A stretch of DNA of 64,000 bases, taken from positions 248,001 through 312,000 of the forward strand of contig MCFH01000016.1 in the NCBI GenBank assembly GCA_002104945.1, read 5' to 3'. The position numbers and the translations under genes are program-made. The notes under the pieces were generated by a model that worked only from the letters and a program-made list of their open reading frames with translations, was not told where the DNA came from and searched no databases. Source of the DNA: Piromyces finnis finn. Its lineage: Eukaryota; Fungi; Neocallimastigomycota. This document shows, one piece after another, positions 1-64,000 of the stretch (within the stretch, counting starts at the first letter, position 1; the number at the start of each line of letters is the position of its first letter).

Positions 1-516
1 GATAAAGAAAGAATAAAAAGAAAAAAGTCAAAACAATATATATATTATTAAAAGAAACTAAACATTTATGGATAATACATATTAAATACATTACAATAAA
101 TAAATTTGTGAAAAAAAAAAAGAAAACCAAAATCTATTCAAAAGTGCATTTCTTAAATTTTAATTTTGAATTTCAATTTTTATTCATAGCTTCATAATAA
201 TCATTACTTTTAATAATAAACAAACACCAACACCAACACCAACACCAATATATATATATACATATGTATACATAGCAGATATAGTAAGACAAATAATCTC
301 CATATACTAATACATAGAAATATAGAAATATAAATAACAATAAATATAATTATAAATAAAGAAAGATTTATCATTATCAAAGAATCTTTTATTTCATTTT
401 ATAATTTTATTTAATAAATAAAGAGAAAAGTCAGTTATTATTTTTTTTATTTTTTATTCTACAACAATAAAAAATATATATAAAAAATATATTATATATT
501 ATATATAAATATATAA

Positions 517-1283
517 ATGGCATTTCTAAATCAAATTTTACGAATTACAGAAACGAAAATTAATAACTATAAACATATAATAAAAAAACAACTATACTCC
601 AATCAAAATATTTATTTAACAAACTTTCTAAGTAAAATGGTAGTACCAACTTGGATATATCTTATTGTTCTTTTTGGACTCTCTATCCTCACTATTTTGA
701 GGGAACCAATTTATATATGTATATTAGCTGCTATATTAGCTGGTTTAGCTACACACAAACTTATACCGTCATTTAAACCTCAATTAATAAAAGCTCGTTT
801 ATGTGGCACAGATATGCATAAAAAGGACAAACGTTTATTGTAAATATAAATATTACTTTTTTTTTTTATCCATTTAATATTTAATACATGTTTATAATAT
901 TATAATATATTTTTTACTTTTGTTTTTATTTTTTGTTAGCCAACATTTATTTTTAAACCAATACTATTACTATGAAATTTAATGTATAATTTATTTTAAA
1001 ATAATTAATTATAGACCCGAAGCAGTAGGTGTTGTTTCTGGTATGTCTTATATTGTTTGTCTTTGTTTATTAATTCCATTTCCATTTGTAAAGTGGTTTT
1101 TAAATGAAAAAAATGGAAGTCAATTAAACCAGGAAGAATTTCCACATCATAAGGTAAATAAATTTTTATTATATACGAGTAATTAATATTAACAATCAAC
1201 AAATTGCAATTTGTTTTCTATGTAAATTTTTATTAAAAAATAATAAATAAATAAATAAGTGAATAAATAAATAAATAAATGAA

Positions 1284-1318
<35 letters not shown>

Positions 1319-1323
1319 GTGAA

Positions 1324-1354
<31 letters not shown>

Positions 1355-2786
1355 ATGAATAAATAAATGAATAAATAAATAAATAAATAAATGAATAAAT
1401 AAATAAGTGAATAAATAAATGAATAAATAAATAAATAAATGAATAAATAAATGAATAAATAAATAAATAAATGAATAAATAAATGAATAAATAAATAAAT
1501 GAATAAATAAATAAATGTATATATATATATACTATATAATATATCTCTAATAATTATTATGCTATTTAAAGTTTGAAGAATTTATTGCTGGAATTTTATC
1601 TATTGTATCCATGCTTTTCCTTGGTATTATTGATGATGTATTAAACTTAAGATGGAGACAAAAATTATTATTTCCAACAATTGCTACTCTTCCATTATTG
1701 ATGGTATATATCGTTAGTTATGGTGTAACAACAATTGTTGTTCCAATTCCACTTAGACCTATTTTTGGAAGAATTATTGAATTGGGTCCTTTATACTATA
1801 TATATATGGGTATGGTAGCTGTATTTTGTACAAACGCAATCAATATTCATGCTGGTATTAATGGTTTAGAAGTTGGTCAATCTATTGTTATAGCTCTTTC
1901 AATTATTATAAATGATTTCCATTTCTTGCTTACCGGTGCTCAACCAGCTGTAGAAGCTCATACCTTTTCATTATTCTTTTTAATACCATTTGTAGCTGTC
2001 TCTATACCATTGTTATGGTATAATTGGTAAATATTTAGAAAATATTGTTAGCTATATATATATACATTTACTTATATTAAAAATTACATTTTACATTATT
2101 AAAATTTTGATTATCTATTTTTTAACATTAACATTTCTTTTCTTTTAATTTTCTTTTATTAAAAGGTATCCATCTGAAGTTTTTGTTGGCGATTCATTCT
2201 GTTATTTTGCTGGAATGACATTTGCTGTTGTTGGAATTTTAGGACACTTTAGTAAAACCCTTTTATTATTCTTTATTCCACAAATATTCAACTTTTTATA
2301 TTCTTGTCCTCAAATATTTAAGTTGGTAGAATGTCCAAGACATCGTTTACCAGGGTAAATGATACATTTTTGATAATGCTATTTGATAATATATATATAT
2401 TAATTTAATGAAAACTAAATTATATATTTTTTATATATCATTTATTTTTAAATACTTAAACAATATTTAAATAAATAATAAGGTATGATGAAAAGAATAA
2501 TAAATTATACGCTAGTAGAGCTGATCTTACTTTACCAGGTGCTGTTAGTAAATATGGAAAAATAATATTAAAAATATTTGAATTCCTTAGGCTTGTAGAC
2601 ATTGAATATGATGAAAAAACTAAAGAAATGAAATCAGTCAATAATTTTACCTTGTTAAATTTATTTTTAATTAAATTTGGACCAAGATCAGAAAAGAATC
2701 TTGCTTATATGATGATTTTAGTTCAGATTTTATCAAGTGCATTGGCTTTTTTTATTAGATATAAACTTGTAGATTTAGTCTATTAA
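517..2786 (+). CDS. ALG7: UDP-GlcNAc:dolichyl-phosphate GlcNAc-1-phosphotransferase (GPT)
   Basis: Five exons joined at GT-AG sites (517-839, 1015-1153, 1572-2026, 2166-2354, 2483-2786) give one frame. It contains [83 protein letters not shown] and RYKLVDLVY*, all DPAGT1/Alg7 hallmarks. The start may be the second ATG at 637. Confidence 0.96.
1243..1516 (+). repeat. Imperfect (TAAA)n/(TGAA) microsatellite in ALG7 intron 2
   Basis: About 270 bp of TAAA units with interspersed TGAA and GTGAA variants, read directly. Confidence 0.95.
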
Positions 2787-3804
2787 ATCTAATTTAATAA
2801 GAAAGAAATAATTATTAGTATAATAGAAATAATTAAAAATCAATAATAATAACAACAATAACAACAACAACTATTCATTATGTAGATATTATCAAGAAAA
2901 GTAAACAAACAAACAAACAAACAGACAAAAGAAAAACAAAGTAAATACAATAAAAAAACTATTAATGATTACATAAAAATTTTAAATAGAAATAATTAAT
3001 AATCTACCTATATAGAATATTTTTTTTTTTTTTAAAAAAAAAAAAAGTCTTGTATATACGAAAAACATAAAAAAAAAAAAAAATAGAAATAGAAAAAAAT
3101 AATAAATATATTATAAAATTAGATTATGCAATATATTTTTAAATATTAACATATCTTTACATTGAATAACAGAAATTAAATATAACAATAATAAAAATAA
3201 TAAAAATAATACAGTAAAAATAAAAAAATAAAAATAAAAAAATAAAAAATAAAAATAATTTATTCAATTTTTTTTTTTTTTTTTTTTTTTGAGAACTGCT
3301 ACTATGAATTTTCTTTTTTTTTTTTTTAATTTAAATTTTTGTGTATAATTTTATTTTATTTTTTTATGTGTATTTATATACATTATATGATTCAATAAAA
3401 AAATATGGTATATATCTAATAGAAAAAAAAAAAAAAATAAATAAAAAAAATATATATATATTTGTAATCTATACGTATAAAAAGAAAATTTTAAAATAAA
3501 AAAATATATATTAGAAAGAATAGATGATATTAAAAATTTTTTTAAAGTATTTCTATTTCTATTATTTTCTATTATTAAATATTATTATAGTGTTCTAACA
3601 TTTTATAATTTTTTTTCCAACTGTAAAATATCTGAATTATTGTATAATAATTCCCATAAATACTGCCTATTTATATGATATTTTACATCGAATTTGATAT
3701 TCGAAAGATATACCAAAATACATACAATAATAAATATATCAAATTCGTATTCAAAAAGGACCCAGGCGATTGGTATCACTATGAATCTATTTCTATTAAT
3801 ACTT

Positions 3805-12745
<8,941 letters not shown>

Positions 12746-12999
12746 AACCTTATTTTTATTATATATTAATATTAACTTTTATATTTTTTTGACTATTTTC
12801 TATCATTGGTTTTATTTATTTTCATAATATAATACTAACTACTAAATGTGAAATTAATTAACTTTATGTATTTAGATTTTAAGAGAGTAATTATATATAA
12901 TATTATTTCTATCAATCTAATTTTCATATAGTAGTTTGCATAAATATATATATATTATCTGAGAAGGAGAAGTATTTTAAAAAATATTGAAAATTGTAT

Positions 13000-13150
<151 letters not shown>

Positions 13151-13279
13151 TACTGAATCTTTTTATTTAATTGGCTATAAAAGGAGAAATGTTAATTGTT
13201 TTATATTTGAATTGTCAATAAATCATTTTTAATAATTAAAAATATTTATTTATATTAATAAAAAGAAATAAAAAATAAT

Positions 13280-14230
13280 ATGGGCCAAAATCAATCACTT
13301 TTAGAAGATTTAGAAAAGAACACCAACTGTAAATATTAAACCTATTATTTAATATAAAATAAAGATAAGAGGGTTGTTAAATTTAAATAACATTATAATA
13401 ATAAAATGAACGAACAAACCAACCAACCAATAAACAAAAATTATAATTTGTTTTAATTTTGTTTTTAAAATATATATTATATTATTTATTTATATATTAT
13501 CATTATTACTTTTCGTTTAGTAATAACAATTTTGTTTATATACATATTTACATATATATTTATATTTTATAAAATATAAATCAAATTGAAAAATATTTTC
13601 TATAGTCACTGCTGAAGAAATTCATCGTATATATAAGCGTTTTAGCAAGCTTGATAAAGATGGAAATGGTTCAATTGATAAGAATGAATTCCTTATGTTA
13701 CCACAATTATCTTCAAATCCTTTAGCTCATCGTTTAATTGATATTCTTGATGAAGATGGTGGTGGTGATGTAGATTTTGTTGAATTTATTAAAGGTTTAT
13801 CAGCTTTCAGTGAAAAGGGAAATGAAGAAGAAAAGTTAAAATGTAAATCTAAAATAATCTTAAATTATTTCATATTATTAATTCAATTACTTATACTTTA
13901 GTTTTATTTATAATTTTCTTTTTTTTTTTTTTTTTTTATTTATAATTTTATTTATTTTATTTTATATTATTTCAAATGAAAAAAAAAGTTGCTTTCAGAG
14001 TTTATGATATGGATAGAGATGGCTACATTTCAAACGGTGAATTATTTATTGTTTTACAAATGATGGTTGGTAGTAATTTAAGAGATGATCAACTCCAACA
14101 AATTGTTGATAAAACTATTATGGAAGCTGATAAAGATGGTGATGGCAAATTAAGTTATGCTGAATTTTTAGATATGATTAAAGACACTGATATTGTTAGA
14201 CAAATGACCTTACAAAGCTCAATGTTTTAA
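13280..14230 (+). CDS. CNB1: Calcineurin regulatory subunit B
   Basis: Exons 13280-13328, 13606-13842 and 13989-14230 give MGQNQS (myristoylation Gly), [56 protein letters not shown] and [15 protein letters not shown], i.e. four EF hands. Confidence 0.98.
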
Positions 14231-14726
14231 TTGATAATCATCTTAAAAATTTCTAAATTATTATAATATAATAATTATTATAATCAAAATTCCATTAAAG
14301 TGGCCTAATTAAAAAAAATAAAAAATCATTTATCAATTCAATTTATCAAAAATATACAATTTAAACACAATAATACCACATCAAATCAATTATCAAATTT
14401 ATAAATTAAAAAACTTAAAAATCCGAAAATTTAAAAATTATAAATTATATATATATATTTTTAAAAAAAGAAATTTAATAAATAATATTTCTAATTACAA
14501 AATAAAATTCTTCAGTATCAAGTTTTTTTTTTTTTTTTTTTAATAATAAATAGTGTTTTATTTTTTTTTATTTTATTATTTTGTTTAATTTTAATTTTCT
14601 GTTTATATAAAGGATTTTTTATATAATATGTGTAATTGAATTAAGATTTTTTTTTTTTTTTTTTAGTATTTAAATTGTTTTGATAATATTGTGTTTCAAT
14701 GTATACTGGTTCTTATAGTAATATAT

Positions 14727-15088
14727 TTAAGAATAATACATTTCAAGATTCATTCCATCATGAATTTCGTAATCATCTAAGGTAATATGGTCTTTATAAG
14801 TACTGTACCATTTTTTTAAAATGATTTTTTCTGGCTTAGTACCAGTTTGAGCAGCAATTAACTTTTTTAAATCACCAATAGTATCTTCCGGCATACATTT
14901 AACACGAACTATTTAATATTTAATTATAAACAAATAATATATATTTATTTAATTATATTTTAATATACAAATATATTTATCTTTAAAATTTTGAATTTAA
15001 CAATATTTTATATATAATAATAACAACAATACTTTTTTATCTATTTACCTTTTTTACCAAGACGATCGTTTACTATTATTTCTATCAT
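14727..15088 (-). CDS. UBL5: Ubiquitin-like protein 5 / Hub1
   Basis: Exons 15088-15049 and 14908-14727 read [73 protein letters not shown], with the C-terminal di-tyrosine. Missed by the ORF track. Confidence 0.98.
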
Positions 15089-15309
15089 TTTTTTACTATA
15101 TTATTATTTTTTTTTTTTGAAAAATATATTTTATTAAATTTGTTTTAAATTATTTTAATATTAATTTTTAAAATATTAATAGTAATTTTTATTGGTTAAT
15201 ATTAATATATCAATTAAACTTTTGTATATATAATAGTACATTATTTTTATATTACAGTCTTAAATATAAATTTACCTTTTTATAAAAAATCTAAAAAAAA
15301 AAGGTAAAA

Positions 15310-16751
15310 TTATTGTGGTAGTTCTGCTCTACAGCTATTATTATGAGATTATAGTTTAAAAGGAAAAAAAAAAATGAATATATTTATATATTTAGATTTT
15401 TTCAATAAAATTTATATATTTTTATGCTTACACAGGACATTCCATTTTAATGTTCTAATTTTATATTTATTAATTATTAATTAGCAATTAAAAATATATT
15501 ACACTATTTATAATTTTTTAATATACATACCATCCAATGTTTTAAACATTCTGTATGGAATATATGATGACATGGTGTAACCATATAATCTTTATTATTA
15601 ACCTTATTATTTTCTACTATATTTGTAAAGCAAATTGCACATTCTTGATTTACATAAATTCCTTCCAAAGGAGATGACACTGAAGTATCATTTGCATCTA
15701 CATGTTCTCCTTCTTCTTCTTCTTTTTCATTATAAATAGGTAATATTGGATGGTAATTATATCTTTGTGGAAGGAACTAATTTTTTTTTTAAAAAAAATA
15801 ATACAAAAAAATTTTTAATATTATTTCAAATATATAATAATGATTAATTAATTAATATCATCATAGTAATATTTATAATTTTTATTTATACCTTTTCCGG
15901 TATCAAGAACAAAGGTCCATATTTATTTTGAAGAGATAGTATTAACACTTGTAAAAATGTATAAGCAATAATAATATATATAAAATTTATGTTGAACTGA
16001 TCTATATTTATATTAATGTCTAGATTATATATAAAAACTAAAACATATAGTTGAACAATTGACATTCCATATAAGTATATTTTTGATAATGGCTTTTCTG
16101 CATTATTTTTGACATTACTAATTCATTAAAATTTTTGAATATATAATTAATTATTATATTATTACATTAATTATTTAAAAATGAGAATGAAATAGATATT
16201 TACTATATAATTTGGGGTATCCAATATGAATAGAGAATAAACATTATGATATAAAATGCTATTAATCTTCCATTTAATAATGTCAATATAAATATTTGAC
16301 CAACAAATGCAAACAACCCTATTAATATTAAAACAGTTAATAAATATTATAAATAATAATTTACTACTTTATCATTTATTAAAGCACTTACAATAACATA
16401 TTAATAAAATATTTGAATTTCCGCTATTATTTACATTGACATATCTATCGATGACTTTCATAATATAAATTCTTTCGAAAAATATAAATGAAATTCCTTT
16501 AAAAGATGCTGCTGTAATATATAATGTTGAATTATATCCATCAACTAAATATAAAATTTTATATTAATAACTTTTAGTTATTTAAAGTTATTAATAATAT
16601 TAATTCAATAACTATTTAAAATACCTGATGTTCCCATTAATATATTAACGGTAATGACTATTAAGTTTAAAAAGGAAACCATGATTTGTGATATTCCAGA
16701 AATTTTTGATAATGACTTACATTATAATATAAAAAAAAATAAATATTTGAG

Positions 16752-16809
<58 letters not shown>

Positions 16810-18427
16810 GAAAAAAGAAAAAATTACTGGTTGAGAAGGTGTGTGTTTTTGTTGTATTCCATATAGAATTATTGTTGCTAAAGTTGTAAATATTGAACCT
16901 ACTGTTGTATAGGTATATTTCAATATAATATTTTCTATTTTTTTTCCTTTGGCGTTATTATCTAATTTTAAATATAATTTACAATTTTCTGAGTATAATA
17001 AACTATCCCCTTCTAGAGGAGGTGCTGTTTTTAATAATGGCTTTATTCCTGTTGGCTTTTTAAGTTCTTTAATAAAAAAAGAATTATATTAAAAGTTTTT
17101 TTTATTAAGATTTTTAAATATTATTTGAAATTTATTATTTATTTTTACTATAATATTATAACAAAATAATGATAATAACCTTTTTCATATTCTAATAATT
17201 CACTGTCAGTAGTGTTAACAGATTTTAGTTTGAAAAATATATTAAATTTGCAATTAGAGGGATTTTCGTCATCATAATCATCTTCAGACGTACTGCTTGT
17301 ATTATTATAGACTATTTATATATATATTATTAAAATTTAACCCTTTTAATTTAAATAGAAATGTTTAAATTTAATAAAAATATACATTTTTCAACTGCAT
17401 TAGGATTTTTTTCAATAAGATTATTTAATTCTTCAATATCTTGTTTTAATCTTTCTTGAATAACTTTAACTGTATTATTGAAGTAGAATTCTGAATGCAT
17501 CATTAAAGAAATTTCTTTTAATGGAAATGAATCTCTATATAAATTTATATAACAATTAATAATTATTAATATTACTAATATTATATTTTTAATATACTTA
17601 ATAATAAATTAAGAATATAATTACTTTAAAGGAATACCATAAAGAGCAATATATCCATCTGAAATAAAATGAACCCCTTTAACATTCATTGTATAATCTT
17701 TTTTATTTTTAATTTTAACGTATCCCTTCAATTTGTAAAGATAATAAATAATATTTTCATTTATCATTATTTTTATTGTTTTATTGAAATAAAATTAAGA
17801 AATGTAGTAAATGTTAAATAATATTACTATTTTCTATTTTAAAAAAAATTACCTCAACAAAATTAATATCTTCGCTTATTGTTTCATTTTCAAAAATATT
17901 ATATAAAATTGAGCCATTTTTATAATCAAAACTACCTCTTTCAATATCAATTTCAGTTTTATTATAATTATCATTAATTAACAATGTTTGATTTGACCAT
18001 GTACCTAATAAAAATAATACCGACATAAAAAATATTTGAATTTTTTATTTCCTTTTAAAATTTTAAATTAGTATTTTACAATGTTATACCTGAAAAGGCT
18101 CCTGTAACATTATGATAATAAACTGGATTTTCAATTTTTCTTTCAAAAAATTTATTTAAATCTTTCTGAATTTCTGTAAAATTCCTCTTTTTATGAATAA
18201 TTTAAATTATATTTTAATAACACTTTGTTATCCTTGCTTAATATATAGAAATTATTATTATCATTATTATTTACCACATCTCCGAAATTCAGTTTATTAA
18301 GTGTATAAATAGTATTATTTAAGCGTTCTCTTAATTCTACTAAACTAATTGTCTCATAATCTGAATGAATTATTTGATAGAAAACATACACAAAAAATAA
18401 TACATATATTATATTTTTCCAATTCAT
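15310..18427 (-). CDS. TUL1: Transmembrane RING-H2 E3 ubiquitin ligase, Tul1/Dsc1 family
   Basis: Multi-exon. N-terminal signal/anchor, then a luminal domain (VKGVHFISDG; CKFNIFF..ELKKPTG..APPLEGDSLLYSENC), HTPSQP|SLSKIS and several TM helices. The C-terminal RING reads CAICF..YMVTPCHHIFHTECLKHWMNIKMECPVCRAELPQ*, split over exons ending 15531, 15454-15432 and 15334-15310. Confidence 0.88.
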
Positions 18428-18539
18428 ATTAAAAAACTTTTTACATTTAATTCTTTAATTTTAAAATCAAAATTTCATTTGCTTTTCCTTCTTCTTTTGA
18501 ATTTTTAAACTTTATTATTTTTTTTTTTATCAATTTTTA

Positions 18540-18577
<38 letters not shown>

Positions 18578-18848
18578 AAAATTTGAAGATTTTTATTATA
18601 TAAACTTTTTAATAATTTACCAAAAAAGTTAATTTATTTAAAATTTTTCATTATAACAAATAATCATTTTTTTAGGCTTAATTTTGGAGAAATATTATAA
18701 AACATTTTTAATTATATAATAATAGATTTCTTTTATTTTATTATTATGTCTTTACATCTTACATTTATAATATTTTAAAAGTAGTAGAAAAAAAATTATG
18801 TAATAGATTTATATATTTAAAATTTCAGGTAGCCTTTGAAATAATGAA

Positions 18849-21226
18849 TTATTCATAATCTTTAACATTTTCATCATTATCATATTCTTCTAATGGCTTT
18901 TCTTTTGCAATTAAAGTTTTTTGATATTTTCTTTTTTGATATTCTTGATTAGCCTTTTATAAAACAACAACAATAATAATAATAATAATAATAATATGTA
19001 AATATTTAAATCTATTTTAATTTATACGGAAATATTAAATATTATTTATATTAAAAATTAAAATACCTCTCTTTGTGTGAAATAAAAATCAATTGCATCT
19101 TCATCCATGGCTGTGTTATTTGGGTTTTCTTTAATTGCATTTTGCATGATTGGAACACTTTTGGTTGCTTGTTTATTAATTGATTGACCATTATCTTGTG
19201 CATTTTGGGCTTCTGCCATTTTTTTGAAGAGTGAAACTTTACCCTTCTTTCTTGGCGTTGTTTCTCTATAATTATTATTTACATTATGTTCTTGAACTAC
19301 AGATTTAACACCAGCTAATATTTTGAAATAAAATGATATAAAATTCGATAGAATTATTTAATTTAATAAAATACATTAAATAAACATGTAAAGTAAAATA
19401 ACAAAATATTGATATTATATAAATGCTGTAGTTTTTTAATACCTGTAATTGTTTGTTCTTTAACTATATTTTTCATTACTGGCTTTGGATTTGATACAAC
19501 AATATCCTTTTTAATAGAAGATTGTTCAATGTTTTCTACAATATCTTGCTTTTTACGTTGTTCCATCATATGACTTTTAAATAGGGATGACTTTTTCTTT
19601 TTTGGTTGCTTAGGTTTTATATTAGCTATATAACTGTTTTCTTTTACCTTCTTTTCAACTACATTAGAAGTAAATGGTGATGAAGAAATTGGAGTCTCTT
19701 TAACAGTTTCTTTAACAGTATTGTTCTTTTGGGTATTTTCTGGTTCAACTATTTCATTATTTTTATCTTTTTGTTCTAATTCTGATTTATTTTTTTTTGC
19801 TTGTTCATTAATTTGATATATATGTTTGTAAATATCTGCTGGGTTTCTAATTTGTGACATATCTATGAAGTCCTTTTTATTATTATCATTATTTTCTTCT
19901 TTATTTATCTTTTTTATTTCTTTTTCTTTATATAAATTGAATTTTTCTTTTAATTGCTCAAAATTAACATCTTCATCTTCATCTTGTTCTTCGTCTTCTT
20001 CATCAGAATCCGCTTTCTTTTTACCTTTTTCATCTTCGCCATTATCTTCGTCGTATTCCTTTAATGATTTTATAAACTCTTCATATTCTTTTTCTTTATT
20101 CTTTTCATTTTCCATTTCTTCTTCTAATTCTGCTTGTTGTAACATTTTGAAAATTGCTTCATCTTCAGCACTAAGTTGCTTTTTCTTTTTTCCCTCATCT
20201 TTCATATCAATATGAATCTTTGAAGTTTTATCAGTTATTTCTTTAATAAAAAAAAATTAAATAAATAGAATTAAATTATAAATTATTATTGAATTTAATA
20301 ATACTAAAGTTATAAAATAAATTATTACCGTTGAGTTTTGCTTCTTCATCTTCATCATAATCTTCACGAATTTCAACATAATTCATACCTTCTTCATTTA
20401 ACTTTTGTTATACATATATATGAAATTAGAATTAATTATACATATAAAAAAAATAAATATAATAAAAGATAATAAATAGAAAATTATTATATTAAATTTA
20501 CTTCGTCATGTTTTATTGGTAAACTTTTTTCTGTTAATTTAACCTTTTGTTCTAATTCTTTTTTATCCTTTTTTAATTTATAAATATTTTCATTTACAAC
20601 TAATAATGTTATATTGATTAATTATATTTTCTTAAAATAAAAATTTATATTAATTAACTATTTTACATTTTAATCTTCTATCAACAATTTCACAAGATTG
20701 TTTTGCTGAACGTTCAACAAACCAATTATCACCAAGTAAAACAAGAATTTCATTAGTATGAATTAATTTTCCTGGGAAAAAGGCTAATTTACTGAATGGA
20801 ATCTTTTTTTAAATATTATTAATTTTTTATGTATTTATTGAGGAATAATTTATTTATGGCCATATATATAAGTCAATATATATATATATTGAAATTTTAG
20901 ATTTATATATATATTTTGTTTCATATTACCATAGCTTCATGTTGAATTTCGTTTGGTAAATCTTTTAATACTTTCTTTAAGTTAATATAATCATTCTTAT
21001 ATTCATCCCATTTTTTTATATTGGCATTAGTGTCTTTAATTGACTAGAAAATGAAATTGAGAAAAAAAAATAAAAATAAAATGAATTTTTTAATTTCAAT
21101 AAACTTTTTTTACTTTTTTTTTTTTCTAATTATTTTTATGACAATAAGAATATATCATTTTACTTTATTGAGTGCATTTTGATAAATTTCAATTTCTTTT
21201 GATGAAACAACTTTATTTATATCCAT
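18849..21226 (-). CDS. URI1: Unconventional prefoldin RPB5 interactor (URI1/Bud27)
   Basis: Alpha-prefoldin N-domain EAM|IPFSKLAFFPGKLIHTNEILVLLGDNWFVERSAKQ, acidic middle region, and C-terminal SSLFKSHM and KVSLFKKM motifs. Ends DFYFTQRE|ANQEYQKR...DYE*. Confidence 0.92.
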
Positions 21227-22122
21227 TATTAACTATATTCTTCTTTTTCCAAGTCTATATCAATGTATATATCTTAAAAAATTTAAAAAAAAAAAATTAT
21301 ATATATTTAAAAGTTTTTATTTAAAAATTATTATTTTATATTTGATTGGGTATTTTGGATATTTAACATTAAACATTTTATATTAATAAGAAAATTTGGA
21401 TTATACACATTAAAATTTTTAAAAATATAATTATTATAAATTTTTTTAAACCTGGAAAAAAAAAAAAAAAAAACAATTTATTATAAGTAACATTAAAAAG
21501 CAATAACAGTATAACAACAACAACAACAACAACATTTTATGTATATATTTCATAATTTATTTTCAGAAATAACTTTATTTACAAAACAACTTTATATTTA
21601 TTAATAAAAATACAATATAATGAAGAATATATAAAAATAGTTAATATATAAAAAGGTATATCTATAAAATATATAAATATAACACAATGAATTTTGAAAT
21701 CCAAATTTTAAAATTAATATAAATAGTATATAATATTTGGTTTAAATATTATTAAAAAATAAAATATACGGAGGAATAATAATATAATTATATAACAAAT
21801 GACATTTTCAAAAATAAAATAATAATATTAAAAGAATTAAATTTCTCATTATTAATTTCAAATTTCATAAATACAATATCAAATATAAAATATTTAAATT
21901 ATTATATAATACTTATAATATATATATATAAATATTTTATGTTTATTATTAATATTATTATTTTATAATATTAAATAATTATTCAAATACTTTTATTTCC
22001 TACTATTCTATTATTTCTGTCATTATTGTTATTATTTATTTATTTATATATTTATTTATTTAAAAATATATTTTGTTAATTTACATAAAGCATAAAGGAT
22101 AAAAGAATATATATAATAAATA

Positions 22123-22670
22123 ATGTCATTATTACAGGAAAATACCAATAATATAAATATACATGATTTAAGTTTACAAAATAACCAAAATAATCAAAAA
22201 TGGAATGAAAGACAAAAATTTTTTTCCTCAAATTCTTTTGTTCCAGTATCAGCACTCTCATTTGATGCCTATGAAGAATTATTATGGTGTGGAAGTGAAT
22301 TAGTAAATTTCATTTTAGTTATCTTTATTATGGAATAATATTATCAAAAGTTTTTTACATTTCAAATAATATATATAATAAATCAATAGAAAAAAGAGTA
22401 ATTGAAGCTAAAGTAATTAATTAATTAAATTAATAAAATTATTTATAAATAGGGAAGATTATCTTCATACTTTTATAATGAAGGACAATTTATGAATTAT
22501 ACTAGTTTTAAAAGTCATAATTCTCAAGTTAGACAAATATTGTCAACAGATGCAGGCGTTTTTTCGTTATCATCAGGAAATATCCGTTTAACAAGTAGAA
22601 GAGGATTACAAAAATGGGATTATACGTAATTTTATATTCTTATATAATAAATTAAAAAATATAAAGTATT

Positions 22671-22705
<35 letters not shown>

Positions 22706-24818
22706 ATATGAATGTTATTTATAATACTTTTAAATTTATTTTTGATTTTTTGATATATTCCCTACTATTTTTGTTAGACCTGAAACAATAAAAGATTTCT
22801 ATTGTATGTCTTTCACAGAAAATCCTTCAGAAATTGTAATAGGAGGGAGTATTGATTCTCTTTTAATAATGAATGTTAATAGAGGAGCTATCACTAATAA
22901 AGTAAGAATTTAATTTATTTAATTGAATAATGTAAAATTTTATATTAACCAATGGTATATTATTAAATTTATAATGTGTATAAAAATAAATTGCCGTATT
23001 GAATAGATTGATACCAATGATAATACTATAATTATGAAAAAAACAAAACAAATATTTTGTGCTTCATCATCAGGATATGTATATATGAGAGACCCTCGAT
23101 CATTTAAAGTAGAAAATAAAATTCAAGTACATAACGGCACCATAAGTGATATAGACATTAATAATAATATTTTAGCAACATGTGGATTTTCACAAAGGTA
23201 GTTTCTTAATTTATTATATATAAAAAAGTTATATACTATAAATAAAAATATAAATATATTACATTTAAAAAACAATTATCATATTAAAATAATATTATAA
23301 ATCAATATCAATAAAAATTCATGATAATGAATAAATAATTTACTAAAAAAAAAAAATAAAAGAGGAAATATGGCATTAGATCCAATGATTAAATTATTTG
23401 ATATAAGAACAATGAAAAGTCTTGATCCAATATCGTTAGAAAACGGACCATCTTTTTTAAAATTCCATCCTAAATATTCTTCTATGTTGACATCTATATC
23501 TCAATCAGGAGAATTAATTATCGTTAATATAAATCAACCATCAGAAATAGAGTATTATGATGTAATTAAAGAATTTTAATAAATATATATATATATATAT
23601 TTTATAAAAAAAAATCAAATCGATATTTTATTAATAATCATTTTTATTATAATTCAATAAATTAAATATATCTACTCAAAAATGGATAAATTATATAATA
23701 AACTAAAAAGATTCCAATCAATGGTTATTGCTCAGCATTTGATGTATCACCAACGGGTGAAGTCATTGCATTTGGTGATGCTTCTGGAATTATACATCAA
23801 TGGTCAGACAAAGAAAAAGCAATGATTACTTTCGATCCACATCAAACTGAAATTGTTAGTCCAATAAATCCACCACAAGTAATCATAGATGATAACTCGT
23901 AAATATTCAAAAAATATTAATAAAAATAATAATAATAATATATATATATATAATATTTTATCTTAAAATGATATTTATTCCTATTTTTCTTCGGACTTTA
24001 CCAACACATATAATTTATATGAACATGAATTGTATATAATAAATGTAAAAGTCCTTTATCATTAATAGGTATGCCATATTATAATGATCGTCTTTTATCA
24101 GCATGGCCATCCAATATGACTTTTTCTATTGGAAGACCACCACCAAAAATCCCAGAAGATATTTTAGCTAGTATGAAAAAAATTGATTTTATGGGATACT
24201 CTAAAAATGACAGTCAATACGTTCGTAATCAATCATATTTCTATACCAATCCGGAAATTGAGGACAACGAAGTACCAAAATTCCGTTCAGAACAAGAAAG
24301 AGAAAAAATATATAAAAAGTTTATTAAGAAAGAAGTAAATTCTTTTAATAAAATATTTTTTATCTATCTATATATCTATATATTAATAAACTAATATAAA
24401 AATAATATAAATATATAAATGAATCTTTATCCTTTTTAATATGAAAATATATAAAAATATAAAATTACTTTAAAATATTTTTATATTACAATATATATAT
24501 ACATAAACAGCCTGAAATTCATAAAGTTCATGATGAATCGATATCTATTGATGTTATACCACCAAGTTATTATAGAAAAGTTGAAATTAAATATAGTAGA
24601 TTTGGTGTGGAAGATTTTGATTTTGGGTAAAACACTAAATTAAAATATTATTCAATAAAATGCATAGTTATATAATTTATTATAGCTATTACAAAAATTT
24701 ATAAAAAAAATAACTTTTTTTTTAATTATTAAATATATAAAGATATATATTTATATATAAAATTTCAAATACCTTTTATTCTATTTATTCTAATTTTTTT
24801 TATTACAACTATTACAAC

Positions 24819-24912
<94 letters not shown>

Positions 24913-27672
24913 TAATAAAAAAACAGATTTTATAATAAAACTCAATATGCAGGTTTAGAAACAGATATTCAGAATTCATATTGTAATTCAATAATTCAAG
25001 TTATGTTTTTCAATGAACCTCTAAAAAATATTGTTAAATCTCATATCAAAACCAATTGTCTTAAAGAATTTTGTTTAAGTTGTGAACTTGGATTTATTGT
25101 ACGAATGTTAGAAGATGCTAAAGGATCAAATTGTCAAGCCTCTAACTTTTTACGAGCATTTGGAACAATACCTCAAGGTATGATATGATAAATTTAAAAT
25201 AAAAACTACGAAAAGATCCTATATATATAATAAAAATATAAGGATACGGCTATCATATTAATTATAAATTTTAATTCTAATACTGTAATTTATATATTTT
25301 TATAAATTAGCCTCTGCATTAGGTTTATTTGAACCTCAACCACCTTTAGTTTGTAGTTCATACGCAGCCTTAATTCAGAATTTCAATCGTTTCATTTATG
25401 AACAATTACATTTAGAATTAAATAAACAACACAATAAACTTTATGTTAAAAGTGATTATTATAAAAATAAGAATTTATCATATATTCAACAAGTCTTTGG
25501 TATAGAAATAGAATCTATTAGTCGTTGTCAATGTCTTTATGAAAATATTCGTCAAACTGTTATATATATTATTGATTTGGTGTATCCAAGAAATGTATGA
25601 GAAGAAAAAAAATAATAGCTTTTAAAATACAAAAATTTATGTTTTTTTTTTTTTTATTTTAAATATAACGTAACAAAATATATTAATCTTCTATTATAAT
25701 TTACATAACACTTTTTTTTTTTTTTTTCATTAGCAATCAAAATCTTCATTATCAATGAATTCATTAAAATTAAATGATACATCCTTTACTGAAGTTCTTC
25801 AAAGCAGTATACAGAAAGAAAATCAAACAAAGGCTTGGTGTAATAAATGTAGTAAATATCAACCAACAACTCAATTAAAGTATTTGAAATGTTTACCATA
25901 CGTATTAAATATTAATTGTTGTGTTACCAGTGAAAAGGAATTAATATATTGGAAAAAAGGTAGAAAAAATATTAATATTTTGCATAAAATTTATTTAAAT
26001 ATGATTATTTTAACCAATTTTTATATATAACAAAAAAATAATAATAATGCATACATACAATATATAGATAATATACATAATGCTTCATGGCTTCCACCAG
26101 TGTAAATATTAATTATATATATTATATTCTTTATAAAATAAATTTAAAAATAGACTATATTTTATTTAGAAATGGCTTTAAAAATTTTTTTAAAAATTCA
26201 ATTTATATATTTTATTCTTATAAAAATATTTATTTAACCTAATTTTTTTAGTATTGTCATTGAGTTGAAAAGTAAAGGATGTTTAGAAATTAGAGAATTT
26301 GATCCTATTAATGATAAAGATTTGGTTAATTCTAAGACTGTTGGTATCTATAAATTAAAGGTATTTATTAAAAAAAATAATAATATTAATAATAAATAAT
26401 AAATAATAAACAATAATAATAATAATAACAATTTATATTTGATATCCTTATTTTTTTATTATTATTATTATTAGGCTACTATTGTAGAAATTGCCCATGA
26501 TAAGGATTCTCTTCATTTAGTATCCCATATAAATGGTAAATATTTCCTAATAGCATTTTCTAACTTATATATAATTTTTAATTCACAACTAAATTTTTTA
26601 TTTCCTTTTTACTATAGTCAGTGAAAATAATCAAAAGGATGATTGGTATTTATTTAATGATTTCCTTGTTCAACAAATATCACAAGAAGAAGTATTATCA
26701 TATAGAAAATGGAAGGTTAGTAAAATAAAAAAAAAACTATAAATAGTTTTTAAAAAAATTAATATATAAAGTAGTATAATAATAATTATATATTTAATTT
26801 AATAATTATTTAAATAGATTCCATCTATTGTTCAATATGTTAGAACCAATTTAAATGAATTATTAGATTTATCTGTATTACCATCAACCACAGATACCTC
26901 AATTTTGGTTAAAGAATCATTCTTAAAGTTAGTTTAATCATAGAATTTAGTTTGAAATATATTAATATTCTAGATCATAAAATTCTATATTCATATTTAT
27001 TTTAAATAATTATGATGATGCTGATACCTTTTAATATATTTAATAGTCGTAGAAAAAATATTATTACTACATGTGAACCATTCACAGAAGATGAAATTCC
27101 AAAACAACCAGGTTATTTATGTGCCATTGATGCAGAATTTGTTGCTTTAAATAAGGTAATTCTAAAAAGGAAAAAAATAAAAAATAAATAAATTTATATA
27201 TTATATGAAAATCTGTAAACAAAAATGAAAAAAGAAAATATTTTTCTACTAGTTTTTTCTTTTTTCTTTTTTTTTTTTACTTATTACATTTTAATGACTT
27301 TATTTTTTTAAAAAAAAAAAAAACATTTTTGTAGGAAGAAACCGAAATTCGTAGTGATGGTACAAAATCTTTAATTAGACCACCAAGAATGGGATTAGCT
27401 AGAGTTAGTGTATTAAGAGGTTCTGGACCCAAAGAGATTACACCATTTATTGATGATTATATTTCATCAAGTGAAATGATTGTAGATTACCTTACTGAAT
27501 ATTCTGGTATTAAAGGTAAAATATATATATATATATATATATATGATTAATACATTAATTGAAGTATATATAATAAAAAATAAATAAACTTTATTTTTTT
27601 TAATTAATAGCCGGTGATTTAGATCCAGCTTTATCTAGACACATGTTAGTTCCATTAAAGGTAGATAAATAA

Positions 27673-27705
<33 letters not shown>

Positions 27706-28443
27706 TTATAAAAATAATAATTAATATTAAAATAATTTTTGCTATTAATAATATTATTTCCTATAAGGCATCCTATAAAAAATTACGTCTTTTAGTAGAT
27801 AAAGGTTGTATATTTATTGGTCATGGTTTAGCAAATGATTTCCGTATTATTAGTAAATATCAGAAAATAATAAATTATAAAATAAACTAAAAAAAAAAAA
27901 TTATTAATCATTTTATTTAATTTTTTTTTTTTTTCCATTCTATAAAATATAAAAGATATTTATGTCCCACCAGAACAAATCATTGATACAGTACAAATCT
28001 TCTTTATTAAGAATCGTCAACGTAAAATCTCTCTACGTTTCTTGGCATGGTATTTATTAAAAGAAGATATTCAAGTTGAAACTCATGATAGTATTGAAGA
28101 TGCCAGAACGGTAATTATTTTTCTTAATTTTAATAATATTATATAAATATATATAAATTAATTAGAAAAAAAAAATGGATATAAATAAATATTAATATAT
28201 AATATATGTATATGTATATATATGTATATAGGCACTCCTTATTTATAAAGAATATTTGAAATTAAAGAAAGAAGGTAGATTTGAAGAAGTTTTAGAAGAT
28301 ATTTATAAAGAAGGTAAATAAAAAATGCAATATAATAATTATTCTTTTCACAGCGCCTACATTATCCCTAACATTTTTATTATATTATATAAAAATAATA
28401 ATAATAATTAGGAGCATCCTTAAATTGGAACATCCCAAAATAA
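22123..28443 (+). CDS. PAN2: PAN2-PAN3 deadenylase catalytic subunit (WD40 + pseudo-UCH + DEDD exonuclease)
   Basis: [29 protein letters not shown]|[87 protein letters not shown] and [10 protein letters not shown], across roughly 25 exons. Stop at 28441-28443. Confidence 0.97.
24819..24912 (+). repeat. (TTA)n microsatellite in a PAN2 intron
   Basis: About 30 uninterrupted TTA units. Confidence 0.95.
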
Positions 28444-28804
28444 TTTTTTTACTAAATTTTTTTTTTATATTCATACTAACACACACCATGTTGATCTTAT
28501 TTTATTAATTGTATATAACAAAGAATAAAAATAAAAAATAAATAAATAAATAAAAAAAAGTAAAAAAAAAAAAAAATGCTTTTTTATTATTATTATTTCA
28601 ATTTATCTTTTATACACTTTACATTTTGATTTTTGAAGTATTTTTATACTTTTCTCTATCGAAAATTAAAAAAAAAATAAAGTTAATTGCTTTTTATCAT
28701 GAATGAATTATAAAATTTTTAGTTAATTACATCATCATTATTTCTTTTTTTAATAAAAAAAAATTTCTTTGTATCTATATATTTTTTCTTATTGTTTAAA
28801 ATCT

Positions 28805-29690
28805 ATAATTTATTTTTTATGATGAAAATTACGATAACCTTCTTTATCGTAATTTTCATGATATATGGTATAACCATCAACTTTATTATTACCAGCACTA
28901 GCATCCTAATTTCACTAATTCATCTATTAGATCATTTAAAACAGAATATTCGTCAATATCGTATGTTCCAAACGACATATTCACTATTGTTTTATTTGGA
29001 TTAACTATTTTAGCTCTATCTTTTAGGTAAGTTAATGCAAGCAATACACTTCCAATACTCATATCCGTTGCGAGAGCATATGAATATTGGCTTTTTTAGC
29101 TACTCCGAAAAAATGACCTGCTGCTACAGAAGCTACTCTTGTTTCATGCATTGGCATTTTACCATTATTTTCTATTTTTTATCTGTGATTTCCAAATTTC
29201 CATTTTTGATAATGGCATCGCATGTTACTGTTCTTTTTATTGGTTCTCCATTTTCTTCATTGTTGGTGAAATCAAGATGCATTGTATTTATTCCACGGTC
29301 AATAATATAAATATCAACGCCTTCACCAGCAGAATCAGGTATATAATAATTAGTATCATATAAATGAACAAGATTGTTGTCATATTTATATTGTGATATT
29401 AAAGAGAGATGATTATATGCTTCTTTCTGTATTTTGACTTCCTTTCAATTAGTTTTTTCCTTTATTTTTATAATGTCATAATAATTATCATCAATGTCAC
29501 CTCTTTTCTCCTCATCTCCATGATTAGTAGTAATTACTAATCATGACTGTGAATTCAATGATTATTCATCTAATTCTGTATCCTCAACATAAGTTATAAT
29601 TCCTTCCATAGCATTAACATATTTTGCAACTTTTTCATTAAGATAACCATATAACACATCTATATTTTTGTTAATACTTGCTTTTTTTTT
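28805..29690 (-). pseudogene. Degraded S8 subtilisin/proteinase K-like serine protease
   Basis: Minus-strand reading gives an I9-like propeptide end (VLYGYLNEKVAKYVNAMEGIITYVED), then several in-frame stops (29564-62, 29543-41). After that come YNHLSLISQY..YYIPDSAGEGVDIYIIDRGIN (Asp motif), and after frameshifts HETRVASVAAGHFFGVAKKANIHM (His motif, HGT to HET), TIVNMSFG and ASAGNN (oxyanion Asn). No GTS catalytic-Ser motif follows. Confidence 0.85.
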
Positions 29691-30032
29691 TTTTTTTATT
29701 TTTATATTCAGAAATTGTTTTTTTTTTTTTTTTGTGTAACCTGTTAAAATTAAACAATATATTAAATATATAATAATTATATTAACTAATATATCAATAA
29801 TACAAGTAATGGTCTACAGAAATTTAGGACAGTATGTATGTTACATATAAATTTTATATAATTCATTAACTACTACAATAAAATTCGTTTTTTTTAATAA
29901 ATAAAAAAAAAAAATAATATGAATATGTAAATAAAATAAAACCCTTATTCTTCACTTTTTAATTATTTATAGGTGAAAGAACATGGAATTCCATTTTAAA
30001 TTAGTCGAATAATGATGAATAATGATAATAGT

Positions 30033-30063
<31 letters not shown>

Positions 30064-31085
30064 ATATTATATAGTTAGGTAAAAGAGAGAATGGAAAGAA
30101 TAAAAAAAATAAAAAATTTTTTAACAGTAACAATACTAGTAATAATAACTATAATATGTAATATGTAATATTTATTTTCATATATGTCAATAAAATATAA
30201 TATTATAATTATATATTCATTAGCCTTTGTATTTCTATATCAATTATATAATTAACAATAGTAATAATAGAAATAAAAAAAAAAAAAATCTATTTTACTA
30301 TTTAAAATCAAATTTTATTTATTGGCCTACCTTTTTATATAAAATATATACCTTTTATGCTTATATTTTTTTTTATTCTTAATATCATATTTACACTTTG
30401 TGTTTTTTATTATTAATCAAGTTTTTCATACACTTGTATTTTTTTTATCTTATATAATTATTTTTATTTTTATGGTTTTCTTTTTCCTTTTTTTTTTTTA
30501 AATAAAATAAATGGACTTCACAGTGAAAGGAAAGACTTTCTTTTAAAACTAATTATTAAATAATGGTAAATTAATTATATAATGATAGGATTATGAAACA
30601 TATTTTGGTCAAATAATAGTATTAAAAAAATAACAAAAAATAATAAAGAAGGTGTAATGTATTAAAGTTCATAGAGTAAAATAATTATATTTATTAGTCT
30701 ATTGAAGATAATTATATGTTTTAATTATTACATATGTTACACATTAAATATACCAAATATTTTACATTTATGAATATCCTATTAATTAAATACTGTGGTT
30801 TATATAATAAAAGTATACATTTATATGCAATAATTAGGCATTATTAAAACACTTTATGATTAATCCTATAAAGAATATTAGCATGATGTATCATTTCCAT
30901 TATAATATATCATGAAAAAAAATTTATTATTATTTACATGTTATATACAATAAATAAATAATTATATGGAATAGAATAGAATAGATATAATATCATATAA
31001 ATATTCTTTTTTTTTTTTTTTTATTGTAAAAATTAACGATAATAAAATTTGTATAGTATAAAAAAAAAAGTAAAATTAAATAATA

Positions 31086-31122
<37 letters not shown>

Positions 31123-31430
31123 CTAATAATCGTTAGAAAATTAAAAACAGATATTATATTTTTACATAGTTTAATAAATAAAATAAAAATAGATTGGGTT
31201 TAAATATTAAAAAGTATTATAAATATATACTATTATAAAAATATATATATAATATTATTAATAAATAGATTATAAATTTTTTTTTCAGGTTTAAAAATAA
31301 CCTCAGAAATACTTTTCATCTGAATTAAAAGAAAATAATTAAGGGGGTTTTCAGGTTTTTTTGGGTTCCTTTAAGAATATATATATATATTTATTTCATC
31401 ATGGGGAGTAAAAATTATATTGTATTATAT

Positions 31431-33093
31431 TTAGGATTCATATTGATTTTGCATAGAAGCCGTCAATGGTACACCCATATCTGTTTCAATATAACTATGA
31501 TATTTACTAATATTTTGATCTCTGCTAATTTTTCTTCTTTCTTGTTCACGTGCAACCCTCTTTTTCTTTTCATGATCTTGGTAGAAACAATAACAAATAA
31601 ATCCTATTAATAAAGTACAAACTAAGATAATAATACCCACAATATGTTGAACTTCGAATTTTTCACTGTCCGAAACGATAAATCTTCTAATATTAATAAC
31701 AATACCAACAACTAATACAATAATCCAAAGAATTGGAATCATTTTTTGATTCCATTTGGATATCTTCTTTAAACGAGAAGATGTACCCCATCCATTATCC
31801 CAAAGGAAAAGTAAAGCTTGAATTTTTGCTGGTATAAAACCAATCAAGTAAACCACTCCATAAAACATATTAAATAAAAATTTTAATTTTTTCGTATAAA
31901 CTAAAGCATAGAAAGTTCTCAAAGCACCCATAATGAAAAGCGTTAATACCCATGTGATCATTTGCCATAAAGTACCCTTATAGATAAGAACGAGAAGAGA
32001 ATAAATTAAAATAAATGGATAAATAATATGGAAAATAATTTCGTAGGTCATCCATAAACTTTGAACAGGTGTAGCCTTGACAGCAAAGAGAGCTTCACGA
32101 TAAAACGATTTACTCCATCGAGTTTGTTGTGTAACCCATCTAATAAATGTTTCTGGAGTTTCCGTATAACAAAAAGCATATGGAGTATATTTCACGTATC
32201 TTCCAAGTGCTAAAGTTAAATTAGTTCTATTCATATCGTATCATTTATATTATTAAAAATGAAAAATAAAAAAAAAAAAGATATATATTTTCATTTTTAT
32301 TAATTTTATAAAATATGGGGTATTTTATAAAAAAAAAAAAAAAAGAATAAATATAAATTAGTATTCTATAAAAATTTATATTAAAAAAATTTTGTGTTTT
32401 ATTAAATTAGAAAAATAATATTATTGTATATTTAAAAAAATATTAAATACAAAATATATAATAATTATATATATACATTTTAAAAATATAAAATATAAAT
32501 ATATATATATAATATGTATATATATAAACTTACAAATGACGATCATCCCCATAAGTACAAAGAGATCCTAAAAATCTTTGCCTAATCCATTTATCAATAA
32601 TTTCTCTCAATACATCACTACGATAAATACCTAAAGGACCAGACACACAAGTAACACAATTTTGGAAAGATTGTGCAGAACGTTCCATATTGAAAGCAAA
32701 CCAATAACGAAGAGAAGATAAGAAAGAAAGCATAGTACCAGTATTCCAAATTCTAACATCACCAGTAGCTGCACCTACAAAATTATCATCCAACATAAAG
32801 GCTAATTCTTTAATACAATGAGTATCCAAAATGGTATCTGAATCGGTAACGACAACAGCTTCTACTTGACATTGTAATAAAACTTGGAAACCAGTATACA
32901 TAGCTGCTCTTTTACCAAAGTGTGCTATGATGATTTAAAAAAATAGAGAATATATATATATATTATATTATTTATATATTATGAATTATGATATATAAAT
33001 TATTTTAATATGTTAAAAAATATATAATAATAATAATAAGAATAAGAATAAGAATAATAAGAATAAGAATAAGAATAATAAGAATAAGAATAA

Positions 33094-33182
<89 letters not shown>

Positions 33183-33285
33183 GTAATAGTAAAATTATTA
33201 ATATTCTATTAAATATTAAAACTATATAAATATAAATATAATTTTACTAAAATTTTCAAATTTTTTTTAATTTTATTAGTAATAA

Positions 33286-33344
<59 letters not shown>

Positions 33345-34568
33345 GACTTTATATCTACGTACGTTGCATAATACAAACAGGACCCATACATTTTTTAACT
33401 TCTTCCACTAACTTAATTGCTCTTTGTTCAAACATTTCAATATCTTGAAGTCTAAAATCAGTGGTAATAACACGATGATCCCATTTTGAAAAAACTTTAG
33501 AAAAGATATCACCCATATAACGATCCTCTTCATCATTACCATCAACAACAACAATAATTCTTTCATTTTTAGCATATCTTAAATAAGTAATGGATTTAAG
33601 ACACCCTCTAAATAATTCTGGATCTTCTCTATACCCTACAACTAATAAACCAGTAGAAAGACCAGTCCAATCCTTAAGTCTTCTATTCTTTTTTTTAGTA
33701 ACTTTACGATAATTAAGATAGGCAAACAAGGCTTGTACAAAATAATGGATTACAATAACCAAACCATAAAAACCTAAAGTCCATAATGTTGTTCTAACAA
33801 TTGCTTGTCCGATAATATAACCTGATAAATTTTTTTATTTTTTTTTTTTTTTGTTAGTATACTTTAAAATTCTAATAATTTAATTATTAGAAATAATATA
33901 AGAATGAAAATATAATAAAATATATTTAAATATAAAACTTCTAATTGATTAAAAAAAATTTTTTTTATAATACTATTATTATATATAAAAATATTTCAAT
34001 TTTGGTTTATTATTATTTCTATTATCCTATTTTTAAATCCTTGATTAGATATATTCATAAAATATTTTATCTACTTGTATTTTATTTCAAAAAAAAAAAA
34101 ATTAATATTTTAAAATTTACCAACAATAACTGGTGTAATTAATAATAATGAAGCCGCAAAAGTCCATATTAAAACAATTTTTCTTTGTGTTTTTTCTTTT
34201 GGTGTTTGTGGATCCGCTAATGGTACTCTAGGAGCATTATATCTATTAGGATATTCACCTACGTTTTGAGTAGAATAGGTATAGTTGGTACTATTTTGAA
34301 GATTTTGATTAAATGAATTGTATTTACTGTAAGTTTTATCATCAGGATAGGTGTTATTATCAATTGAAATGGTATTCATGGGAATATCATTTGCTCCATT
34401 AATTTTATTGGCATTAGAAATATCACCATCTCCACCATTATAATTATAATCGGGGTATTCATTTAGTGATTGCTTACTTGACGGTGGTGGTATATAGTCT
34501 GATGGTGGATTATTATATATACTTGGTCTATAATATTGACTACTTTCTGTATTAGTATACTTGGACAT
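31431..34568 (-). CDS. Class I hyaluronan-synthase-like processive GT2 membrane glycosyltransferase (697 aa)
   Basis: Exons 34568-34121, 33821-33363, 32924-32534 and 32226-31431 total 2094 nt and the phases match. Motifs: GYREDP, VVVDGN, CIMQPHFGKRAAMYTGF, VTDSDT, GDVRIWN, LSSLRYWFAFNMERSAQS, CVTCVSGPLGIYR, CTYGDDRHLTN, TETP, QQTRWSKSFYRE, WGTSSR. Two N-terminal TMs and about five C-terminal TM/interface helices. Confidence 0.92.
33025..33341 (+). repeat. Compound (AATAAG)n-(AAT)n array plus A50 tract in intron 2 of the HAS-like gene
   Basis: Array at 33025-33190 and homopolymer A at 33292-33341, read directly. Confidence 0.9.
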
Positions 34569-35690
34569 GATTTCTAACTTTTTTTTATTTTAACTCCCAA
34601 TTTTTATAATATAACCTTTTTTTATATATATACTTTTTTTTTTTTTTTGTTTTAGTTTTTTATTTCACTTTTTTTTATTTTTTTTTTCAATTTATTTTTA
34701 ACTTTATTATAAATGATAATTTATTAAATACTTTATCATTTATAATAATGTTTTTTTTTCTACTTGAATAATAATTCTATTAAGTATAAATTAATTATAG
34801 GTATTAAAAAAGTAAAAAAAAAAAATTGAAAAATGAGTAAAATAAAATAAAATAAAATGTTAAATGATATTCAATAATGACATTACCAAGTAATTTTAAT
34901 TATTAAAATAAATCTATTATTCTTATAATAATTAATTAATTTCATATGTATTTCCTACATACATTTTAAAGTAAAATAATTATGAAAATAGACTTTAATC
35001 AAATTAAAATTCCTTTTAATTAAAAAAAAATAATAATAATAATTAATTATTTATTATATTGAAAAAATAAAAATAAAAATAAGCAGTATAATTTTTTTTA
35101 CAGATTTTCCAATTTTCTGCTTATTAAGAAGGCATTGACTTTAATTAAAAAAAAAAACTTTTTTTTTAATATAATTATTTAAACTTTAATTAATTTAATA
35201 TATATTTTTTATAAAAAGATAAAATAAAAAAAAATTATAAAAAAAAGGTAATGTTGTTTAAAACAAATAATAAAATTTTATTTCTTCATATTACCATTAT
35301 ATAAAAAAAAAAAAAAAAGAAATCCCTTTTTTTTTTATATATATACAATATATTCAAATTTGTTACAGGTGTAATGTCAACTAAAAAAGTTCAAAAAAAT
35401 TAATTAAAAAAAGTTTATTCTATTAAAAATATTTCTACAGAATCCTACATAAATAAATTAATTCTTTAAAAGAATGAAAAAAAATGTTACATTAAAAGAA
35501 GAAAAAAAAAGTTTAAATATAATATTTTAAAGTAAATAATTATTAAAATTACTTTAAACTATTATATTTAAACCATTGTAATTACAATTTAATATGTAGT
35601 AGCAAATATATATAATCTTTATTATTTAAATTTTAAAATTTAAATTAATAAAAACTATCATTTATCCATAATAATTCTTAAAGGCTTTCC

Positions 35691-35856
35691 GTAAGTTTTT
35701 TTTTCTTAATTTGAATTCTATTTTTTTTTTTTTTTTTGATAATATATAACTTTGAAGAAATTATACAAATGTAAGTTGTTTTTTTTTTTTCTTAATTTGA
35801 ATTCTATTTTTTTTTTTTTTTAATAATAAATAACTTTGAAGAAATTATACAAATGT
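35691..35856 (+). repeat. Imperfect ~80-bp tandem duplication
   Basis: Two units GTAAGTT-polyT-CTTAATTTGAATTCTA-polyT-..TAACTTTGAAGAAATTATACAAATGTA, starting at 35691 and 35771. Confidence 0.9.
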
Positions 35857-38789
35857 ACTGGTGAAACTGTACAATATAATTGGTAAAACAAAAAAGTATT
35901 ATTTTTTTTGTTTGTGTTTGGTTGGGTTTTTTTAATATTAATACAATTCTTTATCCTTTTGTTGTTATTATTTATTCATTGTGCTATAAATATTGTTTTT
36001 ATATACAGTTTAAGTCTGCCTACCTTTTCTATCATTAGGATAATAATATAGTTAAAAATTATATGGTTTTTTTATTAATTTAAATAAAAAATGGTTATCC
36101 TTTTTATAATAAATGTTTTTTATCCCTAAAAATTAATGAATAATGTATTTTATTATACATTAATTTTATTATCAAAAACAAACTCCGATATGCTAAAAAA
36201 AATTTAATAAAAAATTTAAACTTTTACCCTTTTACATAATGTATACACTATCTATCTTCACCTACATTTTTTAAAATTGAAAGATAATGTTACAGCTATT
36301 TTTAGATGAAGATAAGATGCAATGACAATTTTTTAAAGTTTATAAACATTTGGTTATGAAAACTTTTTAAATACGATAAAATTTAGATAACATGCAAGAT
36401 TTGATCAAACATTTGATATATCATTAAATAGCAATATTACTATTAATAATAATAATAATACTCCATTACTACCATTATACTACTAATTATTAGTATTAAT
36501 ATTATTAATATTAGTAGTAGTAGTAGTAGTAGTAATTGTTGTTGTTGTTGTTGTAGTGGTAGTAATAAAAAGAATTGTTTAAATCATATAATTATCATAT
36601 TATAGTAATTCCTTTTTTTTTTTTTTCATATTGAATAATCTTATAATAGTGGAAAATAAAAAAAAAATAAAAAGCATTACCAATAATGATGATAAATGTG
36701 ACTATTTTAATTAATAATAAAAAATTATGTCTTTGGTCTAAGACATTGACCTATAATTTCATTGGTATTTTTATTTTTTTTAAAAGTAAATTTCCTAACC
36801 ACAAATCTTTTCATCTTCCACCTACCCATGTAGCCTACAGAATTATCAAATAATTTTTTTTAAAAGATAATTTTTTTTAATATAAAAATTTATCACAAAA
36901 ACTTTTAGATGGTTTTTTATTGGTTCATTGAATTTGATAATTAAATTGAATGAAATTGATAAATTTGTTTAATTTATTAAAATAAAAATTAAAATTTAAA
37001 CTTTAAAAAGTTAAAATTATGAAATATAAAAAAAAGAGGATATTGAAAAAAGGTTGAAAATAAGAAAAAAAAAAAAAAACTAATTTGAATAGGCATTTCT
37101 TTTTTTTTTTTTATTATTATCACCATTAACTATCATCATTTCTTTAATCATTTTTATTCATTTAAAAAATAATTATAGTGTAATTTTAAATTTTAAAAAG
37201 ATTAAATTTTAAAAAGGACAGGATAATTTATAATGTTTTTATATAATAGTTTAAATCGTTTATTAAAGGGTGTAAAAGTTAATAATGTAAAAGTTAATAA
37301 TTATATTATTAACTTTTACTATTTTATTTCAGTTGACATCGCTAGAATAATAGATGGAAATTTTATTATTTATTACTTTATTTGTTTTCTCCTTTGATGG
37401 TTTGTAAAAACTAAAGTTTTAAAATTTTATATTAGTATAAAAAAAAAAGTTTATAGTTTGCTATCTAGGTCGTGAATACTTAATAGAGTTTTAAATTTCT
37501 TGGGATGATTTTAGAGTTTAATAAATATGAAAAAAAAATATTTTAAATTTAAATATTATTAAATTATTCCTTTGGAAAAAAAAAAAAGTTCATTTAAAAC
37601 TTTATCAATGGATTAAAAAAAGAAGATGAATAGGAATTGACCTTTGTAACAAAGTCTTGATCCAATTATTTTTTTTATAATAATATTATGTATCTATAAT
37701 TATAATTGAAATCAAATGGTTGTGTGTAATCCTGCCTGTTTTTTTTCTTTTTTTTTATAAATCAATGTTAATATAAATAAATTAAATAATTATTAATTCT
37801 AATTATAAATACAAATATAAACAAATACTTGATCATTATAATATTATATTTTATATTATTTTATATACCTTATCACTATTTTATTTTGATGTTTTTTTTT
37901 TTTTTTTTAAAAAAAAGAAATGTTTTACTTATCTATTAGTATAAAAAACTACCGATAAAACGATCAATTGATTACATATTATTTAAATGGTTATTATAAA
38001 AATTTGAATTATTAGTTGATTTAATTTGAAAAGTAAAGTAGTTTTATGACCTTACAGCCTACTACAGTCTACTACTACTACTACTATTACAACACAAATT
38101 ACAACCTTTTATTAAAATTTTTTAATATATAATAAATTTTAATAATTATTTTCAGTTTTCAATGTCATTCATGCTATTTATTGTTAGTATGGATCAATTT
38201 TACTAAATTTTTAATATTAAAAATGATATCTCTTTGGCTTTATTTTCTTTTTTCATATCTCTCTAATTATAACTTTATCGAGAATAATCATTCTTTTTTT
38301 TTTTAAAGTCTTCCTTATTATTTTTTTTTTTAATTTGACTTTTTTTAAAAAAAAAATATTTTAAATTGACATTTTTTAATATATTAAAATACACTTTATT
38401 ATATTTAGAAATATTTATATAATATATATAATATTAATTAAAAAATTTAAAATATTTAAATTAAAAATATATTAAATATAAAGTTTAAAAATATAAAAGT
38501 TTAAATTTATTTTTATATAAAATAAAGTTTGATAAAAATTATCTTAAAAGATAAAAAATAAAAAAAATCCATGAAGAATAAGAAGGAATAAGGGAATAAA
38601 AGTGGTATTTTAAAAAGGTTTTTTTTTAACCTTTTAAATAAAATATTTAATGCAGTAAAAAAAAAGATATTTCAATGTAATACGATTAAAATATTCTAAT
38701 GGATCGTTTGTTAAAAATATATTTTTTATTATATATCTTTATCATCATCCTTTCTTTATCTTTCTATCATTTTAAAAGTTTAATTTGTT

Positions 38790-38826
<37 letters not shown>

Positions 38827-41251
38827 AATGGCTATCTTTTTATTTAGTGTGAGTTTATTTTTTTATTTAATAACTAATCTTTTTTTTTTTATAGAAAAAA
38901 ACTAGTAATTTATTTTTTATGAAATATTGGTTGATATTAATATTTATAATTTATCTTTTTTTTTTAATATTTCCAATATTGTGTATTCCTCAATAATAAC
39001 TAATAAAAGAACATTTAATGTAGATAAATTCATCTATATTGTAAACATAAATAAAATAATCTTTTTATAGATATTATTATTAATCTTTTATGTTTTTTTT
39101 TTTTTTTTTTTAAATTCATTATTATTGATCCTAAAATTGAATAAAAAAAAAAAAGATAGCAATTAAACTTAATATTATTTTCTTTATTAATATTATTTAA
39201 TATTATTCTTATTTATTATTTGTTTTATTCTTATTTATTTTATTAATAACTATTTTTTTTTTATATATTTTTTATGGTTAAAAAGGTTTTATTATTTAAT
39301 ATATTTTATTTTTATTAAATTTATTTTTTTTATAATAAAATAAAATTTATAAAAATTTTATTTTTTTTTATCTCAAAAAAAAAAAAGCTTTTAAAAAAAA
39401 CTAATCATTTATATCATTTGTTGTTTTTTTTTACTAGATAATTTAAATGTTTTTAATACAATAAAACCTTTGAGTAAAATTTAATAAAATACTCAAAAAA
39501 ATAAAGTAAAAAAAAAAAAAATAACAAATATTTAAAAAGTATTTTTTTTTAAAAAAAAAATAAATGTAAATTTCCTTATTATATAATTATAATATTTTTT
39601 TTTATATTTCAAATTTAAAGTATATATAATATATATATGGGAATAATAGTTAAAATAACGGTTAGAAGGATATTCAATAACAATAAATAAATAAATACAA
39701 TATATATAAAAACAGAAAGTAAAATATAATAATTATTATATTAAAATGACATTTTGAGTAAATTATCGGTAGAAAAAAAAAAAAAAAAATCAATGAGAAC
39801 ATTTTGGATTACAAAATAAAGACAACAATAAAGTGAAAAATTATTATTAAATATTAAAAAGCAATATTAAATAATTGTTGAGTATTAAAAAAAAAAGTGA
39901 TAAAAGCAAAACAACATATTATATTAAATCTTTCTTTAATCTGTTAATAATTTTAAAACAATTAATTTTAATTCACCTTATTGAAAAGAGACAATTTTAT
40001 AACAATTAATTTTCATTCACCTTAATTTAAAAAAAGAGAAATTATTATTTATATTTATATTACTATTTTTTTTCACATATAAAAAAAACAAAACTTAAAG
40101 GATTCTTTTTAGAAAATAAAAAATTTTATAAACCCAAAAATACTATTCAATAATATATTCAATAGTTTACTTTTTAATAATTATATATTGAAGCACACAA
40201 TAGACTACCCTTTTAAATAAAAACCCATCAACACCCACTGTTATTTTTATAAAAATAAATATCTAGTTCAATTGTAATTCAATTTTGTTAAATTGGCTTC
40301 ATGGTAGTGGACCTATAAAATCACAGCTATAACTAATAAAAAAAAAATTTTTTTTTTGTGCAAGGTTAAAAAATTGATATTCCAGTATTTAATAAATCAA
40401 ATATATTAAATTTTTATTATACCAAAAAAAGAAAGTAACAACAATAACAAAAAAATAAAAAATTTTTAAAGTCACACCTTTTATAAAAAAAAAAAAGCTG
40501 GAATTTTTTACCTTTTTCTTTTTTTTTCAAATAAATACATTTATACTTGTATTATTTATTGCTTTCTTTAAATACCTAATGTTTATCTAATATATTTTAT
40601 TAATTTTTTTTTATATAATAATTATATATATAAAAAAATAAAATATTTTAATTGTGTCATTAATATTTTTTTTTTTTTTATTTATATATTCTTTTTTATT
40701 CTTTCTATTGGATATATAATTACTTCCCTTTTGAATATTAAAAATAATATTCATCATTAAACAATAATAATAATATGTCTACCATTATTTATTCACATTC
40801 CTACCCTCCTTCAAAAATATCAATATCACCCTCAGATTCATTGTTATTTCCAGAAATTTTTGAAAAGTATAGGTTTCTCAGAGTCAATAAAAATAATATT
40901 TCAAAAAAAAAAAAAAAAAAAGAACAAATTTTATAAAAATAATCATTATAAAAGTATTAATAATAGTAACAACAATAAAATAAAATATCAATATTTAGTA
41001 ATATTAAATCTACCGATTTTAGTACACCCATTACTACACCTGTTGTTGTCGTTCACTGTACTAATGAAAAAAATTGTTTAAATTCTCAATACAGTGAACT
41101 TACTTCTCCAATTAATATAAATACCAAAAATACTATTAATTATCTTAATTCATATCAATCACACGATACAAAATTTTCACCCGTTAAAACAAATCCTTTA
41201 TTTTTAAAAAATAGCTGTTTTTTTATATACTCAACTTTAGATAATCCATCC

Positions 41252-43759
41252 ATGGAAGATTATAGACCTTCTTCAGAATTTAATACAGTAAAAACCAAAG
41301 AAACGGAAAATGGAATGCTTTCTTTATTCCCATTAAATAAACAAGGAGAAACCATTAAGACAGATAATTTTGACGATGTGTCCATTCAAAATGTGATGAA
41401 TAATACTTCATCAATGAAGAAAAATGACAATAAAATTCATAATATGAATCCTATTAATAATTTATCAGAACTTAACAAAATGGAAGATATTCATTTAATC
41501 AATTCAATAGATCAACATAAAATTAATCATGATCATCATCACTATATGGAAAATCCTTTTTATTATGAAACCACCAATATGACTGCATTAGATTCTGAAA
41601 TTAAACCATCCTACAGTTATTATTATGGTAAATTTTCAAATATAGATATATATTTACCTATAGAATAGAAAGTCTTTTTTTTTAATTTAATCATAGAATA
41701 GAGTAATAAAGAGGAATATCTTTAACATTTTTATATAAATAATAGAAAACGTGAAATAATGAATATATATATCATTATTATAATAAAATAATTAATATTT
41801 TTTTTTTTACCCCAAAAATTTAAATATTTTATCATTTTTTTTTTAAAAAAAAGGTAATAATCAACCAAATTTAAATTGTCAAATGGATAATCATCAAAAT
41901 AGTAATGTTAACAATTCTAGTAATATATTAATGAAAACTTCTCAATATACCCCACAATCAATTCCAATTCCAACTAATAATGTATCAACAAATTACTCAT
42001 CTTTTGATGGTATTGATAATATTGAAAAAACTTTAGAAGAAGTCAAGGAATTAATAGAAAAAAGTAAAGCATTATCATTAGGTGAAATCATATCACCAAG
42101 TAATCATAGTTCTGAATTAAATGAAAAAATGATAAATCAGTTAGAAGATCGAGCCTATACTCCATCAGATATCATAAATGAAACAGAAACCCCAAATGAT
42201 ACAGTAGGACAACCAATGATGTTAATACAAAATGAAACCGATACTAAAGAAGGTAAAAAAAAAAAAAGCGAGAATAATATTTATTTGAAAATAAAATAAC
42301 TATTAAATATTATTATGAATGAAATAATGAAATAAGGAAAAAAAATTTTTTTTTTTTGATTTTAAAGCGTGAGAAAAAAATTATTAACTAAATTTTTTTT
42401 TTTGAATTTATGATAATATTAATTTATATTAAACTATTAGCATTAAATAATGAAAATGGAAATAATAATACTTTTGTCAAGACGACTACTCTTTTAACAG
42501 AAACAATTACTACTACTACCACCACCACTATGGTAAAACAATTAACTAAAATCGAAATCGAAGATAATAGTGTTATCAATGAAAAAAAAGAAGTAAAAGA
42601 ACAAACTTTTACAGATAAAGAAACTAAAGTTGAAGTTATCAATACTAATGAATATGAAAAATCACCAAAAACTGAAGAAACCACAGAAAAAAAAGAAGAC
42701 ATTGTTAAGATGTATGAAGAAGATAAAAAAGAAGAAGATGAAAATGAAACATTATTTTCTTCACCAGATAGAGCTAATGATTCTGGTTTTGTTTCAGATG
42801 ATTCAACTAGTTATTATAGTAGTCGTTCCTCATCTCCTAGTCGTAGAAGAAGAAAATCTTCTTTAAAATCACCAAACTTCCCAGGTCGTCGTAAATCAGT
42901 TCAATTTAGTAATGATTTGGAAATGGTATGTTTATTTGAATGTTTAGATGCCCCAGAAGATATTGGTGAAAGTCCACATTTTGTAGTACCGGATTCTAAA
43001 GAAACAGTGATAGAAGAAAATCAAAAGAAGGAGGAAGCCCCAGAAGAAATCGTATATAAAAATGGTATTTGTTTAATTAATATTCCAGTATTTACTCCAT
43101 TTGATATGATGAGTAATATTATGGGTTTAGAAAGTATTGAACTCGTTGATGGTAGTATATTAAAAGGTACTATTCAAGTCAAAAATCTTGCTTATCATAA
43201 AAGTGTTGTTATTCGTTACACTCTTGATAACTGGAATACTACCAAGGAGGCACCAGCAGTTTATACTAGTGCTGTTACTAATGGCACTGCTTTTTATAGT
43301 GATGTTGGCCTTGATTTATTTACCTTTACCATTGATATGACCTCACAATTTAACGCTTTTAATAATTCATTGGTACCACACTTTGCTGATCACCCAATTG
43401 TGATGTCATTTGCTATTAAATATGAAGTCAATCATACTACCCATTGGGATAATAATAATTCTAATAACTTCCAAATAGAATTTGTTCAAATTCCAGAAAA
43501 TGAACCTGCTGTTACTCGTAAAAAGTGTTACCGTTCTCCAGGATATGAAGCCTTATTAGAAATGTCTAAAAAGACAACCAATAGTAAAATCGGGGATGAT
43601 GAATATACCTACTCTTCCAATAGTAAATAACAATAACACAAATTTTATTTTATTTAAATTACATTCTATAATAATATATAATTACCATTACCAATAATCA
43701 TCACTTTTATTAATTTTCATTTTAACATTATTATAAACATCATTTTTATTAATCCTAAA

Positions 43760-43795
<36 letters not shown>

Positions 43796-44129
43796 CATTA
43801 TTATTATAAATTATATTAATACTTCACAAATAGATTCTCAAGGAAATAATTATACATTTTCTAATGCTGCTGTTTGTACAATTCCAGCAGCAAAATTTGC
43901 TGCTATGAAGAAAAAACGTCGTCAATTAGCTTCTCATCCACCTGTCGTTGTACCCATCTATCCTCCACCACCATCTTCTGATTATCTATCTTCAAATAAT
44001 ACTATGTTTAATGATTCAACCTATTTAATTCAACAACAACAATCTGCAGCTTATTCTTCCATTTATAATACAGATACAAGATGTGGACGTTATGGACCAT
44101 CACCATATACTATATATAACAATAAGTAA
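41252..44129 (+). CDS. PP1 glycogen-targeting regulatory subunit (Gac1/Pig1/PPP1R3-like, CBM21), copy 1, 750 aa
   Basis: Exons 41252-41627, 41854-42252, 42441-43622 and 43834-44129 total 2253 nt, in phase. KSSLKS..RRKSVQFSNDLEMVCLF (RVxF plus phi-phi). CBM21 motifs GTIQVKNLAYHKSVVIRYTLDNW, FAIKYEV and HWDNNNSNNF. An upstream exon cannot be excluded. Confidence 0.9.
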
Positions 44130-44758
44130 TGAAAAAAAAAATTACCAAAAAAGAGGACCAACTTTTTTTTAATTGCATATTATTTGAATAAAAAAATAAA
44201 AATTAATTATAACAACACATTAGCATTTAGTATAACCTCCCCTCTACCCATAAAATGAAACCTAAAATTGAATTTAAAAAATAAAATAAAAAAAAGTATT
44301 ATAAATTTTTACTTTTTTTATTTTTTTTTTTTTTATTACATTCCCATTAGACAATACACCACATATTCTAATCATATTTATACATCATTATATCATATAT
44401 CAGGGAAAAAAAAAGGATTTAATTTTTTTTTATTTATTTTCTACTTTTTTTTATAATTATTATTATATATACATTTTTTTTAAAAAATAACTTTATAAAA
44501 ATTATTTAACCAACTTTACCCCATACTATATATATATATATATATATAATTTGCATATTTCAATAAGAAATTTTCAAAAAATATATTTTTTTTGTATTAT
44601 AAAAAAAAAATAATAAAATGAAAAATTAAAAAAAAAAAAAATAAAAAATAAAGAAAATATTATCATTTAATATTAAAAAAATGTATAAATAGATTATAAA
44701 ATACATTGTTTATCATATAAATATACCTATTAATTTTTTTTTTTTTTACCATAATACT

Positions 44759-44792
<34 letters not shown>

Positions 44793-45560
44793 AACCTATA
44801 ATATTTAAATAGCTTTGTATTTTTAAGTTATTTTTATATTTTAGTAAAAAAAAAAACATTAATAATAATAAAAAGGTAAAAAAAAAAAAAAAAAAAAAAA
44901 AACTAATATTAGTTCTACATTTATTTATCCATATTCTTCAATTAAATATATTATATTAAAAAGTAATTATTTTATTTTATATAAAACCATTGAATTAATT
45001 TATATTTAATGCAAACATTATATAAAATAAAACTACACTATCTATAATTTTTATTTCCATTTTTTTTTCTTAAAAATTATTATTGCTGTTGTTGTTAAAA
45101 TTCTTTAAAAAATCATTTTATAAATAAAATAAAAAAAAAAGAAAAAGACCTTTCTTCTTTTTTTTATTTTCTCCAAAGTAATATACTATTTTATTAATAT
45201 ATATAGTATATAAAAAAGACATTATATAGTATAAATATATATATCTCATTATTAACCTACTCATAAAGTAATTTTATTTTTTCTACCATAAAAAATCATT
45301 TAATTATATTTTAAATGTTTTCCAATTTTTTTTTTTTTTTTAAATTAAAAATAAAAAAAAAAAAAGTTTTATATAAAAAAAAAAAAAAAAAAGAAAAATT
45401 AATGGTTTATATAAAAAACTTTAAAATTAGATAAATTTCTAATTATGCAAAAATTCTTTATTTCTTTTTTTTGTAATCTTTGGAAAAAATAAAAAAGTAT
45501 AATGTTGTTAATGGAAAAGGGAAAATTAATTTTTTTTTTTTTTTTTTTTAATTTTATAGA

Positions 45561-45864
45561 CTACTTTATATTATTATATAGCCTTTTTGATGAAGCAATG
45601 ACTAATTTAGATTTTGTGTGAATATTAATAAATTTTTGGATATATAAACTATATAGGACGGTAGCCGTACATAATATAGTTCCAAAAGCATTAAAAAAGT
45701 CTTGGAGGTTGACATTAATTTCATTTTGATTATTTATGATTTCTATTAATATTGTAAAAATAATATAGATGTACACAGAAAATCCTAAATCCTATGACAA
45801 ATAATATGGAAAAATCATAAAAAGGAAAAATAAAAGTAAATATATTATTATTATTATTATTCTA

Positions 45865-45947
<83 letters not shown>

Positions 45948-48900
45948 ATTACTTCTTTAAATTTTTTATCCACATTTCTAATAAAATAGGAGATCATTAA
46001 TCCACTAAACATAACAATAAGATTAAATCCTGTACTGTAATGGCAAATAATAATAAGCCGAAATAATAAAAGCAAAAAAGGAGGGGGAAATATATTTATT
46101 AATAAAAAGTTGATAATATATTAAAAAATTTAAAGAAAAAATAAAAAATTATTTTTATTATATAAAATACAAACCTCAAATTCATCGATAGAGGATATTT
46201 ACAAGCTTTATATTCCTCAAAATTTCTCGTTAATCCTTTTCTAATACTTATTTTATGAAGTATTGTCCAAAAAAAGGCCATTAACCAATGAAATATGGTA
46301 ATTAAGAAAACAATGGCATACATGATTTCTCTTGGTAAACCTAATCTCATTCTTCTTTTTTGACAAAATCTAAATAATTTTTCAAGTATTGAAATTTTTT
46401 TAAAATTTAGTATGGTTAATAATTTTATTTTATTTTATTCTTTTTTTTTTTTTTTTGGCATATTATCAGTGTTAATATTGCACTTACATTCTATAAATTC
46501 TTAAAGATTTTACAAATATAGAACCAAATACTAATGAAAATCCCTTTTATTAACGTATATTTGTATATTCAATAATAAAATAAATAATTAATAATACTAT
46601 AGAAAAAATAATTGTATGTTTTTTATTTGACAATCATTTAAAATTTATAAATAATAAAAGTATCTTTAACCTACTGTATTTTTAAATAAATATATGAAAT
46701 AACATTTATGAATTGTCTTTTCTACTGCTAACGTTAGTGCATATATTAAATTAATAATGGAACCAATGATAATTATAATTAAGAAATCCAAACCACCTTT
46801 TTATCCACATTTTTAAAAATTATCAATTATTCCCAATAGAAGAATTAAAAAATAATTTATTAAAGAATACTTTATAATATAATAAAAAATTTTTTTTTTT
46901 TACCTCCTTTAATAATTGAATCATTTTTATAGTGTATAAGTAAAGCAATAATAACTATTGAAGTGATTATTAATAGAGAGGCCAATATAGTAATGGCTTT
47001 ATCCATTATTTTCATTCTTTTTGATTGTTTATATTCATTACATAATGGTCCTGTAAAATGAGTATTACTACAATCACACACATTATTATTAATACATTTG
47101 CCACTGTAGCAAGAAGGCTCACATTTAGGTTCATAACTATTTAATAGAATATACATAATAAATATCATAATAGGTTTATTAATGTGGTGGTTGAAAAAAA
47201 ATTTTTTTAATAAAAATTTTTTTTTTTTTATCTTTTTTTAAAAGGAAAAAAAAAATATTAAGTAATTCTATTAAGAAAGTGAGGTCGTTACCATGTTTTA
47301 TAATTACTAACACCAATAAGTTGATTGATATGATCATCTTCATTACATTCTAGTATTTTAACTTCAACTTCTACTGAATTGTTTGTAAATGGAAAAAATG
47401 GACCTAAGCATTTGGAAATAATGATTAGTTTATTATTATTAAACATGTCATTTTTAATATATATAATTAGGATTTACCAAATGATTGAATTGTTAATATT
47501 AATGAATAAACTCCAGGATTTCCAAATACTATTTAAAGGAAAAAAAATTATTATTATAATTATTAAATATACATTAAGTATTCAGGTTTTGAGATAACAA
47601 AAAAAAAAAAATAGTAATGATAATTTATTTTAAAAATATAAAATTTTTGAGCCATATGAATATTATAAGTGACACTACCTCTAACTTTTGGAAATTCACA
47701 ATTATCATCCCAACAAAATGATTGATATTGACCTATAACTTCAGCATTATATGTATCATTAACTTCTACAGAAGTTAAAACAAATTCATCATACTTCATT
47801 TCACTTCCAAAAGATTGAAAGTTCATTTCTATTAAAATGATAGATAATCAAATATATATAATAAATTTTAATAAATTGAACGAAATCAATATAAAATATA
47901 AATTTATTAAAACAAATATCTTTACTAACGTCTTTCATAATCATCAAATAGATAACCTAGTTTTTATTAAATATAAAATAAAAAATGTGGTATATAAAAT
48001 ATTTTGATAATATAATATATATATATTATAATATAAATTAAATTTATATTATATTTTATAGAGCATAATATTGAATCATTTGTTTTATTAATTATTACAA
48101 ATCTATATATTTTTTAATTACTTTTAATATTTTTTGGAATGAAATCACCAGAATGGATCGAAAAACTTTTAATAGAATCTTCACTTAAAATAATTTTGGC
48201 AGGTTTTGTTACTATAGCCCCATCAATTGCTTCTAATTCATTAATATTTGAAATGTTTGGATTGGATTCTTTTGAATAACTGTATATAACATCCCCGAAT
48301 CTTGAATGATTATCGATGAAAACATTATCTATAAATTTTGTATGTAGATTATTATATTGACCCATAGAATAAATAACGCCACCATACTTTGTCGAATTAT
48401 TTCCAATATATTGTGAAGATGTTGATTCTATTGTACAACCAGTCAAATATAATAATTCCCCAATATGAAAGATAGTACCGGCTTCCCCTGTGTTGTTAAC
48501 AAAAAGAGAATCATAAATCATAAATAATCCAGAGGTTTGATCATTTTCATCCATATAAAAAAATCCATTTTTAAAATATGAATTTTTCACCGTATTGTTT
48601 CTAAAATCAATGTAGGTATAAACAGCAATTACACCTTTGTCTTTATATATATATATATATATATATTTTAATAAATAAATTAAAGTATTTCATTTTAATA
48701 AGAGTATTATTAATAAATTAAAATTCATTCTATGAATGAATAATTATATTATCACAATTTTAGAAATTATTTATGTACTTACCTCCATTGATATTATCAA
48801 ATATTGTATTTGAAATGGAAATATCGTTATATTCGGTAGATAATATTATCTCTGCCTTATTCATTAATCCATACTCATTTGGGAAATTTTCACATTTATT

Positions 48901-50869
48901 ATTTAAATTACATACATGTACATTTTTAATCTTTATAAGGGAAATATAAAATATATATATAACAATTATCAATAAATATTTAAGTGAAAAAGCATCAATA
49001 AATTTTTTTTTTTTTAAAATAAGAATTACCTCACTGTTAATTATTTCAAGATTTGAATTTCTTAATAAAAATATCGCTTTTGAATTAATTATTGCAAAAA
49101 AAAAATTTTTTTTATATAAATATATTTATAATGATAATATTTTTTATATAAATGAAAATAATTTAATAGAATTAGTTTTAATGAACTAAACAAGATATAA
49201 AGTTAGTTTAAGAAAGATGACTTTACGTCCTTGAGATATAAAATTATTTAATTTAAGTGCATTTATTTTTAACAAGGAGTCTAAATTTTAGAAATGATAA
49301 AAATTTAAGTTAAATACCAATTAATAGTTATTTTATATATGTTTATGTGTGTGTGTGAAATTATATTTATTCTAATAGTAATATTTTTGTGTATGAATAG
49401 GCACCATTTAGTTTATTTATTGAATAATACTGAATGAGCCCTAAAGCTGTTGTTGATTTAAAGTTTTCTATTAGGATGGATTGAATTACTGAAGTAGATT
49501 CTTCCTCTTGATAGTAAAATCTATTATTATTTTACATCGTAGTGGATATTAAAAAGATAACAAAATTTAATATAAAAACAATTTAAAATTATATAGATGT
49601 ATAATATTTTTTTTAATAAAAATTTTTACGATGTGTAATGACCACCACAATCAATTGCTTGAAGACTATTATTAAATGGGAATAATATATATGTAAATTG
49701 AATAGAATTATTATAAATTATACAAAAGTATTGTATATATATACTTTGTTAATTTACCTTGAAATTTGAACCTTGTTTTTATTTTCTATGTAAAAAATAG
49801 CATTTTCCTTCAAATTCAGTTGAAATAAATTATTTAACGTTATATTTGATGCAAGAAAAGAAATATCTAGGGAGTCATGAGAAGTATAAAATAAACCATA
49901 TTCACCATTTCCTATTAATTTATTAATACTCAAATTGCTTTTTTTTAAAAAAAAAAACAATGATAATTAATTTTAATATTCCAATCAATAGTAATAATAA
50001 TTGTTGTAGTAATTGTGATAATTGTTGCATAATAAAAGTAATAATAAATATATGCATGTATAAAAATCTATATTCTTTTTTTTTTTTATGTAAAAATCTA
50101 CCTAACTGTTAATGATACGGAACCTGAAACTATGAATGCAGCACCTGAAGTGTGTCTATTAATTAAATTTTCACCATAATAACTATCAAGTGTAACTATT
50201 GCTTGATTTTCAATACTAATAATATTTTATTATATTAAGTATATATATATATATTTAATATATCAAATATTTTATATATCATTTGTCAAATAGAAATGCA
50301 TTTATATTATATATATATATATATTTTAGGTATAAAATTATTTTCAATAATAAAAATTAATTAAATAATAATATATTTACTTCATGATTAAACCTCCATC
50401 ATTCATTCCTTTTATACCTCCTGTATTTATTTGTGTAATATTCTTAAAATTTACAAGTGAAGTATTATCTGATGTAATATGAGCCATACTTCCCTTTATT
50501 TTTATTATTGTATTACAAATTAATTTTAAAATAAATTAATTAAATATGAGAAATAGTAGTAATAATAATGATAAATAATACTAAATTTTATTTTTTTTTA
50601 TTTTAAAAAAAAAAAAATAGATATTAATAAAAAAGAAAAATTTACTAATTCCAATGATGTTGTATTTTTAAAATAAAGACCTTCTCCATAAAATGTGTTA
50701 ATATTATCAAGAATCAGACCTCCACCATTACCATGACTTAGAAAATCTTTAAATGTACAGTACTTTAAATCTATTGAACCAAGAGTTGAAAATGCTTTTA
50801 TACCCGCTCTTATATTTATATTTATATTATTATTATAAAATTAAAAAAGATAAATTATAAATTATTCAA

Positions 50870-50906
<37 letters not shown>

Positions 50907-51634
50907 TTAATGATAAGAAAGTAATAATAACATTCATTTATGATAATAAATATTGAGAGTATTTACCCTCCATCCATTCCTTTTTCACTGAAACCTTTTT
51001 CAAAATCAGAATATTCAATATTTACATTTTTTGATTGTGTAATACTTAAACATGGACATTGGTATTCTCCACTAAAATACGTATTTTTTATATTAAGAGA
51101 ATATTTTTCTAAACCATTATAGTTCAATAAACGCTGACAAGAACCTCCATACAATTTTGAATCGTTGATTATTACATTACCTTTTAAATCAATACAATAA
51201 AGGTAGATTTGATTTTTTATTGGTCTATAAATTACCTTGTTAAATTTGATATATTCATTATGATGATGATCATCCATATCTATTACTATACTACCATTAA
51301 GAACGACATTTTCTAGTGTAATCCTTTTAGTATTATAAAAATCAAGAGTTCCTATTATTTCTATATTTTTTATTTCTATTTCTTCTATATTTTCATTAAA
51401 ATAAATTGGATAGTTGAAAGTTAATTTGGAAGTTGATTGTGAATTTCCAATAAATGATAGTATTTTTAATGTACTTGGTAAAGTTATATTTTCATTAATA
51501 ATAATGGTAGAATCTATTATTAGGGAAATTTGATTGTTGTCTATTGATAATTCTTCAATAAAATCATTTTCATTTTGTATTAGAGCAATAGTTAAAACAA
51601 AATATATAACTAAAAAAAATAGATAATTTAGCAT
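45561..51634 (-). CDS. Multi-exon receptor-like membrane protein: signal peptide, pectin-lyase-like/beta-helix ectodomain, EGF-like module, class C GPCR-like 7TM domain
   Basis: About 21 exons joined by hand with consistent phases. Features include repeated GG..I and F.NN..(G)GVIY beta-helix-like turns, CEFPKVR|VFGNPG, EGF CEPSCYSGKCINNNVCDCSNTHFTGPLC, and TM segments with GFSLVFGSIFVKSLRIYRIF and KFKE|DLGFSVYIY. One donor (near 49407) is uncertain. Confidence 0.8.
45843..45945 (+). repeat. (TTA)n microsatellite in the last intron of the 7TM gene
   Basis: About 100 bp near-perfect TTA array. Confidence 0.93.
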
Positions 51635-52139
51635 TTTTCATTAATTATGTTATTACTTCATCCTTTTTTTTTATATAACTTTACTTTATTTCTTTAAAAT
51701 ATTATAATAAAAATTAAAATAATATAGCTAAAAAATAAAATTATAATAAAATTAATGGAGGAAAAAAAAAAAGTTTATGCTTTCATATTATTTATTGTAA
51801 GTTAATAAATAATATAAAGTTTTAAAATATTTAAACATTTTTAAATTAAGAAAAAACTATTAAACATAATTGTCATGTTTTAACCATAAAAAAATATATA
51901 TATACTTTTCTTTAAAATAATAAAGTTTTTGGTTTTATTTTTTTTTATATAAATTTTATCAGTATTAAAATTTTTTTATTCCTTTTATCAACTATTTTTA
52001 AACCTTATTAATTTAATTAAAATTATAATACATGATATAAAAAGTAAGAATAAAAATAAAAAATTAAAAATTAAAAAAAAAAGGTTTAAATAAACACAAA
52101 TGAATAAAAATTGGGTAGAATGTATTCTAATAATTAAAT

Positions 52140-52755
52140 TAAGAAAGCCACTCCCAATGGGTCACCCCCCAAGAAGGAATTTAAACATTTTATTTCATAT
52201 GTTAGAATAATCATACACATTATTAGAACTATTACTATTATTAACTAAATTTCTATCTAAATTAGAATTATTATTTTTACTCTTGCTATTACTACTATTA
52301 TTAATACTATTATTATTATTATTACTATTATTACTATTATTATTAATATTATTGCTATCTCTACTAATATTAACATTTTCATTAATAGGACTGTTGGAAT
52401 TACGTTGACTGAAAAAATTTAATAGTTGAACTATGGAATTGTAATGTTTAATACGGATATCTCTAAAAGTTGGACAATTTAATAATCAATACTTAATACT
52501 TTGAACGCCACTCTTGCAACATGGACAGTAGTTAGGACAAACTGGATCAACAAATTTAGCAGCTTTTTCCAACCTGTATCCGCTTTTTGCTTTCAATAAC
52601 CAGTAGAAATCATAGGCAAAATTTTGGTGCTCATAACATAATTTAATAAAATCTTTAGTTTCAATAAATTCATTATCGTCATAATATTAGGCTTTGATTG
52701 AATTTCCTTTTAGATCTTTCCAATAAAGGTTTTTAATTTGCTTTAACATCTCCAT
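52140..52755 (-). mobile_element. Decayed 3' fragment of a non-LTR (LINE-like) retrotransposon ORF
   Basis: One frame is kept through four stops (52689, 52488, 52197, 52164): KQIKNLYWKDLKGNSIKA*YY..FYWLLKAKSGYRLEKAAKFVDPVCPNYCPCCKSGVQSIKY*LLNCPTFRDIR..N/S-rich..FKFLLGG*P. Spacing C-x2-C-x8-[H to Y]-x4-C is that of the zinc knuckle downstream of LINE RT. No RT domain is present. Confidence 0.7.
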
Positions 52756-53441
52756 GCTTCTTTAATTTTATCATCATTATTCACTATAAAATTTATTGAA
52801 ATTATAAATTTTGTAATGAATATATTCTAATTATTTTATGTTAGAATAAAATAAATATCTTTATTTTTTTTTTAAAAAAAAAGTATTTAACTTAAATTTG
52901 TTATAATAAATAAAAATATAATAATGCAATACTTTATAAATAAGATTAAGGGCTTTATTATTTATTATGAAAAATTACATTACATATTTATATTGGAATA
53001 CATAATATAAATTTTATTTTTAATTTTTTTTTTTTTTTTTAAAAAGTTATGTGCATCTTCTTTATATACATAGATAGAATAAGCATTTGTACTACTTTTT
53101 ATGAAATACTATTTAATCATAAAATATAAATAGATAAATAAATAATTTTAAACTTTTTCACTTTGAAAACAAAAAAAAAAATATAAAAAATTAAACATAC
53201 TATAGTTCAATAGAAAAAATTTACATTATAATAAAATTAATCATTAATATTGGAAATAATACAGTAATTCTTAAAGAGTATCATTATTTTGCTTTTCTTT
53301 TTTTTTTCTTTTTTTTTTTTTTTTGAGTAGTTGATCGAATTACAATTTTAATTTTTTAAATATAGTTAACATTTTGGTATAGATTAATATATATATATAT
53401 ATATATATCATTTTAATACTTTTATTAACTGTCACTTTTAA

Positions 53442-56032
53442 TTAATAATAGGAAAGACGATCTGAAATAAAATCTTCTTGAGTTGCATAAAGATGAGAAT
53501 TGACATTCATTCCATAACCTTTATATTGTATAATATTTGAATTGGTAGAATAGCCTTTAGTAGTGTTATTTGATTGGTTTGAATTTTTGGTATTTGCTGT
53601 AAAATTAGTGGTGTTGTGATAATCATCTTTTCCTTGAATTAAGTTTTCATTTGAAGTGGTGGTTGGTATTAATGGCTGTGAATAGAGATGATAAACGGCT
53701 TGATCATTACTACAGCCATATAAATTATTTCTCATATATCGAGATGAGGAAGAAGAAAGATGAGGAGAAAAAGCCGCATATTTAGAATTTAATCTCTTTT
53801 TTAATTCTTCTTCTTCCTCACGTTCTTTTTTCAAGGTATTTTTTCCTTGATAAAAGGAAGAAGAAGGAGAGGAAGAAGGAGAAGAAGAATCGAACCATTT
53901 GCTAGAATGATGATAAAGTTTTTTTGGAGAGAATTCAGATAAATTACAAGAAGGAGCCTCTTTGAACCAGTTTTCATGCTTAGGAAATTGGAAAGAATTC
54001 TCATAGGAGGATCGAAATTGAATTGGAGAAGAAGAATAATCCTTACTCTTCATAGCTTCTTTTTCTACAAATGAGGAAGTGGAATAATTTATTATATTTG
54101 TAGATTTACCCGTAGTTGATTTTTGAGTATTAGGCTTTCTTAGCATAATAGGCTCATTCCATGAAAAGTATTCTTTACTTTTTTTTGTTTCTTCTCCATC
54201 TGAGATAGAATCGCTATCTAAGAGATTTGTTAAAGTATTTCTTTCCACAGAAACACGAGTAACTGCTGGAACTGCTGAATTTATAGATGCAGTATCTTTA
54301 GTTTTACAATCATCTTTTGAACTTGAATCTATAAATTTATTATTAAATTCAGATACATTTGTTGTTTCCTTTGGAATATCTGCAGAAGGATGTTCTCTTA
54401 AATTACTTTTAAATAAAGGATAATGATAACCTGGTTTTAACTTATATTTTACAACTGGTCCATCACAACATGGATGACTTTTAATTTCCTTAGCAGGAAT
54501 ACGAACAGTACGATCAACCTTTATAGAATAATTTTTACTATTATTATTATCCCAAAATTCTTGATGATCTACTAAATATTGAATAGCAAATTGTAAATTA
54601 CAGACACTTTCACCATCACAATCAGTATCAACATCCAAAATGAATTTATCAATATTTTGATTACAATCATCCTTCGCTGTATTATGATACTTTGCTTCCT
54701 TTATTTCTTTTGTTTCCCAATTATTAAATGTTAAATGAACTTTGACAATTTTCTCGAAAGCCAAATTTCTTACTTGAATAGTTATACGGAGAATGTCGTG
54801 TTCTTGTGTTTCATCGTCAATTAATCCGATAGATTCTAAAATGACATTTTTATCCCATGGAAGTTCAACTTTTTTTTGAGATGGAAAACCTTTTAATTTA
54901 ATAAGCTTAGCTTCCATAAAAGGTTCCAATATAGAATCTACAATGTAAATCGGAAGATTCACTATATTACTTGGACATTCAAATTTTTTGAAAGGACATT
55001 CTTCATTTTCACTCTTAAAATGGACACTTTTTTTTCTCTGTGAATGATTTTTGTAGGCTTTGAGGGAAGATGTGATTTTCTTGGTATAAACTAGTTCTTT
55101 GGAAGTAGTAGATGCCTTTCCAATATGATTACTTTGGGTATAATGCTTTTTAAGAATAGGTTTAAGAATATCATGACCATTATATTTCGTTGGTGAATTC
55201 TTAATTTCATTTTTAGCATAATTAACTTTGCTTTTTTCAATTATTTTTGTAGGATCATTAAAATGATGTGAAATAATTTTACGAAAAGATAGTTTTTGAT
55301 GTTGATTACTATTTTTATTTGTGGTAGGAGTAATATTCAAGGTACCTCTTATTAAAGAATTTTTTGGACTCTGATTTACCAAATGATTTTTATTTTTAAC
55401 AGAATAATATTGATTAAAAGATTGAATTAAATATGGATTAGAGGAAGATATTGAATTCTGCTGATCAACTGTGTTATTGATAGTAATTGAAGGATAATTT
55501 TTATTTTGATCTATTTCCAAATCAAAAATATCTTCCTGCTCATGAGTATTGATTATGTGGTTCTCATCTTCACTATTATTATCCTCTGTATTATATTTTA
55601 TTTTTTGGTTATTTATATGATTGATATTTTTATCATTTTCAAAATTTTCCTTTAATTGATTTTCTGAATCAGATAAAGAATTCTTAATATCTTCTAATTC
55701 AATAGCTGAATCTTTTCTTCTTGTATTTTCATTAGCTACATTTAGTATTAAATAAAAATATAAGTTTTTCAAAAAATTAAAATCTTTTTAATAATTTTGA
55801 TTCGACATTTAATTATTTCTTTTTTTTTTATTTTATATCATTTTATTATTCATCATATTATATTACCTATTTTTTTTTCTAGTTGACTTTTGAAAGAATT
55901 ATCAAAATTTAATGATTTCAAATTTTCAATATTAGAGTTTTCTAAACTACCATATGAAATATCATAGGAAATACTATTTGATTTATTTAATATTGATATT
56001 GTTCCTGATTTTGGAAAATTATTATTAAACAT
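53442..56032 (-). CDS. PP1 glycogen-targeting regulatory subunit (CBM21), copy 2, about 819 aa
   Basis: Exons 56032-55867 and 55735-53442 total 2460 nt, in phase. KPILKK..SSLKA..RKKSVHF (RVxF). CBM21 motifs ILESI, ITIQVRNLAFEKIVKVHLTFNNW, FAIQYLV and FWDNNNSKNYSI. The exon-1 start is less certain. Confidence 0.88.
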
Positions 56033-57890
56033 GATAAAACAACAATTCTGTATATTATTACAAGAAAGTTTTAATATTTATCAGGTGAAAAGAAAGGCAA
56101 AAATACTCTTATTGTTTTCTTTTTCTTTATTATTATCTTAATTTATTATTATAATAATATATACAAATTATCTTGTTGAAAATTTTAATAATTCTTTTTT
56201 GGTCACTTTTAATATTATAACCGACTTTTTAATGTTTTATAAAAATTATATTCTAGGTACCTAGGTTGTATATATATTCTATTAATATACAATTGCTTTC
56301 TAATTATCTAATTGATATATTTTTTAAAAAAAAATAAGATTTATGTTAATTTACTATTTTTTAAATAGATTATTTTAACTTACATTTTATATAATTAAAA
56401 AAAAAAAAGAGAAAAAAACACACAATAAAAAAAGGTTTATTAAAATTAATGATGTCATATAATTGAGTAAATTTAAATATATATTTAAAATACTGATTAA
56501 TGTCATTATTTCATTGAAAATTTATTTGAATATACTATATAAATTTAGACATAAAATATTTATATTCTATTCACTTTCTTTACTATATATACATTGATTA
56601 TTATTTTATTATTTATATATTTTATTTATTATTTTTTTTTTTAAATCATTTAATATTCTGTATGAACATTGAAAAAGTGTTCTTTTTTTTAATAATTATA
56701 AATATAAAATTTGTTTCCATACTTTTAAGGATAGCATCCATGAATGAGCCTTTCTAAATTTTCCTTTTCTAATACTGTTTTTTGTATATTATTACTATAT
56801 GTGTGTGTGTTTCTTTTATTTATTTTATATAAATTTACTTCTTTATATATATGTGAATGTTTATAAAAAAAAAAGGCTTTTAACTACATAGAAATACTTC
56901 AAAAAAAAAAAAAAAAAATTAACTTCATCATTATTATATATTAAAAAGTTTATTATGTATATTAACCATATATTTCTAATATACACTAATATGAATCAAA
57001 AATAATTAACCTATAAAATCAATTAATTATAAGTATATATTATTATATATTATTACACCGTTTCATTTTTAATATTTATTTAAATTTTAATTTTCAAAAG
57101 TATAAACAAGAAAAAGGTCTTTTTAATATACGAAAATAATATATGTGGTAATATATCCCAGAATATATTAATATATATAAAATAAAAAATAAAAATTTTA
57201 ATAGTCTGAATATTAAAAATGAGCCATATTATAGTTAATATTATTTATTATAAATAATACTATAAAGTGTATGATAATACTACTACTATATACTTTCATA
57301 AAGATATATTCTATACCCATTCTAAATCACCATATTATTAATATTAATAAAATAAAATATTATACCGATATAATGATACATTATGCTATTATTTGAGTTA
57401 GAATTACATTTTTGGTAACTGTTTTTTATATATCGAAACTGCATAATTATTAATTAATCATTATATAAAAAAAAATAATTATTGTAACTTTAATATATAT
57501 TAGAATTATATTTCATTCTATTTATAATATATATTATTTCATTAAGACCTATGATATACTTATTGATTATACTTTTTTTTTATATTTGCATTTTTTTAAA
57601 AAAAAAAAATCTAATTTCTTATGTGCATATTGTTTTTTAAGAATGCATTACTTTATGAAATAAAATAAAAGAATACATTATAGTAACATATAATTTTACT
57701 TTTAATTATTATTACCAATATTTAATGATATTGTACTTATTATTAGTAATAGTTTTAGTATTTTTTTTAGTATTAGTATTATATTATTTTTGAAATACTT
57801 TTTTGTTTTAAAAAAACTTTAACAACTTAAAAATAATATAAAAGTTTATTATATTAAAATTAATATTCTATTTATAATAATAAGTAGTAA

Positions 57891-58129
57891 AAAAAGAGGT
57901 AAATTAACTTTTATTTTAATAACAATTTTTATTTAATTTCTATCCCAAAAAGAGGTAAATTAACTTATATATCTTTAAAGGAATAGAAATTAAATAAAAA
58001 TTGTTATTAAAATAAATATATTTTTAAAGGAATAGAAATTAAATAAAAATTGTTATTAAAATAAAAGTCAATTTATCTTTTTTTTAATAACATTTTTTAT
58101 TTAATTTCTTTTCCTTTAAAGATATAAGT
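57891..58129. repeat. Nested inverted/direct repeat (fold-back) structure
   Basis: 57891-57943 pairs with 58032-58084 (50/53 nt). A perfect 43-bp direct repeat lies at 57974-58016 and 58023-58065. 58086-58129 is a near reverse complement of 57963-58008. Confidence 0.9.
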
Positions 58130-61100
58130 ATTGAACGAGAGTATCATGTTAAAACAACAATAATAAAATTTTTGAAAATAAACAGCAATCATATTAATAT
58201 TAATAATAGCAATTTTCATTTTTTTATTAAAATTTGTCTTTTATGCTAAAACATTCTAAACAAACATTTTTTTCTATCAATACCTATATCCTATTATCTT
58301 ATTATATAAAATATTTTATATTATATTTTATCCTTTCAATAATCTTTTTATTTATTATTATTATTATTATTTTTAGAATTATCCTAAAGCTAATTTTTTA
58401 AGTTGATTTTCAATAAAAAAAAACATGATAATTTCCTTTTTAGGAATATCTTATATTAATTAAATATTTCCTAATATAGAAATTTTTTTTAAAAATTTTT
58501 TGTTCAATGGTCATTAATATATTAATTATTTATTAATTATATATTATACAAATATAATATACAAATATTTATAATTAAATAGATTGAAAATGATAATAAT
58601 AAACTATATATTAATATATTTGTTTTTTTATTTCCTTTATTTAATTTATTATCTTTATATATTAACATATAATACAGAAATATCTTGTGTAAAATATCAA
58701 ACTTTATTTACTAATAAAATTCGATTTAATCTAAATTTAAATTAAAATTTGTAACAATAAAAAAAAATATTTTTACATATAAAGTTTTTTTTTATAGAGT
58801 AAAATCTTATTTTGATGAAACTTCCTTTTTAAATAATTTTTTTTAAACATTTACTTATTACTTCTTAAATATAAAATGGTAGCAAGATGATAAAATAAAA
58901 GAAAAAACGATGTTTTAATATAAAAATAAAACTACTTGGTACTATATATTTTTGTTTTTTTTAAATTTATTTTTATCTTCTTTTTTTTACTTTTAAAGCA
59001 TTCCAAAGCATTAAAGTTAATCCTTTTTTTTTTGACAAATTAATTAAGATTGATTTTTAATATATTAAAGTTTATTGGATTATATATATTAAATATATTA
59101 ATGAATGATTTTAAAGTATAAAGAATGGGGATAAAAATAATTTTTTTTAAAGTTATTTTTATTATTTATTTATTTTATTATGTATTTATTCATTCATTAA
59201 TCTATCTATTTATTTATCTATTTATTCATTTATTTTAATTCATTTTCATACTAGAATTATATATTACATAATACCAAACATATTATATAATTTAAATTCA
59301 TTCTACTAATAATATAATAAAATGTAAAATTATAAATTATATGCAATAAGAAATAAATATTTTAACAATACTAATAACAATAATAATAACAGTAATAAAC
59401 AATAATAATTGTAATAAGTTGAAATTAATTCTTGTAAATTTATTAATATTAATTATCTTTTTTATTATTATAAAATTTAATATCACAGATATTAAATTTT
59501 AATAATAATCGGTGAAGGAAATAAATATACTTTATTAAATTAAAAAAAGTATCTTAATTAAGAATCATTTGACTTTACGATTTTAACAGTATCTTCACTT
59601 TTTTTTTTTTTTTACTTTCCATATGACCATTTTTTATACCATTTTAACTTAAAAAAAGTTATATTAAAACCATAAAAGTATTTAAGTATTTTATATTTAC
59701 TCAAATTTTTTTTTTTTCAATTTTTAATTTAATTAAAATAATTAATTAAAATTAAATTCTTTAAAAATAAACTAATAATTTAAACAATGAAAGAATGAAG
59801 TATAAAATTATTATTAAATAACAATTTTATTACAACAATATTAAAATAAAAATCAATTAAAAAAAGACAAATAACAAATATAAAAAAATAAAGTAGATAA
59901 TGATGATTAAGTAGTATGAAATAAAATGTTAAAAAGAAAGTTTGTAAATTAATAACAAATTTATTTTTAATATTTAAATTTGTTATTAATTGACAAACTT
60001 TCTTTATATTATTTAAGTTTAAAAATTATAGAATATTCTATTATATCATAAAAGTATATTCATTCATAAAAAAAATTCTTTTATTAAAAGTGTCATTTTT
60101 ATAGAAGATTAATATTTATTAATTCATTACCTTTTCATAGTAAAAAAAAAAAAAAATTAGGATTAAAACATTGGTTTCATTAAATAAAAAATTTTTTTCC
60201 CTTCAAAATACAAATAATTATTTGAACTTCAATCTATTATTCATTGAAAATTAATAATACTTCTTACTAGCACCGTTTTATTATTTACCATTTTAATAAA
60301 AAAAAAATAAAATGTCTATAATTATTTGTAATTTTAAAAGAAAAATATAATATTAAGAAGTTTAAATAACATCGATACTTTTAAGTCTAATTATATAATA
60401 ATAAGTTATATGTTAAATATTATATATAATTTATATATTGTTTAACAATTAAAAGATAAACATATAATATCTTTTCTTCATTCTTAAAATAGATTTTTTT
60501 TTATTTGTACAATTTTTAAAATAAATTTATTTATCAACCATTTGGTTTTATTTTTATTTATAAAAGATTTTGTTCATATTTATATATAATATGCCAAAAT
60601 CATTTCAAAATTGTTTTCTTTTTTAATAAAGAATTGATTGATTTTTCAGTTCTTTATTTTTTGTTTTTGCTTAATTTAAAAAATAAAGACACAATGATAT
60701 AAAGAAAGATCCTTCATTAAATATTAAACAAAAAAATTTAAATTTAATTTTATATATATTAATATTATTATTTTATACTTTACATTTCTTTACATTTTAT
60801 TTTATATTATAACCGACATTTATTTACAAATCATTGTCCTTTATAATTTTATTGATTTTGAATATCTAATCTAATTTTTTCTTTAAATAAGAAAACTAAT
60901 ATACAACCTATTTAATAATTCAGCGGATATATGATATAGTTATAATTGAATTATGAATTATGAATAGAAATCAGTTGAATCAGTATAGTCTTAATTTCTC
61001 TTTCCTTATTTTAATTTTCCTTAATCATAAATTATATATCAATATTTTTTTATGGGTTGTTTACTAATGAAGTGAAGGAGATATTATTAATAATTTATAT

Positions 61101-61818
61101 CAATTATATAGTAATGGAATGTATGAAGTAGTGCTGGTTAAATTGATAGCATTAATAAACTAATGATAATCGTGAGAGTGAACAAAATATATTGTTTATG
61201 TGACCGACCGATAAAATGCTTAAATTTACTATTTCATTTTATTTAATAAGACACCTTTTATTATTTGGTATGATTCCTTTTATTTAATAGTATTCTATTT
61301 GGAAGTGTAATTCTGAGATATAATTTTTAGATATTAATATAATAATTAATATTTCTTCTTCATATATAATATATTTATTAAATATAATGTATCGAAATTA
61401 GGAATATTAATATTAAATATTAATCGTTAAAGATAATGGATGTATAATAATAAATATATTTTTATATAATGATTATAGTCGTAAAAAAAGTTTATAGAGT
61501 ATTTATTGCAATTGATTCTTTATAGTTAATGTATTGTTTTTAATTATATATAAAAATATATTGTAAATTATTATTATACATTAAGCAGTTAAGAATATTA
61601 ATAAAACCTTAAATTCATATTAAAGTAAATAATTATATTTTCTATTGATGTAATATATTTTATATTGATGTATTATTTTAATAGAATAGTAATATAATGA
61701 TAAGATATTGAATATTTATTATCATATTATATAACTTATTTCTCATTTTACTCTTTTAATACAAAAGAGAAATAGATAAGAAAAAAATGACAAAATAACA
61801 TTTTCAATATCTAAATAT

Positions 61819-62385
61819 CTAATTTCCAAGTAATACTGCTCCTTCAATTTTATTGATAATTCTATACTGTATTTGCTTCATTTCTTCACGTAATTGGCTC
61901 AATTCTACTTGATCTTTATAATACATTTTTGCTAAAGGCATTGGTCTACGATCATATTCATCATTTAATTCTTTAACAGATATATCATCATTAAAACGTA
62001 CACATTTTTCAATTTTACTGGTAGAGATAGCCTTTTTTTGATTTAAAACTTTAACTTCAAGTTTTCCTCTTTCAATATTCTTCTTTAAAAAATATATTTC
62101 ATTAAGACTTTTACATCTACGATTATATAATCCATGAAATAAGTTTGAATGAACAGTGTCATTTGTATTTTTAGTAATATCATTTTCATTTTCTTCTTTT
62201 TGGGTATCTGACAAACAATTAAAACTCTTTGAGCCCATAATCCTTTTTTCACTTCTAAATAACTTGTTAAACTTTATTAATTGCCTGTCAATATCGGATA
62301 AACTATTATACTTATTTTCCGATATAGTATTTTGTATACTAATTGGTTCATCAAAATTTCCTCCTATTATTACTTTTTGAACCAT
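61819..62385 (-). CDS. Small (188 aa) putative PP1-binding protein with RVxF and EYDRR motif
   Basis: Single uninterrupted ORF in very AT-rich surroundings. The C-terminal KCVRFNDDISVKELNDEYDRRP..VELSQLREEM resembles the PP1-binding tails of Bni4/Phactr/neurabin-type proteins. Confidence 0.7.
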   Translation of the reverse strand: MVQKVIIGGNFDEPISIQNTISENKYNSLSDIDRQLIKFNKLFRSEKRIMGSKSFNCLSDTQKEENENDITKNTNDTVHSNLFHGLYNRRCKSLNEIYFLKKNIERGKLEVKVLNQKKAISTSKIEKCVRFNDDISVKELNDEYDRRPMPLAKMYYKDQVELSQLREEMKQIQYRIINKIEGAVLLGN

Positions 62386-63617
62386 TTTTTTTATTAAGTA
62401 TTTTTTTTTTATTATTTAAAAAGTTTTTAAAAAACTTTTTTTTTATTAGCTAATATAATAAGTAGATAAATAAGAAAATGTATTAGTAGATAAATAAGAA
62501 AATGTATTAATTAAAATTGTATCTTCTTTTTAATTTTTTAATTTTAAACTACCTTTATTGAAAGCTGATTATTTTTCTTATTCTTTTGGGTATATAAGAA
62601 TTTATTTATTTTAGAGTAGTTTTTTTTTTTTAAAAAATTAAGTGGAAAAGTGTTCATTATTTATATTAACAGTTTATAAAAAAAGAAAAAAAAAGAATTT
62701 TACTAAAAGTAAATTAAAAAGATATATTTTTATCTCTTTAAATTTAGTTAAATATATTAATTAAATTAAATTTTACAAGTAGATTAAAATTTACTATAAA
62801 TAAATATAATTGAAATAAAATAATTAATTTTTTATAATTTAAATGGAATTTATTCCTTATTTTTCTTTTTTTTGAAGTCTATCGAATGAATATCAATTTA
62901 ATCTATTTAATGTTCAAATAAAAAAATGTTTAAAACAAATTACTTTGTAATTAATATATTTTTTGGTAATGTCTTTTAAACTTTTTTTTTTTTCATTAAA
63001 TGTAAAATATATATATAAAGGTATAATTAGATAAATTAATAAAATTAAATAATAATAATACAGTATAGCTTAAGTATAGTAATACATTTAAAACATTTTT
63101 CTTATTTTGTTTTTTATATTACTATAAAAAAAAAAAAAATATTCTCTTTCATTTTATTTTATTTTTTTTTTAGTCTTTTATTCATTTATTTTACTTTTTA
63201 CTTTTTAAAAATTTAATATTTTTAGTATTTCTTTAAAATTCATAAAAAAAAAAAAAAAAAAAAATATAATAAAACAAAATTAAAAAGGGTTTGTTGGATG
63301 TATAATAACTTGTTAAAAATGAATAAATATATTTGATTTTGGATAATAATGGTTATATAGCAATGAGTTAAATAAATAATAAAATGATAATTTATTATAA
63401 AATCAATATATAAAATGTATTTCAATACTTTTTTTTTTTTTTTTAATTTTTTAACCGATTTAAAAATTATAAATAAAAAAAAATTATATATAAATATGTT
63501 TTTTTTTTTTTTGTTGGCGAAAAATGATAATTAATATTTTATATAGAATTTAATATTTAATTATTAATTTTCTATATATATACATTGAAAACCGAGAAAA
63601 AAAAAATAAAGAAAAAA

Positions 63618-63953
63618 TTAATCTTTTTTTGTATGTACTGAATTGATCCAGTGATCTACTATAAATATTATTAGTACAGAAAGAATCATTGGTAGAAATT
63701 GAAGATTGATGATATATATTAAATTTAATTTTGGAAGTAACTCATTTTGATCAAACCCATATTTTGTCATATTTTGATATATATTATTATTAATAAGTTT
63801 TAACTTGTGAGAAATTGTGTGGGATACTAAATTTAATTGATTAAGGTTTTCAGAAAGGTAGTATATAATATGAAGTAAAAGAATCGGTTGAATCAATACA
63901 ACATAAATTGTATTGGACGCAGCTAATGTTAAAAGTAATCTTCGGATCTTACT
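63618..63953 (-). CDS. Terminal exon of a multi-pass membrane protein whose start lies beyond the window
   Basis: AG acceptor at 63955-54, then 112 open codons: SKIRRLLLTLAASNTIYVVLIQPILLLHIIYYL..MTKYG..IYIINLQFLPMILSVLIIFIV..TKKD*. It has hydrophobic helices and a weak resemblance to the GPAA1/Gaa1 C-terminus, unverified. Confidence 0.55.
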   Translation of the reverse strand, partial: SKIRRLLLTLAASNTIYVVLIQPILLLHIIYYLSENLNQLNLVSHTISHKLKLINNNIYQNMTKYGFDQNELLPKLNLIYIINLQFLPMILSVLIIFIVDHWINSVHTKKD

Positions 63954-64000
63954 CTATATATATATATATAAAAGTTTTTTGTTTAGTTCAATATTTTATA

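Follow-up and report, generated by a model that had tools for sequence, protein, structure and literature searches.

A spliced gene of the gut fungus Piromyces finnis encodes a predicted class I hyaluronan synthase-like enzyme of a broad fungal branch

We found that Piromyces finnis carries a gene which, judged from its sequence, is probably part of a large, conserved and expressed fungal branch of the class I-NR type of hyaluronan synthase (HAS), with every structurally defined residue that contacts UDP-GlcA or hyaluronan intact. The enzyme is predicted to be a single-subunit, membrane-embedded, processive GT2 polysaccharide synthase, and we consider its most likely product to be hyaluronan or a close likeness of it in which GlcNAc and GlcA alternate, a reading that we hold with about even confidence. 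Hyaluronan is usually regarded as a chordate matrix polymer. The HAS classification confines class I-NR to vertebrates and one algal virus (PMC10939387). The gene family is already in public annotation and is not unannotated; GenBank and UniProt automatically name such proteins 'hyaluronan synthase', including the A. robustus protein BCR32DRAFT_230492 (UniProt). Literature searches returned no biochemical assay for a fungal protein of the class I-NR HAS family and no primary report of hyaluronan in gut fungi or Mucorales.

The gene was analyzed within a 64-kb stretch of genomic DNA, the whole of which is referred to here as the window. It spans positions 31431-34568 on the minus strand and, in the splice model, has four exons and three GT-AG introns; the initial annotation had proposed four exons spliced in phase to a protein of 697 aa, and the same model was recovered. 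The CDS of 2094 nt, which includes the TAA stop in exon 4, contains no internal stop, and G+C content is 7-10% in the introns versus 30-34% in the exons. For comparison with RNA we used an A. robustus transcript contig (L004, Logan), which aligned to the A. robustus genome in four blocks of 100% identity. The features of the gene, with the evidence for each, are as follows.

Exon 1, 34121..34568, minus strand: aa 1-149 and the first base of codon 150, with the start codon, the disordered N-terminus and TM helix 1 (splice model, hydropathy; region covered in A. robustus transcript L004).
Intron 1, 33822..34120, minus strand: 299 nt, GTAAAT...ATCAG, phase 1, 9.7% G+C (junction the same as in spliced A. 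robustus transcript L004).
Exon 2, 33363..33821, minus strand: TM helix 2 and the first half of the GT-A domain, with GYREDP at 33619-33636, VDGN at 33535-33546 and the start of CIMQPHFGKR (splice model; PDB search).
Intron 2, 32925..33362, minus strand: 438 nt, GTACGT...CATAG, 7.1% G+C (splice model, transcript L004).
Exon 3, 32534..32924, minus strand: catalytic core, with GKR (Lys307), the DSD metal-binding motif at 32833-32844, SSLRYWFAFNMER at 32680-32718 (two interface-helix arginines), CVTCVSGPLG at 32620-32658 and GDDRH with the predicted catalytic base Asp430 (sequence search, motif alignment).
Intron 3, 32227..32533, minus strand: 307 nt, GTAAGT...AATAG, 7.8% G+C (splice model, transcript L004).
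Exon 4, 31431..32226, minus strand: QQTRW on the interface helix at 32115-32129, channel helices, the WGTSSR gating loop at 31773-31790, the C-terminal TM pair (31689-31745 and 31587-31643), a basic tail and the TAA stop at 31431-31433 (sequence search, motif scan).

The boundaries of the L004 blocks coincided exactly with the three splice junctions of the window gene, so that the junctions proposed from the window have identical counterparts in the spliced transcript of the A. robustus orthologue. The junction between exons 2 and 3 falls within CIMQPHFGKR, directly after CIMQ. Intron 3 is missing from the Piromyces sp. E2 gene and measures no more than about 88 nt in metagenome contig L001. 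Within intron 2 of the window gene are a microsatellite of the form (AATAAG)n/(AAT)n and an extended poly(T/A) tract. The protein part encoded by exon 1 consists of an N/Y/P-rich, cytosolic disordered stretch (aa 1-127), over which pLDDT was below 50 in the AlphaFold model of the A. robustus orthologue, followed by TM helix 1 (aa 131-149). The window protein is 89% identical to A. robustus BCR32DRAFT_230492 and 71% identical to the Piromyces sp. E2 orthologue, and the window is collinear with the A. robustus scaffold; comparison of the window CDS with the A. robustus orthologue gave a dN/dS of 0.08 at a dS of 0.74. These observations showed that the gene is intact and spliced, is transcribed in a close orthologue, and is under strong purifying selection. 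Its structure is far beyond chance expectation.

Motifs of processive GT2 enzymes and of HAS in particular had been claimed earlier, and every one listed was located in the translated protein. They include GYREDP (residues 212-217), VDGN (242-245), CIMQPHFGKR (299-308), DSDT (330-333), CVTCVSGPLGIYR (392-404), GDDRHLT (428-434), QQTRW (466-470) and WGTSSR (579-584), and RYWFAFNMER is also present. As a reference we used the HAS-versus-CHS table of Goncalves (2016, Fig. S3), in which the HAS forms are (A/P/V)(G/A/S)Y(R/Q/N)E, DG, KRxxM, DSDT, xSxxY, GPL, xGDDRHL, QQxRW and xWGT(S/R); all nine signature motifs were matched in this form (VGYRE, DG(N), KRAAM, DSDT, SSLRY, GPL, YGDDRHL, QQTRW and GWGTS). 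Two extra C-terminal TM helices, also noted at the outset as a likeness to vertebrate HAS, were borne out by hydropathy and the AlphaFold model, which give a layout of two N-terminal helices, a membrane core and two extra C-terminal helices at about residues 594-612 and 628-646.

The protein was searched as separate exon pieces, exon 4 being used for the exhaustive search and full-length orthologues for the remaining analyses. When the exon pieces were compared with the PDB (phmmer), the only matches were Xenopus HAS1 and chlorovirus HAS, with E values of 1e-18 to 3e-37, and no chitin synthase appeared among them even at E<1. The exon 3 piece matched Xenopus HAS1 at 2.7e-37 and chlorovirus HAS at 4.6e-37, and the exon 4 piece matched Xenopus HAS1 at 5e-30; the exon 2 piece matched HAS alone (1e-18 to Xenopus HAS1). 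The exhaustive search with exon 4 yielded only 426 proteins at E<=1e-3 among 1.84 billion representatives. The best 150 of these 426 all look HAS-like, and nearly every one carries one HAS hallmark or more; there was no chitin synthase among those 150. For comparison of folds, the AlphaFold2 model of the 89%-identical A. robustus orthologue (core pLDDT >90) was submitted to Foldseek, which gave Xenopus HAS1 with a TM of 0.91 and an rmsd of 2.5 A and chlorovirus HAS with TM values of 0.84-0.88; chitin and cellulose synthases came next at 0.28-0.44 with E values of at least 5e-13 (chitin synthases alone, 0.28-0.39). The nine motifs, the HAS-only PDB matches and the TM of 0.91 to Xenopus HAS1 agree with the original view that this is a class I HAS-like enzyme and not a chitin synthase, and by its sequence and modeled fold the protein is placed in the class I-NR HAS family (vertebrate/chlorovirus type, GT2). 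Its closest named relatives among the matches listed are fungal, chordate and chloroviral, and class I-R is set apart by description.

Three other identities were considered and rejected. Class I-R HAS and its allies (streptococcal HasA, Cryptococcus CPS1, pneumococcal Cps3S) are described as compact proteins of about 420 aa that lack the C-terminal helix pair, versus 697 aa with the pair in the window protein. The motifs published for recCHS/class VI (LGEDRWL, QRRRW, TWGGP) differ from those of the window protein. The motifs of the UNGD-clustered CV/ESV ('Chs8') chitin synthases differ as well, and the Fusarium relative has neither UNGD nor a deacetylase as a neighbor.

The initial annotation had also raised the supply of UDP-GlcA, for which a route was supported at the level of the phylum: Neocallimastigomycota are predicted to be UGD-positive and able to make UDP-GlcA (PMC8092308), and a eukaryote-type UDP-glucose 6-dehydrogenase (UGDH) gene lies head-to-head with the orthologue in two gut-fungal lineages, Piromyces sp. 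E2 (L005) and a third gut-fungal lineage (L001). This pairing of a HAS-like gene with UGDH in two gut-fungal lineages is new here. The L001 dehydrogenase was also considered as a UDP-GlcNAc 6-dehydrogenase; this was rejected, its best PDB matches being human and C. elegans UDP-glucose 6-dehydrogenase. Within the 64-kb window, tblastn with three L001 UGDH exon peptides gave nothing below E=0.2, and the ORF listing for 34569-41300 showed AT-rich non-coding sequence only. The pairing was likewise absent at the loci in A. robustus, Polychytrium, Geranomyces, Terramyces, Linnemannia, Mucor and Fusarium; only some gut-fungal lineages have it. Among other fungi, Blastocladiomycota lack UGD. The window locus shows synteny with the A. 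robustus scaffold and is flanked by a CBM21 gene and, on the opposite side, by PAN2. In related chytrid proteins a GH16 domain is fused to the synthase, and a GH16 gene adjoins the Fusarium relative, arrangements that would be compatible also with a wall polymer undergoing cross-linking of the kind seen for chitin or glucan.

Pfam scans of the window protein were made with the pieces only and hence are a conservative test. They yielded generic GT2 matches, which are uninformative for HAS versus CHS; Chitin_synth_2 scored 24.1 bits on the exon 3 piece, below the cut-off of 27, and the other pieces did not match it. The precomputed chitin-synthase Pfam matches of the full-length orthologue are 'weak'. 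Such weak matches to Chitin_synth_2 would fit an enzyme that uses GlcNAc only and makes chitin or chito-oligosaccharides, as a member of an unusual fungal chitin synthase class resembling HAS. The GH16 fusions and adjacency would fit it too, as would the deposition of some relatives as 'chitin synthase' (Fusarium oxysporum P0383), the self-priming of HAS with GlcNAc (PMC12987647), the production of chitin oligomers in vitro reported for the vertebrate HAS DG42 (as cited in PMC7053769), and the fact that fungi produce much chitin and early-diverging fungi hold many unclassified synthases (PMC5353729). We nevertheless consider a GlcNAc-only enzyme unlikely. The QxFEY, (A/G)EDRxL, QRRRW and SWGT[KR] signatures are all absent, and a regular-expression scan over the window protein found no Q..EY, Q.RRW or [ST]WGT[RK]. 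The earlier statement that the chitin-synthase EDR and QRRRW are lacking stood as regards QRRRW and the catalytic-base motif, which is GDDRHL, but an EDR tripeptide does exist at residues 248-250 (DEEDRY), outside that motif. The E position of QxFEY is occupied by Arg375, the equivalent of Xenopus HAS1 R287, which is a GlcA contact. In addition, the fold resembles HAS much more closely than it resembles any chitin synthase of solved structure, the motifs of recCHS/class VI are different ones, and an enzyme that uses only GlcNAc would give no reason for UGDH to lie next to its gene in two gut-fungal lineages.

The residues that handle the substrates point to HAS-type machinery. In chlorovirus HAS, UDP-GlcA is recognized by K177, R341, Y91, H174, E93 and R348, with K177 and R341 recognizing the carboxylate (PMC12987647), and alignment showed all of these to be conserved in the window protein. 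The acceptor/GlcA channel contacts of Xenopus HAS1, R287, Y288, F292, R296, C307, S385 and K448 (PMC11750622), are also conserved, K448 as Arg. In the window protein, K307, R469, R375, R384 and R536 (Lys to Arg) are the counterparts of K177 and R341 of chlorovirus HAS and of R287, R296 and K448 of Xenopus HAS1; these, like the other residues, are kept throughout the fungal clade. Because these HAS-specific residues are kept family-wide, including the environmental and Dikarya clades, they mark HAS-type machinery and cannot separate hyaluronan from another acidic polymer.

We propose that a disordered cytosolic N-terminus is followed by two TM helices leading to a cytosolic GT-A domain, which would bind UDP-sugar and a divalent metal by means of D330/D332, with Y213, H304 and K307 surrounding the nucleotide. 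Asp430 of GDDR would act as the catalytic base, and Trp470 of QQTRW would keep the acceptor at the entrance to a channel built from the enzyme's own helices. The single active site would take UDP-GlcNAc and UDP-GlcA in alternation, K307 and R469 being the putative counterparts of the carboxylate-recognizing pair of chlorovirus HAS. Growth would occur at the non-reducing end, and the chain would be extruded to the cell surface along an electropositive channel (R375, R384, R536); there the polymer may serve as a surface or wall-matrix glycan. The synthase may be co-regulated with UGDH in at least two gut-fungal lineages. An active-site and channel mechanism of this HAS type would make hyaluronan, or a near-identical GlcNAc/GlcA polymer, the most likely product.

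A HAS-type chassis with an altered sugar choice or linkage might instead make a different GlcA-containing polymer, either beta-1,4-polyglucuronan or a GlcA heteropolymer of the zygomycete-wall type. Several GlcA polymers of zygomycete walls are known, namely mucoric acid, mucoran and a GlcA-rich exopolysaccharide. All Mucorales examined carry a family member. In this order the walls and exopolysaccharides are rich in polyuronides, and a UDP-GlcUA transferase activity that is membrane-bound and depends on Mn2+ has been described but not linked to a gene (PMC6433966). Any acidic polymer would be equally compatible with UGDH as a neighbor and with the retention of the arginines that bind the carboxylate and of those in the channel, and the acceptor specificity of chlorovirus HAS is relaxed in vitro (PMC12987647). 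However, the GlcNAc-acceptor collar of Xenopus HAS1 (Y288, F292, C307, W382, S385, D342, R343) is fully conserved, an argument for GlcNAc having been retained as one of the two sugars, and no polyuronide report for gut fungi was found in the searchable literature. We judge a product of this other kind to be improbable, and continue to favor hyaluronan or a closely similar GlcNAc/GlcA polymer.

In an ML tree, the gene fell inside an all-fungal clade (support 98/98) composed of chytrids, Gonapodya, Mortierellomycota, Endogone and Basidiobolus, the order of which roughly follows fungal phylogeny. A second fungal clade of HAS-like proteins comprises Mucorales and Dikarya. In this tree, which is unrooted, has no chitin-synthase, NodC or HasA outgroup and does not resolve the fungal/chordate/chlorovirus backbone, the chordate and chlorovirus HAS formed clades apart from the fungal one; the chlorovirus clade grouped with environmental sequences and GH16-fused chytrid proteins, away from the clade of the window gene. 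As judged by its placement in an all-fungal clade, the gene is shown to have been inherited vertically within fungi and not taken from the host.

Neocallimastigomycota are known for many horizontal transfers. That record would favor a recent acquisition from an animal host, giant virus or bacterium, for host mimicry in the gut, and HAS was long thought to be limited to chordates, one chlorovirus and a few bacteria (PMC10939387), which would favor either such an acquisition or contamination of the assembly. Against both, the gene has three spliceosomal introns, of which at least introns 1 and 2 are common to the other gut-fungal genera examined; its exon and intron composition agrees with that of the host genome; its locus shares the CBM21 and PAN2 flanks with A. 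robustus; and it is nested in the all-fungal clade, apart from the chordate and chlorovirus clades. Introns, host-like composition and synteny support the earlier view that the gene is genuinely fungal, and horizontal transfer or contamination, which we regard as extremely improbable, is effectively refuted. The suggestion of a gut-fungus-specific or host-mimicry origin did not hold up, since orthologues occur across chytrids, Mortierellomycota, Endogone and Basidiobolus, and so broad a vertically inherited clade makes such an origin unlikely. More tentatively, and with rather less than even confidence, we propose that early-diverging fungi, among them gut fungi, produce true hyaluronan by means of a class I-NR synthase that came down to them vertically from an early fungal or opisthokont ancestor. 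On this reading hyaluronan synthesis would be an old opisthokont trait, and it would not have been invented by chordates and copied here and there in microbes. The polymer would form an unrecognized acidic matrix glycan on zoospores, cysts or hyphae, and in gut fungi its synthase would be co-regulated with UGDH through a shared divergent promoter.

If the product is hyaluronan or a sister GlcA polymer, the origin of HAS would shift back and the chlorovirus gene would gain context. The family would also provide a candidate gene for the long-known, gene-less polyuronide synthase activity of zygomycete walls, and an unsuspected surface glycan would be present in gut fungi, in chytrids (including relatives of amphibian pathogens) and in Mucorales. 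If the product is chitin-like, the family would represent a natural experiment on the determinants of sugar specificity in HAS-type enzymes.

Among known systems, the vertebrate HAS of class I-NR (HAS1-3; Xenopus laevis HAS1, PDB 8SMM/8SMN/8SMP) have the nine signature motifs in common with the fungal protein. In the structural alignment, which covers about 545 aligned residues, identity to them is about 33-35%, with a higher value in the catalytic-core exon; the match of the predicted model to Xenopus HAS1 at a TM of 0.91 extends to the pair of extra C-terminal TM helices. Both proteins have the same acceptor collar and interface-helix arginines (equivalents of R287/R296) and a WGTS-type gating loop (WGTSSR in the fungal protein, WGTSGRK in Xenopus HAS1). 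The fungal protein differs in its 127-aa disordered N-terminal extension and its separate all-fungal clade, in having, like the viral enzyme, a His at the uracil-pocket position that is Trp in vertebrates, in having Tyr and not Phe before GDD, and in having Arg at mid-channel in place of Lys448. For chlorovirus PBCV-1 HAS (A98R; PDB 7SP6 and others; class I-NR), Y91, E93, H174, K177, D201/D203, Y299, R341, W342 and R348 are identical in the window protein, overall identity is about 31-32% with a fold TM of 0.84-0.88, and the gating loop is WGTRG versus WGTSSR. PBCV-1 also encodes enzymes for UDP-GlcA supply, which the UGDH pairing in gut fungi recalls.

The only fungal protein with published evidence of hyaluronan synthesis is Cryptococcus neoformans CPS1, a candidate HAS and class I-R ally, which is grouped with streptococcal HAS and pneumococcal Cps3S (about 26% identity) in the subfamily with reducing-end growth (PMC10939387). 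It is set apart from the window protein by description, and no Cryptococcus protein was present among the matches listed for the window protein and its relatives. Fungal chitin synthases, including recCHS (division 3/class VI, A. fumigatus ChsD, with a HAS-like N-terminus) and CV/ESV (F. graminearum Chs8), are also processive GT2 enzymes with D, DxD, (E/D)DR, QxxRW and WG motifs and a channel of their own. However, all chitin-synthase classes, recCHS included, have QxFEY-type, (G/A)EDRxL and QRRRW motifs, whereas the window protein has SSLRY, GDDRHL and QQTRW; and CV/ESV genes cluster with the nucleotide-sugar 6-dehydrogenase UNGD, whereas the gut-fungal neighbor is a UDP-glucose dehydrogenase and not a UDP-GlcNAc dehydrogenase. 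The direct orthologues are A. robustus BCR32DRAFT_230492, which shares the three introns and the neighboring genes with the window gene but comes from another species (dS 0.74), and the Piromyces sp. E2 'glycosyltransferase family 2 protein', the gene model of which is N-terminally truncated and lacks intron 3, with UGDH head-to-head.

Reading of positions 31000-35000 together with the ORF listing gave four coding blocks on the minus strand, and the exon/intron junctions were set from inspection of the splice sites.

Exon 1: 34568-34121, minus strand
Exon 2: 33821-33363, minus strand
Exon 3: 32924-32534, minus strand
Exon 4: 32226-31431, minus strand
Introns 1, 2 and 3: 299, 438 and 307 nt, minus strand, GT...AG in all three

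Splicing yielded a CDS of 2094 nt encoding 697 aa with no internal stops, in agreement with the intact, in-phase gene of the initial annotation, and every motif quoted there was found in the protein. The G+C content was 30-34% in exons and 7-10% in introns, with a window mean of ~19%. Hydropathy and the structure model both placed two TM helices at the N terminus, then a membrane core, and two more TM helices at the C terminus, the latter as had been claimed. Full-length identity to the direct orthologue from Anaeromyces robustus, BCR32DRAFT_230492 (P0162), was 89%. In a Logan assembly contig (L004, run SRR12917177), the A. robustus orthologue forms a single unbroken ORF, and alignment of the contig with the A. 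robustus genome gave four blocks, each 100% identical, whose ends matched exactly the three junctions of the window gene; thus, the orthologue is transcribed and spliced as modelled. Comparison of the window CDS with this transcript gave a dN/dS of 0.08 and a dS of 0.74, indicating strong constraint and that the two come from different species. Intron 2 contains an (AATAAG)n/(AAT)n microsatellite of ~150 nt (33030-33180) and an unbroken A/T homopolymer of ~55 nt (33283-33341). The orthologue on a gut-fungal metagenome contig (L001) is interrupted at the same three positions by far shorter introns; its intron 3 is ~88 nt (5990-6075) relative to 307 nt in the window (32227-32533), and in Piromyces sp. 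E2 this intron is absent, exons 3 and 4 being contiguous at L005:10965/10966, evidence that introns at this locus have been lost or have changed in size from one gut-fungal genus to another.

On four independent measures of sequence and predicted structure, the protein is of the hyaluronan synthase (HAS) type rather than the chitin-synthase type, as first proposed. In searches of solved structures, the exon pieces found no proteins other than Xenopus HAS1 and chlorovirus HAS (E 2.7e-37, 5e-30 and 1e-18), and chitin synthases were absent even at E<1. Exon 4 matched 426 proteins at E<=1e-3 among 1.84 billion cluster representatives; the best 150 of the 426 look HAS-like, and nearly all have at least one of the hallmarks scored (GDDRHL, DSDT, QQTRW or WGTSxR). 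In the motif table of Goncalves et al. 2016 (Fig. S3), the protein matched the HAS row in nine of nine motifs (VGYRE, DG, KRAAM, DSDT, SSLRY, GPL, YGDDRHL, QQTRW and GWGTS) and none of the chitin-synthase rows; the table also ruled out a 'recCHS'/class VI identity, for which the motifs are LGEDRWL, QRRRW and TWGGP, and the virus-like CV/ESV chitin-synthase classes. Finally, an AlphaFold2 model of the A. robustus orthologue, made with an input alignment of 55 family sequences (mean pLDDT 78.7, core > 90, residues 1-127 disordered), superimposed on Xenopus HAS1 with a TM score of 0.91 and rmsd of 2.5 A. The TM scores for chlorovirus HAS were 0.84-0.88, and they dropped sharply to 0.28-0.44 (E>=5e-13) for cellulose synthases and for the chitin synthases of yeast, Candida and Phytophthora.

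In the cryo-EM structures of chlorovirus HAS, the uracil is enclosed by Y91, H174 and K177, a metal is held by D201 and D203 with a second metal site via E93, the GlcA carboxylate is clamped between K177 and R341 in a proofreading pose, and the priming loop is shaped by Y299, G300-D302 and R348 (PMC12987647). In Xenopus HAS1, the GlcNAc acceptor collar consists of Y288, F292, C307, W382, S385, D342 and R343, R287 and R296 of interface helix 1 lie beside GlcA-2, and K448 occupies a mid-channel position (PMC11750622). Once the numbering of the retrieved PBCV-1 sequence had been corrected for an offset of +7, all of these positions were found to be kept in the window protein, with K448 replaced by Arg536; the counterparts are Y213, E215, H304, K307, D330, D332, Y427, G428-R431, Q466-W470, S473, R476, R375, Y376, F380, R384 and C395, and the functional positions are near-invariant across the fungal clade. 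In the motif table the HAS 'xSxxY' occupies the slot (d) of the chitin-synthase 'QxFEY'. By its position within this motif, read from the table and not from a structural alignment, Arg375 would match the Glu of chitin synthases, a charge reversal that would suit an acidic chain.

The L001 orthologue lies head-to-head with a multi-exon gene 0.8 kb upstream, and Piromyces sp. E2 (L005) has the same divergent pair.

L001: 1293-3558 (-), eukaryote-type UDP-glucose 6-dehydrogenase (UGDH); 4361-6804 (+), HAS-like gene
L005: 5172-7429 (-), UGDH; ~9500-11698 (+), HAS-like gene; intergenic region roughly 2 kb

The best matches of the L001 neighbour were human and C. elegans UDP-glucose 6-dehydrogenase (E 2.5e-22 and 8e-10), ruling out a UDP-GlcNAc dehydrogenase. 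As the L001 and Piromyces proteins are no more than ~73% identical, and each 69-71% identical to that of Anaeromyces, the pairing has been kept across distinct gut-fungal lineages. It was absent from the 64-kb window, the A. robustus locus and the other fungal loci examined. The arrangement suggests a co-regulated two-gene unit that may have been lost or rearranged in Anaeromyces, and offers a first context-level hint that the fungal enzymes use UDP-GlcA, whose synthesis is predicted for Neocallimastigomycota as a phylum (PMC8092308). In Linnemannia elongata, a nucleotide-sugar transporter gene (TPT/UAA/EamA families; L010:6636-8121, +) lies directly upstream of the HAS-like gene (L010:10001-12256).

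These observations support a HAS-type processive synthase-translocase. Its product may be hyaluronan, or an alternating GlcNAc/GlcA chain nearly identical to it, a reading to which we give about an even chance; it is favored by the UGDH pairing and by three features of the protein, namely the intact GlcNAc acceptor collar, the pair of residues that recognises the carboxylate, and the electropositive residues of the channel. Another GlcA polymer is an unlikely product by comparison, one for which the polyuronides of zygomycete walls would speak; these are made by a membrane UDP-GlcUA transferase that has no assigned gene (PMC6433966). A chitin-like product, equally improbable, would draw on self-priming of HAS with GlcNAc, on the old DG42 debate, and on linkage to GH16: a GH16 domain (PF00722) is fused to the HAS-like proteins of the chytrids Physocladia and Rhizoclosmatium (P0031, P0333, P0335; ~950 aa), and a GH16 gene lies directly upstream of the Fusarium oxysporum relative (L009:7270-8238 and 10001-12127). 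These branches hint at a polymer processed or cross-linked in the wall.

The neighboring genes are eukaryotic, and gene order in the window follows that of A. robustus scaffold MCFG01000053: upstream of the synthase is a CBM21 gene, and downstream a PAN2-type gene, named from collinearity with the A. robustus locus (L003). The anaerobic gut-fungal origin given in the initial annotation is thereby upheld, and Anaeromyces or a near relative would be the likely source. The ~6.7 kb upstream of the synthase (34569-41250) held no ORF of note.

Other window genes: 7650-9347 (-), 9658-11337 (-), 20041-28320 (-), 42410-43630 (+) and 53442-55772 (-); an intron-split SNF2-family helicase, a DUF7607 protein, the PAN2-type gene and two CBM21 (glycogen/starch-binding) proteins

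Relatives were found in Chytridiomycota (Geranomyces, Terramyces, Boothiomyces, Polychytrium, Chytriomyces), in Gonapodya, Endogone, Basidiobolus and dozens of Mortierellomycota, in essentially all sampled Mucorales plus Umbelopsis and Bifiguratus, and patchily in Dikarya. Among the orthologues from Mortierellomycota and Mucorales, several GenBank models (e.g., P0187, P0230, P0236, P0240, P0244, P0208) far exceed their relatives in length, probably by fusion with neighboring genes, and bear the names 'ATP-dependent RNA helicase', 'mannitol-1-/sugar-/sorbitol-6-phosphatase' or 'endonuclease V-domain protein'. Outside fungi were amphioxus (Branchiostoma) HAS2 (P0035), mole HAS3, a protein of the annelid Owenia fusiformis (P0034), PBCV-1 HAS and many unnamed environmental sequences; the annelid and amphioxus proteins, with the fungal clades, are relevant to whether HAS arose in chordates or vertebrates, as has been claimed.

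In a maximum-likelihood tree of 82 rows (LG+C20+F+G4), the window protein grouped with A. robustus and Piromyces sp. E2 (100/100) within an all-fungal clade of 19 rows (98/98) comprising chytrids, Gonapodya, gut fungi, Endogone, Basidiobolus and Mortierellomycota. Mucoromycotina, Basidiobolus and Dikarya formed a second fungal clade (99/96), PBCV-1 HAS was joined by environmental sequences and by the chytrid proteins with a GH16 fusion (95/94), and chordate HAS formed its own clade (100/99). The tree is unrooted, with no chitin-synthase, NodC or HasA outgroup, and gave no clear order along the backbone that joins these clades. A complete 590-aa HAS-like transcript (P0014/P0155; EukProt, TSA prefixes GILK/GILJ) branched at the base of the all-fungal clade (93/83); if its source is a non-fungal holomycotan, the family would be older. 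From these sequence relationships it is safe to regard the gene as passed on vertically within fungi, and hence not as one that gut fungi took from a host or a virus; contamination, already argued against in the initial annotation, and recent horizontal transfer are effectively excluded.

Public records already cover the gene and its family under automatic names, the nearest clusters as 'Hyaluronan synthase 3' or 'nucleotide-diphospho-sugar transferase', and so the two do not constitute a new kind of system. For gut fungi, chytrids and Mucorales, a literature search found no published report on either hyaluronan or HAS. Chitin-synthase surveys use HAS as outgroup only, and remove non-CHS GT2 proteins, naming HAS as an example. 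The finding is best filed as an uncharacterised new member of a known enzyme family, valuable in drawing attention to a pan-fungal enzyme branch with a product now open to direct assay. An expert review takes class I-NR enzymes from vertebrates and PBCV-1 only and puts Cryptococcus CPS1 with the streptococcal type (PMC10939387); judged by sequence, the fungal branch can safely be ranked alongside the two HAS branches that have experimental proof.
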